Below, one piece after another: positions 1 through 64,000 of a stretch of 64,000 nt of DNA (the stretch's first letter is position 1; each line of letters begins with the position of its first letter). Source of the DNA: an uncultured Gemmatimonadales bacterium. Its GTDB lineage: Bacteria > Gemmatimonadota > Gemmatimonadetes > Gemmatimonadales > GWC2-71-9. The stretch is taken from the NCBI GenBank assembly GCA_963779755.1, contig CAVZZO010000003.1:576001-640000 (forward strand), read 5' to 3'. The position numbers were made by a program, and so were the translations under genes. Below the pieces are notes generated by a model that ran no database searches, was not told where the DNA came from, and was given only the letters and a program-made list of their open reading frames with translations.

Positions 1-216
1 GGTGGGTCCCAGGCCGCCGGTGACGATCACTATCCCGGTGCGCCGCATTGCGTCCGCCACCGCGTCGCGAATGGATGGGACGTCGTCGCCGACACTGGTG
101 CGCCGCACCACCCGGATCCCCAGGGCGGCGCCTTCACGCCCGATGTGCGCACCGTTGGTATCGACGGTGAAGCCGAGCAGCAGCTCGGTACCGACAGTGA
201 CGAGCTCGAGGTTCAT
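1..216 (-). CDS. cinA: CinA family competence/damage-inducible protein (5' part, runs off window)
   Basis: Manual translation MNLELVTVGTELLLGFTVDTNG...VIVTGGLGPT, the molybdopterin-binding-like CinA N-terminus; follows pgsA as is usual. Confidence 0.9.
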   Translation of the reverse strand, partial: MNLELVTVGTELLLGFTVDTNGAHIGREGAALGIRVVRRTSVGDDVPSIRDAVADAMRRTGIVIVTGGLGPT

Positions 217-219
217 ACG

Positions 220-287
220 ACGGGAAACGGGAAAGGGGAATGGGGAACCGGCGGCCGTTTCCCATTTCCCCGTTCCCCCTTCCCGTT
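220..287. repeat. Palindromic heptamer array (GGGAANN x4 / inverted x4), hairpin
   Basis: acgggaaacgggaaaggggaatggggaa ... ttcccatttccccgttcccccttcccgt. Confidence 0.8.
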
Positions 288-307
288 GTTCATTTCGCAG
301 ATACCGC

Positions 308-961
308 TCACCGCTTACTGCTCGCCATAAAGAGATTGCGATAGCGATAAATGTAGATCACGAACGAATACACCGTCAGCACCGCGGCGATGGCGAGCGT
401 CAGGGCGACGAAGCCGCCGTGGAAGGTATTCCAGAAGCGTGCGAGGCGGCTGTCTTCCCAGCCCAGCGGCTTGCGGGCATCGCGAAAGGCGAACCAGATC
501 ATGGTCGCCCCGATGAAGACGTTCTGGATGACCGTCTTGAGCTTGCCGGGGCCGGCGGCGGGAATCACCACGCCCTGGCGGGCGGCCCACCAGCGGAAGG
601 CCGTCATGGCCAGCTCGCGCCCGATAAGCAGCAGGCAGACCCAGAGCGGAATGCTGCCCCAGACGGGGATATTGTAGAGATCGTGCCGCTGGCGGGAAAT
701 CCAGTAGATGGGAATGAGGGTGGCAAAGAGCAGCAGCTTGTCGGCGATCGGGTCCAGCACCTTGCCGAGATCGGTCACCTGGCCCCGGCTGCGCGCCAGG
801 TAGCCGTCCCAGACGTCGCTGATGGCGGCGCCGAGGAAAATGAAAAAGGTGATGAGCTTGGGCCAGTAGCCTTCGATAAACGGCAGGAGGGCGATGACCG
901 GAGTGAGGCAGATCCGGACGATCGTGATGGTGTTGGGCAGGGTCCAGACCGACTGTTTCAC
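308..961 (-). CDS. pgsA: CDP-diacylglycerol--glycerol-3-phosphate 3-phosphatidyltransferase
   Basis: LPNTITIVR and [30 protein letters not shown]-alcohol phosphotransferase motif; GTG start overlaps mglA stop. Confidence 0.9.
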
Positions 962-1632
962 CCCAGGCTCTTCAGCACCAGCTTGCTGACCGACTTCAGG
1001 GTATCGAACACGCCTTCGCCGGTGATGGCGACGGCCTCGAAATAGGGCGCCTTCTCGATCCACTCACCTTCCATTTCGGCCACCAGCATGTCGCCCGGGT
1101 GATCAGGATCGGGCAGGGGCCGCTGGCGCATGGGCTCGGCCACGGGCCAGCCGGGATTGAGCGAGGCCTGCAGCTCGGCGACGGGCGCCGCGTTGGGCAG
1201 GTCGCGCTTGTTGTACTGAATGACGAACGGCATGCGGGTAAGGTCGTACCCGTGCTCCGCCATGTTGTCGTAGAGATTCTGCATGGATTCGATATTCGCC
1301 TCCATGCGCTCGATCTGGCTGTCGGCCACGAAGACCACGCCGTCCACCCCCTTGAGGATGAGCTTGCGCGAGGCGTTGTAGTATACCTGCCCCGGCACGG
1401 TGTAGAGGTGAAAGCGGGTCTTGAAGCCCCGGATGGTGCCCAGGTCTACCGGCAGGAAGTCGAAGAAGAGCGTCCGCTCCGTCTCGGTGGCGAGCGAGAT
1501 CATCTTGCCCCGCGCACCGGGCGCGACCTTGCCGTAGACGTGTTCCAGGTTGGTGGTTTTTCCGCCCAGCCCCGGCCCATAGTAGACCAGCTTGCAGTTG
1601 ATCTCGCGGGCGGCGTGGTTGATCATCGACAT
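958..1632 (-). CDS. mglA: MglA small Ras-like GTPase
   Basis: [40 protein letters not shown] motifs. Confidence 0.95.
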
Positions 1633-1648
1633 GCGGTGCCCGTCTCCC

Positions 1649-2134
1649 TCAGCCGAAAAGCCGGTCGATTTCGTCTTCGGCTTCGCCCACGAAGCCGCTC
1701 TCCATCTGCGGGCCTCCGCCTTCCTCCCCGAACATCCGCTCGAAGATGGCCGAGAGCTCCAGCACGGCCGCCTTCACCCGGAGCTTCACCAGCCCCAGCG
1801 TGGTGCGCCCGTCGAACAGCACCACCAGAATGACCCGGCGGGCAATGTCGGCCAGGTACATGGACTCCCGCTCGCCCTGGTGGAAGAGGGCGCCGAACTC
1901 CGGCTCGCCGATCATCCGGGCCAACTGGTCGTTGGCGCTGAAGTCGGCCGCGGTGAGCGAGGCGAACGCGGTCGGATCGAAGGTGGGGGCTTCCCCTGCC
2001 GTGGTGATCATCTGACCCGTCCGGTCCACGATCAGCGCCGTACGGGCGGAAGATTCCCGCAGGAACTCCACCAGCACCCCCTGGATGTGGCGGGCGTCTT
2101 CCTCGCGAAACGACCAGCTGCTTGCGCCTGGCAT
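1649..2134 (-). CDS. mglB: MglB roadblock/LC7 domain protein (GAP for MglA)
   Basis: [38 protein letters not shown], acidic tail EIDRLFG; directly upstream of mglA. Confidence 0.92.
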
Positions 2135-2142
2135 CGCGCTCC

Positions 2143-2412
2143 TTACCCGAGAGTAGCTTCCAATCGCTCCAGGATGGCCTGAGCCCGCCGCCGAAGGACC
2201 GGCTGGGGCTCCCAGACGAGATAGTCCCGCAAGAGGCGGACCGTCTCCACATCGGCCTCCCCGGCCAGGTAGCCCAGGGCCGACAACCGGCGGATCGGAT
2301 GGGGGCTGAAGAGGGCGTCGCTGTGCCGCAGCATCTGCGACTGCCCCAGGGCCCACCCCGCCACGGCGCCTCCAGCCAGTCCGGTCAGAAACAGCGCGGT
2401 ACGCGAGCGCAT
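2143..2412 (-). CDS. Small membrane-anchored hypothetical protein (HEAT-like C-terminal helices)
   Basis: MRSRTALFLTGLAGGAVAGW hydrophobic N-terminus; ATG overlaps recR stop; 89 aa. Confidence 0.7.
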   Translation of the reverse strand: MRSRTALFLTGLAGGAVAGWALGQSQMLRHSDALFSPHPIRRLSALGYLAGEADVETVRLLRDYLVWEPQPVLRRRAQAILERLEATLG

Positions 2413-3002
2413 CAACGCACCTCCTGCCGCGCCACCAGCGCGTGCGCCAGTGTCGCGCCATCCACGTATTCCAGATCGCCTCCCATCGGGAGCCCCCGCG
2501 CCAGCCGGGTAATCCGCACGCCGCAGCCGGCCAGCAGCTGCTGAATGTAGGTGGCCGTGGCCTCCCCCTCCATGGAGGGATTGGTGGCCAGGATGACCTC
2601 CTGGACGCCGTCCTCCTGCACCCGCTGCCGCAGGGTGTCGAGCCGCAGGGCCTCCGGCCCCACACCCTCGAGCGGCGAGAGACGGCCGCCCAGGACGTGG
2701 TAGCGGCCCCGGAACTCGGCTGCCCGCTCGACTACCGCCACCGCCGCCGGCTCCTCCACCACGCAGAGCAGCGTGGCATCGCGGCGGGGATCGGTGCAGA
2801 AACCGCACAACTCGGTCTCGGCCGGATGGCCGCAGCGGGCACAGGGATGGATCCGCTCGACCACCGACTGCAGGGCGGTGGCCAGGCGGCCGGCCTGGTC
2901 GGGTGACTGCTTGAGCAGGTGAAACGTGAGCCGCTGGGCCGTCTTGCGCCCGATCCCCGGCAGTCTGGCAAATTCGGTGATCAGGTCCTCGATCGCGCTC
3001 AC
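2412..3002 (-). CDS. recR: Recombination mediator RecR
   Basis: LPGIGRKTAQRL HhH, CARC...CGFC zinc finger, Toprim ILATNPSMEGEAT, GGDLEYVD. Confidence 0.97.
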   Translation of the reverse strand: MSAIEDLITEFARLPGIGRKTAQRLTFHLLKQSPDQAGRLATALQSVVERIHPCARCGHPAETELCGFCTDPRRDATLLCVVEEPAAVAVVERAAEFRGRYHVLGGRLSPLEGVGPEALRLDTLRQRVQEDGVQEVILATNPSMEGEATATYIQQLLAGCGVRITRLARGLPMGGDLEYVDGATLAHALVARQEVR

Positions 3003-3004
3003 CG

Positions 3005-3313
3005 TCAAGGCGAGAGGTTGAACGGGAACGGCTGGACTTTCCGCATTTCGGCCTGGAGCATCTCCGCCGCTCGGCGTTGCGCCTCCGTCACCGCGGCCTG
3101 GACCAGATCGGCCAGGAACTCGGCATCGTGCTCGGCGAAGACGGCAGGGTCGATCCAGAGGGAGCGGAGGGTTCCGCTGCCGTCGGTCGTCACGCGCACC
3201 ATCCCCCCGCCCGAGGTGGTTTCGATGGTCTGGCGGGCAAGATCGGTCTGGAGCTGCTGCAGACGCCCCTGCATCTGCTGCCCCAGCTGAAAGAGCTGCT
3301 GAATATCGGCCAT
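3005..3313 (-). CDS. ybaB: YbaB/EbfC nucleoid-associated protein
   Basis: QQMQ...TSGGGMVRV...DAEFLADLVQAAV; lies between dnaX and recR. Confidence 0.92.
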   Translation of the reverse strand: MADIQQLFQLGQQMQGRLQQLQTDLARQTIETTSGGGMVRVTTDGSGTLRSLWIDPAVFAEHDAEFLADLVQAAVTEAQRRAAEMLQAEMRKVQPFPFNLSP

Positions 3314-3390
3314 GAACGTCTAAGTTCCAGTGCGGCTTGAAAATAGACCGCCCACCATCGGGGGACAACCGTCCCGCTCCGGCGCCGGTC

Positions 3391-5079
3391 TCAGTCCACG
3401 ATCTCCAAATCTAACTCGTCGGCGACCGCATCGAGGGCGGGATCGCGGGACCGGAGAGCCCGCAGCCGCTCGGCCCGGGAATCGGCATCGGACATCCGGC
3501 GGTTACGGGGACGGGATCCGGCCTCGGGAGCGGCGCCGCCGGACCCGGTCCGGACCTCCAGGCGGACCTGACCGCGTACCCGGGCCCCCACCAGATCCTC
3601 GACCACCTTGCGCTGCTTGTTCAGATGGTCCGCAACGACCGGATTATCGCCGGGGATCGCGACCGTGAGCACCGGGGGGGCGACCTCGACCGGCTGCGCC
3701 GCCGCCACCGCCTCGCCCAGGAACCCGCTCTCGGCACGGGCGGCGGCGGCAATGTCTGCCCAGATGGCCTGCAGCGCCGACAGCTCAAAGGCAACGGGCG
3801 GCCCGTCTTCAGGAGGACGGGTAGAGGGCCTGGACTCCGGCTCGCCGGAGGGCTCGGCCGGAGGCGCCGCCCTGCGGCCGGCCGCCGGGGCACGCTCCCG
3901 GCGGGCGGGCGGAGGCGCGGGTGCCTGGCTCGGCGCTGCCGGCACGCCGCTCAGCACCTGGCTCAGATCCACCAGCCGGTCCATCATGGCCCAGCGGAGC
4001 AGCAGCGTCTCCACCTGGAGCCGCGGACTGGCACTGCGGCGGATGCCCGCCTCGCTGTCCGCCAGGAGCCGCAGCATGCGGAGGATGTCGCCCGCTTCCA
4101 GCCGGTCTTTCACCTGATCCAGGCGCTGGCGCATCCCCTCAGTCATTTCCTCGGGCTCGGCGCCCAACTGGAGCATGAGCAGGGCGCGCAGCGCATCGCC
4201 CGCTCCGCTCATGAACTCGGCCAGGTCGCCGCCCTGGTCGAGCAGCCTGTCCACCAGGGGGAATACATCCGCCGGCCGGCGGTCGGCCACCAGATCCAGC
4301 AGCTCGCCGTAGATCTCATCGTCCACCAGGCCCAGGAGCGAGCGGACGCCGGCCGCGGTGAGCTTCTCGTCCCCGAAACTCAGGCACTGATCCAGCAGGC
4401 TCAGGGCATCGCGCATACCGCCGTCGGCCCGGCGGGCCAGGAGGGTGAGCGCGTCCTCCTCGGCGGGGATGCCCTCGGCTTTCAGGACTTCACGAATGCG
4501 GTCCTTGATGGCGGCGGGCCCGATGCGGTGAAAATCGAACCGCTGCAGCCGGGACATGACCGGGGCCGCGGTCTGGGCAATCTTCTGCGGCTCGGTGGTG
4601 GCGAAGACGAACACCACGCCCGGCGGCGGCTCTTCCAGGATCTTGAGCAGCGCGTTCCACGCCTCCCGGGTGAGCATGTGGGCTTCGTCAACGATGTACA
4701 CCTTGTGGTGCCCCTCCTGGGAGGCGGCGTACATCGCCCGCTCGCGCAGATCGCGCGCGTCGTCCACGCCGCGGTTGCTGGCGGCGTCGATTTCCACCAC
4801 ATCCAGGTTGGCCGAGCCGGCCCAGATCCGCTCGCAGCTGGGGCACTCGCCGCAGGGCTCCCCCGGCGGGTCGGCCTGCTCGCGGCGCTCGCAGTTCAAG
4901 GCCATGGCGAGAATTCGGGCGGCGGTGGTCTTCCCGACCCCGCGCGGACCGGTCAGAAGATAGCCGTGCCCCACGCGGCCATGAGCGACGGCGCCCCGGA
5001 GCACCGCGGCGACGTGGTCCTGCACCAGGAGCTCGGAGAATTTTTTCGGGCGGTAGCGGCGGGCGAGTGCGATGGCCAT
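3391..5079 (-). CDS. dnaX: DNA polymerase III subunit gamma/tau
   Basis: LARRYRP, GPRGVGKTT, EIDAASNRGVDD, DEAHML, LLKILEEPP. Confidence 0.97.
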   Translation of the reverse strand: MAIALARRYRPKKFSELLVQDHVAAVLRGAVAHGRVGHGYLLTGPRGVGKTTAARILAMALNCERREQADPPGEPCGECPSCERIWAGSANLDVVEIDAASNRGVDDARDLRERAMYAASQEGHHKVYIVDEAHMLTREAWNALLKILEEPPPGVVFVFATTEPQKIAQTAAPVMSRLQRFDFHRIGPAAIKDRIREVLKAEGIPAEEDALTLLARRADGGMRDALSLLDQCLSFGDEKLTAAGVRSLLGLVDDEIYGELLDLVADRRPADVFPLVDRLLDQGGDLAEFMSGAGDALRALLMLQLGAEPEEMTEGMRQRLDQVKDRLEAGDILRMLRLLADSEAGIRRSASPRLQVETLLLRWAMMDRLVDLSQVLSGVPAAPSQAPAPPPARRERAPAAGRRAAPPAEPSGEPESRPSTRPPEDGPPVAFELSALQAIWADIAAAARAESGFLGEAVAAAQPVEVAPPVLTVAIPGDNPVVADHLNKQRKVVEDLVGARVRGQVRLEVRTGSGGAAPEAGSRPRNRRMSDADSRAERLRALRSRDPALDAVADELDLEIVD

Positions 5080-5091
5080 GGGGGAATATAA

Positions 5092-5121
5092 GACGGCAGG
5101 ACGGCAGGGCGGCAGGACGGC
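5092..5121. repeat. GACGGCAG octamer tandem repeat (about 4 units)
   Basis: gacggcag gacggcag ggcggcag gacggc; reverse complement of the 9941 array unit. Confidence 0.8.
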
Positions 5122-5178
5122 CCTGAAGGACTTCCTCGCGGCCTCTTCCTTGGATGGCCGCTCGGTCGCAGGACGGCA

Positions 5179-5431
5179 CGTGCTGTCACCCTGAGCGATA
5201 GCGAAGGGGGCGAAGCCGATCGAATGGTTCCGGCGCGACCTAACCCCCTGTCCCCCTTCCCTGGTGGGAAGGGGGGAACGGGGGACATGGAGCTCGCGTG
5301 CTGTCACCCTGAGCGATAGCGAAGGGGGCGAAGCCGATCGAATGGTTCCGGCCGCTTCGCTGCGCTCAGCGTGACGCCGTTCCTCGCCAGGTGCCGGTGA
5401 CGAGCCCGCGCCAGCGGGCGCGGCAATCTCC
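5179..5431. repeat. Mosaic of REP-like palindromic elements with a 56-bp direct repeat
   Basis: Identical copies at 5179-5234 and 5297-5352; second copy closes a hairpin with cttcgctgcgctcagcgtgac (to 5375); hairpin ccccttccc-tggt-gggaagggg near 5252-5275; 5401-5431 is the reverse complement of the 12011-12041 element (1 mismatch). Confidence 0.8.
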
Positions 5432-5447
5432 CTGGGTGCGCCCCCTG

Positions 5448-7532
5448 CTACTTCACGACATTCAGGGGCGTGGTGCGCTCGAGTATAGTTCCGTCCGGCG
5501 CCTCGAGGGTAACGTTGAGGGTGTATTTCCCGGGACGGAGATCCTTGAGCAACAGGGCACGAACGAACGCCTGGCGGGTACCGGTGACCGTCTCGGTGAA
5601 GCTGAGCGTGATGCCCTGCCCTTTCCCTTTCGCCGGGGTGATGGCGACCCGCTGGCGGTACGCTGCCCCGGGGGTGAGGCCCGCCGCCTCGTAGTAGAGG
5701 ATGGCCCGGGAGCCGGTGGGAAACGCGGCGAGGGGGTTGAGCGGCAATGGCCCGGCGGGCGATGCCCAGACCAGGCCCGAGCCGCTGCGGCCCAGGATGG
5801 GTTCGCCCAGCGAGAGGCGCCCGGTCGCCGGAATGACGATGCTATCCCGACCCACAATCACCCCCCGGCCGCCGGTCACCTCGGGCCGGGCATCCGCCGG
5901 CCGGACGCCGCTGGTGTCCGGCTCCTCGATCGTCACCCGGACGTTGACCAGGCCGGGCGGCACCGGCAGCTCCAGCAGGCCCGTCAGGTGGTCCTTCCCT
6001 TCCAGCGGCCGGGGAGTCATAAACGTCCGCAGCGTATCCAGGTCTACCCGGCGTCCCCCGTCGGGAGTAGCCGCCACGAGGTGGAAGCGGATGGGATAGC
6101 TGAATCCTGCGATGGAATCTCCCGCTGTGCTCGTCAGGCCATCCGGAGGGATGGCGAAGACGAGCAGCAGGCGACCGCCAACCGTATCCGGTCTGGCGTG
6201 CAATGCGTAGAGCTCCACCGTCGGTTTCAGGTCCCGCCGATAGAACGGCGCATAGTAATCTGTCGTGAGCGCTTCCTCTTTCATGCGCTTCAGCTCGGCA
6301 CCTTGCAGCTGGACCAGCCGCGGGGTCGGCGGGAAGCAGTACCACGGGTCGTAGTCGCAGAGAGTTCCGGGAAGCGCTGCCACGGCGGGGACGACCCTGA
6401 GGTACAGGTTGCCCCTGCTGCGGCGGTAGACCCACCAAGTGCCGACGCGATAGTCGGGCGGGCCATGACGGATGTAAACCGGCCCCCTCGCATCGAACTG
6501 GTCCGTCCCCGGGAGACGATGCTGCGTGAGGAGCGAGCTCCCCCCGCCGAATCGCCGAACATCCAACCCAGCGCCATCGCCTCATCAATGGAATCGGGTG
6601 CGCCCGTCGGTACGTCGGCCGTCAGGGTCTCAATACTCGGCGTGCCGGGAGGCCGCCGGACGACGGCCCTGAAATTCTGGAACGCATATTCGTAGCGCCG
6701 GAAATGTTCCATCAGCCGCGCGCCGGCCGGCCGGCCCACGCCGGCGTCCCGCTTCGACCAGAAGCCCTCGATCCAGCCGCCCAGGGAATCGGGCGGCAGG
6801 CTATCGAACCGTGCCAGCTCTGCTGGCGTAGCCAGCAGCGCCAGATGTGCGCGGTAGGCGTTGCGTCCCTCGACACTGACACCGGCATGGGTCGCGCCGA
6901 GTGCATAGGCGGCCGCTCCTTCCGCTGTTTCGGCGCGCGCATAATATTCCCGCGCCAGCTCCAGCTCCGCCACGGCGCTATCTCCGCCGGCCGCCAGGTA
7001 GCGCTGCAACAGAACGACCGTGGAGTCGCGCACATCCGTCTCCCGCTCCAGGCGGGCGCGGGACAACAGCACCGGCGGCAAACGATCGACCGGCGTGGCG
7101 GCAGTGCGCCGCAGGGCGTCGCGGGCCTGGGTGTACGGCACCCAGGCGGGCATCAGGTCCAGCGCGTCGGACAGGTGGAGCGCGGCAGCGGCAGAAGCCG
7201 AATCCAGCTTCAGCAGCCGCATGAAGCTTTCCGCCGCCCCGCGGGCATAACTGGAGCCGATCGGCTGCAGCGGCCCCGGCTTGGCGATGGCCTTGAGGCG
7301 CGCGAGCTCGAGACGCGCGAGCCCGATGCCGAGCCAGGCCTGCACGCTGTCGGAGCGGTCGCTCGACCACGACGCGCGACCAGCAGTCGAGCTCGCGGCG
7401 GAGCGAATCGGCGGCGGAACGGGGCGCACGGCGGCGTGCAGGGGGGATGCAGGAGCCGGGTGACGCCTGGCCGTGGGGGGGAAGAGTCAGAAAGGCCGCG
7501 AGAAGGAGAACTGGGCCGGCGCGCGCAAACAT
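5448..7532 (-). pseudogene. GWxTD-like exported TPR protein, frameshifted (at least 2 shifts)
   Basis: Signal peptide in ORF 6978-7532, TPR and FWSKRD...RLMEHFRR in ORF 6290-7429, FDARGPVYIRHGPP plus C-terminal beta domains in ORF 5448-6566. Confidence 0.75.
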
Positions 7533-7582
7533 GCCTTAGTATGCAGTCCGGTTGAGCGCACCGGAAGGAGGAGAATGCGCCA

Positions 7583-7632
7583 ATTCCCGTTACCCTATTC
7601 CCTTTTCCCTTTTCCCATTTCCCCTTTCCCTC
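7583..7632. repeat. Pyrimidine-strand heptamer array (TTCCCNN)
   Basis: ttcccgt tacccta ttccctt ttccctt ttcccat ttcccct ttccctc. Confidence 0.75.
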
Positions 7633-9786
7633 TCACCGCCCCTTCGTCACCAACAACTCCTGTTCGCGGGCGATGGTCGGCCCCTCCGGCAGCCGGATCT
7701 CCGCTCGCAGGCGGTACAGGCCCGGCCTGGTCCGGTCCAGCTTGATCGACCGGCGCACCACCAGATTCGTCTCGCTGAGCCGTTCGGTGGTGCTCACCTT
7801 GATGGCCTCCCGCGGCTCGGCTTCCGGTATCAGCGAGAGGGTGACATCCACCGCGGCATCCGGAGAGAGGCCGAGGGCCTCGAGATAGATCTCCACCGTT
7901 CCGCCGGCGGGATAGCTGTTGAGCGGGCTCAGCGGGAAGGGGCCAGCGGCGCTGGGCCAGCGCAGTTCGCTGGCCACGGAACCCAGGAGCAGCGCGCTGA
8001 GAGTGGGGCCATCGGTGGAAGGCGGCGGCACGTCCACGCCCGCCTGGAGGGTGAAGGACCCGGCCTGGGGATCCGTGCCCGTCTCCAGCGATCGGACCTC
8101 GTACCGGCCCGCGGAGACGGGCACCTCGACATAGCCCACCAGCCACTGATCCGGCCGCAGCTTGCGGGAGCCATCGTAGAGGAACGTGGTGTCGAGGGTG
8201 GCCGGTGCTCCACGTTCCGGCAAGGCGGCCAGCCGCAGGCGCAGCGGAATCGCATCGCCCGCGCGCGCGTGAATCTGTCCCAGGCCACCGGGGGGAAGGG
8301 CGAAGGCCACCAGCAACCGGCCCGGGTCGGCCAGCCCGTAGGCGCGCGTCACCGCCTGGAGGTCGCGCGCGAAATGATGCGGATCGGCATCGGTCGTCAC
8401 CGCAAGGTGAATGCGGTCCACGTCCTTTTCCCGCACTGATTCCTGCAGCCGTTCCCGGTGAAGCGGGCGCCTCTCCTCGATCCACTTCGCATAGGTGGAA
8501 TCGTATTGGGCCATCTGGACAGCATTGCCGTCAATCCAGATATCACCCGGCACGATCTTGAAATCACTGGAGGTACAAAAGCGATACTTGCTGATCATCA
8601 GCGTAAAGAAAGGACGAAAGTGTACGACGAGACCATGGTCAGGGCCGTCGTCGTACAGCCAGGAATAAATCGGGCAATCCAGCACACGGTCCATGGGACC
8701 CTCTCGTACTTGTCCCGGGACACCACCCGGCAGGGCTCCCCCATCCATCCCGGATAGCAGGATTCGGCTTGGCGCTCCATGCCGGATGTAAATCACCCCG
8801 CGATCGTCCACCTGATCCTGATCGCTGTGGAACGGCATGACCTTGTTGTAGTCCCGCTTCTTTTTGCGCAGGGGAAACTCCGCCAGGGCAAACCGGATCC
8901 GCTCCTCGTGCTCGGCCAGCCGGTCGGGTGGCGTGCGGAAATCGACAGCCGCGCGGCGGCCCCAGAAGGCGGCGCCCCATTGCCGGCGGCTTACCGAGTC
9001 CAGCGCCATCACGGAATCCAGGGCGTCGGCTTCCGGATCGGTGAGGAGCCAGCCAAGGTCGCGCCGGTACCCGGCGAGGGCGGAGTCACTCCGCATGGCA
9101 CCGAAGCCGTCCAGCCAGGCTTGGTAGCCGTCGGCCAGCCGGCCCAGCATGAGCAGGGCACGGCCTCGCGTGAGCAGGGCGAGCGAGGTGTCGCCGCCCA
9201 CGGCGAGCGCGTGGTCCGCCCGGGCGAGCGCGCTGTCCGCGTGGTGCCATTCGAGTTCGCGGCCGGCCCGGAGCAGCAGCAGGGTGGGATCGTCTGTGGC
9301 GGCCGCCGCACGCTCGAGCAGTATGGCGTCGGCCTCGTCGTCCAGCTTTGCGAGGCGGCGTAGCTCGGCGCTGGCGAGGAGCCTGGCGGCGGGAACGTAC
9401 GCCGAATCGCGGCGGAGTGCTTCGCGCAGCGCCGCCACCGCGCCCTGGGCATAGGACATCCCGATCACCAGGCCCGGCCCGGCGCGCGCGATGGCGCCCT
9501 CCTTGGAGAGATCGAACCTGGCCCGGCCGGCCAGGTACCACGCCTCCACCGGCGGGTCGCGCCGGAAGAGCAGCGTGCTCAGCCGGTCCAGGCCGGCGCT
9601 CAGCTGCCCCTTGTCCCCACAGGCCTCGCCGGCCGAGATGAGCGCGCGGGCGGCATCGATGGCCTCGAGCGTATCCGTGGCCCGAACCTCCGGACACACC
9701 GGAGCCGAGGCCGCCGGTCCCTGAGCGTGAAGCGAAGCGGCGAGTATGGTGGCAAGAAGGAACGGGAGAGCGCTGCGACAGCCCAT
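7633..9786 (-). CDS. GWxTD-like domain exported protein with TPR-like helices
   Basis: Signal peptide ending ASLHAQ; FWGRR...RLAEHEERI; VDDRGVIYIRHGAP; C-terminal ...PGLYRLRAEI beta domain; CATATT -10 six nt before ATG. Confidence 0.8.
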   Translation of the reverse strand: MGCRSALPFLLATILAASLHAQGPAASAPVCPEVRATDTLEAIDAARALISAGEACGDKGQLSAGLDRLSTLLFRRDPPVEAWYLAGRARFDLSKEGAIARAGPGLVIGMSYAQGAVAALREALRRDSAYVPAARLLASAELRRLAKLDDEADAILLERAAAATDDPTLLLLRAGRELEWHHADSALARADHALAVGGDTSLALLTRGRALLMLGRLADGYQAWLDGFGAMRSDSALAGYRRDLGWLLTDPEADALDSVMALDSVSRRQWGAAFWGRRAAVDFRTPPDRLAEHEERIRFALAEFPLRKKKRDYNKVMPFHSDQDQVDDRGVIYIRHGAPSRILLSGMDGGALPGGVPGQVREGPMDRVLDCPIYSWLYDDGPDHGLVVHFRPFFTLMISKYRFCTSSDFKIVPGDIWIDGNAVQMAQYDSTYAKWIEERRPLHRERLQESVREKDVDRIHLAVTTDADPHHFARDLQAVTRAYGLADPGRLLVAFALPPGGLGQIHARAGDAIPLRLRLAALPERGAPATLDTTFLYDGSRKLRPDQWLVGYVEVPVSAGRYEVRSLETGTDPQAGSFTLQAGVDVPPPSTDGPTLSALLLGSVASELRWPSAAGPFPLSPLNSYPAGGTVEIYLEALGLSPDAAVDVTLSLIPEAEPREAIKVSTTERLSETNLVVRRSIKLDRTRPGLYRLRAEIRLPEGPTIAREQELLVTKGR

Positions 9787-9845
9787 GCAGCGAATATGGC
9801 AAGGCGGGCCGGAAAGTGGTAAGGCGTGAGGCGGGAAGGCGGGGG

Positions 9846-9935
9846 CACGCCCGCTGGCGGGGGGTCGCAATGGCGGGAGATTCCAAGCGCATTCCGGGGG
9901 GATTGCTTCGGCGGCTGGCGCCGCCTCGCAATGAC
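9846..9935. repeat. REP-like elements (GATTGC...CTCGCAATGAC family)
   Basis: cacgcccgctggcggggggtcgcaatggc and gattgcttcggcggctggcgccgcctcgcaatgac; relatives at 12011-12048 and 5401-5431. Confidence 0.7.
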
Positions 9936-9940
9936 AGCAT

Positions 9941-9996
9941 GTCCTGCCGTCCTGCCGTCCTGCCGTCCTGCCGTCCTGCCGTCCTGCCGTCCTGCC
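9941..9996. repeat. Perfect tandem repeat (GTCCTGCC)x7
   Basis: Read directly from sequence. Confidence 0.95.
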
Positions 9997-10003
9997 GCCC
10001 GAA

Positions 10004-10053
10004 AAAAGTGCCCCAGGCTCTCCGAAGCGACACCGGACATCGCTTAGCGCTGC
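10004..10053 (-). repeat. Duplicated 3' end of ffs (att-like direct repeat of 12090-12139)
   Basis: aaaagtgccccaggctc(t/c)ccgaagcgacaccggacatcgcttagcgctgc, 49 of 50 identical. Confidence 0.9.
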
Positions 10054-10203
10054 CAAATCCGGCCAATTCTGGCGGATCCTTGCGCTTGCAGGACCCTTCC
10101 CGGAAAAGCAAGTTGGGAATCATGACTGGATTTCCCCCTCAACCCACGGAAACGGCCCGGCATCTGCCCAGATGGGTGGGCTGCGGGCTGTAACGCCCTT
10201 ACC

Positions 10204-11865
10204 GTGCTGCTCGGGGCGTCGTCGCTTCTTGAGGGACAATCCCCGCAGCAGCGGGAGTCTCTGCTGCGCTACCAGGATTCCCTGCAGGAGATGCCTCCCG
10301 CACTGCTCCGCCGGGAGATGGACACGCGCCGGGCACAGGCCGACAGCGAAGCAACCGCAATGGCCCACCTTCGGCTGGGGCTGGCGGCGCTGTCGGTCGG
10401 GCAGAGGGTGGACCACTACCAGCTCGACCGCGCCCGGGGTGCCTTCGAGCAGGCGGCCAGACTCGAACCTGACTGGCCGTGGCCACGGTATGGCATTGGG
10501 CTCGCTCGCCGGGATGACATCTCACGCGGCGACGGCCGCGTGGCATTCCTCCGGCGTTTCTGGGGCAATCGCGACGCCTGGGCGCTGCGTGAACCGGGCA
10601 CGCGACTGCTCGATCACTACAGCAGGCTTCAATACGCCCGGCGGCATTTCGCCCTCGAGGTGAACCGCCGCTTCTACCGGTTCGTGGATACGTACCGGTC
10701 CGGGAGTACGGAACTGGATGACCGGGGCATCGTCTATGTCCGGCAGGGGCCGCCGGAGAAGCGGATCACTGTACCCATCTTCGGCTTCTTTCCCAATGAA
10801 ACCTGGCGATACAAGCGAGCGGACGGCGACCTTCTGTTGCACTTCAGTAGCGGGGGTGGGCAGTCAGGTGGGCACCAGATTGGAGGCGATCTGGGAGATT
10901 ATCACCTCATCCCCAGTCTGCTGAACGCCGGTACACCAGGAGGCGCCACCCCGGCGGCGGGCGGCGATAGCGTGATGCTTTTTGTGTCCCGAACGCCCGT
11001 GACCGATCTCTATGCAAAGTACATGACCTGGGGCCCGGAAGGCCGGAGTCGGGCTATACGAGAAGAGCAGCGAATCGTCGCTCTGAGTACCACCCTCGCC
11101 ACGCAGACCGACGCCGACGAGCTGACCTTTGATTCTGCATTGACGGTGGTCTCAGAGCTTATCGCCCTCGGCACCAACGGTAATCTGACGATGGTTCATG
11201 TGCTGGCCGGCATCCCGGTGAACGTCGGTACCGGTTCGGATCAGCGCCTGACCACGATCCGCACCAGCCTCGGGGTCTTTGACTCTTCCGGAGATCCTGT
11301 GGCATCGCTGGATACCGCCGTCATCCTCCGGCTCACCGGCCCGGTTGCGCCCGGAAGCTGGGCATTTACTCGCGCCCAAGTCGCCGTATCTCCCGGCCAC
11401 TGGACGTATCGGCTTGCTATCGAGCAAGGTGGTGACCGAGGCGTGGTGTTACCCAGAGCCACCATCGCGGTCCCCAACCTCGACGGATCCCGGATCGCCA
11501 TGAGCGACCTGGTGATCGCTCCTTTGCCAGGGAGCTGGCCCTGGCCGCTGGCATCGGGGGATACCGTTTATGCCAGCCCGCTTCACACCTACGGTCGTGG
11601 AGGGCGCATCAGCCTGTACTACGAGGTGTATGGTCTGAAAACTGGTGACTACTCAACCAGGATTTCCGTCTACGAGCGTAAGGGCGCGGAGTTGGGACGA
11701 CGCCGGTTGTCCCTGTCCTTCCACTCGACGGCCAGGGCCACTGTCGCACGCGAACAGCGGACGATTGACCTCCGCGACCTGCAACCTGGCCAGTACTGGT
11801 TGGAGGTTCGCGCCGGTGAAGCCGTACGCAAAAAGGCGATGACGATCGTCGACACGTCGAAGTAG
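10204..11865 (+). CDS. GWxTD-like domain protein lacking the central TPR block (start uncertain)
   Basis: FWGNRD...RLLDHYSRL, LDDRGIVYVRQGPP, PNETWRY, ISLYYEVYGL, LQPGQYWL. Confidence 0.75.
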   Translation: MLLGASSLLEGQSPQQRESLLRYQDSLQEMPPALLRREMDTRRAQADSEATAMAHLRLGLAALSVGQRVDHYQLDRARGAFEQAARLEPDWPWPRYGIGLARRDDISRGDGRVAFLRRFWGNRDAWALREPGTRLLDHYSRLQYARRHFALEVNRRFYRFVDTYRSGSTELDDRGIVYVRQGPPEKRITVPIFGFFPNETWRYKRADGDLLLHFSSGGGQSGGHQIGGDLGDYHLIPSLLNAGTPGGATPAAGGDSVMLFVSRTPVTDLYAKYMTWGPEGRSRAIREEQRIVALSTTLATQTDADELTFDSALTVVSELIALGTNGNLTMVHVLAGIPVNVGTGSDQRLTTIRTSLGVFDSSGDPVASLDTAVILRLTGPVAPGSWAFTRAQVAVSPGHWTYRLAIEQGGDRGVVLPRATIAVPNLDGSRIAMSDLVIAPLPGSWPWPLASGDTVYASPLHTYGRGGRISLYYEVYGLKTGDYSTRISVYERKGAELGRRRLSLSFHSTARATVAREQRTIDLRDLQPGQYWLEVRAGEAVRKKAMTIVDTSK

Positions 11866-12093
11866 TGCTTGGCACCTCACGGCCGGTAGCCGCTCAGCGG
11901 GACACTCGGGTGAGGCGTGAGGTGGGGAGGCGGGGAGGCGGGAGGCAGGGCAAGCAGCGACGGGAACGCATTCCCAACGACGGAAGCAGTGTGCCTGGGT
12001 GGGTACCTCAGGAGATTGCCACGCCCGCTGGCGCGGGCTCGCAATGACGGCCATTCTCTGGCCGCCTTGCACCGCCTTGCCGCCAAAAGAAAA

Positions 12094-12194
12094 GTGCCCC
12101 AGGCTCCCCGAAGCGACACCGGACATCGCTTAGCGCTGCTACCGGCGAGGTCCTGACGCGGTTCGCGCGCCAGCGCCCTTCGGACCTGGGGCAT
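12094..12194 (-). ncRNA. ffs: Signal recognition particle RNA (small bacterial SRP / 4.5S)
   Basis: Long hairpin ATGCCCCAGG/CCTGGGGCAC; domain IV GAACCGCGTCAGG-ACC-loop-GGT-AGCAGCGC; TAACTT -10 upstream; upstream of dnaX, a common ffs position. Confidence 0.9.
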
Positions 12195-12204
12195 CTCAAA
12201 GTTA

Positions 12205-12280
12205 AGGGGGAAAGGGAGAAATGGGAATCGGGAAAGGTCCGTTTTCCCCTTCCCCCCTTCCCGTTCCCCCTTTTCCCGCC
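12205..12280. repeat. Palindromic heptamer array
   Basis: gggggaaagggagaaatgggaatcgggaaag ... ttttccccttccccccttcccgttccccc. Confidence 0.7.
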
Positions 12281-12283
12281 CCC

Positions 12284-12323
12284 AAAAAACTGGAGGCACC
12301 GAGACTTTCGCCCCGATGCCCCC
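12284..12323 (-). terminator. Intrinsic terminator
   Basis: GGGGGCATCGGGGC-GAAA-GTCTCGGTGCCTCC followed by AGTTTTTT; G-U pairs form only on the minus strand. Confidence 0.85.
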
Positions 12324-12440
12324 TGTATCGCCGGAACCATCCCCCAACCCGCCCCCCGGATGACCCCGGCGGTTTCATTCGTCCGCTGCCAATGGTTTGT
12401 CACTCATTGACCCCGGCAGCGCCGGGCGCAGACGAATGCT
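12284..12440 (-). ncRNA. Candidate structured small RNA, family not recognised
   Basis: CATATT -10 at 12448-12453; three-way junction, 14-bp hairpin with G-rich loop, then terminator; no credible ORF. Confidence 0.55.
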
Positions 12441-12500
12441 GAGGACGAATATGGGCACCGCAAGTGAGGGGATTGTGAAACAGGTGTGAAGGGGAGATCA

Positions 12501-12566
12501 GAAACGGGGAAAGGGGAACAGGGAATGGGGAAGCCCCGAATTCCCCATTCCCTTTTCCCGCTTTCC
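12501..12566. repeat. Palindromic heptamer array at 3' end of the M14 peptidase gene
   Basis: gaaacggggaaaggggaacagggaatggggaa ... ttccccattcccttttcccgctttcc. Confidence 0.75.
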
Positions 12567-12571
12567 GGCTG

Positions 12572-15286
12572 TTATCGCCCCGTCCCCATCAGGATCGCAT
12601 TGCTCACCAGCCTCGCCGTCCCTCGCCAGAACGCCCGGAAGAGCGGGTCTTCGGCGAAGAGCACCACGTGCCCGCGCCCCACGTTCTCCACCGCCGCCCA
12701 GACCGATTTCCGCAAATATTTCTCGGTGTTCCCGGGCCACGCAAATCCGGCGAGCCGCAGGCTGTCGCCGGTAAAGACGACCGGATTCTCCCCCTTTTGG
12801 GAGGGGGCGAGCGAGACCCCCTGGAGGAAGACCGGCAGCGCCGCCCGGCCATACCCGTAGGCCAGCCAGTGCAGCGTGTCCAGCGTGGCGCGGAAGACGC
12901 TCCCCTGGATGTCCTCCGGCTCCTTGTGATGCGACGCCTCCGGCGAGGCCAGCGGCACCCCCGCGACCACTGTATCGGCCGAGTCGGCTGAGGGACCCTT
13001 TCCCTTTTCTCCCTTTCCCTCTTCCCTTTCGTCCGAGCCCACCGGCTTGGCGCTGGTCAGATCCACTTCCTTCCGGCTCAGCAGTGACACCGCCCCGCCG
13101 GCCGCGATCACCAGCCCCCCGCCATTCACCCAGTCCTTCAGGCGCCGAGCCCCGCCCTCTCCCAGTTGGCGCCAGAGGCCGCCCCCGTATCCGCCCGGCA
13201 GGATCAGGACGTTGTAGTCGTCCAGCCGCATCCGCCCCAGGCTGCTCAGCCGGACAGGCACCACCGGCAGGTCCAGCTCGCGCTCCAGATAGTACCAGAA
13301 GTCCCCGAAGGCGGTGGCGCTGATCCCGTCGCCCGCCGCGAGCAGCACACGTGCGGGATGCAGCGCCTCGACCATCTCGCTGCCCACGCCGTACTGCCCG
13401 CTGTCGGGAAAGCCCGACTGGATGGCGGTCACTTCGACCCGGTCTTCAGCCGCCAGCTGCGCGATCCGCTGGTGCAACGAATCGGGGTTCCGCGCCACCC
13501 GCAGGATGAAGGTGCCGCGGGGCCAGCTGGCGCTGTCGGCCCGGAAGGGCTGGGTGGCGCTCCCCAGCGAGAAGCCTTCGCCCAGGAGGTGCAGCGCCAG
13601 ACGGGCGGCATGGTCGCGGTCATCGGGAAAGACATACGCCACCCGCGCCCGCCCGCCGGACACTCCTCCGGCCTCGGCGCTGTCGGCCCCGGCGGGCACG
13701 CCCGCCACCGGCGCGGTCTCGCCGGTCCACCAGGCGTCCAGTCCGAACGCCAGCGGCAGCGACCAGGCGGTGATGTCATAGAATTCGTAGCCCTCGTGCC
13801 CGGCATCGGGGCCGCGCGCCCCGTTGCGGGCATAGCGGGCCAGCTGCGCCTGGACGAAGCTGGAATCAATGCGCGGATCGGGCTCCAGCAGGGCCGCCGC
13901 CAGGCGGGCCTGCGGCTGCGCCAGGTCCACTATCCACGCGCCGGCCGGAACGACGCGGGCGGAGGCATTGCCGCCCAGATAGGAATGTGCCCGCGCCAGC
14001 CGCAGCGGCGCCCGGGTCCGCTGCACCTCGATACCTTGGCGCTGGAGGAGCTCGGCCAGCTGGCGGGCCCGGTCGGGGTGGTCGCCGGCGGTCCACACCA
14101 CCCGCCGGAGCGGGGCGCGCGCCGCATCGGCCATACCTCCCACGCGGAAATCGTAGAAGTCGCGCAGCAGCCGCTCGCGCGAGGCCGCCGCCGTCGCCAG
14201 CGTCGCCAGCGAGGCCACCTGGTGGTGCGCAATCCCGTCGCGGAAGCTGGTGACAGTGCCGTCGTCCTTGCGCAGGCGCAGCTCGGGCCCGCCGTCGCTC
14301 TCGAAGGTCATCCCCACCGCGCCGTTCAGCACGGGCCAGCTGTCCCAGTATCCGGCGTAGAACAGGTCGAACTCGTCGCGCACGTAGTAGAGCCAGCCGA
14401 AGGCATCGAACGCCGCCGCGTTGCCCCGGCCGAAGCGCTCCAGCCAGTCGCGAATGGTGCCGGGCACGTTGGCGTTGATGGGGCGGGCGTCGGGCGGGAA
14501 GAAGTACTGCGCGGTGGTGCTGTGCAGATCGGCGAAGGCCTGCGGGTGCCAGCGCAGGATGGCCCCGGCCAGGGCCCGCGTCTCCGGCTGCGACTGGGCG
14601 ATGAGATCGCGGTTCATGTCGAACCGGTAGTGATTGTAGCGGCCCACCACGTCCCAGGGCTCGTTGTGCTCCAGCGAGCCCGGCTCGTCGCTGCCCACCG
14701 CCACCGAGTTGGACCAGGCGGCGAACCGCTCGTGTCCGTCCGGGTTCTGTGACGGGTTGATGATCGTCACCACGTTCCGCAGGATCTCCAGCGTGGCGGG
14801 CTCGTCGGAGGCCAGCAGCTGGTAGGTGGTCGCGAGCGCGGCCTCGAAGCCCGCGGGCTCGTCGCCGTGGATGGAGTGGGAGAGCATCACCACGGCGGGA
14901 TCCCGGGCGGCGATGGCCGCGGCCCGTTCGGCGCTGGTACGGCGGGGGTCGGCCAGCGCGGCAAGGTCGGCGCGGATGCTGTCGATGCGGGCGAGGTTCC
15001 CGGGCGCGGAGATGATGATGAGCCGCATCACCCGTCCCTCGGGCGTCCGGCCGATCACTTCGGTGCGCGAGCGCTCGGGCGCCGCCTGCACCATGCGCTC
15101 CAGCGCGGCCTGCTGTTCGGCGTACATCGTCTGCCGCGATCCCAGCGGATGGCCCAGCAGCGAGTCGGGCCGCGGCACGGCGGCACGATAAGGCCCGCGG
15201 GCGTAGAAGTCGAAAGGCTGCTGCGCCTGGAGGGGCGCCGCAACCGCCAGGGATGCCAGCAGAAAACCGGCCCGGATGAGAGGCAT
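12572..15286 (-). CDS. Exported M14 family zinc carboxypeptidase with C-terminal glutamine amidotransferase-like domain
   Basis: Signal peptide; SIHGDE, NPDG, RYNHYRFDMNRD, DLHS motifs; YNVLILPGG...LKDWVNGGG. Confidence 0.88.
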   Translation of the reverse strand: MPLIRAGFLLASLAVAAPLQAQQPFDFYARGPYRAAVPRPDSLLGHPLGSRQTMYAEQQAALERMVQAAPERSRTEVIGRTPEGRVMRLIIISAPGNLARIDSIRADLAALADPRRTSAERAAAIAARDPAVVMLSHSIHGDEPAGFEAALATTYQLLASDEPATLEILRNVVTIINPSQNPDGHERFAAWSNSVAVGSDEPGSLEHNEPWDVVGRYNHYRFDMNRDLIAQSQPETRALAGAILRWHPQAFADLHSTTAQYFFPPDARPINANVPGTIRDWLERFGRGNAAAFDAFGWLYYVRDEFDLFYAGYWDSWPVLNGAVGMTFESDGGPELRLRKDDGTVTSFRDGIAHHQVASLATLATAAASRERLLRDFYDFRVGGMADAARAPLRRVVWTAGDHPDRARQLAELLQRQGIEVQRTRAPLRLARAHSYLGGNASARVVPAGAWIVDLAQPQARLAAALLEPDPRIDSSFVQAQLARYARNGARGPDAGHEGYEFYDITAWSLPLAFGLDAWWTGETAPVAGVPAGADSAEAGGVSGGRARVAYVFPDDRDHAARLALHLLGEGFSLGSATQPFRADSASWPRGTFILRVARNPDSLHQRIAQLAAEDRVEVTAIQSGFPDSGQYGVGSEMVEALHPARVLLAAGDGISATAFGDFWYYLERELDLPVVPVRLSSLGRMRLDDYNVLILPGGYGGGLWRQLGEGGARRLKDWVNGGGLVIAAGGAVSLLSRKEVDLTSAKPVGSDEREEGKGEKGKGPSADSADTVVAGVPLASPEASHHKEPEDIQGSVFRATLDTLHWLAYGYGRAALPVFLQGVSLAPSQKGENPVVFTGDSLRLAGFAWPGNTEKYLRKSVWAAVENVGRGHVVLFAEDPLFRAFWRGTARLVSNAILMGTGR

Positions 15287-15317
15287 CGGATGGTCGAAGG
15301 TCAAAGGTCGAAGTCGA

Positions 15318-15360
15318 TCCTGCCGTCCTGCCGCCCTGCCGTCTTGCCGCCCTGCCGCCC
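15318..15360. repeat. GYCCTGCC octamer tandem repeat (about 5 units)
   Basis: tcctgcc gtcctgcc gccctgcc gtcttgcc gccctgcc. Confidence 0.8.
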
Positions 15361-16295
15361 TACGTCAACACTGCCCGCTGTTCCTTGAGCCGGTTTCGCA
15401 GATCCCAGGTTTCCGCCACGACCCCTCCCAGCAGGAAGACGATGGCGGTGTAGAAAACCCAGAGCACGAACAGGATGACCGCCAGCAGGTTGGCGTTAAA
15501 GGTCAGCTGCTCCGCCGCCACCACGTGGGCCAGGTAGAACCCGAAGAGCCGCTTGGCGATTTCAAAGGCGATGGTCGTAAAGACGGAGGCGACTACCGCC
15601 GGCCGCCAGGGGAGGCGCCGGATGGACGCGAAGCGATAGACGATGAAGAAGAGCAGCAGGGCGAAGAGAAACGCCAGCCCCTGCCCCAGAATGCGCCCCA
15701 GGGTGGTGAGGAAGAAATCCAGCGGCGCCACGACCGTTTCGCTCCGGGCCTGCAACACGCTCAGCGTCGTGGACGCCACCGTATTGAAGAAGAACAGGGC
15801 GATGGTCGCCACCACCATGGCCACATCGCGCAGCTTGCCCAGGAGCCAGGCAACGACGAAGTGCCGGCGCTTGGGCGGCCGGAGCGAAACGTCATAGAGA
15901 TAGTTGAGCGAGGTACGGATACCGGCGAAGAGCCGGGTGCTGAACCAGACGAACGTGGGGATGGCGTAGAGCGAGATCTGGCCCCGGTTTTCGGCCACCT
16001 TGGTGAGCAGCTGCTCGACCGCGGTGAAGGGATCCTTCCCGCCGATCAGCACGTGGGGAGGGAGGAACGGTTCCAGCAACTGATGGACGTCCACCTGCGA
16101 AGCTGATCCCTGAAGCTGTACCAGGTAGCTCAGGAGGATCAGCAGCAGGAGGATGAATGGTACGGCCGCCAGGAGCGCGTCGAAGGTCAGCGCGCTGGCC
16201 AGGAACGGGACATTGTTCTCGTCGGCGGCCTGGAGCGTGCGGCGGACGAACCCGCGTATGGTGCGGTGCCATCCGCCGAGCGCGAGTGTGGTCAG
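15360..16295 (-). CDS. YihY/virulence factor BrkB family membrane protein (probable CTG start)
   Basis: Frame continues upstream of the called GTG through ENNVPFLASALTFDALLAAVPF, the typical YihY N-terminus; AFEIAKRLFGFY; multiple TM segments. Confidence 0.85.
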   Translation of the reverse strand: MTTLALGGWHRTIRGFVRRTLQAADENNVPFLASALTFDALLAAVPFILLLLILLSYLVQLQGSASQVDVHQLLEPFLPPHVLIGGKDPFTAVEQLLTKVAENRGQISLYAIPTFVWFSTRLFAGIRTSLNYLYDVSLRPPKRRHFVVAWLLGKLRDVAMVVATIALFFFNTVASTTLSVLQARSETVVAPLDFFLTTLGRILGQGLAFLFALLLFFIVYRFASIRRLPWRPAVVASVFTTIAFEIAKRLFGFYLAHVVAAEQLTFNANLLAVILFVLWVFYTAIVFLLGGVVAETWDLRNRLKEQRAVLT

Positions 16296-16699
16296 GCCGT
16301 GGGCTCCTCGTTTTCGTTGGTGGCCGCGGCGCGGCGCGAGCGGGCTTCCTGCAGCCGCCGCTCCAGCTCCTCACGGGCATTATCCACCGCATGCCCCGCC
16401 TTCTGGACCCCGGTTTCCACCTTTTCCAGCGTCCGGTCCCGGGCCGACTCGTAGTTCTGCCGCAGGGCCCGGGCACCCTGGCTGACCTGATCGCTCAGTT
16501 CTTCGGCCTTTTCTCCGGCCGCCGCACGCAGCTTCCGGAGGCGCTTCTGCATGTCGCGGCGGCTCTCCTCGCCGCTCTGGGGCGTGAAGAAGTAGGTCAG
16601 CACCGCACCCAGCGCCGCGCCCACCAGAAACGACTTGAACACGCCGCCAGTGTCCCGTTCCACATACAGGACACGGGGTTCCTCATCGTGGTCTCGCAT
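16292..16699 (-). CDS. YtxH domain-containing protein
   Basis: FLVGAALGAVLTYFFTPQSGEESRRD followed by coiled coil. Confidence 0.85.
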   Translation of the reverse strand: MRDHDEEPRVLYVERDTGGVFKSFLVGAALGAVLTYFFTPQSGEESRRDMQKRLRKLRAAAGEKAEELSDQVSQGARALRQNYESARDRTLEKVETGVQKAGHAVDNAREELERRLQEARSRRAAATNENEEPTA

Positions 16700-16796
16700 A
16701 CGACTTCCTCCCTTCCCGGGCCGCCACGGCCCGCTTTGGTCAACGATCCAATCTAACGTCCGCCCCGGGGGTCACAAAGCAATCCGGGTCACAGCA

Positions 16797-18169
<1,373 letters not shown>

Positions 18170-18173
<4 letters not shown>

Positions 18174-18943
18174 ACCTCCACCGTCAGCCCGTCATGGGCA
18201 GGGAACACACCCGGCGGGAGCTGCCCCGCCAGCTCCGCGTGCCCCGTCTCGTGGGTCAGGTGCGTCAGAAAGGTCCGTTCCGCGCCCAGCTCGCGCGCGG
18301 TATTGATCGCTTCGGCGATGCTCAGGTGCGTGGGATGCTCGCGCCACCAGAGCGCGTTCAGCACCAGGACGCGCAGATCCTGGAGGTGGGCCCGCTCCGC
18401 CTGCGCCACCGCCTTCACGTCTGTAATGTAGGCGAGGTCGCCGAAGCGGTAGCCGAAGACCCGCAGGTGCCCGTGCCGGAAGGCGAGCGGCAGCACCCGT
18501 TGCCCCGCCACGGTGATCTCCCGCCCCGGTTCCAGCGCGTGGGGCTCGAGCCGGGGCTTGGAGGTGCCGCGAAAGGCCTCGACCGAGTCGTCGAAGATGT
18601 AGCGGAAGGTGTTCCGGAGCCGGTCCAGCGTCTCGGGCGGCCCATAGACGGGCAGGGGCCGGCTGTTCCGCATGGTGAAGATCCTGAGATCGTCGATGCC
18701 GTGGGTGTGGTCGGCGTGTTCGTGCGTGTAGATCACCGCGTCCACCCGGCTGACGGCCGCGCGAACCAGCTGGAGCCGCAGCTCGGGCGGAGTGTCGATC
18801 AGGATCGCGCTGTCGCCCGTCTCCAGCAGGGCGCCGCTGCGCATGCGCGCATCCCGCGGATCGGACGAGCGGCACACCGCGCAGTTGCAACCCACCTGGG
18901 GAATTCCGAATGAAGTTCCGGTGCCCAGGAAGGTCAGCCGCAT
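18170..18943 (-). CDS. MBL-fold metallo-hydrolase (PhnP-like)
   Basis: FLGTGTS.G.P..GCNCAVC, THEHADHTHGIDD, YITD, LTHLTH. Confidence 0.9.
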
Positions 18944-18986
18944 GGGGGAATTCCGCTCCGGAACACCGCGGCGGGGCCGCCCGCGG

Positions 18987-20444
18987 TCACAGGGTTTCGA
19001 TCTTGAGCAGATTGGTGGTGCCGGGCATGTCGAACGGCACCCCGGCAGTCACCACCACCGACTGCCCCGGCTCGGCCAGGCCGGCCTCGAGGATCCGGCG
19101 CCGAGCCACCACCAGCATGGAATCGTAATTGGGCAGGTGGTCCACCAGCGCGGGGACCACCCCCCAGACCATCGCCAGCTGGCGGTAGGTGTCCTGCTCG
19201 GGCGTGACGGCGAAGATCGGGACGCGGGGACGGTAGGCCGCCACCTTCCGCGCCGTGAAACCCGAGCTGGTGAAGCAGACGATGAGCGGCGTGGCCAGCA
19301 GCTCGGCCGCATCACAGACGGCCAGCCCGATGGCGTCCTCCGCCCGCATCGGCTCCCGGCGCTGGGGCGGGGCCTCGGGGGTGTCGCTGCGGCGGCGGGC
19401 AAACCCGATGGCGGCCTCGTAGGCCGGGCTGCGCCCCCGGCTGTTAAGCTCCATCCGGCGGGCGATCCGGTCCATGGCCTGCACCGCCTCCCGGGGATAC
19501 TGTCCGATGGCGGTTTCGGCGGAGAGCATCACCGCGTCGGTTCCGTCCAGGATGGCGTTAGCCACATCGGACGCCTCGGCCCGGGTAGGCCGGGGAGCGT
19601 GCACCATGGACTCGAGCATCTGGGTGGCGGTGATGATCGGCTTGCCGGCCAGATTGGTGTCCCGGATCAACTGCTTCTGAATGAGCGGAACCTCCTCGAA
19701 GGGCAGTTCCACCCCCAGATCGCCTCGCGCCACCATGATCGCGTCGGAGGCCGCGATGATCTCGGGCAGCTGCCCCAGGGCGGTGTCCTTCTCGATTTTG
19801 GAAATGAGGCGGATCCGCGAGGGAATCAGTTTGCGCAGCTCCAGCAGATCCTCCGCCCGCCGGACGAACGAGAGGGCGATGTAGTCCACCCCCAGCTGGG
19901 AGACCCGCAGGGCCTCCTCCCTATCCCGGTCGGTCAGGGCGGGCGCGCTCACGTCCACTCCCGGCAGGTTCATCCCCTTGTTGCTCTTGAGCTCACCTCC
20001 GTAGCGCACGGTACCGTATACCCGGTCGCCCTCGGTCCGGGTAACGACCACCTCGAGCAGGCCGTCGTCCAGGAGGATCCGGGCGTTGGGGATGACATCC
20101 CGGGCCAGGGCGGCGTAAGTAGTGGGGATTTCGCCGCCTCGGGCCGATTCCTGGGGGGCAAAGACCACTTCCTGGCCGACCTCGAGCGTGAGGGGGGCCG
20201 GCAGGACCCCCACCCGGATCCGAGGGCCTTGGAGGTCCACCAGGATGGCCGCGGGCGTCCCCCGTTCGGCCAGCACGCCGTGCAGGGCCCTGATCCAGGA
20301 TTCCCGGATGGCAGGGGTGGCGTGGGAGGCGTTGATGCGGACGACGTCCACGCCGGCATCCAGCAGTTCATGCATCTGGGCCGGCTCGGCCCAGGCCGGC
20401 CCCAGGGTGGCAACGATCTTGGTTCGGCGGATAGGTGCGGTCAC
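18987..20444 (-). CDS. pyk: Pyruvate kinase
   Basis: RRTKIVATLGP, DLQGPRIR, KIEK, MVARGDLGVE, ATQMLESM, PTRAEASDVANA. Confidence 0.97.
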   Translation of the reverse strand: MTAPIRRTKIVATLGPAWAEPAQMHELLDAGVDVVRINASHATPAIRESWIRALHGVLAERGTPAAILVDLQGPRIRVGVLPAPLTLEVGQEVVFAPQESARGGEIPTTYAALARDVIPNARILLDDGLLEVVVTRTEGDRVYGTVRYGGELKSNKGMNLPGVDVSAPALTDRDREEALRVSQLGVDYIALSFVRRAEDLLELRKLIPSRIRLISKIEKDTALGQLPEIIAASDAIMVARGDLGVELPFEEVPLIQKQLIRDTNLAGKPIITATQMLESMVHAPRPTRAEASDVANAILDGTDAVMLSAETAIGQYPREAVQAMDRIARRMELNSRGRSPAYEAAIGFARRRSDTPEAPPQRREPMRAEDAIGLAVCDAAELLATPLIVCFTSSGFTARKVAAYRPRVPIFAVTPEQDTYRQLAMVWGVVPALVDHLPNYDSMLVVARRRILEAGLAEPGQSVVVTAGVPFDMPGTTNLLKIETL

Positions 20445-20686
20445 GTGCGAAGTCTAATCGTCCCCGGCTGCTGGGGGAGCCCGGAACAGCACAGGAGGAG
20501 CGGGGGAATGGGGAGTGGAAGGGGGGGCGGGGTCTGGCCCTGCGCCGGCTCGGTTGCCGCTGAATCCGGATCGGGCGCCAGTCTATCCAGAACTGAGCCC
20601 AGAACTGACCCGCGTCATATCGGCAGGCCTGGGAATCGGCGTTTTCAAGGCCCGATCAACGGCTGCCTGGCCCATCGCCGCCGCCG

Positions 20687-20980
20687 TTTTCCACCAGGCC
20701 CTCAACGATATCCACAGCAGGGACCGTCCCAACCTTGGCCGAATGCTGTCAAATGGATATACACAATCGGGTGTGGAAGATGGAGATTTTCCACAAGTGG
20801 AGACGTGGAGGAGGTGGAAACCTGCCCATAAGCCCATGATGTCGAAGGTGCTGGAGACTTATCCCATTATCCACTTTAAGTGAAATGCGTAACTCATTTA
20901 TTCACAGTCATTAACTTGCACTACCAGATGTGGATAATATGGTGATGACACTGTCGCATCCATCTGGAATTTTATACACG
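20687..20980. promoter_or_regulatory. DnaA-box cluster in AT-rich intergenic region (candidate oriC)
   Basis: TTWTNCACA matches at 20787, 20898 and 20929 (TGTGGATAA); one-mismatch boxes at 20687, 20708, 20757, 20772, 20867, 20972. Confidence 0.75.
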
Positions 20981-21079
20981 CGGGGTGCATGAGGGTGTTT
21001 CTGGCACCAGAAAGGCCCGGTCCGCGCCCTATATGAGCCTGACCGGGCCCGATCTGGCAGCCCTGACAAGAAACCTTGC

Positions 21080-21655
21080 TCAGGCCTCTGAGGTGGCCTC
21101 TTCCCCTTCCCCGATCGCCAGCGGAATCCGGCGGGCCCTGGCCTTCCGGAGGACAACCCAGAGGGCGTAAAGGAGGAAGGGCGAAAAGATGACTGCCTCC
21201 ACCAGGAATGTCGGAATGGCATGGAGGCTGAGGTATTCAGCGGCCGAGGTGGCCCCGGGAATCGGGCGCCAGGCGAAGAGCCATGTCTCGGTGGAGAAGG
21301 GCCAGAAGACCATCGGCCCGTGGCCCAAGCGGCTCAGCATGTCCAGGACGCAGTGACTTCCCACAGCCAGAAAGGTCCAGAGCGCCACCGGGCCAGGGGA
21401 GGCCCTCCGTCGCCGGGCGATCAGAGCTGCCGCCAGGGCGATCATCGCCGCGAAGAAGAGGGAGTGGGTCACCCCCCGGTGCCCCAGCGGGCCGTCCGGG
21501 GAAACGCCAAGCAGGCCTCCCAGCAGGTCGATATCAGGGAGGAGGCCCAGGAGGGCAAACCCACAGACAGCCAGCCTGGGCCTGGGGGCGTCCGTATCCT
21601 GCGCGTAGGCCGCCCCAACGGCCGAACCGACCATCAGATGTCCGATACTAGCCAT
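21080..21655 (-). CDS. Membrane-bound metal-dependent hydrolase (YdjM-like)
   Basis: GH, LLPDID, HRGVTHSL, SHCVLD motifs. Confidence 0.85.
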   Translation of the reverse strand: MASIGHLMVGSAVGAAYAQDTDAPRPRLAVCGFALLGLLPDIDLLGGLLGVSPDGPLGHRGVTHSLFFAAMIALAAALIARRRRASPGPVALWTFLAVGSHCVLDMLSRLGHGPMVFWPFSTETWLFAWRPIPGATSAAEYLSLHAIPTFLVEAVIFSPFLLYALWVVLRKARARRIPLAIGEGEEATSEA

Positions 21656-21803
21656 GATCTCAGGAGAACCTTCAAAGAAGAGCGAAAATACGAGTTGGCC
21701 TGGCACTGGGGAAGTTCCGTGCCAGGCTCGATCAGTTGGAGAATAGCCGGATTTTGCCGGGCCGGAACCGGGGCCCGGTTCGCAGCATGCAATCCCTGCC
21801 GGG

Positions 21804-22643
21804 TCAGCGGCGCAGAAACCGCAGATTCAGGGTGCCACCCCAGACGAAGGGACCGACCATCCGGATCGGGGACGCCCGCAGCGCGTCGGCCAGGTCACCC
21901 TTGCCCTCAATCCGGAGGAGCCCGGCCACGGCCTGGCTGGAATCGGGCTGGAGCGACACCTCGGCCAGAGACCGGGCGCCGCGGAAGCCCGGGGTCACCC
22001 ACACCTGGCGGCGGGATTCGCCCGCCTGGGCCGAATCGGCCAGATGGCCGTCCCAGATCAGCGTGCTCTTCCCCACTTTCACTTCGTAACGGTCGTCCTC
22101 GGTGCTGTCGGGCGACTTTCCCGCCTCGGCGTCTACGTGGTCGGCCCTGATCAGCACCGACTGCGCCCGCTGCCCTGCCTGCCAGTCGGAAGTCATGATT
22201 CCAGGCGTGTAGTAGAGGTCAGGGCTTCCCTGCCCCTCGTCGGGCTCGACCGCCAGGAGCCAGACGGCCAGCAGCTGCCGGTCCTGGTAGCTCCTGATCT
22301 TGTCGCGGCTCAGGACGGTGTTGCCCATGCGCAGTGAATCGCCGTAGAAGAGACAGAAATTCGAGGGAGTCCAGTTGCCGTATTCGCCCTCCTGCGCCGT
22401 CCGCTGGACGGCGGGATTGAGCCCGGTCATCCCCCGGGCGGGGCGGGGATGGTAGTCCCTGGAAATCCGCCGGGCGGCCGCGGCCGAATCGACCAGAAAG
22501 CTGATGCACAGGCCTGCGTGCAGCCCCTGAAGGCTCCACTGCTGGATTTCCTGCTCGTTCTGAGCCCTGGCCTGCGAGGCGGCCAGCAGCAGCGCACCGG
22601 CCAGCAGCGCCGGAACCCGGATACTCCTGAACAGTCTTCGCAC
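21804..22643 (-). CDS. Exported hypothetical protein
   Basis: Signal peptide ending ARAQ; 279 aa ORF with coding-like codon use. Confidence 0.7.
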   Translation of the reverse strand: MRRLFRSIRVPALLAGALLLAASQARAQNEQEIQQWSLQGLHAGLCISFLVDSAAAARRISRDYHPRPARGMTGLNPAVQRTAQEGEYGNWTPSNFCLFYGDSLRMGNTVLSRDKIRSYQDRQLLAVWLLAVEPDEGQGSPDLYYTPGIMTSDWQAGQRAQSVLIRADHVDAEAGKSPDSTEDDRYEVKVGKSTLIWDGHLADSAQAGESRRQVWVTPGFRGARSLAEVSLQPDSSQAVAGLLRIEGKGDLADALRASPIRMVGPFVWGGTLNLRFLRR

Positions 22644-22681
22644 CGCCCCCCCTATGCCAAGCCACCACAGTGAAATAGTTG

Positions 22682-23266
22682 TCAGCGCTCCAGGCGGGCG
22701 ACCGCCTGATCCAGCGCTTTCCAGCTGGCCGCCTCGCCGGGATCGAAGCGAAGGTCCCGCCAGGCGACCCTGCCCTCCCGGTCGAGCACGAACACGGCCC
22801 TCCGGGCGTAGCCGCCGGGGTCCCGCGCTCCGTAGCGGCGGGCGACCCGAAGGTCCGCGTCGCTGAGCAGCGGAAAGGGCAACTGCAACTCGGCCGTAAA
22901 GCGCAGGTGCCTGGCCAGCGAATCCCCGCTCACGGCGGCGACGCTCACGTCCTCCCAGACCGAGGCCCGTCGGCTCAGCTCGCGCAGCAGGGTGGCGGCG
23001 CTCGCCGTGTAGTCGTATGGATAGAACGCGAGCACCACGATACTGCCGCGCTCGTCCCGCAGCCGGAAGGGTGCGCCCGCCGCCTCCACCCGGCGGCTGC
23101 GGGTCTGCGGCAGCTCGAAACCGGGCGCGGCATCCCCCGGTTCCGGGCCGGACGACAGGAACCCGGCCGGCGGCCCCTTGGGCTGCTGCGCGGCCAGCGC
23201 GGCGGCCCAGAGCCCGGGCAGAAGCGCCAGCACTACCACGGCGCGGCGGACGGTGAACCGGCTCAT
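22682..23266 (-). CDS. Exported AhpC/TSA (Bcp-like) redoxin fold protein with no cysteine
   Basis: GDAAPGFEL, VVLAFYP, LPFPLLSD..VARRYG, RAVFVLDREG; ATG overlaps tlpA stop. Confidence 0.8.
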   Translation of the reverse strand: MSRFTVRRAVVVLALLPGLWAAALAAQQPKGPPAGFLSSGPEPGDAAPGFELPQTRSRRVEAAGAPFRLRDERGSIVVLAFYPYDYTASAATLLRELSRRASVWEDVSVAAVSGDSLARHLRFTAELQLPFPLLSDADLRVARRYGARDPGGYARRAVFVLDREGRVAWRDLRFDPGEAASWKALDQAVARLER

Positions 23267-23781
23267 CGCGCGGCGGTCACCTGCTGAAGGGCATCCTCGA
23301 ACTTCTGGTCGGATCCTACGCCGGTATAGACGATCTTTCCCGCGCGGTTCACGATGACGACATAGGACGTGCTGGGCGGGTCGTATGCCCGCTGGCTCAC
23401 GCCATCGTCGTCGTACAGCACCTGGAAGGGGGGATGTTCCTTCTGCACATAGCGGCGGACGCGCTCGGGAGTCTGGTTGACCGCGACGTTCACGCCCACA
23501 AACGCGACCTGCTTGCCGTAGCGCTCTCGCGCAGCCCGCACCCGCGGCATCATGGCCTTGCAGAGCGGGCACCACGTGGCCCAGAACTCCAGGAACACCG
23601 GCTGCCTGCCGAGATACCGGCCCAGATCCACGCGGGTGCCGGAGAGGTCGGGAATGGTCACCACCGGGGCGGGATCGCCTACTCCGGGCGGGGCGTCCTG
23701 GGCAGACAACAGCGCTGCCGGCCCCGAGAGCAGCCCCAGGGCGGCGGCCGCCGGCAGGAGAGCGTGGCGGATGAATCTCAC
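23263..23781 (-). CDS. TlpA/ResA-like thiol:disulfide reductase
   Basis: FWATWCPLC CXXC motif, signal peptide. Confidence 0.9.
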   Translation of the reverse strand: MRFIRHALLPAAAALGLLSGPAALLSAQDAPPGVGDPAPVVTIPDLSGTRVDLGRYLGRQPVFLEFWATWCPLCKAMMPRVRAARERYGKQVAFVGVNVAVNQTPERVRRYVQKEHPPFQVLYDDDGVSQRAYDPPSTSYVVIVNRAGKIVYTGVGSDQKFEDALQQVTAAR

Positions 23782-24479
23782 AGGACTTTCCCCATCTGTA
23801 TGAAGTAATACTCGCTCATGGCAAGCAGGATGATCCCGGCGGCTCGCTTGACCCAGAGCAGCCAGACCCCACTGCGGGGCAACGAAGCCAGCAGGCCGCT
23901 GGAGGCTCCCACCAGCACGAGAAGCGCCGTCATCCCCAAGGAGAAGACGAACAGGTACAGAAAACCCCACACGGGGCTGCCTGCGGCGGCCACGAAGGTG
24001 AGCACCGCCGCAAATGCCGGCGCGCCGCAGGGAGCGGCGACCAGGCCCGAGGTGGCGCCCATCAGGAAGGCTCCCCCGGGGGATCCTCCGGCGATCCGGC
24101 CCGCCCGGGCCAGCAGCCCGGACGGCGCCTGCAAGGTGAAGACTCCCAGGAGGGCCAGGGCGAACAGGAGCAGCAGGTTGGCAATGGTGAAGTAGGCCCA
24201 GGGATTTGAGCTGATGGTACCGAAGAGCGAGCCGGTGAGGCCGGCCAGTAGCCCCAGCGAGGCGTACACCAGGGCGAGCCCCAGCGCATAGAGCAGGCTC
24301 AACGACAGCGTGCGGCGGCGCGACTGCCCGGCGCCGGCGCCGCCCAGAATCCCGGCGGTAATGGGGATCATGGGGTAGATGCAGGGCGTCAGGCTGGTGA
24401 CCAGGCCGGCGACGAAGAGCGTACCAAGGGCCACCAGCGGCTGTTGCCGGAGCGCCGATTCGAGCGACCCGAGTATCAC
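23778..24479 (-). CDS. ccdA: CcdA/DsbD transmembrane domain protein
   Basis: SLTPCIYPMIP and AAPCGAP motifs, about 6 TM segments. Confidence 0.88.
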   Translation of the reverse strand: MILGSLESALRQQPLVALGTLFVAGLVTSLTPCIYPMIPITAGILGGAGAGQSRRRTLSLSLLYALGLALVYASLGLLAGLTGSLFGTISSNPWAYFTIANLLLLFALALLGVFTLQAPSGLLARAGRIAGGSPGGAFLMGATSGLVAAPCGAPAFAAVLTFVAAAGSPVWGFLYLFVFSLGMTALLVLVGASSGLLASLPRSGVWLLWVKRAAGIILLAMSEYYFIQMGKVL

Positions 24480-24492
24480 GACTCCGGCGCTC

Positions 24493-24984
24493 TCAGCCGC
24501 CGGCGCGATGGTCGCGTCGCTGGAAGGCGAGAAATTCGTGGATGGCGGCCACCGCCGCGGGGTCCGGACTGCTGATACGCACCTCGCCCCCCAGGGGACG
24601 ATCATGATATTCGTACTGGATGCGATCGCGCCGTTCGGCCATGACCCTGGTGCCGGGAACGTCCTGGTCGTGCACCGCGTGGGGGGCGCTGAAGTCTCCC
24701 GCGGCGAACGCACGGGTGATGGTGCGCAGATGCTGCCGGATGATCTCCACACCCGAATCGGCGCTGTCCCGTTCGAACCTGATGATGCCGCCGTCGGGGA
24801 GATCGCGGAAGTGGTGCACCGAGCTGTACTGGTCCACCCCCATCACCATGGCGCCCCGGTGCTGCATGGCGGTGAAATTCGAATCGCTCTGGTGCTGATG
24901 ATCGTGTTCCTGGGCCGCGGCCGGGGACACCGGCAGGGCCGCGCAGACCAGGGCGAGCAGCACCGCAGCGTGCGCCGGCTTCAT
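24493..24984 (-). CDS. Exported His-rich hypothetical protein
   Basis: Signal peptide, [29 protein letters not shown]. Confidence 0.75.
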
Positions 24985-26219
24985 GACGAACTCGCCGGCT
25001 CGGCGGCGAGGCCGTAGTGGGACACGACGTAATCGTCGAGGATCTGCTGGAACTCCGCCACGATGTTCTCGCCTTTCAGGGTGACGAAGAGCCGTCCGTC
25101 CACATAGACCGGCGCCTTGGGCTCTTCGAAGGTGCCGGGCAGCGAAATCCCCAGGTGGGCGTGCTTGCTCTCGCCCGGCCCGTTCACTACGCAGCCCATG
25201 ACGGCCACCCGCAGTTCCTCCACTCCCGGCCGCTCCGCCCGCCAGAACGGCATCCGCTCGCGGATGTGGCACTGGATATCTTCGGCCATCTGCTGGAAGA
25301 AGGTGCTGGTGGTGCGCCCGCAGCCGGGACAGGCGGTAACCTGGGGGGCGAAGCGGCGCAGCTCCAGCGACTGGAGAACCTGCTGGGCCACCTGCACCTC
25401 CAGGGTCCGATCGCCGCCGGGGGCGGGCGTTAGAGACACGCGGATGGTATCGCCGATGCCTTCCTGCAACAGCACCGCCAGGCCGGCGGTACTGGCCACG
25501 ATACCCTTGGTGCCAAGGCCGGCTTCGGTGAGGCCCAGGTGGAGGGGGTAGTCGCAGCGGGCGGCGAGCCGGCGATAGACGTCGATCAGGTCCTGTACCC
25601 CGGACACCTTGGCACTCAGAATGATGTGGTCGTGCGGCAGCCCGGCCGATTCGGCCAGCCGGGCGGAGCGCAGCGCGCTCTCGACCATGGCCTCGAACAT
25701 GACGTCGCGGGCTTCGCGCGGCGCGGCCAGCGCGGCATTGGCGTCCATCAGTTCCGTCAGGAGGAGCTGGTCCAGGGAGCCCCAGTTGACGCCGATGCGC
25801 ACCGGCTTCCCGTGCGCCAGGGCCACTTCGATGATGGCGCGAAAGTGCTCATCGGCCCGCTTGCCGCCCACGTTGCCCGGATTGATGCGGTACTTGGCGA
25901 GCGCGCGGGCGCACTCGGGATGACGGGTGAGCAGCAGGTGCCCGTTGTAGTGGAAATCGCCGATCAGCGGCACGGCGCAGCCCGCCGCGGCCAGCCCCTC
26001 GGCGATACGAGGCACCGCGGCGGCCGCCGCCTCGTTATTGACCGTCACCCGGACCAGCTCGCTCCCGGCCTCCGCCAGGGCGCGCACCTGGGCCACCGTG
26101 GCCGCCACATCGGCGGTGTCGGTGTTGGTCATCGACTGCACCACGATCGGGTGCCCAGCGCCGACCGGCACGCCGCCGACGGTGACGGTGGGGGTCTGGC
26201 GTCTGACGGGGAGGGACAT
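24981..26219 (-). CDS. ispG: (E)-4-hydroxy-3-methylbut-2-enyl-diphosphate synthase
   Basis: [48 protein letters not shown]. Confidence 0.97.
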
Positions 26220-26236
26220 GCCCGGAATATAAGGGG

Positions 26237-27112
26237 CTAGGCGGTACTGAACTCTGCGCGGTCGATCGCGGCGCGGTCGTCCGCGCCGAGCTCGAGATCG
26301 GCGGACCGGGCAGCGTCCTCGGCGTGCGCGACGGTCCGCGCACCGGGGATGGCGACAACCGTTGGCCCCTGGGCCAGTACCCAGGCGGTGACCACGGCAT
26401 GGGGCGAGGCATTCAGCCGCCGGGCGATGTCGCGAACCACGGGGTGCCCCGGCAGTTTCTTGTTGAGCCGGCCGCCACCCACCGGGCTGTAGGCGAGGAA
26501 GGTGATCCCCAGCTCGCCGCAGCGCCGGACCAGGCCCTCACGCACCGCTTCGCGAAAGAAGGGATTGAGGCGGTTCTGGACCGAGACCACGTCCACCAGG
26601 GCGCAGGCCGCCTCCAGCTGCGCCAGGGAGACATTCGAAATGCCCACCCAGCGGATCTTCCCTTCCCGCTGCAGATCGGCCAGCGTGCCCACGCTTTCCT
26701 CGTAGGGCACGGCGGGATCGGGGGCATGCAACTGGTAGAGGTCGATCCGATCCACCTCCAGCCGCTGCAGGCTCCCGTCGCACGCCCGGCGCAGATGCTC
26801 GGGCCGGCCGTTGCGTTCCCAGCGGCCGTCGGGCCGGGTCATGCCGCCCTTGGTGGCGACCAGGACCTGGCCGGCGGGGCCGCGCCAGCTCCGCAGGGCG
26901 TGCGCCACCAGGCGCTCACCATGGCCGATATCAAGATGAGAGGTGCAATAGACGTCCGCGGTATCGATCAGAGTCGCGCCGGCATCGAGCGAGCTGTGAA
27001 TGACCCGGATGCCGGTGGGATCGTCCGGCCGGCCCTGGATCGAGAGCGGCATTTCGCCGAATCCGATAATCGAAACCGGCCGGCCGGTCGAGCCGAGAGC
27101 AAGGGTCCGCAT
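26237..27112 (-). CDS. Aldo/keto reductase
   Basis: [32 protein letters not shown]. Confidence 0.92.
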
Positions 27113-27170
27113 GGATGAAACGTAAACCGTGCGGCACCCTGCGGGTACCGAGGCCAGAGGGGGGCGGGCG

Positions 27171-27932
27171 TCAGCCGATCAGATGCTGGTCGAGGAACTT
27201 GACGACGTCCTGACGGACCTCGTAGTAGATGCCCATGGCGTGGGCGTCGCCGGGCACCAGACGCGACTGCACCCGGGGAAGATCGCGGCTCCAGTTCCGA
27301 ACATTGTCGGCCCCGCTGAAGGGGTCCTGTTCGCTGGAAGTGAGCAGCGCCGGGGCCTGCAGCGCCTCCAGATTGCGCCGGATCCGCTCCGAGCCGTCGT
27401 CGCCGAAGGCCAGGGCGCCGGCGGCACCGAAGGTCACCACGGCGCGCAGCCCCTGCATGGCGGGCGCCGCCAGCAGCACGCCGCTGCCGCCCACGCTCGC
27501 GCCCACCAGGGCGAGACGGCCGGGGTCGATGAAATTCTGGGCGGCACCCCAGCCCGCCACCCGCAGGATGTCGTTGTCGATGCGGTGGAATTCCAGCGCC
27601 TTGATACTGCTCATGAACGCGGCGCCGAAGGGCTCCAGCCCGAACCCTTCGGGCGTGTCGATTACCACCGGGCCGCCGGGGCCGTGCACACTGGCGCCGT
27701 GCCCGCGGAGATCGAACGCGAGCACGGCGGCGCCGAGGTCGAGCAGGTCCTCAATGAGGGGCGCGTAGCTATCGCTGGTGGCGGGATACTGGTGCGCCAG
27801 CACCGCCAGGGGGTGCCGGCGCCCCGTGCCCGTTTCCGGGTACTCCAGAATGCCCTTGAGGAGAATGCCGTCCGCGGTGCGGACGGACATCTCCAGCGGG
27901 CTCAGGGGCGGCAGCGAGGCGGCGCGGGGCAC
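27171..27932 (-). CDS. Alpha/beta hydrolase fold protein
   Basis: DLRGHGAS, GASVG nucleophile elbow, C-terminal His. Confidence 0.85.
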   Translation of the reverse strand: MPRAASLPPLSPLEMSVRTADGILLKGILEYPETGTGRRHPLAVLAHQYPATSDSYAPLIEDLLDLGAAVLAFDLRGHGASVHGPGGPVVIDTPEGFGLEPFGAAFMSSIKALEFHRIDNDILRVAGWGAAQNFIDPGRLALVGASVGGSGVLLAAPAMQGLRAVVTFGAAGALAFGDDGSERIRRNLEALQAPALLTSSEQDPFSGADNVRNWSRDLPRVQSRLVPGDAHAMGIYYEVRQDVVKFLDQHLIG

Positions 27933-27938
27933 GGCAGG

Positions 27939-28208
27939 TCAGCGCAGGCCGAGCTGCTTCTCCAGCCGGAACCATTCTTCGGGGCGCAGCAGGTCGGTCT
28001 GGCGCAAGGGCGCGAGCGCCTGCTCGATTTCCTCGCGGCTGCCGCCGATACGCCGGTCGCGCAATTCACCCACCATCCGGGCGAAGCGCTGGTCGAATCC
28101 GGTGCGGTCGAGCTCGCCGTTCTTCCGCATGGCGCTCAGCCGGCGGATTTCTTCGGCCAGGCGCGTGGGGGAGATCGGTGTGAGGTCCCCGCCGGGCTGT
28201 TCGCTCAT
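27939..28208 (-). CDS. Small hypothetical protein (SHOCT-like helix)
   Basis: LAEEIRRLSAMRKNGELDRTGF; AGGAG upstream of ATG. Confidence 0.65.
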   Translation of the reverse strand: MSEQPGGDLTPISPTRLAEEIRRLSAMRKNGELDRTGFDQRFARMVGELRDRRIGGSREEIEQALAPLRQTDLLRPEEWFRLEKQLGLR

Positions 28209-28293
28209 GACTGGCGCTCTCCTTTGTGGAAGACCCGCGGCAAAGCGGCGTTCGGGCACGCGCGGGTGTCACGCATAATAGAAGCCCGCGTGA

Positions 28294-28818
28294 TCAGTCC
28301 GCCAGCCCTACCCGGCCGTGCAGCGGACTCATATGCTCGAACTCGGCCGTGATCCGGATGCTCGGGGGGAGCTGGAACACCTGCTGGAAGATATCGCGGG
28401 TGACCTGCGCGCCGCGCTCCAGGTCCTGCGCAAAGTCCACCTGGATGAACTCCGGCACCGGCCCTTCGGGCGTGACCTCCACCTGGTACGGCAGGCCTTC
28501 CCGCTCCAGCAGGGCCTTGACCTGGTCATAGTACGGTCCCGACCAGGAAGACCGGGGAAAATCGAGCGTCAGGCCGATGTGTTCTTCGTCGCGAATGTAC
28601 TTGGAGAACTCCACGAAGCGCTCATCGCCCTGAACCTGGAAGACCACGAAGCCAAGGTCGTATCCCCGCTGCAACAGCGTGTCCAGACACTGCGCCAGAT
28701 CCGTCAGGGCGATATTCACGCTGAGCAGCGACTGCCGCCGCTGACGGGCCACGAACCAGACCACGGCCGCGACCAGCAACAGGATGGCAAGCAGGATCAG
28801 GACCAGGGTGAGGCTCAC
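28294..28818 (-). CDS. Membrane-anchored hypothetical protein
   Basis: N-terminal TM helix then a globular domain. Confidence 0.7.
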   Translation of the reverse strand: MSLTLVLILLAILLLVAAVVWFVARQRRQSLLSVNIALTDLAQCLDTLLQRGYDLGFVVFQVQGDERFVEFSKYIRDEEHIGLTLDFPRSSWSGPYYDQVKALLEREGLPYQVEVTPEGPVPEFIQVDFAQDLERGAQVTRDIFQQVFQLPPSIRITAEFEHMSPLHGRVGLAD

Positions 28819-28955
28819 GGATGCTCCGGGGTCGGCGGTTCACCCACAGGTGGACGGCGCCCGGCCTGGCGCCGCCGCTGAATCTTCCTCCGGCAGCGCC
28901 CCCGGTCAATGGCCCACCATCCGGGCGCCGGGGCCGGCGCCGGAGCGGCGGCCGC

Positions 28956-29390
28956 TCACGGAACCAGAAGCGGCAGCCCGGTCGCCTCGTCTTTCCGTCG
29001 CTCCAGAGGCGACGGCGTCTCGGTCAGGAGCAACTCGAGGGTGGGCCAGACGCGCGCCTCCAGCAGATGGCCGCCGATGGCCGAACCGTCCCGCCGGCCC
29101 ACCACGGCGTGCCCGTGCACCTGGATTTCCTGACCCACCCGGGCAACGTTCCCCGCCAGGGACACGACCTCTACCTGCTCCTCCAGGGCGTTGCGCAGGT
29201 AGTCTTTCCGGTCCCGGTCGAAATATCCCAGCACCACGCGGCTGAAGCCGCCGATGGCCACGAACCCGGCGCCGCCGATACCTTCCCGGCGGGCGAAGTC
29301 CAGCAGGGCGTCGGGCATGGCATCGCCCGGCTCGCCCACCAGGGTCCAGGTCCGCCGGCCCGGTTCGCCCCCCAGCAGCCGCGATCTCAC
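28956..29390 (-). CDS. PPC/DUF296 domain protein
   Basis: AIGG, EVVSLAGNV, HGHAVVG, GGHL, PTLE. Confidence 0.88.
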   Translation of the reverse strand: MRSRLLGGEPGRRTWTLVGEPGDAMPDALLDFARREGIGGAGFVAIGGFSRVVLGYFDRDRKDYLRNALEEQVEVVSLAGNVARVGQEIQVHGHAVVGRRDGSAIGGHLLEARVWPTLELLLTETPSPLERRKDEATGLPLLVP

Positions 29391-30400
29391 CGGCGGCGGT
29401 TCCACAGGGCCGCGGCGGCCGTTCCGGCCAGCACCGCGCCACCGGCGGCGATGAGCGCCCGATGGGTGTTCATCCACAGTTGGCTGCTGCCCGAGCGGGC
29501 GCGGGCGTCGAAATCGCCGTGGGCGCCGTGGTCCCCCGGCACCGGTTCCCAGAGGTTGTCGGGCCGGTTGGGATCGCGCGGCTGATCGGTCTGCTGTGCC
29601 GAGTAGGCGTTGGAGGCAAGGTAGTGATCGAGCAGACCCGGGGCCACCTTGTTGCCCTGGATCGCCCGGACGGTGGGCCAGCCCACCTCCAGCTCACGGC
29701 GGCGGTGATGCGCGGCCCAGTAGATGGCTTCCGCGGCCACCTCCGGCTGGTAGATGGGGGGGACCGGCTGGGCTCTGTTCGGCAGGCGGGAGCGGACCCA
29801 GCCGAACTGGGGTGTGTTGAGCGCCGGCATCTGGACCATGGTGACCCACACGTTGCTGTCCTCATGCAGCAGCTCGCAGCGCAGCGAATCGGTAAAGCCG
29901 CGGATGGCGTGCTTGGCGCCGCAATAAGCCGCCTGGAGCGGGATACTGCGCGCCGCCAGGGCAGACCCCACCTGCACGATGGTTCCGCGGTCGCGCGGCA
30001 GCATCCGCCGCAGCGCGGCCATGGTACCGTACACCACTCCCAGGTAGGTCACCTCGGTCACCCGGCGGAACTCCTCCGGGGCGGTCTCCCGGACCGGGGC
30101 GAAGACCGAGGTCATGGCGTTATTGACCCAGATATCGATAGGTCCGAACGCCTCCTCCACCGCGCCGGCCGCCGTTTCCACTTCGTCGGGATGGGCCACA
30201 TCGGTGGGCAGAACCAGCGCCTCGCCGCCCAGGACCTCGATTTCATACCGGGTCGCCTCCAGGCCCTCTTCGCCGCGGGCCAGCAGGCCGACCCGCGCCC
30301 CGCGCCGCCCGAATTCCCGCGCGGTGGCGCGGCCCACGCCGGCGGAGGCGCCGGTAATGACCACCACCTCGCGCGCGCTGTGACCGTTCTGTGTGCTCAT
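29387..30400 (-). CDS. Short-chain dehydrogenase/reductase
   Basis: TGASAGVG, NNA, YCGAK. Confidence 0.92.
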   Translation of the reverse strand: MSTQNGHSAREVVVITGASAGVGRATAREFGRRGARVGLLARGEEGLEATRYEIEVLGGEALVLPTDVAHPDEVETAAGAVEEAFGPIDIWVNNAMTSVFAPVRETAPEEFRRVTEVTYLGVVYGTMAALRRMLPRDRGTIVQVGSALAARSIPLQAAYCGAKHAIRGFTDSLRCELLHEDSNVWVTMVQMPALNTPQFGWVRSRLPNRAQPVPPIYQPEVAAEAIYWAAHHRRRELEVGWPTVRAIQGNKVAPGLLDHYLASNAYSAQQTDQPRDPNRPDNLWEPVPGDHGAHGDFDARARSGSSQLWMNTHRALIAAGGAVLAGTAAAALWNRRR

Positions 30401-33351
30401 GTATTCACTCTCCTCGGTACGGGCAGCATCTCCCCGGCCCGGTCGGGGTGTTGCGCGGCCCAGAGCACTTCGGCCACGTGCGCGGCTCGCCGTGGCGTGG
30501 TCTCTTCGATCTGGGTGCGGCAACTGAATCCGTTGGCGATGATCAGACTGTCCTCCGGCGCCTGACGCACCGCCGGGAGCAGCACCCGTTCACCGCAGGC
30601 GATCGAGATGTCGTATTTGTCATGTTCAAAACCGAACGCTCCCGCCATCCCGCAGCAGCCGGAATCCAGCACCTGATACTCCAGGCCCAGCCCGCTCAGC
30701 AGCCACTCTTCCGCATCCATCCCCATGACGGACTTGTGATGGCAGTGGCCATGGACCACCGCCCGGCGGTGCAGATGGGGGGGCTCATAGCCCTCCCGCT
30801 GCAGGAACTCGCTCAGCAGAAAGGTCTGGGCCGCCATACGGCACGCGTCCTCGTCGTGGGGCAGCATGGAGGGCAACTCATCCCGGAAGACCGCCACACA
30901 GCTGGGCTCCAGTCCCACAATGGGAGTACCGGCCTCGAGCTCGGGCCGCAGCACGCGCAGCGTTCGTTGCAGCAGGTGCTTCGCCAGTCCGAGGAAGCCG
31001 TAGTCGTAGAGCGGCCGGCCGCAGCAGACCCATTCCCGGGGCACCACCACGTGGTAGCCCGCGGTCTCCAGCGCTTCCACCGCGGCGCGGCCGGTGCGGG
31101 GGTGCCAGCTGTTGTTGAAGGTGTCGGGCCAGAGGATGACCCGCGGCCTCCCCCGGTTGGCAGGCCGGTGGCGGCGGTACCAGCGGCGGAAGGATTCGGT
31201 GGCGAACGGCGGCAACCGGCGCTCGGGCGCCGCGCCGGCCAGCGCCTTGGCCACGCGGCGCAGCCCGGGGGTCTGGGTGAAGAAGTTGGCCAGGCGGGGC
31301 AGCGCGCTCCCCAGCCGGGCGCCCCAGGGGATGAGGCCGAAGGCGTAGGCATGCCGGGGGCGCAACCGCCCTTCCCAGTAATGGGCCATGAACTCGGCCT
31401 TGTAGGTCGCCATGTCCACGCTCACGGGGCAGTCCGCCTTGCAACCCTTGCAGGCCAGGCAGAGATCCAGCGCTTCCTTCATGTGTTCATCGCGCCAGCC
31501 GCCGCCGATCACTTCGCCCTGCAACATCTCGAAGAGCAGGCGGGCACGGCCCCGGGTGGAATGCATCTCCTCGTGGGTCACCATGTAGCTGGGACACATG
31601 GTCCCACCGCCTTCCCGGCGGCACTTTCCCACGCCGACGCAGCGCAGCGCGGCGCGGCTGAAGCTTCCCTGATCCTGGGGATACTGGAACCAGGTGTCGG
31701 GCTCGGGCGGATTGTACGCGGTGCCCAGGCGCAGGTGCGCATCGGAGGGATCGGCATCGATCACCTTGCCGGGGTTCATGCGCCAATCGGGGTCCCAGAG
31801 ACTCTTGAATTCGCGGAACGCCTGGCAGAGCTCCTCCCCGAACATCCGGGGCAGCAGATCGCCGCGTGCCTGGCCGTCGCCGTGCTCGCCGGAGAGCGAG
31901 CCGCCGTAGGACACCACCAGATCGGCGGCGCGGCCGATAAACTCGAGGTAGGTGTTGATCCCGTCCCGGGTGTGAAGATCGAACGGGATGCGGCAGTGCA
32001 CGCATCCCTGGCCGAAGTGCCCGTAGAGGGAGACCTCCCAGTCGTACTCGTGGAACAGCCCCCGCAGGTCGCGCAGGTAATCGCCCAGGCGCTCGGGCGG
32101 GACGGCGGAATCCTCCCAGCCGGGCCAGGTATCGTGCTTGCCCGGCACCCACGCGGTGGCGCCGAGCCCGGACTCGCGGATGGCCCAGACCTTTTCCTCC
32201 TCTTCCCGGTCTTCGAACAGCTTGGCGCTGGGGCCGCCGGGACCGCTCACGGCGTCGATCATGCGCCGGGCATGGCTGTCGGCTTCCTCCTCGCTCTCGC
32301 CGCCGAACTCGGCCAGCAGCCAGCCGTGGCCCTCCGGCAGGAGCGAGATATCGCTGACATTGACGCCCTTCTTTTCCATGTAGCCGATCAGTGCGGCATC
32401 GATGCCCTCGAGCCCGATGGGCCCGAATTCCATGATCCGGCAGGCGGCATCGCCGGCGGCCGCGATATCGGGATACCCCAGCACCACCAGGGTGCGGCAG
32501 GGGGGACTGGGAACCAGGCGGACCTCGGCCTCCAGCACGGTGACGCAGGTACTCTCGCTGCCGACCAGCGCCCGGGCCACGTGGAAGCCGTTCTCCGGCA
32601 GCAGCTGGTCCAGGTTATAGCCCGAGACCCGGCGCGGGATGTCGGGGTACCGCTCCCGGATGAGCGGGGCATAGCGGTCGCGCAGGGCCCGCAGGCCGGC
32701 GTAGATCTGGCCGCGCCGGCCGCCCCCGGCGATGATCCGCTCCAGCTCCTCCTCGCCGGTCGGGCCCACCCACATGCGCAGTCCGTCGTAGGTCAGGATC
32801 TCCAGGCTCTCGACGTTGTCCACCGTCTTGCCGGCCATGACCGAGTGCACGCCGCAGGAGTTGTTGCCGATCATGCCGCCGAGGGTGCAGTGGTTGTGGG
32901 TGGCCGGGTCGGGGCCGAACGTGAGATGATGCCGTTCGGCCTCGTGGCGCAGATGGTCGAGCACCACCCCGGGCTGGATGCGCGCAGTGCGCCCGCCGGG
33001 ATCGATGCCGAGGATGCGGTTCATGTATTTCGAGTAGTCCAGCAACAGCGCATGATTGCAGCACTGGCCGGCCAGGCTGGTGCCGCCGCCGCGGTTGAGC
33101 AGAGGAACGCCGGCCTGCCGCGCCGCCGCCACCGCGATCTCCACGTCCGCGGCATCGCGCGGAAGTACCACCCCGACCGGCGGCTGGCGGTAGTTGGAGG
33201 CATCCGTCGCGTACAGGGCCCGGCTTCCGGCATCGAAGCGCACTTCGCCCCGGACCCTCCGGGCCAGCTCGTTGGCCAGTTCCAGCACGTCCAGCCGTTG
33301 GGTGCGCGGCTCCCGCCGCACACGGGTGGGTTCCGTCAATACCGTCGCCAT
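30397..33351 (-). CDS. FAD-binding and Fe-S-binding oxidoreductase (GlcD/GlcF-like fusion)
   Basis: RGGGTSLAG, SGEHGDG, CVGVGKC, CLACKGC...CP, CCG domains. Confidence 0.92.
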   Translation of the reverse strand: MATVLTEPTRVRREPRTQRLDVLELANELARRVRGEVRFDAGSRALYATDASNYRQPPVGVVLPRDAADVEIAVAAARQAGVPLLNRGGGTSLAGQCCNHALLLDYSKYMNRILGIDPGGRTARIQPGVVLDHLRHEAERHHLTFGPDPATHNHCTLGGMIGNNSCGVHSVMAGKTVDNVESLEILTYDGLRMWVGPTGEEELERIIAGGGRRGQIYAGLRALRDRYAPLIRERYPDIPRRVSGYNLDQLLPENGFHVARALVGSESTCVTVLEAEVRLVPSPPCRTLVVLGYPDIAAAGDAACRIMEFGPIGLEGIDAALIGYMEKKGVNVSDISLLPEGHGWLLAEFGGESEEEADSHARRMIDAVSGPGGPSAKLFEDREEEEKVWAIRESGLGATAWVPGKHDTWPGWEDSAVPPERLGDYLRDLRGLFHEYDWEVSLYGHFGQGCVHCRIPFDLHTRDGINTYLEFIGRAADLVVSYGGSLSGEHGDGQARGDLLPRMFGEELCQAFREFKSLWDPDWRMNPGKVIDADPSDAHLRLGTAYNPPEPDTWFQYPQDQGSFSRAALRCVGVGKCRREGGGTMCPSYMVTHEEMHSTRGRARLLFEMLQGEVIGGGWRDEHMKEALDLCLACKGCKADCPVSVDMATYKAEFMAHYWEGRLRPRHAYAFGLIPWGARLGSALPRLANFFTQTPGLRRVAKALAGAAPERRLPPFATESFRRWYRRHRPANRGRPRVILWPDTFNNSWHPRTGRAAVEALETAGYHVVVPREWVCCGRPLYDYGFLGLAKHLLQRTLRVLRPELEAGTPIVGLEPSCVAVFRDELPSMLPHDEDACRMAAQTFLLSEFLQREGYEPPHLHRRAVVHGHCHHKSVMGMDAEEWLLSGLGLEYQVLDSGCCGMAGAFGFEHDKYDISIACGERVLLPAVRQAPEDSLIIANGFSCRTQIEETTPRRAAHVAEVLWAAQHPDRAGEMLPVPRRVNT

Positions 33352-33409
33352 ACGCTGTCTCTGTCCCGGGCGGCGGCCGCACGGTCGCCGCCCACCCTGA
33401 TGATTGATC

Positions 33410-34519
33410 TCAGACCGCGAAGCGTTCCGCGTCCGATGCCTTGAATTCGAGCCCGAGCCCCGGGCGCGCGCTGTCCGGGCGCAGGGCACCGTCTACCGGC
33501 TCCACCACGCCGTCGAACAGCATGCGCTCGATCCGGACGTGATCGTAGAACCATTCCATGTGCCGCACCGGGAGCGCCGCGCAGCAGGCGGCGAGGTGCA
33601 GTGCCGGCGCCGTATGCGAGCTCAGGGCCATACCGTGGGCGAGGCAGAGCGCCGCAACCTGCAGAAAGCCGGTGATGCCGCCGCAGCGCGTCGCGTCCGC
33701 CTGCAGCACGTCCACCGCCTGCGCCTCAAGCATGCGGCGGAAATACCAGGTGTCCCAGCCGTACTCGCCCGCGCTGATCTCCATGCCCGCGGGTGAGCGG
33801 TCGCGCAGCAACCGCAGGCCTTCCAGATCGTCGGAGCTGACCGGCTCCTCGAACCAGCTCACGTCCTGCGCGGCAAACTCCTCGGCCAGGCGGAGGGCCT
33901 GCTGCCGGCTGCAGGCGCCGTTGGCGTCCACGAACAGGCCGGTGCCCGAGCCGATGGCGTCACGCGCCAGGGACACGCGGTGGCCGTCGCGCTCCGGCTC
34001 CCGGCCGACTTTCATCTTGACCCAGGACAGTCCCATGGCCGCCCAGTCACCCAGCTGCTCGGCCAATCGCCGGTCGGAGTAGGAGGTGAAGCCTCCGCTG
34101 CCATAGACCGGCACGGTGGACCGGGCCTCGCCCAGGAGGGTGGCCAGCGGGACGTCGAGCAGACGGCCTTTGAGGTCCCACAAGGCGGCATCGACGGCGC
34201 TCACCGCCATCATGCCGAGGCCGGGCCGGCCCTTGTTCCGCAGCGCGTGCACCATGGCAAACCAGAGGGCAGGAATGCGGCTGGCGTCCCGGCCTTTCAG
34301 TACATCGGCCAGGGTGTCGCGGATCAGCACGGCGGCGGCCCGGTCGGCATAGGAGTAGCCCAGGCCGCGCTGTCCGCCGGCTTCGATCTCCACCAGCACC
34401 AGCCCGGTGGAGGACCACTCCAGCGTCCCATCTGATTCGGGGCCGTCGGTCGGCACTTCGTACGCGGAGACGGTGATGGTGTCGACCGGTACATCCAGGC
34501 GCTCGGTGAGGGTGCGCAC
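33410..34519 (-). CDS. Mandelate racemase/muconate lactonizing enzyme family protein
   Basis: DAALWDL, KMKVG, VDANG, WFEEP, AGEYG. Confidence 0.9.
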   Translation of the reverse strand: MRTLTERLDVPVDTITVSAYEVPTDGPESDGTLEWSSTGLVLVEIEAGGQRGLGYSYADRAAAVLIRDTLADVLKGRDASRIPALWFAMVHALRNKGRPGLGMMAVSAVDAALWDLKGRLLDVPLATLLGEARSTVPVYGSGGFTSYSDRRLAEQLGDWAAMGLSWVKMKVGREPERDGHRVSLARDAIGSGTGLFVDANGACSRQQALRLAEEFAAQDVSWFEEPVSSDDLEGLRLLRDRSPAGMEISAGEYGWDTWYFRRMLEAQAVDVLQADATRCGGITGFLQVAALCLAHGMALSSHTAPALHLAACCAALPVRHMEWFYDHVRIERMLFDGVVEPVDGALRPDSARPGLGLEFKASDAERFAV

Positions 34520-34539
34520 GCCCGCTCCGTTCCGCCCGC

Positions 34540-34983
34540 TCAGTGGGGGCCGCCCCGGGTGGGGTGGGCCGGCCGGGATACGGCTCGAATCACCTCCGCG
34601 GAGAGCCTGACGTCGTCGTCGTCCACCGCGAGGTCGGCGAGCGAAACGATCCCCGTCAGCTCCCGCCGGCGGTTGAGCACCGGGAGCCGCCGGATCTGCT
34701 CCTGTTCCATGAGGGCCGCCGCATCGCGGACGTCCTGGTCTTCATAGCAGAACACCACCCGCGGGGTCATGGCCTGCGCCACGGTTGTCTGCCCCGCATC
34801 CCGGCCTTCGGCGGTGGCGCGGGTGACGATGTCGCGATCGGTGAGCATCCCCACCAGAACCCGCCCGTCGCAGACGGGGAGACTCCCGACCCCCAGCTCG
34901 CGCATGGTTCGCGCGGCCTCCGCCAGCGGGGTCCCGGGATCGATTACCTGGACATCACGGGTCATCAGATCGCGCAGCAGCAT
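34540..34983 (-). CDS. CBS-domain pair protein
   Basis: LPVCDG.VLVGMLTDRD, IRRLPVL...GIVSLAD. Confidence 0.9.
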   Translation of the reverse strand: MLLRDLMTRDVQVIDPGTPLAEAARTMRELGVGSLPVCDGRVLVGMLTDRDIVTRATAEGRDAGQTTVAQAMTPRVVFCYEDQDVRDAAALMEQEQIRRLPVLNRRRELTGIVSLADLAVDDDDVRLSAEVIRAVSRPAHPTRGGPH

Positions 34984-35011
34984 CGCCCCGGCCTCGTGGA
35001 AGAGTACGACC

Positions 35012-36760
35012 TCAGACCAGCTCACGGACCTTATCGCTCGCGATGGTGGTCGCGATCTTCATCCGGTCGGGCTCGCCCCGGGCCAGCGCCTTGGCGAAGT
35101 GCAACGCCTGCCTGGCGCTGATCTCGGCCGGCAGCGGCGGCTCGAAGGGATCGACCACGGCCTCGATCACGACCGGTCCCTCCGTATTCAGGGCCTGCTC
35201 CAGCACCGCGCCGCATTCCTTCGGATCTTCGATGTGGAACCCGGTGCCGCCGCAGGCGCGGGCGAAGGCTGCGAAGTCGATGGGCTCCAGTTCCACGCCA
35301 TACTCGGGGTTGCCCAGGAGCACCATCTGCTCCCACTTGATCTGCCCCAGCGTGTTGTTCTTGATGATCACCACCTTGATGGGCAGCTTGTACTTGACCG
35401 CCGTCGCGAATTCCGCCATCAGCATGGAGAAGCCGCCGTCGCCCACGAAGGCCACCACCTGCCGCTCGGGAAAGGCGAGCTGGGCGGCAATGGCGTACGG
35501 CAACCCGTTGGCCATGGTGGCCAGGGTGCCCGACAGGGAGTGCTTCTGGCCCCGCTTGACCGGGATCTGCCGGGCAAACCAGGTGGCGATGGTTCCGCTG
35601 TCACAGGAGACGATCGCATCCGCGCGCAGCCGCTTGCCCAGTTCCCAGGCCACGACCTGCGGCTTCATGGGTGTGTCCTCGCGCGTGCCGCGCTCTTCCA
35701 TCAGCTCCCACCACTTCTTCATGCCCTTCTGCGCGTCTTCCAGGAAGCTGCGATCCTTCTTGTGTTTGAGCCGGGGCACCAGTGCCTGAAGGGTCTGCCG
35801 GCTGTCGCCCACGAGCCCCACCTCGACGGGATAGCGCAGCCCCACCCGGGTGGGATCGACGTCGATCTGCACCCCGCGCGCCTTCCCCGGCTCGGGATAG
35901 AATTCGAGGTAGGGGAAGGACGTCCCCACCAGCAAGATGGTGTCGCAGTTCCTCATGGCCTCCAGACTGGGCTTGGTACCGAGGAGTCCAATCCCCCCCG
36001 TGGTGTAGGGGCTGTCGTCCGGCACGCAGGCCTTGCCCAGCAGGGCTTTCACGATGGGCGCCCCCAGAGCCTCGGCCACCTGTTCCAGCTCGTCGGTGGC
36101 GTCCAGCGCGCCGGCGCCCGCCAGGATGGCCACCTTCTGGCCCGCGTTGAGGATGTCGGCGGCGGCGCTCAGGTCCGGTTCCGGCGGCGTACCGCCATGC
36201 CGGGCAAAGACGTCGTTGGTGTGGTGCTTGAGATTCCGCTTGGAGCGGACTTCCTGCTCCTGCTCCTGGAAGTCGACCGGGAAGCAGATGTGGGCCACGC
36301 CGCGCCGGCTGACCGCGGTGCGGCACGCGATGTTGGCCACGTTCTCGACGTGGGCGGGCCCCATCACCAGCGTGCTGTAGACCGCCACGTCCATGAAGAC
36401 GCGGTCGAGATCCACATCCTGCTGGCTGTGGGTGTCGATCAGATCGTGATAGTGGTGGCCGGTAATAGCCAGGACCGGCTGGGAATCCATTTTGGCGTCG
36501 TACAGGCCGTTGAGCAGGTGGATGCCGCCCGGACCGGAGGTCGCCAGGCAGCAGCCCAGCTTGCCGGTGTACTTGGCGTAGGCGCAGGCCATGAACGCCG
36601 CGGCCTCTTCATGCCGCACCTGCACGAACCGCACCTGGTCCTTGCGGGTCCGTAAGGCCTCCATGATGCCGTTAATGCCGTCTCCGGGAAACCCGAAGAT
36701 CACGTCCACACCCCACTCGTGGATCGTATCGATCAGGATATCGGCCCCTGTCTGCCCCAT
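35012..36760 (-). CDS. Thiamine pyrophosphate-dependent enzyme, pyruvate oxidase-like
   Basis: FGFPGD, RHEEAAAFMA, TSGPG, GDGGF...KNN. Confidence 0.92.
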   Translation of the reverse strand: MGQTGADILIDTIHEWGVDVIFGFPGDGINGIMEALRTRKDQVRFVQVRHEEAAAFMACAYAKYTGKLGCCLATSGPGGIHLLNGLYDAKMDSQPVLAITGHHYHDLIDTHSQQDVDLDRVFMDVAVYSTLVMGPAHVENVANIACRTAVSRRGVAHICFPVDFQEQEQEVRSKRNLKHHTNDVFARHGGTPPEPDLSAAADILNAGQKVAILAGAGALDATDELEQVAEALGAPIVKALLGKACVPDDSPYTTGGIGLLGTKPSLEAMRNCDTILLVGTSFPYLEFYPEPGKARGVQIDVDPTRVGLRYPVEVGLVGDSRQTLQALVPRLKHKKDRSFLEDAQKGMKKWWELMEERGTREDTPMKPQVVAWELGKRLRADAIVSCDSGTIATWFARQIPVKRGQKHSLSGTLATMANGLPYAIAAQLAFPERQVVAFVGDGGFSMLMAEFATAVKYKLPIKVVIIKNNTLGQIKWEQMVLLGNPEYGVELEPIDFAAFARACGGTGFHIEDPKECGAVLEQALNTEGPVVIEAVVDPFEPPLPAEISARQALHFAKALARGEPDRMKIATTIASDKVRELV

Positions 36761-36801
36761 GGTCGCTCCTTATGGCTTGCGTCGGCCGCGCCCGGCTCGC
36801 A

Positions 36802-37182
36802 TCACTCCGGGCCGGCGAAGGCGATAGTGCTCAGCAAAGCATTGTCCGCCTGGCGGGAATCGAGGCGGGTGTGCTGGACCACGATCGGCACGTCCGATTC
36901 GATCACGCTGGCGTAATCGGTGGCGCGCGGCACCGGCTCGGGATCCTTCAGGTCGTTGAAGCGCACATGCCGCGTACGCCGCGGCGGCACCACCACTTGA
37001 TACGGGCCGGCGGGATCGCGGTCGCCGAAGTACAGCGTGATCCGCACGTGCGCTTCCTGGTCGGATGCATTCAACAGGCACGCCGTCTCGTGGCTGGTCA
37101 TCTGCGGCTCCGGACCGTTGCTCCAGTCCGGGATATAGCCTTCAGCAATGGCCCAGCGGCGGCGCCCAATCGGTTGCGTCAT
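36802..37182 (-). CDS. Anabaena sensory rhodopsin transducer (ASRT/DUF1362) family protein
   Basis: GRRRWAIAEGYIP...SHETACLLN...RRTRHVRFNDL...SDVPIVVQHTRLDSRQ. Confidence 0.88.
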   Translation of the reverse strand: MTQPIGRRRWAIAEGYIPDWSNGPEPQMTSHETACLLNASDQEAHVRITLYFGDRDPAGPYQVVVPPRRTRHVRFNDLKDPEPVPRATDYASVIESDVPIVVQHTRLDSRQADNALLSTIAFAGPE

Positions 37183-37312
37183 AACGTATTCCTCCCGGTA
37201 CGCAGGATGTCCCGGCGGCTCACTATCTTGCCGTGCGCTAGCGCACATAGATGCACCAGCGGACGGGCGGAGAAATGACGCGGATGTAAGGAAAAACCAG
37301 CGGCGGGAAGAG

Positions 37313-38008
37313 TCAGCCGGTGCGAGAGCCGGGGCGCCGTTCCACCTTGTCCTGTTGTCCAACCAGGATTCCGGTGGTGTAGCCGAGAAAAAGACCGTGC
37401 CCCAGCACGGCCGGAACGGCATCCAGCGCCCCTGCCAGTGCCGCAGGATCGTCCAGGATACCGAAGTCACAATCGAGGAGATAATTGCCCTGGTCGGTGG
37501 CTACCGGCGTGCCGGACTCCTGTCGCAAGCAGGGACGGCCGCCGAGACCTTCGATGGCGCGCACCGCGGCGGGCCAGCCGAACGGCAGCACCTCGACCGG
37601 CAGCGGCCCGCGCTGCCCCAGCCGTGCGACACACTTCGAGTGGTCCACGATGATCAGGTATTCCCGGCTGGCTGCGGCGACGATCTTCTCCCGGAGCAGG
37701 GCCCCGCCGAGTCCTTTCAGCAGGTCGCCCCGGGCATCCACCTGATCCGCTCCGTCCACCGCAAGATCGAGCACCGGCTCCTGCTCCAGCGTGGTGAGCG
37801 GCAGGCCGACGCCTTCGGCACTGTGCTGGATGGCTCGACTGCTGGGGACGCAGCGCAGGCCATCCAGCTTACCCGCCGCGAAGCGCCGCCCCAGCGCCTG
37901 GACGAAATAGCCGGCTGTGGAACCGCTTCCCAGCCCCAGACACATGCCCGGCTGCACCAGCGAAGCAGCGGCTTCGGCGGCCAGACGTTTTTCGGCGTCG
38001 TGCGGCAC
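37313..38008 (-). CDS. rpiA: Ribose-5-phosphate isomerase A
   Basis: GLGSGSTA, DGADQVD, KGLGGALLREK, PVEV, TDQGN. Confidence 0.93.
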   Translation of the reverse strand: MPHDAEKRLAAEAAASLVQPGMCLGLGSGSTAGYFVQALGRRFAAGKLDGLRCVPSSRAIQHSAEGVGLPLTTLEQEPVLDLAVDGADQVDARGDLLKGLGGALLREKIVAAASREYLIIVDHSKCVARLGQRGPLPVEVLPFGWPAAVRAIEGLGGRPCLRQESGTPVATDQGNYLLDCDFGILDDPAALAGALDAVPAVLGHGLFLGYTTGILVGQQDKVERRPGSRTG

Positions 38009-38159
38009 AGCAAGCTCCTTCTTCGGCGAGCGCGACGGGCAGCACCGCCCGGCGGCGCCTGTGACTCGGGGCACAGTCTCCGCCCCCGGACCCGGCGATG
38101 TTGCCTCGGCCTGCACCATACACCGGTGGTGCGGCCGATCCCAAGCCCGGGAGGGCCCC

Positions 38160-39023
38160 ACGAAAGACAAGCGGCCCCGTGACGCGCAGAAGACGCCGTC
38201 CGGCGGGGGCGACGGCAGCCCCAGGTCGGGGACCCGGCTCACGGCGGCGGAGATCCACGAGAACGTCCGGGTGGCCGCCGAGGAAGAGTTGCGGCGTCCC
38301 GTCTCGGAGCTCGCGTGGTCGGCGGTGGCGGCCGGCCTCACCATCGGGTTCAGCTTTCTGGCGGGCGCCTGGCTGACCACGCTGGTGCCGCCGCCCTGGC
38401 ACCACGCGGTCGCGGCGGCCGCCTACCCGGTGGGATTCATCTTTGTGGTGCTGGCCCGCAACCAGCTCTTTACCGAGAACACGCTGGAACCGGTTATTCC
38501 CCTGCTCAACGACCGGAGCATGGCCAAGCTGCGCCGGGTGCTGCGGCTCTGGGGCATCGTGCTGGCCGGGAATCTGGCGGGAGCGCTGGGGTTCGCCGCG
38601 CTGATCGCGCTCACGCCCATGCTGGGTCCGGAATACCGGCCGGCATTACGCGAGCTCGCCCAGGCCTCGGTGGCGGGCGGCTTCTGGACTGTCGCCTACC
38701 GCGCGATCTTCGCCGGATGGCTGGTGGCGCTGATGGCCTGGCTGGTGGCGTCCACCCGGGAAACGGTCGCCCAGATTCTGCTGGTCTGGCTCACCACCCT
38801 GCCGATCGCGGCCCTGGGCTTCCGGCATTCCATTGCGGGCGCGGTGGAGGCGTTCTACATGGCGTTGTCGGGCGGCAGCGGGTGGGGCGATGTCCTCTGG
38901 CACTTCCTGCTGCCGGCGTTGCTGGGCAACATCGTGGGTGGCGTTACGCTGGTGGCATCGCTCAACTGGGGGCAGGTCAGCATGGCGCGGAACCCCTGGG
39001 CCAGCCGGCGGCGCCGGCGCTGA
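38160..39023 (+). CDS. Formate/nitrite transporter family protein (YfdC-like; start uncertain)
   Basis: EELRRP, YPVGF, QLFTENT, GNLAG, HSIAG, LGNIVGG. Confidence 0.85.
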   Translation, partial: TKDKRPRDAQKTPSGGGDGSPRSGTRLTAAEIHENVRVAAEEELRRPVSELAWSAVAAGLTIGFSFLAGAWLTTLVPPPWHHAVAAAAYPVGFIFVVLARNQLFTENTLEPVIPLLNDRSMAKLRRVLRLWGIVLAGNLAGALGFAALIALTPMLGPEYRPALRELAQASVAGGFWTVAYRAIFAGWLVALMAWLVASTRETVAQILLVWLTTLPIAALGFRHSIAGAVEAFYMALSGGSGWGDVLWHFLLPALLGNIVGGVTLVASLNWGQVSMARNPWASRRRRR

Positions 39024-39028
39024 CGGGC

Positions 39029-39448
39029 CTAGCGCCAGAGCGCCAGCAGCACTCCCATCAACAACAGATAGACCAGTTGAAAGCCCGCATCGATGAGATA
39101 GACGGCGATGGGGCGCTCGCGGCCGAAGAGATGGGAAGTGAGCCCCGTGGTCGCTACGAAGCCGAGCCAGAGCAGAAACCCCAGCCAGAGGCCGGAGAGG
39201 GCCGTGGTGGCGGCGGTGAGCGAAATCAACACGGCGTAGACCAGCGCCATGACCAGATAGCAGAGAAAGCTCAGGAAGTACGCCCGCGCCGCCGTCTTGC
39301 GCATCCGTTCCAGCTCGTCGGGCGTGTAACCGTGCGCCTCCATCCAGGCCTTCCCCAGGACCAGCGGGGAATACCACAGCGCCCCGATGGCGAAGGTGGC
39401 CACCGCGGCCACCAGGACCGCGAGGTAGTTGATCTCGGCTTGAGGCAT
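39029..39448 (-). CDS. DUF1761 family membrane protein
   Basis: INYLAVLVAAV...GALWYSP..GKAW, IDAGF. Confidence 0.85.
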   Translation of the reverse strand: MPQAEINYLAVLVAAVATFAIGALWYSPLVLGKAWMEAHGYTPDELERMRKTAARAYFLSFLCYLVMALVYAVLISLTAATTALSGLWLGFLLWLGFVATTGLTSHLFGRERPIAVYLIDAGFQLVYLLLMGVLLALWR

Positions 39449-39496
39449 GGAGGAAAGAGAAGGGAGAAGCGGGAAAAACGAAAGGGGAACCGCCGG

Positions 39497-40432
39497 TCAG
39501 GCCGGCTCGAGATCGCTGATCCGGCCCACATCCACCGTGACCGACCCGTCCGACGGCTCCAGGATATTGGTGAATCGCGCGTTCCAGCGGATCTCGTGCG
39601 GCTTGTAGGAGCTGCGGGCGTGCACCTGCTGCGAGAGGATTTCGTCCAGCCCGGTCAGCAGCACCAGGAACTCCGCGTCGGCGGCGACCAGGTCGTCGGG
39701 CGACATCTCCCAGAGCGGGCTGGAAGCATCGATAGGGTGAACCACCGTCCAGCTGAGCGGAAAGAACACAACCTTGTGCCGCTCGAGTTGGAGCTCGGCG
39801 AACTGCCGGTTGCCGGCCTGGTCGCGCCGGGTAAACAGCACCCGCGCCTGCAGCTCGATGATCTGGGTATTACGCACATTGGCGATACGGAACTCGAACG
39901 CCTTGCCGCCGCGGTAGGGCGCGATCACTGCATGCCGGCTGAAGCGGATCAGCGCCCGCGGCCGCGCGAACCGCGCAAACACCAGGCCGCTCGCCAGAGC
40001 GAAGACCAGCAGCGTGGTGACGCTTTCGGCGGTAACCAGTGCATTCGCCCAGGGCGTCACCGGATGGATGGAGCCGTAGCCGATGGTGGAGAAGGTCTGG
40101 ACGCTGAAGAAAAAGGCCCGGCCGAACCTCCCCAGCTGCACCAGGCCGGGCCCGGCCAGGGCCGCCGGCCCCGACAGGAGATACAGACCGGCGAAGGCGG
40201 CGTTGATCGCCATATAAACCAGCACGATGAGGCCGACGAACGCCCGCCAGGACATCGTGAGCAACGCGTGGTAGATGTTGAGCGATTCCAGCAGGCCCAG
40301 CCCGCGGCGCCGGACGTTGAAGGAGCCCTCATGGTTCAGCAGGCGCTCCCGGCTCCGCCGGGTGACGGCCGGGCCGAACCCCAGGTCCTGGAACTCGGAA
40401 GGGGGAGCGGGCTGGTTGGAAGGAGCGGTCAT
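39497..40432 (-). CDS. Inward-rectifier potassium channel (KirBac-like)
   Basis: FFFSVQTFSTIGYG filter, FARFARP, WTVVHPID.SSPL. Confidence 0.92.
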   Translation of the reverse strand: MTAPSNQPAPPSEFQDLGFGPAVTRRSRERLLNHEGSFNVRRRGLGLLESLNIYHALLTMSWRAFVGLIVLVYMAINAAFAGLYLLSGPAALAGPGLVQLGRFGRAFFFSVQTFSTIGYGSIHPVTPWANALVTAESVTTLLVFALASGLVFARFARPRALIRFSRHAVIAPYRGGKAFEFRIANVRNTQIIELQARVLFTRRDQAGNRQFAELQLERHKVVFFPLSWTVVHPIDASSPLWEMSPDDLVAADAEFLVLLTGLDEILSQQVHARSSYKPHEIRWNARFTNILEPSDGSVTVDVGRISDLEPA

Positions 40433-40583
40433 CGGCACGCCGGCTGGAGACCGATCCAGTGTAGGAACAACCGGGGGAAAAGGGAACCGGGGGAGGTGCC
40501 GTAAGAGGCAAGGGGTAAGGCGAACCCTCACGCCTTACCCCCTATGTTTTGCGTCTTATCCCTTCCGTGGTTCCCCCGGCAGG

Positions 40584-43500
40584 TCAGAATCCCGGAATGA
40601 GCGCCACCTGCCAGAGCAGCCCCTTGCCGGGGCGGTCGAAGGGGTGCACGGCATCCAGCTCCAGTACGGCGAACCCGAGCAGATTGGCCCGGAGGGCCGC
40701 GCCTGCGCTGTAGACCGGCTTGCGGTCGCCGCCCAGGAACCACGCCTTGTGCTGGCTGTCCCAGGCCACGCCCGCGTCGCCGAAGAAGGCGAGCTCCAGC
40801 GGGAACGCGCCGTAGTACCCGCCGCCCAGGCCCAGCGCGCCGAAGAGGGGAAAGCGCAGCTCCAGGTTGCCGACCATGATGCGGCTGCCCACCAGCCGGT
40901 CGAACACCGGACAGCTCGAGCCCGTGGTGGGGACGCACTCGTTGGCGTTGAACGACCCCACCCGGTATCCACGCACCAGGCCGTCGTAGCCCAGGAACAG
41001 GGGCTGGAGCCGGGGATCCTCGGCATCGGCCCCATAGCGGCCATAGTGGAGAATGCGGCCGGCCAGGGTAAAGGGCCGGGCAATGTAGATGTACTTCCGG
41101 TAGTCGGCCAGCCCGCTGAAGAACTGCAGGCTGCCCAGGAAGGGGGTGGCCTCCAGCCGGTACCGCTGGCCGACCACGGGACTGGTCGCCCCCAGCACGG
41201 CATTATCGTAAACCAGCGCCGCGCTGCCCTCGAAGAGCGTCAGCCCGGCCGGGGTGGGCAGGTTCTGGGTCTGATCGGCGATCAGGTTGCCGGAAAGGGG
41301 ATCGTAGGCGCGGGTCTTCAGCTCTTCGCTGAAGCTGATATTCTCCACCGTCGTGGAGAGCTCCACCCGCTGCACCCGGCTGAAGGGATAGGCCAGGAAC
41401 CCGCCCAGCTGCCGTTCGGTTTGCCGGGCGATCAGCTCCTGCTCGATGTAGTAGGTGGTGGTATCGCCGGGCAGGGTCCCCAGGCCGGCCGCGAAGCCGC
41501 CGGTGCGATACGGCAGCTGCTGCGCCACCACCCCCCAGTTGATGCGATGCCTCAGGTTCTGATATCCCACCAGGGCCGCGATATCCTTGAAGGTCCCGTT
41601 CACCTGCAGCCCGGTCACCAGGTTACGGTTGCCCAGCATATCGCTGAAATAGAGGGCGCTGCCGCCGCCCACGTAGGTACCGAAGCGATCCACCGCCGCG
41701 CCCAGGGTGGGCTGCGCCACATAATCGAGCTGCAGCCCCGGATGATAGGCGTGGGTGTCGAAGCTTTCCACCGGCGGCAGCCCCAGATCGGGATTATGCA
41801 ACAGCGCCAGGAGCGGCTCCTCGTGATGCTGCGCCGGGGGTAGTATCGCGGCGTTCACCGGCAGGGTCACCGGCGGCCGCCCCGCGAGGGTGGCCTGATC
41901 GTCGATGCGGTAGACCTGATAGCCGCCGTGACCGTAGACGCTGTAGAGCATGCTGCCGGTGCCCTGCGCGACCGACATGGCCGGGCTCAGGGCGGTGATG
42001 CCGCTGACCCCGGTATAGAGGTTGGTCACCTGGCTGGTGCTGCCGTCGGCCAGGGTGACCCGGTAGACATCGCTCTTGCCGCCGTGATCGGCGATGAAAT
42101 AGAGGGCCGAGCCGTCGGGCGTCCACCGGGGATTGATGTGCTTCCCGCTGAGCCCGGTGGGAAGGGCGCGGATCTCCCCGCTGGAGGGAGTGAGCAGGCC
42201 GAGCTGATAGGCGCCGGTCTGCAGGTTGTTCAGGTCCGTGGTGAACCGGTCGGTGACGAAGGCCAGGGTGCGGCCGTCGGGCGACCAGGCCGGCTCCAGA
42301 TCGGCGTAGGCGTCGTCGGTGAGCCGCACCAGGCTGTCGGCCTGGAGGTCGTACATGAAGAGATCCAGCAGGCCGCCGGCCTGGCCGCTGAACGCGATAT
42401 ACCGCCCGTCGGGCGACCAGCTGGCGTTGAAGGCCTCGCCCAGCGTCTTGAGCGGGACTTCCCGCGCCACGCGGCCCTGGTTCACATCGTACAGGTCGAG
42501 CACCGGCCGGCCCGCGGAGACGCCGGTAAAGGCGAACTGCGAGCCGTCGGGCGACCAGCTACCCGCCGAGGCGATGAACTCCAGACTCTGGAAGTGGGCA
42601 TCGGTCGCGGTATTGGTAATGCGCCGCTTGACCTCGCCCGTATGGGCATCGGCCAGGTACATGTCGATGGAGAAGAGCCCGCGCGCGGAGAGAAACACCA
42701 CCTGGTTGCCGTCGGGGCTCACCTCGGGCGCCACGTTGAGCCGCTCCGCCTCGTTGCCCGTGCCGGAAATGACGACCGGCCCGTAGCTGTCGGCCGCCCG
42801 GGTGCTGTCATCCACCGGCTGATAGGCCTCCTGGGTGGCCTCCTTCCAGCGCACCGAGAGGGTATCGGTGGACATGTGCAGGATGTCCTGCAGGGCAAAC
42901 CGGACATCGCGCCGCTGTCCGCCTACCCGGAGCAGCTGGGCCACTACCTCGTCGCCGTAGGTACCGCCGATATACGACAGCAGCGCCTGGCCGTAGCGGT
43001 ACGGGAAATAGCGGGAATCGTTGAGCTGGTCGACCGTGGGAAACTTGGTCTTCAGCGCGTCGCGCATCCACATGGCGGTATGCGCGTCACTGGGGCCCAG
43101 TGAGAGGTACTCGGCCATGCCCTCGATGAACCAGAGCGGCAGGTACAGCGCCCCGGGAACCCCGCCGGAGGACAGGGTACCGCCGGTCATGTCGTACTGG
43201 AAGACGTGGACCAGCTCGTGGCCCAGGACGTGGTCGGTCTCGGCCAGGGGGCCCGCCAGGGGGAGTACTACCCGCCCCTTGAGGGCCTCGGTGACGCCGC
43301 CGGTCGCCTCATTCAGCTCGCCCGGAATGGCGTTGGTCTGTTCGAAGGCGGGATGGCTGTCGTAGATGATGACCGGCACCCGCCGGGTGATCTGGTGGCC
43401 GAAGAACCGGGAGAACCGGGCGTACCACCGCTCGGCCATCCGCCCCACGTCGACCGCCGCCTGCCGCTCTTCGGGATAGTAGTAGATGCTGAAATGCTCA

Positions 43501-43625
43501 GTCGACAGCACCTTGAAGTCGAAATCGCGGTACTGGACCTTGTTCTGCCCGAAGTATTGGGCCTGCAGCGGGGCAACGCACAACCCGGCCAGCAGCAACA
43601 GGGCTGCCGGGAGAATCTTCTTCAT
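40584..43625 (-). CDS. Zinc-peptidase + PD40/TolB propeller + Omp85/BamA-type barrel protein
   Basis: QYFGQNKVQY, HELVH and WFIEGMAEY, repeated WSPDG, VRGY, NLELRFP, terminal F. Confidence 0.85.
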   Translation of the reverse strand: MKKILPAALLLLAGLCVAPLQAQYFGQNKVQYRDFDFKVLSTEHFSIYYYPEERQAAVDVGRMAERWYARFSRFFGHQITRRVPVIIYDSHPAFEQTNAIPGELNEATGGVTEALKGRVVLPLAGPLAETDHVLGHELVHVFQYDMTGGTLSSGGVPGALYLPLWFIEGMAEYLSLGPSDAHTAMWMRDALKTKFPTVDQLNDSRYFPYRYGQALLSYIGGTYGDEVVAQLLRVGGQRRDVRFALQDILHMSTDTLSVRWKEATQEAYQPVDDSTRAADSYGPVVISGTGNEAERLNVAPEVSPDGNQVVFLSARGLFSIDMYLADAHTGEVKRRITNTATDAHFQSLEFIASAGSWSPDGSQFAFTGVSAGRPVLDLYDVNQGRVAREVPLKTLGEAFNASWSPDGRYIAFSGQAGGLLDLFMYDLQADSLVRLTDDAYADLEPAWSPDGRTLAFVTDRFTTDLNNLQTGAYQLGLLTPSSGEIRALPTGLSGKHINPRWTPDGSALYFIADHGGKSDVYRVTLADGSTSQVTNLYTGVSGITALSPAMSVAQGTGSMLYSVYGHGGYQVYRIDDQATLAGRPPVTLPVNAAILPPAQHHEEPLLALLHNPDLGLPPVESFDTHAYHPGLQLDYVAQPTLGAAVDRFGTYVGGGSALYFSDMLGNRNLVTGLQVNGTFKDIAALVGYQNLRHRINWGVVAQQLPYRTGGFAAGLGTLPGDTTTYYIEQELIARQTERQLGGFLAYPFSRVQRVELSTTVENISFSEELKTRAYDPLSGNLIADQTQNLPTPAGLTLFEGSAALVYDNAVLGATSPVVGQRYRLEATPFLGSLQFFSGLADYRKYIYIARPFTLAGRILHYGRYGADAEDPRLQPLFLGYDGLVRGYRVGSFNANECVPTTGSSCPVFDRLVGSRIMVGNLELRFPLFGALGLGGGYYGAFPLELAFFGDAGVAWDSQHKAWFLGGDRKPVYSAGAALRANLLGFAVLELDAVHPFDRPGKGLLWQVALIPGF

Positions 43626-43755
43626 GCCTGCGCACATGGTACGTTCCGTCCATCCAGAGTGATCCCGCTTAGTCGGCGTGCCGCGCCGCCGGTGCAACGA
43701 TTTGTATCACCCGAGCGGCTGACACTGGCCCCCGCCCGATGTACGTTCCTGTCTT

Positions 43756-44656
43756 ATGAACAGACTCCTGGGCGGCCATCCCCTGGACACGGGGGGCATC
43801 GACCAGGCCGTCCGGCGGGCCGGACAGGCCGGTATGGCCGCGGTGCAGATCTTTACCGCTATTCCAAAGTACTACGGCGACCGGTCGTCTATCCGCCCGG
43901 AGCGGGTGGAGCGCTTCCAGCGCGCCTTAAGGGAGACGGCTATGGAGCCCCGCCATGTACTGGTGCACGCCGCCTACGTGCTCAATACGGCCTCATCGGA
44001 CCCCGAAAAGGGCGCCCGGGCCCGGGCCGGGCTGGCGAAGGAGGTCGAACGCTCGACCCTGCTCGGGGCGGGCCAGATCTGCTTCCATCCGGGTGCCGCC
44101 ACCGATGGGGACCGCGAGGCGGCGCTGGACCGGGTGGCCGCCGCCATATACCCATGCACTTGAATCCACCCCGGGATCGACCCGTCTGCTGGTGGAAAAT
44201 ACCGCCGGCGCCGGAATGACCATCGGCCGGACGCCGGAGGAGGTGGGGGGCATTCTGTCCCGGGTGCCCGACCACCTGCGGCCCCGTACCGGCTATGGCC
44301 TGGATACCTGCCATCTGTTTGCCGCGGGGCATGACATTCATCGGTCCGCCGACGCGCTCCACGCCGTGCTCGACGCCTTCCAGGACGCCGCCGGTGAGCC
44401 ACCCTCCTTCTTTCACCTTAACGATAGCGAAGGCGGCCTCGGTTCCAACCGGGACCGCCATGCCCTGATCGGGGAGGGGCAGATCGGTAGCGCCCCCTTC
44501 GGCTGGCTGCTGCACGATCCCCGCAGCGCCGGCATCCCGCTCGTGCTGGAGACGCCACAACAGAAGCTGGATATTGCGGCGGAGGACACGACGGCGGACC
44601 CCTACGACCTCAGGATGATGGCGCTCCTCCGGGAGCTGGAAAGCAAGAAGGGCTGA
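43756..44656 (+). pseudogene. nfo: Endonuclease IV, one frameshift near 44149
   Basis: HAAYVLN and FHPG in ORF 43756-44163; ENTAG, LDTCH, HLNDS, DRH, LETP in ORF 43955-44656. Confidence 0.85.
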
Positions 44657-44694
44657 GAACCGAGTCCCTCCCCTCCCCACCGGCATGCCGTCGA

Positions 44695-45516
44695 CTACAG
44701 CCAGATCCGCCGGTATTTCGCCAGGACCATAAAATAGAGCCCATAAGCAGCAAGTCCGAGCCCCACCAGGCCAAGGAGCCAGCGCCCATGGCTCTGGGCA
44801 TGGATGGTGGTGAGCACCTGTTTCCACCCCTCGGCCTTCCCGGGGTCGAACTGCAGCGCGACCTGGATCAGGGAATAGCCGATAGCCCCGGAGACGATCG
44901 CCAGCGCGCCATAGCCCACGCGCCCCAGCCAGACGATGACCCTCCGCTCGACCGAGCTGATATCATGTTTCAGAATGTGCGCAAAGGCCGCCGTGATCAT
45001 CAGCCGCAACTGGAAGATGGCCGAGACGATGATAACGGCGCCGGCAATCCCCACCGCCCAACGTCCCAGGTGCGGGCTCAGGACCTTCGCAGCCAAGTCC
45101 TCGGTGGAGGTTCCTCCTCCGCCTCCCCCGGAACGCAGCGTCAGTTTCACGGCCACCCACCCGAGCAGGACATAGCTCAGGCCGGTTACCCCATACGCGG
45201 CCCGCTCGGCAATCCCCTTGATCCCATTGCCCTTGTTCTCCGGATCGACGAACGCCTGGATTTCCTTCCATAGCGCATAAGCGAAGATCCCGAGGGCCAT
45301 CACCGCCAGAAGGATGCGGCCGAAGGGCTGGTAAAGGATCTTCCGCAGGGCCGTGACCGGCCCGGCGGGGCCGCCGCCCAGCCCGATAACGAAGCGTACA
45401 GCCATGACCCCGATGACCACCGCCACCAGCCCCTTGGCCGCGAGCCCGAAGCGGGTCACGGCGTCGACGTAAGGCTCGACTGCTCGCTCGACCTGTCCCA
45501 CCTCCCGGTCGTTCAT
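44695..45516 (-). CDS. DUF1206 family membrane protein
   Basis: RFGLAAKG, QPFGRILL, GRWLLG.VGLGLAAYG repeat architecture. Confidence 0.8.
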   Translation of the reverse strand: MNDREVGQVERAVEPYVDAVTRFGLAAKGLVAVVIGVMAVRFVIGLGGGPAGPVTALRKILYQPFGRILLAVMALGIFAYALWKEIQAFVDPENKGNGIKGIAERAAYGVTGLSYVLLGWVAVKLTLRSGGGGGGTSTEDLAAKVLSPHLGRWAVGIAGAVIIVSAIFQLRLMITAAFAHILKHDISSVERRVIVWLGRVGYGALAIVSGAIGYSLIQVALQFDPGKAEGWKQVLTTIHAQSHGRWLLGLVGLGLAAYGLYFMVLAKYRRIWL

Positions 45517-45637
45517 GCCTCCACCCTGTTCCGATGATCTGGTGCAACCGACGATCAGACAAGATGTTAGGACCTGATCCCGGCTGTCGGTGAGGCAGGA
45601 TGCGTTGCAGGGCCCGGCGGGAGGAGACGATGGCACC

Positions 45638-46585
45638 TCATGGCGCAGCGAGGCGGTAGAGATCCATGTTCCCCGATACTGCCGTATCCACCGCCGAGGC
45701 GATGAGGTCGCTGCCGTCGGGCGCAAAGGCCAGTTCGGAGATGGCCAGGCCGTAGGTTGGCACGCGAGTAACCTGCCCGTCGGAGCGCCGTATCCGGACC
45801 AGGCCGGAATCGGTCAGGGCGACGATCTCCCGGTCTCCCACCTGGGCGATGGATGGAACCCTCGCTCCCAAATCGAAGAGCGTGGTGAGGCCACCCGTCG
45901 GCTCCCAGACGAACACCCGAGAGTCTCCCGACAGCGTCAGGTAGAGCTTCCCGCCGGCCGGCACACTCTCGATGCCTTGCAGCGCGCCGGGCAGCGAAAC
46001 CGGCGTGAGGCGGCGCGGCCGCACCGTCAGGTCGGCGAGGTAGAGCGCGCTGTCCGCCTGGATCGCCAGCGTGTCTTCATTGAGCCAGGCAGCACGGGCT
46101 ATCCCCTGATGCCGCACGCCATCCGGGGTCATGAAGGGGATGTAGGTGACCTCGGCTGTATCGCGCAGATCCGCCAGCGGCGCTACCATCACGGCCTGAT
46201 AGAACGGCCCCTGTTCGTACCTGCGCTGCCGGGTGAGGACGAACGCGAGCTGGCCGCCGGCCGATACCGCGGGGCGGGAATATCCGTCGGTCACATCGGA
46301 ATCCACCACGGTGGGACAGAGCCAGCGACTGGCCCGGGCGCGCCGGGCGGGCAGCAGGGCGAGGCAGCTGCCGGGATCCGGTCCATAGCTGTACCCGAAG
46401 CTGTACACCAGGAAGGCGCCGCCGGGAGTGAAGCTGACCTGTCCGTCGAAAGCCGGGTTGACCGTGAGCCGGGCGGGTGGTCCCGGGTCCCAGGGCTGAT
46501 CGGTCCCGGGATCGGCCGCGGTGAACGGCTGGGAATGGGAGCAGGCAAGGAGGAGCAGCAACAGGCAGGAGAACAGTCGGCGCAT
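45638..46585 (-). CDS. Lipoprotein with TolB-like beta-propeller
   Basis: LLLLLLAC lipobox; SFTPGG and AFAPDG repeats. Confidence 0.7.
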   Translation of the reverse strand: MRRLFSCLLLLLLACSHSQPFTAADPGTDQPWDPGPPARLTVNPAFDGQVSFTPGGAFLVYSFGYSYGPDPGSCLALLPARRARASRWLCPTVVDSDVTDGYSRPAVSAGGQLAFVLTRQRRYEQGPFYQAVMVAPLADLRDTAEVTYIPFMTPDGVRHQGIARAAWLNEDTLAIQADSALYLADLTVRPRRLTPVSLPGALQGIESVPAGGKLYLTLSGDSRVFVWEPTGGLTTLFDLGARVPSIAQVGDREIVALTDSGLVRIRRSDGQVTRVPTYGLAISELAFAPDGSDLIASAVDTAVSGNMDLYRLAAP

Positions 46586-46862
46586 GGCATCCGGGGTAAA
46601 GGTCGATTCGGCAGACGACTGAGTGCGGAGAGGATGCACAGCCAGCGCCGGGCAGAGGCTTCAGCTGAGGGAATCAGGATTCAGGAGTCAGGAATGAAGG
46701 GGGGGCGCTGAAGCAATCCGCTCTCGCTGGACGTTGTCGCCCTCGGCAACCAGAAGGGCCAAGCCGGGGCTTCAGCCCTTGTAGGCAGAATGACAAACGG
46801 GTGAGCCAGCGCTCACCCGTTTCCCTTTTCCCGCTGCTTTCATTTCTCTCTTCCCTACTCCC

Positions 46863-49400
46863 TCATCCGCACTCGCTGTACCCGCACACATGGCACTTCA
46901 CGCACCCCTCGGCGAACTCGAGTTGCGAGCCGCAATCGGGGCAGGCGCCGGTGAGGACGGGGCCCAGATTGGCCAGCTTGAGCTGCTGGGAGCCCTCGGT
47001 GACCTTGTGCACCACGGCCGTCTCGACCTGCGGGGCGAGCGGGCCGCCGGGCAGCAGCTCCTGCTGAATGCCCTGCTTTTCGGTCATCCATTTCTCGATG
47101 GCGATCCCGACCGCGTCGGGCACCGACAGCACCTTGTTGGCGCCGAGGCCGATGACGCGGTCGGAGCTGATGCCGCGGAGCTGGCGGTAGATCTCCTTCA
47201 TCGGGATGCCCGATCTGAGGGAAAGTGAGATCAGCCGGCCCAGCGCCTCGACATCAGCCATCAACGCTCCGCCCGCCTTGCCCAGGCTCATGAATACTTC
47301 GAACGGCTGCCCGCGGTCGTCTTCGGTGATGGTCACGTACAAAGTGCCGAGCGGTGTCTCGACGCGGCGCGTGGTGCCGCGCAGCGTCTCGGGACGCATG
47401 CGCTTCTGGCGCCGCTGGAGATTCTCGGCTTCGAGATCGTGCACCATTTTCCGCAGGCGCTCGTTCTCCGCCTGCTGCTCGGCCAGCTCGCCCTGGAGAT
47501 CGGCGACGACCTCCTGCACCGCCGCCTGCGCCTGGGCACCGCCCTCGGCCACCACGGCCACGAGATCGCTCCGGGCCTGGGCATGGCCGCCGGCGGTGGC
47601 CTGCTGCTGGACCTTCTTCGCCGTGCTCCCGGTGGAGAGCACCTGCATGTCGCGGCTGCCGTCGCGATAGACGGTGACGCCCTTGCAGCCCAGGTGGTAG
47701 GCCAGGCGGTAGATCTCCTCGACGTATTCCTCGGTGGCCTCGTTGGCGAAGTTGCAGGTCTTGGAGATGGCGCTGTCGCAGTATTCCTGGAACCCGGCCT
47801 GCTGCCGGATGTGCCACTCGGGCCTGATATGGTTGGCGGTCACGAACACCCGCTGCCACCTGGCCGGCACTTCAGGAAATTCGATGGTGCCGGTCTCGGC
47901 GATCTTTCGCATCAGCGCTTCGGAGTACCAGCCCTCGTTCTTCGCGATGGCGACGAAGTCGTCATTGACGTCGGGCATGAGCACGCCGGCCTGGTTGCGC
48001 ATGAAGGCCACCGCGAAGAGGGGCTCGATGCCCGAGCTGCATCCGGCGATGATCGAGATGGTGCCGGTGGGGGCGACGGTGGTGACGTTGCAGTTGCGCA
48101 GCCGCCGCACGGGGCGGATCCGGTTCCCCCCGGCGTCGCGTGCGCAGGTGGCGTCGGGCCCCCAGATGCTCTGCTCCCACTCGGGGAACACGCCGCGCAG
48201 GGTGGCCAGCCGCTCGGACTCGACCTTGCCCTCTTCATCCACGAACTGCTGGATCTTCCGCCCCAGCTCCACGGCTTCGTCGCTGTCGTAGGGGATGCCC
48301 AGCTTCACCAGGACGTCGGCGTAGCCCATGACTCCGAGGCCGATCCGCCGGATGCGGCGGGCCAGATCGGTGATCTCCGGCAGCGGGTAGTTGTTGGCGT
48401 CGATCACGTTCTCCAGAAAATGAGTGGAGAGGTGAATGACCCGGCGCAGCCCGTCCCAGTCCATGGCGCCGTCCCGCACGAAGGCGCCGAGGTTGACCGA
48501 GCCCAGGTTACAGACATCGTAGGACAGCAGGGGCTGCTCGCCGCAGGGATTGGTGGCCTCGTAGGCGCCCAGCTGCGGGACCGGATTGTAGTGATTGGCC
48601 CGGTCAATGAAGAAGACTCCGGGCTCGCCCGTCTTCCAGGCGCCATGAATGATCCGCTCCCACACTTCCCGCGCCCGCAGCTGGCCGGTGACCTTGCCGG
48701 TGGCCGGGTGGATCAGGTCGTACTCCCGGTCCTGTTCCACCGCCTTCATGAACTCGTCGGTGACCGCCACCGAGATATTGAAGTTCGTCACCTTGGTGGT
48801 GTCGTCCTTGCAGGTGATGAACTCCATGATGTCGGGATGGTCCACCCGGAGGATGCCCATATTGGCACCGCGGCGGGTGCCGCCCTGCTTTACCACGTCG
48901 GTGGAGGCGTCGAACAGGGTCATGAACGAGACCGGCCCGGAGGCCACCCCCATGGTGGAGCGGACGATGTCGTTCTTGGGACGCAGCCGGGAGAAGCCGA
49001 ATCCGGTGCCGCCGCCCGACTGGTGCACCAGCGCCATGGCCCGGAGGGTATCGTAGATTCCGCTCTTCCCGTTGGAGAGGCAGTCCTCCACCGGCAGGAC
49101 GAAACAGGCCGACAGCTGCCCCAGCGGCCGCCCGGCATTCATCAGGGTGGGGCTGTTGGGCATGAAATACCGGTTGGCCATCAGCTCATAGAACGCTTCG
49201 GCCAGCTGCTCGACCGCCCCCTCCGAGGCGCCGTAGTTCCGGTCTGCCGCTGCGATGGTGCTCGCGACCCGCCAGAACAGATCCTCCGGTTGCTCCACGG
49301 GCTTGCCCTGGTCGTCCTTGATGAGATAGCGCTTCTCCAACACCGTAACGGCGTTGGCGGAAAGGCGGACGGCGCCCCGCGGGGAGGAGGATTGGGTCAT
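46863..49400 (-). CDS. nrdJ: Adenosylcobalamin-dependent (class II) ribonucleotide reductase
   Basis: PNSPTLMNAG, LSACF, TNPCGEQ, APTGT, TSCPD-like C-terminal domain, CPDC...CHVCGYSEC. Confidence 0.95.
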   Translation of the reverse strand: MTQSSSPRGAVRLSANAVTVLEKRYLIKDDQGKPVEQPEDLFWRVASTIAAADRNYGASEGAVEQLAEAFYELMANRYFMPNSPTLMNAGRPLGQLSACFVLPVEDCLSNGKSGIYDTLRAMALVHQSGGGTGFGFSRLRPKNDIVRSTMGVASGPVSFMTLFDASTDVVKQGGTRRGANMGILRVDHPDIMEFITCKDDTTKVTNFNISVAVTDEFMKAVEQDREYDLIHPATGKVTGQLRAREVWERIIHGAWKTGEPGVFFIDRANHYNPVPQLGAYEATNPCGEQPLLSYDVCNLGSVNLGAFVRDGAMDWDGLRRVIHLSTHFLENVIDANNYPLPEITDLARRIRRIGLGVMGYADVLVKLGIPYDSDEAVELGRKIQQFVDEEGKVESERLATLRGVFPEWEQSIWGPDATCARDAGGNRIRPVRRLRNCNVTTVAPTGTISIIAGCSSGIEPLFAVAFMRNQAGVLMPDVNDDFVAIAKNEGWYSEALMRKIAETGTIEFPEVPARWQRVFVTANHIRPEWHIRQQAGFQEYCDSAISKTCNFANEATEEYVEEIYRLAYHLGCKGVTVYRDGSRDMQVLSTGSTAKKVQQQATAGGHAQARSDLVAVVAEGGAQAQAAVQEVVADLQGELAEQQAENERLRKMVHDLEAENLQRRQKRMRPETLRGTTRRVETPLGTLYVTITEDDRGQPFEVFMSLGKAGGALMADVEALGRLISLSLRSGIPMKEIYRQLRGISSDRVIGLGANKVLSVPDAVGIAIEKWMTEKQGIQQELLPGGPLAPQVETAVVHKVTEGSQQLKLANLGPVLTGACPDCGSQLEFAEGCVKCHVCGYSECG

Positions 49401-49661
49401 GACGGGATCCTGTGGGTGTAAAGCTCGATGATTCGGTCGCGATGCAGCCGGGGGGCGACTGCACCTCCTGCTCAGGCGACGTGCCGCCGGCCAGACAGCA
49501 CGGGAGGACCAAAGTACACCCCACAACGCATCGCTACAACACCAGCGTATTCCGCCGGAATAACGCCAAAATCCGGTATTCACATCACAAATCTGCCTGA
49601 GGGGAAATCTAACGGATTCGTGTGGAAAAAGCGGCCCCGTGCAAGCAATCGCCGATCGCTG

Positions 49662-50180
49662 TCAGGCTTGCCGGAGGCCCGGGCTGGGCAGCCCGTAACG
49701 GCCGGAGCGGTGCTCCTCCGCCCGCTGCACATAATGGCGCCAGGTTTCCTCGATCCGGCGGGTCAGCTCCTCGTCCACCTGCCGCACGATTCGGCCCGGC
49801 ACCCCCATCACCAGCGAGCCGGGCGGCACCCGCATCCCTTCGGGAATGACGGCACCCGCTGCCACGACACTGCCGGTCCCGATTCGCACCCCATTGAGCA
49901 GCACGCTGCCCATGCCGATCAGGCAGTCGTCTTCGATGGTGCACCCATGGATGACCGCCCGATGGCCGATCCCGACCCGGTTGCCGATACTGCAGGGAAC
50001 CCCCTCGTCCACGTGAACGATGGTCCCGTCCTGGATATTGGTATGATCGCCGACGGTGATCCGGTCGATATCGCCGCGCAGCACGGCGGTGTACCAGACG
50101 CTGGCCTGGGCCCCCAGAGTAACCTCACCCAGGACGACGGCGGTGGGGGCGATGAACGCGGTGGGGTGGATGGTAGGCAT
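49662..50180 (-). CDS. Gamma carbonic anhydrase family (hexapeptide repeat) protein
   Basis: LRGD, TNIQDGTIVH, GH.A.IHGC. Confidence 0.92.
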   Translation of the reverse strand: MPTIHPTAFIAPTAVVLGEVTLGAQASVWYTAVLRGDIDRITVGDHTNIQDGTIVHVDEGVPCSIGNRVGIGHRAVIHGCTIEDDCLIGMGSVLLNGVRIGTGSVVAAGAVIPEGMRVPPGSLVMGVPGRIVRQVDEELTRRIEETWRHYVQRAEEHRSGRYGLPSPGLRQA

Positions 50181-50284
50181 CGGGGATCAGGAATCAGGAA
50201 TCAGGAATCAGGAATCAGGGATCAGGGATCAGGAATTGGGGATCGGGGAACCGGGATCAGGGATTGTCCCGATTCCTGATTCCT
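50181..50284. repeat. GGRATCA heptamer array (about 12 units) with short inverted tail
   Basis: gggatca ggaatca x4 gggatca x2 ggaattg gggatcg gggaacc gggatca gggattg, then tcccgat tcctgat tcct. Confidence 0.9.
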
Positions 50285-52235
50285 ATTGCGGTTCCGGTGC
50301 AAACGACCACTGGGTCCATCCCGCCACCGGCTTGCCGTCCTTTTCCGCCGGCTTCCAGCGAACCGCCCGGGCAAAGCGGCGAGCCACCCGCTCGAAGACC
50401 AGATCGTTCGACGGGGTGAATTCCCGCACCTGTTGCGTCTGGCCCTCCGCCGAAACGTACACCAGAAGCACGGTGGGACGGGGAATCCCCTGCACTTCCG
50501 GGGGTAGCGGCACGAAGGTGGGCCCCAGCGGCCGGGGCCGGACATCATAGCAGGCGTGCTCCGCATTGTACCCGGGCCCGGGCTCGGCGCACCCGGCGGC
50601 GGCCGTTCGGGCCTGGGCCAGGCGGCGAACGGCGGTGCGCCGAGCGGTCGCGGGCGCTCCCACCGGGGTCAGCGCGGGGGTGAGGTCGAGCTGGCTGTCG
50701 GCGGCGACCCTGATGGTATCGGTATAGAACTCGTGGCGCGGCGCCGAGATGGCGAGTACGTGCGGCCCGGCCGAGAGGCGCGTGATCGGCTCGAGGACCG
50801 GTCGCTCGTCGATCAGCACGGTGCTGCCCCGCGGGAGGTTCAACACCCGGACACTGCCGCTCTCCGCCGGAGCCGCCGCGACCGCACCGGCCGCCGCGGC
50901 GAGCCCGCCGGCTCCGGTATCCGGAGCGGAGGGAGGCCCGACAATGGAGCCCCCCGGCGACTCGGAAGCGGAGCGCAGGGTGTCTCCGCGGGGCGGGTCC
51001 GGGGCCGTGGCCGACGGCAGACTGTCCGTCGCCGCCGGCGTGGCCGGCGCGGCGGCCGGTCGCAGGCCGAACCAGTAGGCGGCCCCGGCAGCCCCGGCCG
51101 CCAGCACAATCAGAAAGATCCAGACGCCGGTAAAGGACGCCTGCTGCTGCCGCCGCCGGGCCACCGGCCGGCGGGTCGGGCGGCCGATGGCGGGAGCGGG
51201 CGCAGTGGCGGCCTCCGCGGCCGGCAGCGGGGTCGTAGGCTGCGACGTCACCCGCGGGCCGGCGGCGCGGGTCGCGCGGGCCGCGGCGCCGGCATCGCTG
51301 ACCGCATCGCCCGCCAGGGCGCCGATCAGCTCCTCGCCGTCGTGGAAGCGTTCGTGCGGGTCCTTGGCCATCATCTTCCGGATGACCTCGAACAACCGGC
51401 GCTCGTCGGGCGATGCCAGGTCGGGCACAGGAATCGGCTCCATGATGTGCTTGTAGCCGATGGAAAAGCTGTCTGCGCCCTCGTAGGGCACCCGCCCCGT
51501 CAGGCACTGGAACGCGACCACCCCCAGGCTGTAGATGTCGCTGCGGCCGTCGGTGGATTGCGCCCGCGCCTGTTCCGGACTCATGTAGTGCGGCGTCCCG
51601 ATGGACATGCCGGTCCCCGTAAGCCGCTGCCCGCTGGCGGCCTTGGCAATGCCGAAATCGGTCACCACGCAGGCGCCGAACTCGTCAAACATGAGGTTGT
51701 CGGGCTTGATGTCGCGGTGCACCGTGCCGCGGCGGGCGGCATAGCCCAGCGCGCTGCCGGTTTCGATCAGGATGCGGCGAATCTCGGGCGGGGTGAGCCG
51801 TTCGCGGTGGTAGAGCAGTTGCGAGAGCGAGCCGCCGCGGAGGAACTTCATGACGAAATAGGTCACCCGGCCGGCGCGGCCGACGCGATAGATCGGGATG
51901 ATATTGGGATGCTCGAGCTGCGCGGCGGTGCGGGCTTCGCGCTGAAACCGCTCGACGAATTCCTGGTCGAACGCCAGCGAGAACGGCAGCACCTTGACCG
52001 CCACCTCGCGGTCCAGGTGGCGTTCCCTGGCGCGGAAGACGATGGCCATCCCGCCCCGCCCCAGCTCCTGCAGAACTTCGTACTCCTGCGCCAGCGCTTC
52101 GGTGACGATATCCTGCTCGGTGACGCTGCCGTCGGCCAGGCCCCGCACCGGGGTGGTCGGCGTCAGGTCGAGACCGCAGTGGCTACAGTGCCGGGCATTA
52201 TCGTCGAGGGACGTTCCGCAGCGGGAACAGAACAT
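50283..52235 (-). CDS. Hanks-type Ser/Thr kinase: zinc ribbon, kinase, TM, PEGA-like, TonB-C-like
   Basis: CSRC..CSHC; GRGGM, VAVK, HRDIKPDN, DFG, MSPEQ; C-terminal VSAEG...WKPAEKDGKPV. Confidence 0.9.
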   Translation of the reverse strand: MFCSRCGTSLDDNARHCSHCGLDLTPTTPVRGLADGSVTEQDIVTEALAQEYEVLQELGRGGMAIVFRARERHLDREVAVKVLPFSLAFDQEFVERFQREARTAAQLEHPNIIPIYRVGRAGRVTYFVMKFLRGGSLSQLLYHRERLTPPEIRRILIETGSALGYAARRGTVHRDIKPDNLMFDEFGACVVTDFGIAKAASGQRLTGTGMSIGTPHYMSPEQARAQSTDGRSDIYSLGVVAFQCLTGRVPYEGADSFSIGYKHIMEPIPVPDLASPDERRLFEVIRKMMAKDPHERFHDGEELIGALAGDAVSDAGAAARATRAAGPRVTSQPTTPLPAAEAATAPAPAIGRPTRRPVARRRQQQASFTGVWIFLIVLAAGAAGAAYWFGLRPAAAPATPAATDSLPSATAPDPPRGDTLRSASESPGGSIVGPPSAPDTGAGGLAAAAGAVAAAPAESGSVRVLNLPRGSTVLIDERPVLEPITRLSAGPHVLAISAPRHEFYTDTIRVAADSQLDLTPALTPVGAPATARRTAVRRLAQARTAAAGCAEPGPGYNAEHACYDVRPRPLGPTFVPLPPEVQGIPRPTVLLVYVSAEGQTQQVREFTPSNDLVFERVARRFARAVRWKPAEKDGKPVAGWTQWSFAPEPQ

Positions 52236-52279
52236 GACGCGAAGATTCGCCAGCGAGCGGGCAGGCGTCAAGCCACCTC

Positions 52280-53860
52280 TCACCCCTTCCCTATTGTGAA
52301 CTCCTGCTCCCGCTCCACCGTCTGCCCTGCGGCATCGCGGATCACCACACGCAGGCTGTAATCTCCCGGGGTCAGGCGCGACAGATCGAGCGTGCGGTTG
52401 GCGCGGGTCGTGGCGCCCGCAGCCTGCTCTTCGAAGCCGATCCGGATCGCCTCCTCACTCCTGCCGAACAGCTTCTGCACCTTGCGGACGACGGTCAGCT
52501 GGGTGCGGTAGGTGGTGCCCGGCGCCAGGCCCAGGACGACATAGTCCACCGTCATGGTGGCGCCGGCGGGGAAATTGGCCGTGGGGTTGAACCAGATGGT
52601 ATCGTCCGGGGCGCGGACCCACCCGGGCCCGATGCTGCGCAGGCCGAGCACCAAGGCTCCGATCGCCAGGGTCTGCGGAGGCGAGGCATCGAGCAATTCC
52701 GGCGCCAGCAGCCGGCCGGAGGAGTCGCCTACCTGCACCGCCAGCCGCCATGCCAGCCGCTCGGCCGGCACCTGGAGAGCGTCGCGCCAGGCCAGGATGC
52801 GGCCGGCGGGCGGTGAGGAAACGCGGAACGCGTGGGTCGTATCCAGAATGGCCACGGGAACGCCGTTGGCATCACTGAACACCACGCGCAGGCGAACCCG
52901 GTAGGCCGCGCTCTCGCTCCAGTCCTCCAGCGCGTTGCCCGGCACGGCGTACGCGACCTGTACGGTCGCGCTGTCCGGCGAGCGCGGCCCCAGCGTGTAC
53001 AATGCCGCCCAGGCCGGAATGCTTCGGGCGAAGCGGGTGGCCGCAAGATCCTGGTCCAGTGCCAGCCAGCGCCGCGCCAGGGCGCGTTTGTATTCCGCCA
53101 GCCCCAGCCCGGGGTCGCCGCCCTCCTTCACGAACAGGCGAAACGCCAGCAGCGCCGAATCGGCGTTGCCGAATTCCCGCTCTGCGCGGCCCCACCAGAG
53201 CAGAAATGCCGGGTCCTTCCGGGCATCGGTGGTATCGGCCTCGCGCACGGCATCCAGAATGATATTGGGGCGGGGATCGTTGAGGGTGGGATTCCCCTCG
53301 GCCCGCACCAGGCCGATCGCGGCGGGCACGAAACCGGGATCGACATCGAGCGCCTGCTGAAAGAAACCGCTGGCCCGGCGGTAGGGATCGCTCTTGAAGG
53401 CTGCGGCAAGCCGGTTCTTGGTGTTGTTTACCGTGTCGCCCCGCGCCAGCTCGGCCTCGCCGCGGAGCCACCAGGCATAGGGCCAGTCCGGTTTCATCCG
53501 CGCTGCCTCGCCGAAGTCCGCCATGGCGGCCTCGGTGGCATGGCGCACCCGCAGCCGCGCCAGCCGGAGAAAGGCCAGTCCCATGCGGAGCCGTTCCATG
53601 GCGCTCTGGCCGGGGCGCCCCAGCTCGATCCGTCCGGTGGCATAGTAGGTGGGCCAGGAGGCCCGGCGCAGCTGCCGCATGGCCGCCGGCAGCGCGGCGG
53701 AATCGGTCAGCAGCGCCAGAGAATCGCGCAGCGAGTCCAGCGCGGCGCGCTGTGACGGCGTCTGGGCCGGGGACGCGGACGGGGCCAGAGACAGTACCGA
53801 CAGCAGCAGGAATGACCCCGCCAGGCGGAGCGCACGCCCCTTGGAGCGGGGCAGGCTCAT
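52280..53860 (-). CDS. GWxTD-family-related exported TPR protein lacking the core motif
   Basis: N-terminus (RAALDSLRDSL, PDWPYAW) and C-terminus (FNPT, LTPGDYSL) match the neighbours; no DDRG.IY motif. Confidence 0.75.
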   Translation of the reverse strand: MSLPRSKGRALRLAGSFLLLSVLSLAPSASPAQTPSQRAALDSLRDSLALLTDSAALPAAMRQLRRASWPTYYATGRIELGRPGQSAMERLRMGLAFLRLARLRVRHATEAAMADFGEAARMKPDWPYAWWLRGEAELARGDTVNNTKNRLAAAFKSDPYRRASGFFQQALDVDPGFVPAAIGLVRAEGNPTLNDPRPNIILDAVREADTTDARKDPAFLLWWGRAEREFGNADSALLAFRLFVKEGGDPGLGLAEYKRALARRWLALDQDLAATRFARSIPAWAALYTLGPRSPDSATVQVAYAVPGNALEDWSESAAYRVRLRVVFSDANGVPVAILDTTHAFRVSSPPAGRILAWRDALQVPAERLAWRLAVQVGDSSGRLLAPELLDASPPQTLAIGALVLGLRSIGPGWVRAPDDTIWFNPTANFPAGATMTVDYVVLGLAPGTTYRTQLTVVRKVQKLFGRSEEAIRIGFEEQAAGATTRANRTLDLSRLTPGDYSLRVVIRDAAGQTVEREQEFTIGKG

Positions 53861-55995
53861 GAGCCCTCGTCCGGTTTGCGCAGGGCGAAGGCCGCCTCCG
53901 CATCGGCCACATGGCCGGCGGCGTCGGTAATGCGCACGCGCAGCCGGTAGTCGCCAGGTTTGAGCCGGCCCAGGCCGACGGCGCGGGACTCGCGGTCCAC
54001 GCCGCCCTGGGCGATCTCGTCGAAGCGAATGCGGACGTCCTCCTTGCGGCCCTTGCGGCCGATGGTCAGCTCGGTCTGGTAGTTACTGCCGGCGCGCAAT
54101 CCGTAGACTTCGTAATAGAGCCGGATGGTCTGGTCCGGGGTAAAGGAGGCGAACGGATTGAAGTACACCGTGTCCTCCGGCACCGGCATCCAGACCGGCC
54201 CACCTTTGCGCCCCAGCACCAGATCGCTCAGCACCGGATCCTCGCTCCGGGCGGAGGGAATGCTCAGCGAGTCGCCCTCCGTTACCGCGCCCAGGCTGTC
54301 CCCGGCCGATACGGCCAGCCGGGCGACGCGCCGGCCCGGTGGTGAGGCGAGCGTCACGCTCCCTCCGACCCAGCCGCCCCCTTCGCCCGACGGCGCGAGC
54401 TCGGTATCGCCCGAGGAGACCGGCTCACCCTCGGCGCTGGTAATGGCCGCCCGTACCCGCAGCGGGCGGCCGATGCCGCCCCCGGCGGTATCGGCCGGCA
54501 GGGATCGGGCCGGCACGGCCCAGACGAAGTGCACCAGAGTGCCCTCGCGGGAGCGGCCCACCGCCAGGATCTGATAGGCCAGTGGGAGGTCGCGGGCGAA
54601 GACCAGCGCATAGCGATCGCTGGTCACCCCCTCCTGAATGTCGTCCTCCGCCTGCCAGCGGGCCTCGTTGGCGTAATGGGCAAAGCTGGCCGAACCCGCA
54701 TCCGCCACCGCCAGGCGCCCGAACAGTTTGTTCCAGCGGGTGATGCCGGAGAGATAGTTGAAACGGTCGGGACAGTTCAGGACCGATTCCAGCAAACGGT
54801 AGTCCTCGCCGCCCGAATGGGGGGCGAAGTGAAAATACAGGTCGCCGCCCGGGCGCTTGTAGCGCCAGGAGACGCAACTGCCCACGTCGAGCCGGTAGAC
54901 CTCGGTGGGCACGCCATGGCGAATGTAGATCTCGCCCCGGTCATCGAACTCACGCTGGCTGGCGTGATAGGCTTCGAACCCCGCATACCGCCGGCGCAGG
55001 GGCAGGCGGCGGAAGTGGCGAACGGCGTAGAAGATGCGGCGGTAATGCTCCTCCAGCCGTTCCCCGTTCCGCCGCAGATCGGCCCGATCGCGGCGGCGCC
55101 AGAAATCGGCCAGGAAGGCCGCTCTCGCCCCGCCGCGCAGCGCATCGAGCCGCTCCAGGGTGGAGTCCCCGGCGATGATCGCGATGTCGCGCCGCAGCAC
55201 CGCCAGGGCGGCGGAGTCGTCGCCCGCCGCGATCTCGTAGTAGTATGCCCGCCCCTCGGGGCGCCCCAGCGCCAGCAGGGTGCGGCCGAGCTCGAGCTTC
55301 CCCCGGGCCTGGTCGCCGCCGGCCGCCAGGTAGGCGCGAAAGGCGGCGACGGCCGAGTCGGGATCGCCGGCCGAGCGCTCGATGATGCCCAGGGAAAACA
55401 GCAGTTCGGGTGTGCGGGCGCCGGGCACGGCCGCCGCCCGTCGCAGCGCGGTGAGCGCGGCCTCGGGATCGGGATTCAGGCGGTCGCGCTCCACCACGCT
55501 CACCAGGGTCACCGCCGCCGGACTGAACGCGCTGTCGAGCTCGAGCGCCCGGTGCAGGTCGCGCTGCGCCAGCCGAGCCGGATCGGTGCGGAACAGTCCC
55601 CGGACCCGGGTGATCACCTTGTAACTGGTATCCATGGTGCCGGCTTCGGCCAGACCCAGCCCGTACCAGGGATAGGCCCAGTCGGGCTCGAGGTCGGCCG
55701 CCCACTGGAACTCCGAGCCGGCATCGTCGAAGCGCGAGCGGCTGCCCAGCTGCGCCAGCCGCAGGTTGACCAGCCCGATCCGCAGGTGCCGGTAGGCGTC
55801 GTCCCGGTCCACGCGGGCGGTGTCGACCATCCGGGCTTCCAGCACCGCCAGGGCGGCCGTATCCGTTTCCTGGGAGAGCGAGTCGCGGAAGCGTTCCAGG
55901 GCGCCGACGCGGGCGGACTCCTGGCCGCAGACCGGCGCCGCGCCCAGGGCCAGCAATGCGGCCAGGCCGGCGAACCGCACCAGCCTCGCGCTCAC
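53857..55995 (-). CDS. GWxTD-like domain exported protein
   Basis: Signal peptide, TPR-like helices, FWRRRD...RLEEHYRR, FDDRGEIYIRHGVP. Confidence 0.82.
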   Translation of the reverse strand: MSARLVRFAGLAALLALGAAPVCGQESARVGALERFRDSLSQETDTAALAVLEARMVDTARVDRDDAYRHLRIGLVNLRLAQLGSRSRFDDAGSEFQWAADLEPDWAYPWYGLGLAEAGTMDTSYKVITRVRGLFRTDPARLAQRDLHRALELDSAFSPAAVTLVSVVERDRLNPDPEAALTALRRAAAVPGARTPELLFSLGIIERSAGDPDSAVAAFRAYLAAGGDQARGKLELGRTLLALGRPEGRAYYYEIAAGDDSAALAVLRRDIAIIAGDSTLERLDALRGGARAAFLADFWRRRDRADLRRNGERLEEHYRRIFYAVRHFRRLPLRRRYAGFEAYHASQREFDDRGEIYIRHGVPTEVYRLDVGSCVSWRYKRPGGDLYFHFAPHSGGEDYRLLESVLNCPDRFNYLSGITRWNKLFGRLAVADAGSASFAHYANEARWQAEDDIQEGVTSDRYALVFARDLPLAYQILAVGRSREGTLVHFVWAVPARSLPADTAGGGIGRPLRVRAAITSAEGEPVSSGDTELAPSGEGGGWVGGSVTLASPPGRRVARLAVSAGDSLGAVTEGDSLSIPSARSEDPVLSDLVLGRKGGPVWMPVPEDTVYFNPFASFTPDQTIRLYYEVYGLRAGSNYQTELTIGRKGRKEDVRIRFDEIAQGGVDRESRAVGLGRLKPGDYRLRVRITDAAGHVADAEAAFALRKPDEGS

Positions 55996-58274
55996 CGGCG
56001 CGACACCCGGCCCCGGTCGGAGGAGACTTCGAAACCTGCCAGCCGTTCCAGCATGCGGCCATCCGGGGCAGTGATGACAAGCCGGAGCACGTACTGGCCC
56101 GGCTTGAGCCGGTCGAGCTGTACGGTGCGGCGGCTGGGAGAAACCAGGCCCAGGCTGCGCTCCTGGAACCGCAGGCTGATGCTGGCCTTGCCGCCGCCCA
56201 GCAGTTTGCTCAGGCCGCCGGCCCGCTTGGAGATCTCGAGCAGCGTCTCGTACTGGGTGTCGCGCTGCAGGCCTCCGACCTCATAGAACAGTTCCATCTC
56301 GCCGTCGCGCGGGAAGACGCCGGTCGGGTTGAAGAACACGGTGTCGCCGGAGCTGCGCACCCAGTGCAGATTGGCATCGCGCCAGCCCAGCACCACCGAG
56401 CTCAACGAGAAGGCCGAGCCGTCGTACCGGCCCACGAAGATGGAATCGCGCGGGGTCACGGTGCCGGTGCTGTCGCCCTGTTCCACCGCCACCCGGTAGT
56501 AGAGCTCGCCGTTGGGCACCGGCAACGCCATGCGGCCCACCAGGTTCTCTTCCTCCGGTACGGGCTCCGGGCTCAGCAGATAGCGGGTGGTGTCGATGCT
56601 GCCGACGGCGCGTCCGTCACGGTCCAGCGCGGCGACGCGCAACCGCACCGGATAGACGTAGCCCTGCGGCACTTTCTGCGGCGTCAGCGCCTTGCCGGGA
56701 ATGGCCCAGGTCACCTGCAGCAGTTCGAGATCCCGCTCATGCCCCACCGCCATGACGTCGGTCCGGGCCTGGAGCTGGCGCTGATACTGCAGCTCGTAGC
56801 TGTCGGTCGAGGTGCCGGTCTGGATGCTGCGCTGGCCCGTGGCGCGCTCCTGCGAGCCCAGGCTCATCAGCCCGGCCGCGCCGGCCCCGCGCAGCCGCTG
56901 GTAGATGGGCGAGATCCGGTCACGCGATTCCAGCAGCCGGTCGACCCGATTCCGCAGCACCGTATCCTCGCTGCCGTTCTGCATGCTGAGCAGCGTGCCG
57001 AAGCCAAGCACATCGAACAGGCTGGCCACCAGCTTGTAATCCTGCACGTCCTCCCGCGCGACGAAATGGAAGACCAGGTCGCCGCCGGGGCGCGCGTAGC
57101 GCCAGGTTTCGTTGGGCTCGATGCCGGGCAGCGCCAGCCGGGCCCGTTCGGTCGGTTCGCCCTGGCGGATGTAGATCACGCCCCGGTCGTCGAAGTCCTC
57201 GCTGTTGGAGCGGTAGACCTCGGAGATGTCGTAGTGACGGTGCAGGCTGGCCAGCGCGAAGTTTTCCTGCGCGTAGTGGATGCGCCGGTAGTGCTCCCGC
57301 AGCCGGGCGCCGCTCTGGCGCAGGTCGGCCCGGTCCCGGGCGGCCCAGAAGGAGCGCAGCCAGCGCTCCCGCGCCACGCCCTGCCGCCGGTCGAATTCGG
57401 CCAGCGTGGTGTCATCGGCGATATACGCCAGGTCCTTGCGGTACTCGGCCACCGCGGTGCTGTCGTTCAGCGAGGCGCCATGGAAATAGTTGGCCACCCC
57501 GGACATGCTGCCGGCGGCGAACTGGGTGCGGGCAAGCTCCAGCAGACCCAGCGCCTGGTCGGGGCCGGTTTCCACGTAGCGGGTGAACGCCGCCAGCGCC
57601 GAATCGATACTGCCGGCCAGCCGCTCCACCCGGCCCCGGACCAGCAATACCTCGGGGTTGCTCGCCGCCGCGGTTGCACCGGCCGCGCGCAGCGCTTCAC
57701 GTGCCAGGTCGAGCTTGATGTTGATCCGCTGGCCCAGGGCAGTGTTGGCCAGCTCCACCAGCCCCTTCACAAAGGAAGGATCCACCTGGGCGGCGTGCGC
57801 AAAGGCCAGAGCCCCCTTGGAGAGATGGTCCTTCCCGAACAGGTTCTGCAGCCCCGCGATCAGCGAGATCTCGGGCTCGCCAACCCCGAGCTCCGCCAGC
57901 CCCAGGCCGTACCAGGCATAGGGCCACTTCGGCTGCAGATCGGTGGCCCATTCGAACTCGCTGCCGGCATCTTCATAGTGCTGCTTATCGCCGAAATCGC
58001 CCAGCCGCAAGGCGAGGAACCCGAGCCGGAGGTGCAGCAGGGTATCGTTACGATGGGTCCGGGCGGAGTCGATCAGGTGCTGCTCCAGCGTCTCCAGCCC
58101 GACGCTGTCCGTCACCGCGGCCAGCGAGTCGCGAAAGCGTTCGATCGCGGCGCGATCGTCGGGCGACTGGGCATGCAGGGAACGGAGCGGCAGACCGGCG
58201 AGCAGGCAGCAGAGCAGGCCGGCAGCCGGTGCAACGGTCCTGACGGGACGGAACAGGGGGGAATGCAGAGTCAT
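55992..58274 (-). CDS. GWxTD-like domain exported protein
   Basis: Signal peptide, TPR-like helices, FWAARD...RLREHYRR, FDDRGVIYIRQGEP, PNETWRY. Confidence 0.82.
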   Translation of the reverse strand: MTLHSPLFRPVRTVAPAAGLLCCLLAGLPLRSLHAQSPDDRAAIERFRDSLAAVTDSVGLETLEQHLIDSARTHRNDTLLHLRLGFLALRLGDFGDKQHYEDAGSEFEWATDLQPKWPYAWYGLGLAELGVGEPEISLIAGLQNLFGKDHLSKGALAFAHAAQVDPSFVKGLVELANTALGQRINIKLDLAREALRAAGATAAASNPEVLLVRGRVERLAGSIDSALAAFTRYVETGPDQALGLLELARTQFAAGSMSGVANYFHGASLNDSTAVAEYRKDLAYIADDTTLAEFDRRQGVARERWLRSFWAARDRADLRQSGARLREHYRRIHYAQENFALASLHRHYDISEVYRSNSEDFDDRGVIYIRQGEPTERARLALPGIEPNETWRYARPGGDLVFHFVAREDVQDYKLVASLFDVLGFGTLLSMQNGSEDTVLRNRVDRLLESRDRISPIYQRLRGAGAAGLMSLGSQERATGQRSIQTGTSTDSYELQYQRQLQARTDVMAVGHERDLELLQVTWAIPGKALTPQKVPQGYVYPVRLRVAALDRDGRAVGSIDTTRYLLSPEPVPEEENLVGRMALPVPNGELYYRVAVEQGDSTGTVTPRDSIFVGRYDGSAFSLSSVVLGWRDANLHWVRSSGDTVFFNPTGVFPRDGEMELFYEVGGLQRDTQYETLLEISKRAGGLSKLLGGGKASISLRFQERSLGLVSPSRRTVQLDRLKPGQYVLRLVITAPDGRMLERLAGFEVSSDRGRVSRR

Positions 58275-58400
58275 CCGAAAATCCTTCGCCAGCCGGCCCG
58301 CCCCCGGGCCGGGGGAGGCGGATGGCTGTTGCCATACCTGAGGGTCACACCGATATCCCCGGTTGTCAATGGAAAGGCGGCTCTTCCGGCGCCCCGGAAG

Positions 58401-61337
58401 TCAGAAATCGGACCCGAACCCCGCCCCGACGGCCATGGCCCCCCGCCGGGTGGCCGGGCCGGGAAGCAGGGTTACCGCCCCCCAGGTGCGCACGCGCAGC
58501 GGTACATCATATAAGACGCCTAAGTCCCAGGAGACTTCCACGCCGGTACTGGCCACCCGCCGCGGGCCGGCCGTGACGGGGCGCCAGACGCGGCCTTCAT
58601 CATAGAACGGCGCCAGGCTGATCCGGTCCAGCCCATACGGCAGATTCCCCAGCCCCTCATCCACCAGAGCCAGCGGAATGCGCAGCTCCAGCGAGCCGGA
58701 GGCAACCGTCCGGCCGGCCAGTTCCGATCCCTGGTATCCGCGCACCGGCCAGGTACGCTGGCTCGAGAGCGCCACCCCGGGCAACACCTGGTACGATCCG
58801 CCCGACGCCCCGCCGACACCATAGGTTTCGGCATCGGGACCGGCCGAGGTGGCGGCGGACAGGCGGGCCGCCAGCACCGGATGGGCGAAGAGGCCCAGCC
58901 CCTTGAAGGCCAGGTACCCCCGGGCGCGAAGCCGCCAGTCGTCGGACCACCCGGCCTGGTCCAGGCGCCAGCGACGGTGGTAGCGCAGGGTGATCGCGCC
59001 GCCGTCCTCCGCGCTGATGCCCAGGGGCGTGAAGACCAGTCGGGAGAGCGAAGCCGTCCCGCTGGCCCCGAGCCAGGCCGGGGTGCGGAAGCTCACCGGC
59101 GCATCGGCCCGGAAGGCATCCTGCTCGTAGTCACCCGCCACCCGGACACTCAGCGTCCTGCGCCATCCGCGCCAGCGAGCCGAGAGGCCCAGCTCGGCGT
59201 CGCGCTCCCGGCTCCGGACCGAGGCCGCCACCGGAACGGTGATGGTGCCAGCATCGCCCCAGCGCTGGTTCAGGTAGAGATCGAGCGCGTAGCGATCCCA
59301 GCGGCTGTAGACCAGCGAGAGGTTTCCTTCGAGCAATCCGGTATTGAGCCCCACCCCGGCCTGGGCCGTATAGCCCACGCGGCCGATCGGATCGCTCCCC
59401 GAGGTAAATGCGCCCAGGAATACGCCGGCGAAGCCCTTGTCGACCAGCGTCGGCAGATAGTAGTGCGGCAGCAGCGCCGCCCAGGGAGAGTAGCCCGTCT
59501 CCCGCAGGTGCAGGGTGTCGGGGTCCACCACTGCCCGGGCTCCGGGTAGCGCAAACCTGCCGGATTCCGCCCAGGACCCGCCGTCCGATTCCGACGACAG
59601 CCGGCTGGGAATGTTCCAGGCTCCACGATTCGCCGCCGCCGGCACTGGCGGCGCGGCCACCAGGGAGCGATAAGGCAGCCGCCGCAGGGCAAAACCATCG
59701 GCTTCGAGCGCAGTGAAGTAGAGCCAGCCGTCGGCCGCCAGCACCGGCCGGCTGGCGCCAGCCGCCTGGGCGGTCAGCTGCAGCGGCGGGCCGCCGGGCG
59801 GCAGGAGATACACCTGCGGTAACCCGGTCCGGTCGTTGGCCACGAGCAGGCTATCGCGTCCCGCCCAGGAGGGATCGGCCTGCAGACCCTCGCGCGGGGC
59901 GGGAAAGCCCTGCCGCACGTCCGTCGCGCCGGACTTGTCCACCACCACCAGCGACTGCAGATCCGCGGGCGGGACGCCGTCCCGATAGCCCCGCCGCACC
60001 ACCACCACATTGCCGGTCTCCGGCTCCATGGCGGGGGTGGCCCAGGTGGCGGCAGGCGCGAGCGGGAGGAGCGGCAGCACACGATTACCGGTCACCCGCA
60101 CCAGGCGGTTGCCGGCTGGTGTCACCTGTACCGCCACGATGCCGGCGGGCCCCGCCGCCAGGTCGGTCAGGCGGGCGTTGCGGGTGAGCCGTTCCCAGGA
60201 GCCGTTCCGCAAGCGGTGCAGGTCGGCACGGTAGTGGCTGGGATCGGTGTGGTCCAGCCAGGTGGCGTACAGCGTGTCGGCCCGCCAGGCCAGCCGCACG
60301 CCGCCGGTGGTGAGATAGCGATGCTCCACCCCGCCCTGCCGCACGACGATCTCGGGCGCGCGGCCACCCGGGGTGGAGACCCAGGCGAGGCCGCCCCCGG
60401 GCGAAACGGCCACCTGGGGGTCAGCCCGGAGGCCCGCATCGACCAGCTGGGAGGTGTCGGGCGCGAAGCCGCGGGGCGCCAGGCGGTAGCGATCGCGCAG
60501 GTCGCGCCAGAGCGAGTCCGGATCGAGTCCGCTGACCTGGCGCAGCGGCCGGCCCGTCCGGGTGGGGATCCACTGTCCCGAGGTCCGTTCCACGAAGCGC
60601 GGAATGGCGTCCGTGCCTGCGGCCTGGGCAAAGTGCTCGAGGAAGCGGGAGCCGAAGGCGTAGGGGCCCACGCCGTCGGGCCAGCGTTCGGAGAGATAGG
60701 TCGCTTCATTGGGCTTGGGCCAGCGAGCCGCCGCCGCGGCGGCGTCCAGAATGCGGGTGTGATAGCTGTCGCGCAGCCGCCCCGCCAGGCTCAGCCTGGT
60801 TTCGTAGTACACCGCCAGGCCTTCGATGGCCCAGGACGGCTGATAGGCATTGGGAAAGCTGCCGGGCGCACGGCCCAGCACATCCTGCAGTACGCTCCAG
60901 GGCCCCCGCACCCGGTCCAGGTGAAAGATGTGCGTCAGCTCGTGGGTGAGTAGCAGCGCCAGCCAGTCATCGTAATTCTGCAGGCCGGGCTGCGACGGCG
61001 GCGGCGTCAGGAGCAGGACGATGCGATCGCTGGGGAAGACGCCCGCGGCCCCGTTGGCGAAGTCGGCCGCGTTGCTCAGGACCAGGTCGACGGTTTCCCG
61101 CGGAGGAACCAGCTCGTCCGACAGCAGCAACCAGCTGCGCTCGGCGATGGTCGTGGCGCGGCGCGCCGCCACGGAATCGAGCGGCTCGAAATGCACCCGG
61201 AAATGCCGGCTGTGCAGAGTGTGCCATGACCCGGCCGGGCTCACCTGCGCCACGGCGGCGCCGGCTGTCCCGGCCAGCAGGACCAGGAAGAAGGCGCCCC
61301 CGATGATGCCGGCGCGGAACCCCGGGCGGCGGCTCAC
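58401..61337 (-). CDS. Zinc-peptidase + propeller + Omp85-like barrel protein
   Basis: HELTH, WAIEGLAVY, VRGY, SLELRIP, terminal F. Confidence 0.78.
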   Translation of the reverse strand: MSRRPGFRAGIIGGAFFLVLLAGTAGAAVAQVSPAGSWHTLHSRHFRVHFEPLDSVAARRATTIAERSWLLLSDELVPPRETVDLVLSNAADFANGAAGVFPSDRIVLLLTPPPSQPGLQNYDDWLALLLTHELTHIFHLDRVRGPWSVLQDVLGRAPGSFPNAYQPSWAIEGLAVYYETRLSLAGRLRDSYHTRILDAAAAAARWPKPNEATYLSERWPDGVGPYAFGSRFLEHFAQAAGTDAIPRFVERTSGQWIPTRTGRPLRQVSGLDPDSLWRDLRDRYRLAPRGFAPDTSQLVDAGLRADPQVAVSPGGGLAWVSTPGGRAPEIVVRQGGVEHRYLTTGGVRLAWRADTLYATWLDHTDPSHYRADLHRLRNGSWERLTRNARLTDLAAGPAGIVAVQVTPAGNRLVRVTGNRVLPLLPLAPAATWATPAMEPETGNVVVVRRGYRDGVPPADLQSLVVVDKSGATDVRQGFPAPREGLQADPSWAGRDSLLVANDRTGLPQVYLLPPGGPPLQLTAQAAGASRPVLAADGWLYFTALEADGFALRRLPYRSLVAAPPVPAAANRGAWNIPSRLSSESDGGSWAESGRFALPGARAVVDPDTLHLRETGYSPWAALLPHYYLPTLVDKGFAGVFLGAFTSGSDPIGRVGYTAQAGVGLNTGLLEGNLSLVYSRWDRYALDLYLNQRWGDAGTITVPVAASVRSRERDAELGLSARWRGWRRTLSVRVAGDYEQDAFRADAPVSFRTPAWLGASGTASLSRLVFTPLGISAEDGGAITLRYHRRWRLDQAGWSDDWRLRARGYLAFKGLGLFAHPVLAARLSAATSAGPDAETYGVGGASGGSYQVLPGVALSSQRTWPVRGYQGSELAGRTVASGSLELRIPLALVDEGLGNLPYGLDRISLAPFYDEGRVWRPVTAGPRRVASTGVEVSWDLGVLYDVPLRVRTWGAVTLLPGPATRRGAMAVGAGFGSDF

Positions 61338-63316
61338 CGGCCCGGCGGGTCCTCCGCGCGCCCCCGCAGGAAGGCACGAATTCCGTCGAACACGGCTTGC
61401 GCGTACAGCTGCTGACCCTGGGGGACGCGCAGTGCATACTCCTGCTGCGGCAGCATCATGAACATCCCCTCGGTGAGCAGCGATGGCATCCAGGTGGGGC
61501 GGACCAGCGCGAGGTCGCCGCGGCCGGCGCCCAGATCGCGCAGGCCGAGCCGCCGCACCAGCTCGCGTTGGACATCCAGCGCCAGCGGAAGGCTGGGGAG
61601 GTGGTTGTAGTAGTCGCTGGTCCCGTTGTTGGCGAAGGGGTTCACGCCGTCGGGCAGTGCGTTGTTATGGATGGACACCAGCAGATCGGCATCCAGGCTG
61701 TCCGCCTCTTTCACCCGCTGGTACAGACCCACCGGCACATCCGCTGTCCGGGTCAGCACCACGCGCGCGCCGGCGTTGGCGAGGAGGTCGCGCAGCCGGA
61801 GCGCCACCGCCAGGTTGGCCTCGGCCTCCCGCCATCCGGTGGGGCCGGTCGCGCCGAGGGGAGGATGCCCCGGATCCACCACGATGAGCCGGCCCTGGAG
61901 CGGGTGATCGGGGTCGATCACCGGAGGCCGGCGGATTTCCAGCACCAGGTCGGAGCGGTCCCAGCGGGCGCGCCAGCCCCAGAGCGGCCGGGACAGCTCC
62001 ACCGTGAAGCTGACCTCATCGGCGGCAGGCTGGTCCCAACGCATGGCGCGAACCAGCGAATCGAGAGGACCGTAGTGGATCCAGTTGACGTCGCCCGCCG
62101 CCTGATAGAAACGCAGCGTCAGCGACTGTTCACCCTCCTGGATCTCATACGGCACCCGGCGGCTCAGCGGCAGGCGCAGCAGCACGCGATCAGTTTCCGG
62201 CGTCAGGCTGGCACTACCGACGGTGGCACGCACCAGCGGCAGCTGGGACGGCAGGGGCTGCGCGTCGGCCGCGGGGGCCCAGGCCTCGGCATTGCGGGCG
62301 AGCCGCAGGCGCAGGTCGCCGTTCACGCGGCCGGTGGCCCAGGTGCGGGTGCCGGTGGGAAAGAACCAGTGATAGGTCGCGCCCGGCGCCGCGCGGCCGA
62401 CCGTCAGGCTGTCGGTGTCTCCCACTCCGGCGGTGTCGTCGTTCAGGACCACGGGGCGGGGGACGCTATCGAGTATCCCCAGGCGGATGTGCCAGCTGGC
62501 GCGGGCGGTGTCGGCGCCCAGAATCGCCTCCACCACGGGAAACGAGTCGGCCGGTGGGACGCACTGCTGCCCTGCCGGCTGCGCCGGGGGGCAGGGCGGT
62601 GCCGCACCCAGAAGCGGGCCTGGGTCCGGCCCCAGCGCGAGGCCGCGCAGGCTGCCGGCGTAGCGGTCGGCCCGGCGCTGCCGGATGAGATGCGCCGTAT
62701 CCCGGTCGAAGGCGCGGATTCCCCAGGGCACGTCGTCGTAGCCGGGATCGGCGGCCAGCGGAATCTCGGTACGGTCGGGCAGGACGATCCGCACCGTGGC
62801 GCCGGCCGCCGCACGCACCGAGACCGGCAAGGCTTCGTCCCGGGGCCACCAGACCCGGCCGGCAGGCGCGAGCGAGGTCGAGTCCACCCAGGCTCCGGAA
62901 TCGGGGGGCGTGAACCGCGGCGCGCGCCGCACCAGCCAGGTGAGGGCGGCGGTGTCCCCCGGCGTACGGGCCACCAGCTCGAATGCCATGACACTGTCCG
63001 GCGGGAGCGCGACCCAGGCCAGCCAGGCGCCGTTGGGCCAGACCTTCACCGGCGCCCCGTTGATGGTAAGCGAGGCGAGACCGGTGCCGACCGTGCCGAA
63101 CAGAAAACTGGAATCGCGCGCATCCACCACGTCGGTGGGGGCGGGATAGGCCACCTGGATCTCCAGGGGGCCGGTCACCAGCGGTACCGCCGGCAACGGA
63201 TTCTCTCCCCCGGCAGCGGCCCGGGGAGCGGGTCCGGCCCGGGGCGGCGATGGAGTGGCGGTGCAGGCCAACAGGGAGGCAAGCGGCAAAGCGGCGGCAA
63301 GCGAGCGGAGCAGCAT
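61334..63316 (-). CDS. N-acetylmuramoyl-L-alanine amidase (Amidase_3), lipoprotein
   Basis: LLAC lipobox; VDPGH, EAEANL, VLTR, SIHNN, LLTEG. Confidence 0.9.
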   Translation of the reverse strand: MLLRSLAAALPLASLLACTATPSPPRAGPAPRAAAGGENPLPAVPLVTGPLEIQVAYPAPTDVVDARDSSFLFGTVGTGLASLTINGAPVKVWPNGAWLAWVALPPDSVMAFELVARTPGDTAALTWLVRRAPRFTPPDSGAWVDSTSLAPAGRVWWPRDEALPVSVRAAAGATVRIVLPDRTEIPLAADPGYDDVPWGIRAFDRDTAHLIRQRRADRYAGSLRGLALGPDPGPLLGAAPPCPPAQPAGQQCVPPADSFPVVEAILGADTARASWHIRLGILDSVPRPVVLNDDTAGVGDTDSLTVGRAAPGATYHWFFPTGTRTWATGRVNGDLRLRLARNAEAWAPAADAQPLPSQLPLVRATVGSASLTPETDRVLLRLPLSRRVPYEIQEGEQSLTLRFYQAAGDVNWIHYGPLDSLVRAMRWDQPAADEVSFTVELSRPLWGWRARWDRSDLVLEIRRPPVIDPDHPLQGRLIVVDPGHPPLGATGPTGWREAEANLAVALRLRDLLANAGARVVLTRTADVPVGLYQRVKEADSLDADLLVSIHNNALPDGVNPFANNGTSDYYNHLPSLPLALDVQRELVRRLGLRDLGAGRGDLALVRPTWMPSLLTEGMFMMLPQQEYALRVPQGQQLYAQAVFDGIRAFLRGRAEDPPGR

Positions 63317-63363
63317 TGCTCCAAGGTACACGATGACTATGACTTACGCCAAGCGGCCATAAG

Positions 63364-63392
63364 TTGACGCTCTCCGCGGCGAGCCGTAGATT
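63364..63392 (+). promoter_or_regulatory. Sigma70-type promoter of the FHA gene
   Basis: TTGACG-N17-TAGATT. Confidence 0.65.
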
Positions 63393-63451
63393 TTCGCGAC
63401 CGGGCGGCCGCGCTCCCATCCCGGGGGTGACGGCGGCCGTTCAGCCCCCCG

Positions 63452-64000
63452 TTGATTGGCACTGATCCCCACCTGGAGGCGGCAACGTCCGATTCCGCGC
63501 CCTCACGGCCACCCGCCGGCCCCGCACCGCGGGCGCCGCGCCCGACCGACCCGGCGGGACGCTGTCCCAGCTGCGGCGCGGCCACGGTTCCCAGCCTCCC
63601 GTTCTGCGGCCAGTGCGGCACCCGGGTGGTGCCGGAGGGCGCGGGCGTCGCCTGCCCCACCTGCGGCCTGCGCTGCCAGGCGGGCACCAGATATTGTCCG
63701 TCCTGCGGCACGGTGATCGACCCGAGCGCGCCCACCCCGGCGGCTTCGGCGCGGGTGATGGCGCCGGTCGGCGTCACTCTGGTCCTGCTCGACCGCTCGG
63801 GCGCCGTGCTGCAGCAGTATCCGCTCGCCCGCGCGGTCACCTCTCTGGGCCGCCACGGGGCCGACATCAATTTCCCCGACGACGCCTATCTCTCGCCGCT
63901 GCACGCGCAGATCATCAACGCCGCGGGCGAGGTGCGGGTGCGCGATCTGGGCAGCCGCAACGGAACCTGGCTGTTCCTGGAGGAGCCGCATCGTCTGGCC
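63452..64000 (+). CDS. Double zinc ribbon + FHA domain protein (partial, runs off window)
   Basis: Manual translation: CPSC..CGQC..CPTC..CPSC then LGRHGADI...LSPLHA...DLGSRNGT. Confidence 0.88.
   Translation, partial: MIGTDPHLEAATSDSAPSRPPAGPAPRAPRPTDPAGRCPSCGAATVPSLPFCGQCGTRVVPEGAGVACPTCGLRCQAGTRYCPSCGTVIDPSAPTPAASARVMAPVGVTLVLLDRSGAVLQQYPLARAVTSLGRHGADINFPDDAYLSPLHAQIINAAGEVRVRDLGSRNGTWLFLEEPHRLA

What the first reader, a model, noticed from the sequence alone, without database searches (positions are those of the whole stretch)
10004..12139. Islet integrated into the SRP RNA gene, with att-like repeats but no integrase
Seen: the last 50 bp of ffs, starting just 3' of the domain IV apical stem, recur 2.1 kb downstream (49/50 identical) and enclose one opposite-strand GWxTD-like gene. 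Known: an intact gene plus displaced 3' fragment is the footprint of tyrosine-integrase insertion, mostly at tRNA/tmRNA genes, with ffs a rarer target. Inference: a minimal cassette mobilised in trans, or the remnant of a larger island.
Basis: partly seen in the sequence, partly recalled or inferred. Interest (0 to 1): 0.72.

Follow-up and report, generated by a model that had tools for sequence, protein, structure and literature searches.

The report
Insertion scar at SRP RNA gene
In this Gemmatimonadales genome the back half of the SRP RNA gene is repeated 2.1 kb away around one damaged gene of unknown function, likely the scar of an ordinary one-off recombination event rather than a working mobile element.

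Summary
The repeat is real: the 3' half of ffs recurs 2,086 bp downstream (49/50) around one opposite-strand GWxTD-family gene, and ffs abuts dnaX in 107 of 127 family genomes, so DNA was inserted. The integrase reading is weakly supported. The repeated unit is about 235 bp (ffs half plus its whole downstream spacer, spacer diverged), longer than an att core. No integrase-bearing ffs island turned up in 271 family genomes, 40 further phylum loci, or GTDB, JGI and IMG/VR pattern scans. Of 10 loci in this genome bounded by unique short direct repeats, only one (tRNA-Arg) holds a tyrosine integrase; cysC, argR and a TPR gene show integrase-free end duplications around cargo. The cargo lacks 166 residues and probably its start, so it is likely a pseudogene. 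Best reading (0.45): host recombination brought a sister lineage's ffs-spacer-cargo in. A decayed integrase island remains possible (0.30): two relatives carry an ffs fragment starting in the apical loop. ffs as an attachment site is published (phiEf11), and this scan noted it before in Photobacterium and Methanothrix.

The parts
12093..12192 (-). intact ffs (small SRP RNA gene)
   Evidence: Rfam RF00169, 45 bits; folds as one long hairpin, z -3.3
12090..12139 (-). 3' half of intact ffs plus T-run: one copy of the 50-bp repeat
10004..10053 (-). displaced ffs 3' fragment, 49/50 identical; the mismatch (10021) falls in a predicted bulge and is a natural allele in 4 of 71 distinct family ffs sequences
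11897..12089 (-). spacer downstream of intact ffs: octamer-type repeats, REP-like hairpin (12011-12050), 27-mer (11909-11935) shared only with the other end
9808..10003 (-). spacer downstream of the fragment, homologous to 11897-12089: octamer array (9941-10000), REP-like hairpins (9898-9938, 9846-9876), 27-mer (9818-9844)
10204..11865 (+). cargo: GWxTD-family gene, 553 aa, with an in-frame loss of residues 131-296 of its closest homologue P0002 (76% identical); likely pseudogene; GC3 0.73
10054..10203 (.). unique 150-bp junction and cargo leader; holds GCCGG five bases before the fragment start and an ATG (10172) out of frame with the cargo ORF
7633..9786 (-). second GWxTD paralogue, outside the repeats, 25% identical to the cargo
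5448..7429 (-). third GWxTD paralogue, split over two frames near 6560, about 65% identical to the tandem copies at C3:826-837 kb
5401..5431 (-). REP-like hairpin whose only near copy in the genome (3 or fewer mismatches) is 12011-12041
3391..5079 (-). dnaX, the normal downstream neighbour of ffs
12572..15304 (-). M14 peptidase gene upstream of ffs, conserved neighbour in many relatives

Best explanation
The 3' half of ffs and its downstream spacer are present twice around a damaged GWxTD gene, likely because host recombination, not a dedicated integrase, inserted a piece of a related lineage's chromosome here once. Inferred steps: a donor carried ffs, spacer and a reversed GWxTD gene; it was anchored by homologous recombination in or upstream of ffs; its far end joined the recipient in the middle of ffs at an imperfect GC-rich microhomology (GCCGG and GCAGC). 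The intact ffs, its spacer and the cargo would then be donor DNA, and the fragment with its spacer the recipient's original. That would explain a near-identical ffs part (both alleles were under selection until recently) next to diverged spacers. The cargo then decayed, and the islet would now be inert apart from rare loss through the 50-bp repeat.
For: Shown: a 27-mer occurs only at 9818 and 11909 genome-wide at up to 4 mismatches, and a 31-mer REP variant only at 9846 and 12020 at up to 3, so the repeated unit is about 235 bp. The ffs part is 98% identical while a non-REP spacer block has 6 mismatches and a gap in 39 columns. The one ffs difference is a structure-neutral natural allele (4 of 71; only 31 of 135 possible substitutions reach 3% of alleles). 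Of 10 loci (12 rows) with unique 35-450 bp direct repeats 0.4-12 kb apart, only the tRNA-Arg locus contains a PF00589 match. Close analogues without integrase: 190 bp of the cysC 5' end (98%) around one sulfatase gene 2.25 kb apart, 175 bp of argR around one gene, and a TPR gene 3' end around PD40 genes. The ffs-dnaX gap has taken up 1.0-2.8 kb of DNA in 6 of 127 relatives, 4 of them with no ffs fragment, including a GWxTD gene in G056, the nearest genome by dnaX. In G142 the ffs half plus spacer is duplicated head to tail in a 133-bp unit with no cargo. Cargo GC3 is 0.73 against 0.87-0.89 for dnaX and the M14 gene. [quoted passage not shown]
Against: No donor or same-species empty allele was found: G000 is alone in its genus, and the one sequencing run gave no contig across either junction. 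The junction is not a clean microhomology. The fragment has the orientation and 3'-end position expected of an integrase attachment site and begins 5 nt upstream of the position equivalent to the phiEf11 core. The G142/G220 fragments begin in the apical loop, 7 nt from this one, which may point to a site-specific cause. The spacer as a whole is not the best match to its partner among 43 REP-anchored windows (score 111; two others score 115 and 114), and the unique motifs were picked after inspection. Natural competence in this lineage was not tested. The passages read describe only very short integrations by this route.
Confidence: 0.45

Rival explanations
1. Decayed tyrosine-integrase island. 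An element whose attP carried an ffs 3' half and spacer from an earlier host integrated into ffs, then lost its integrase and everything except one cargo gene.
For: Intact gene plus same-orientation 3' fragment downstream passes the Islander orientation, configuration and 2-kb length filters (PMC4383910, passages). phiEf11 uses ffs, with a 27-nt core starting just 3' of the helix-8 GCAGC (PMC12540744). G142 and G220 have a displaced ffs fragment that starts in the apical loop. This genome has a true integrase island at tRNA-Arg and an integrase-free tRNA-Gln fragment enclosing a GxxExxY gene. Lower cargo GC3 fits foreign origin.
Against: No integrase or remnant in the islet. No integrase-bearing ffs island in 271 family genomes with an ffs match (only 2 candidates scored per genome), in 40 more phylum loci within 12 kb, in GTDB (23 hits, all intact ffs), JGI (1 hit, a noisy intact ffs), IMG/VR (0 hits in 3 scans), or phage and plasmid records. 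The repeat unit is about 235 bp. The cargo belongs to a chromosomal family with a dozen paralogues here and was not found in viral contigs.
Confidence: 0.3
2. In-place tandem duplication of the ffs 3' half and spacer, as in G142, followed by a separate insertion of the GWxTD gene between the copies.
For: G142 shows such a 133-bp head-to-tail unit. The genome has many local repeats (236 rows of 28 bp or more within 12 kb). The three spacers of the ffs-dnaX interval share REP variants found nowhere else. If spacer divergence is only about 10%, one change in 50 is unremarkable (P 0.29).
Against: It needs two events. At 16-20% spacer divergence the free fragment should carry 4-5 changes, and P of at most one is 0.04-0.09. 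The single change is a tolerated natural allele.
Confidence: 0.17
3. A live minimal cassette excised and spread by an integrase supplied in trans.
For: Both repeats are nearly intact and 2.1 kb apart; the genome encodes one phage-type integrase at tRNA-Arg.
Against: The cargo lacks 166 residues and its likely start is out of frame. The cargo DNA has no close copy in 400 family genomes (one partial 73% match). The resident integrase sits at a tRNA-Arg 5' repeat with a different sequence.
Confidence: 0.05
4. Mis-assembly of a foreign piece at a conserved ffs.
For: ffs is a frequent contig break in relatives (G168, G274, G309), and no independent record bridges the junctions.
Against: The contig is 1.82 Mb. 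The copies differ in sequence and have homologous but diverged flanks. Run X1 has mismatch-free pieces from the cargo, the neighbouring paralogue and the M14 gene, though X1 may not be independent of the assembly.
Confidence: 0.03

Closest known systems
Enterococcus faecalis phage phiEf11 integration into ffs (PMC12540744; abstract, passages and section 11 read; supplements not read)
   Same: Target is the ffs 3' half, and the repeat begins just 3' of the helix-8 apical stem.
   Different: phiEf11 has its integrase 74 nt from a 27-nt core and replaces the ffs 3' end with non-homologous DNA. Here there is no integrase, the repeat covers the entire 3' half and continues into about 185 bp of host-type spacer.
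Islander-type tRNA/tmRNA genomic islands made by tyrosine integrases (PMC4383910; passages read)
   Same: Intact RNA gene plus displaced 3' end fragment in the same orientation, 2.1 kb apart.
   Different: Fails the integrase filter; the target is ffs; the cargo is a degenerate paralogue of a resident chromosomal family.
Homology-facilitated illegitimate recombination (PMC6382021; passages read) and unequal-recombination gene insertion (general knowledge)
   Same: One long homologous side, one GC-rich imperfect junction, no recombinase gene; similar end duplications at cysC, argR and a TPR gene in this genome.
   Different: Donor, competence and RecA dependence are not shown; a product that duplicates rather than deletes recipient DNA is inferred.
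Tn7-like transposons with mini type I-F CRISPR at the SRP-RNA site of Vibrio (PMC6360697; passages read)
   Same: Insertion beside ffs.
   Different: These insert downstream of the gene with a 5-bp duplication and are 20-51 kb with transposase genes; here there is a 50-bp gene fragment and no room for such genes.
GWxTD domain proteins (TIGR04514)
   Same: Cargo, both neighbours and full-length homologues P0002 and P0003 match the model.
   Different: The cargo scores below cut-off and lacks most of the helical repeat region and the first part of the domain.

Membership tests
Tyrosine-integrase island in an RNA gene | Intact target gene plus displaced end fragment in the same orientation and correct configuration | tested here: met
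Tyrosine-integrase island in an RNA gene | Empty site in relatives | tested here: met
   ffs within 175 bp of dnaX in 107 of 127 family genomes and within 300 bp in 33 of 40 other phylum loci; other genera only, so not a precise same-species attB
Tyrosine-integrase island in an RNA gene | Integrase gene within or overlapping the island | tested here: not met
   5 PF00589 matches in the genome, none in the islet; non-coding parts match nothing informative
Tyrosine-integrase island in an RNA gene | A cognate integrase clade using this site in the lineage | tested here: not met
   not found in those searched; patterns miss interrupted or shorter fragments, and assemblies are fragmented
Tyrosine-integrase island in an RNA gene | Fixed crossover point shared by independent insertions | tested here: inconclusive
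   G142/G220 fragments (one event) start 7 nt upstream of this one; the phiEf11 core starts 5 nt downstream of the equivalent position
Tyrosine-integrase island in an RNA gene | Precise excision to a circle | not testable with these tools
   the only run found is low-cover contigs with no joint across the islet
Tn7-like element at ffs | 5-bp target duplication, transposase genes, insertion downstream of the intact gene | tested here: not met
   50-bp fragment repeat and a single GWxTD ORF
Homology-facilitated or unequal recombination insertion | Long homology on one side and microhomology junction on the other, no recombinase | tested here: inconclusive
   about 235-bp duplicated unit; gapped GCCGG/GCAGC match at the junction; donor unknown
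Homology-facilitated or unequal recombination insertion | RecA dependence and DNA uptake | not testable with these tools
   uncultured lineage
GWxTD domain protein (TIGR04514) | Model score above the 28-bit cut-off | tested here: not met
   cargo 24 bits; full-length homologues 30.7 and 32.3 bits; the shortfall follows from the deletion, so it is a truncated member

The most novel reading that the evidence does not exclude
Gemmatimonadales have an undescribed site-specific system that cuts at the ffs apical loop, carries the ffs 3' half with its spacer as a long attachment site, and delivers single envelope-protein genes such as GWxTD paralogues into the ffs-dnaX interval without an on-board integrase. 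G000 and G142/G220 would be independent scars of it.
Probability: 0.1. Interest if true: 0.6.

Novelty: new member of a known kind. Interest (0 to 1): 0.22.

Why it matters
As read here it matters little: a single decayed insertion in one genome. It is a useful caution that an RNA gene plus displaced 3' fragment is not proof of an integrase, since this genome shows the same footprint at protein genes. If the island reading is right, it would extend ffs integration from Enterococcus (PMC12540744) to Gemmatimonadota; none of the 10 listed of 106 papers, nor the listings, reports that. If the novel case held, it would offer a route for the expansion of GWxTD genes, a family for which one search returned no relevant paper.

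Tried and rejected
Reads: one soil run, share 0.09, no RNA holder listed; laid twice, no joint across the islet and no contig over either junction; uninformative on excision or an empty allele.
Second ffs matches in 11 family genomes: 2 real fragments (G142, G220); 5 rejected after viewing as contig overlaps or a second full gene (G309, G168, G274, G083, G187); G180 rejected after viewing as an internal 23-nt match; G140, G115 and G174 rejected from the table alone as short internal matches on other contigs.
Pattern scans for displaced fragments returned only intact genes. One of the 23 GTDB loci (L070) has an integrase-like hit about 8.5 kb away beyond dnaX with no fragment, so it was not counted as an ffs island. 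The patterns need a fragment intact from GCAGC to the 3' end and would miss G142-type or phiEf11-type fragments.
E. coli ffs 3' part: one place in each of 5,425 genomes, no useful phage hit, so no boundary to compare; very short 3'-end fragments would be missed.
My idea that the mismatch converts a wobble to a Watson-Crick pair (in notebook entry 4) was wrong: the site is unpaired in the predicted fold.
The REP-plus-octamer composite beside both ends is a dispersed element (21 regex copies; also in G056) and was not used alone as evidence of homology.
A fold of P0002 (pLDDT 90.6; helical repeats, a mixed domain, two beta sandwiches) had no PDB match with query TM above 0.16 among the rows shown; no function assigned.
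No sigma-70-like promoter passed the scan. PMC12884075 has no mention of ffs or SRP in its main text. Serine recombinases and transposases were not screened by profile. Genomic contexts of P0002 and P0003 could not be obtained.

Full report
Observation. The window is C3:576001-640000 of a 4.23-Mb, four-contig genome. GTDB records with this ffs type are titled Gemmatimonadales or Gemmatimonadota. ffs is at 12093-12192 (-). Its 3' half and T-run recur at 10004-10053, 49/50 identical, 2,086 bp away, and no other significant copy exists in the genome. Between them is one opposite-strand ORF, 10204-11865, with a sub-threshold GWxTD match.

Context. In ffs orientation the order is M14 peptidase, ffs, reversed cargo, ffs fragment, GWxTD paralogue 2, GWxTD paralogue 3 (split), dnaX. 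In relatives ffs normally abuts dnaX: 24 of 26 ffs loci have dnaX within 1.5 kb. Among the 127 family genomes whose two positions both appeared in the truncated listings are adjacent within 175 bp, 13 have ffs inverted, 6 have 1.0-2.8 kb inserts and 1 is split over contigs. So about 7 kb has been added here, and only 2.1 kb of it lies inside the repeat. G056, the closest genome by dnaX (84%), also has a GWxTD gene in this gap, without an ffs fragment.

The repeat is longer than 50 bp. Downstream of both ffs ends lie a T-run, octamer-type repeats and a REP-like hairpin. That composite is dispersed in the genome, so I tested for features unique to the two sites. A 27-mer is found only at 9818 and 11909 at up to 4 mismatches, and a 31-mer REP variant only at 9846 and 12020 at up to 3. 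The unit is therefore about 235 bp and reaches to within about 30 bp of the next start codon. Against this, the whole spacer scores no better against its partner than against two other REP-anchored windows of 43, and the motifs were chosen after inspection. The ffs part is 98% identical, while a non-REP block differs at 6 positions plus a gap in 39 columns. The single ffs difference is unpaired in the predicted fold and occurs in 4 of 71 distinct family alleles. This pattern suits two alleles from related lineages brought together recently. It is weak evidence: P is 0.04-0.29 under in-place duplication, depending on the spacer divergence assumed.

Cargo. Its closest homologues are full-length proteins of 743 and 727 aa (76% and 61% identical in the alignment). 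The cargo lacks P0002 residues 131-296 in frame, most of the predicted helical repeat region. A plausible start at 10172 is out of frame; a sequencing indel cannot be excluded. GC3 is 0.73 against 0.87-0.89 for flanking core genes. The genome has about a dozen paralogues in clusters, and 102 of 300 family genomes have strong matches to P0002. This is a chromosomal family, and the cargo is likely a pseudogene.

Search for an integrase. The genome has 5 PF00589 matches. By my reading of their sequence and context (labels recalled, not from a call) they are XerC, XerD, two integron integrases and one phage-type integrase; the last lies in a 9.8-kb island bounded by a 40-bp tRNA-Arg 5' repeat. None is near ffs. 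Of 271 family genomes with an ffs match, 11 had a second match, and only G142 and G220 (one genus, 2 of its 5 genomes) carry a real fragment. There it lies about 75 bp downstream, starts in the apical loop, is interrupted by a hairpin and, in G142, includes the spacer in a 133-bp head-to-tail unit. No integrase gene was seen among the ORFs between ffs and dnaX there. Forty loci from other families showed no fragment and no integrase within 12 kb downstream. Pattern scans of GTDB, JGI and IMG/VR, and BLAST of phage and plasmid records, found no displaced fragment. These searches have limits: 2 candidates scored per genome, patterns that need an intact fragment, and fragmented assemblies that lose islands.

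The footprint is not specific in this genome. A filtered self-comparison gave 12 rows at 10 loci with unique direct repeats of 35-450 bp, 0.4-12 kb apart. Only the tRNA-Arg locus holds a tyrosine recombinase. Three were examined: a 98% copy of the cysC 5' end around a sulfatase gene, a 97% copy of the argR 5' part after one cargo gene, and an 86% copy of a TPR gene 3' end around PD40 genes. tRNA-Gln, tRNA-Pro and tRNA-Met also have short partial copies nearby.

Mechanism. Shown: insertion, duplicated ffs half plus spacer, broken cargo, no integrase. Inferred: a one-off event by host recombination, most likely homologous anchoring of DNA from a related lineage at ffs with an illegitimate join at mid-ffs (0.45). 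A decayed integrase island (0.30) fits the geometry, the phiEf11 precedent and the nearby G142 boundary, but lacks any integrase-bearing relative. In-place duplication plus later insertion takes 0.17, a live cassette 0.05 and mis-assembly 0.03.

Known versus new. ffs as an integrase attachment site is published for phiEf11, with 251 ffs-inserted prophages predicted in enterococci (PMC12540744; abstract, passages, section 11; its supplementary tables were not read and may list other taxa). Tn7-like elements also use the SRP-RNA locus (PMC6360697, passages). Unchecked notes from this scan report integrase islands at ffs in Photobacterium and at the 7S gene in Methanothrix; I did not verify them, and my E. 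coli search found no long fragment. The finding resembles an RNA-gene island but fails the integrase test, so it is not filed as one. Interest 0.22.

Noticed in passing
13 of 127 family genomes, e.g. L005 (G012:C62:2498-2695): ffs is inverted relative to dnaX (divergent, 87-208 bp apart) in several genera, so the locus has been flipped more than once or early in those lineages.
   Followed up: partly
L198 (G000:C3:1553300-1554450): A tRNA-Gln(CTG) 3' fragment, interrupted by a hairpin at the T loop, lies 675 bp downstream of the gene and encloses an opposite-strand GxxExxY gene (TIGR04256, 130 bits); no integrase.
   Followed up: partly
G000:C1:1614415-1614647 and C3:410597-410730: tRNA-Pro(GGG) has an upstream copy split by a hairpin insert resembling the one in the tRNA-Gln fragment; tRNA-Met has short tandem 3' copies. 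A small element may insert at GTT/C.
   Followed up: no
L200 (G000:C3:31759-41680): Intact-looking 9.8-kb integrase island bounded by a perfect 40-44 bp tRNA-Arg(TCT) 5' repeat.
   Followed up: partly
window 5448-7429: Third GWxTD paralogue is split by a frameshift at a C run near 6550; real or a sequencing indel. It is about 65% identical to tandem copies at C3:826-837 kb.
   Followed up: partly
window about 52280-58280 (C3:628280-634274): Three tandem GWxTD genes; the first appears to be the family-wide copy, found 20-45 kb from ffs in many relatives.
   Followed up: no
G000:C3:367000-406000 and C1:690807-691808: Two integron-integrase-like genes (label from my reading), one next to a long array of attC-like repeats.
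   Followed up: no
L082 (G216) and L092 (G245): A gene resembling phenylalanine hydroxylase (label recalled) with a short leader and hairpin sits directly after ffs.
   Followed up: no
P0002 model: Full-length GWxTD protein folds confidently (pLDDT 90.6) into helical repeats, a mixed domain and two beta sandwiches, with no whole-chain PDB match; function open.
   Followed up: partly
L201, L202, L199, L203: Partial duplications of argR, cysC, a TPR gene and a gene end resembling ribonucleotide reductase (label recalled) each flank inserted DNA without an integrase.
   Followed up: partly
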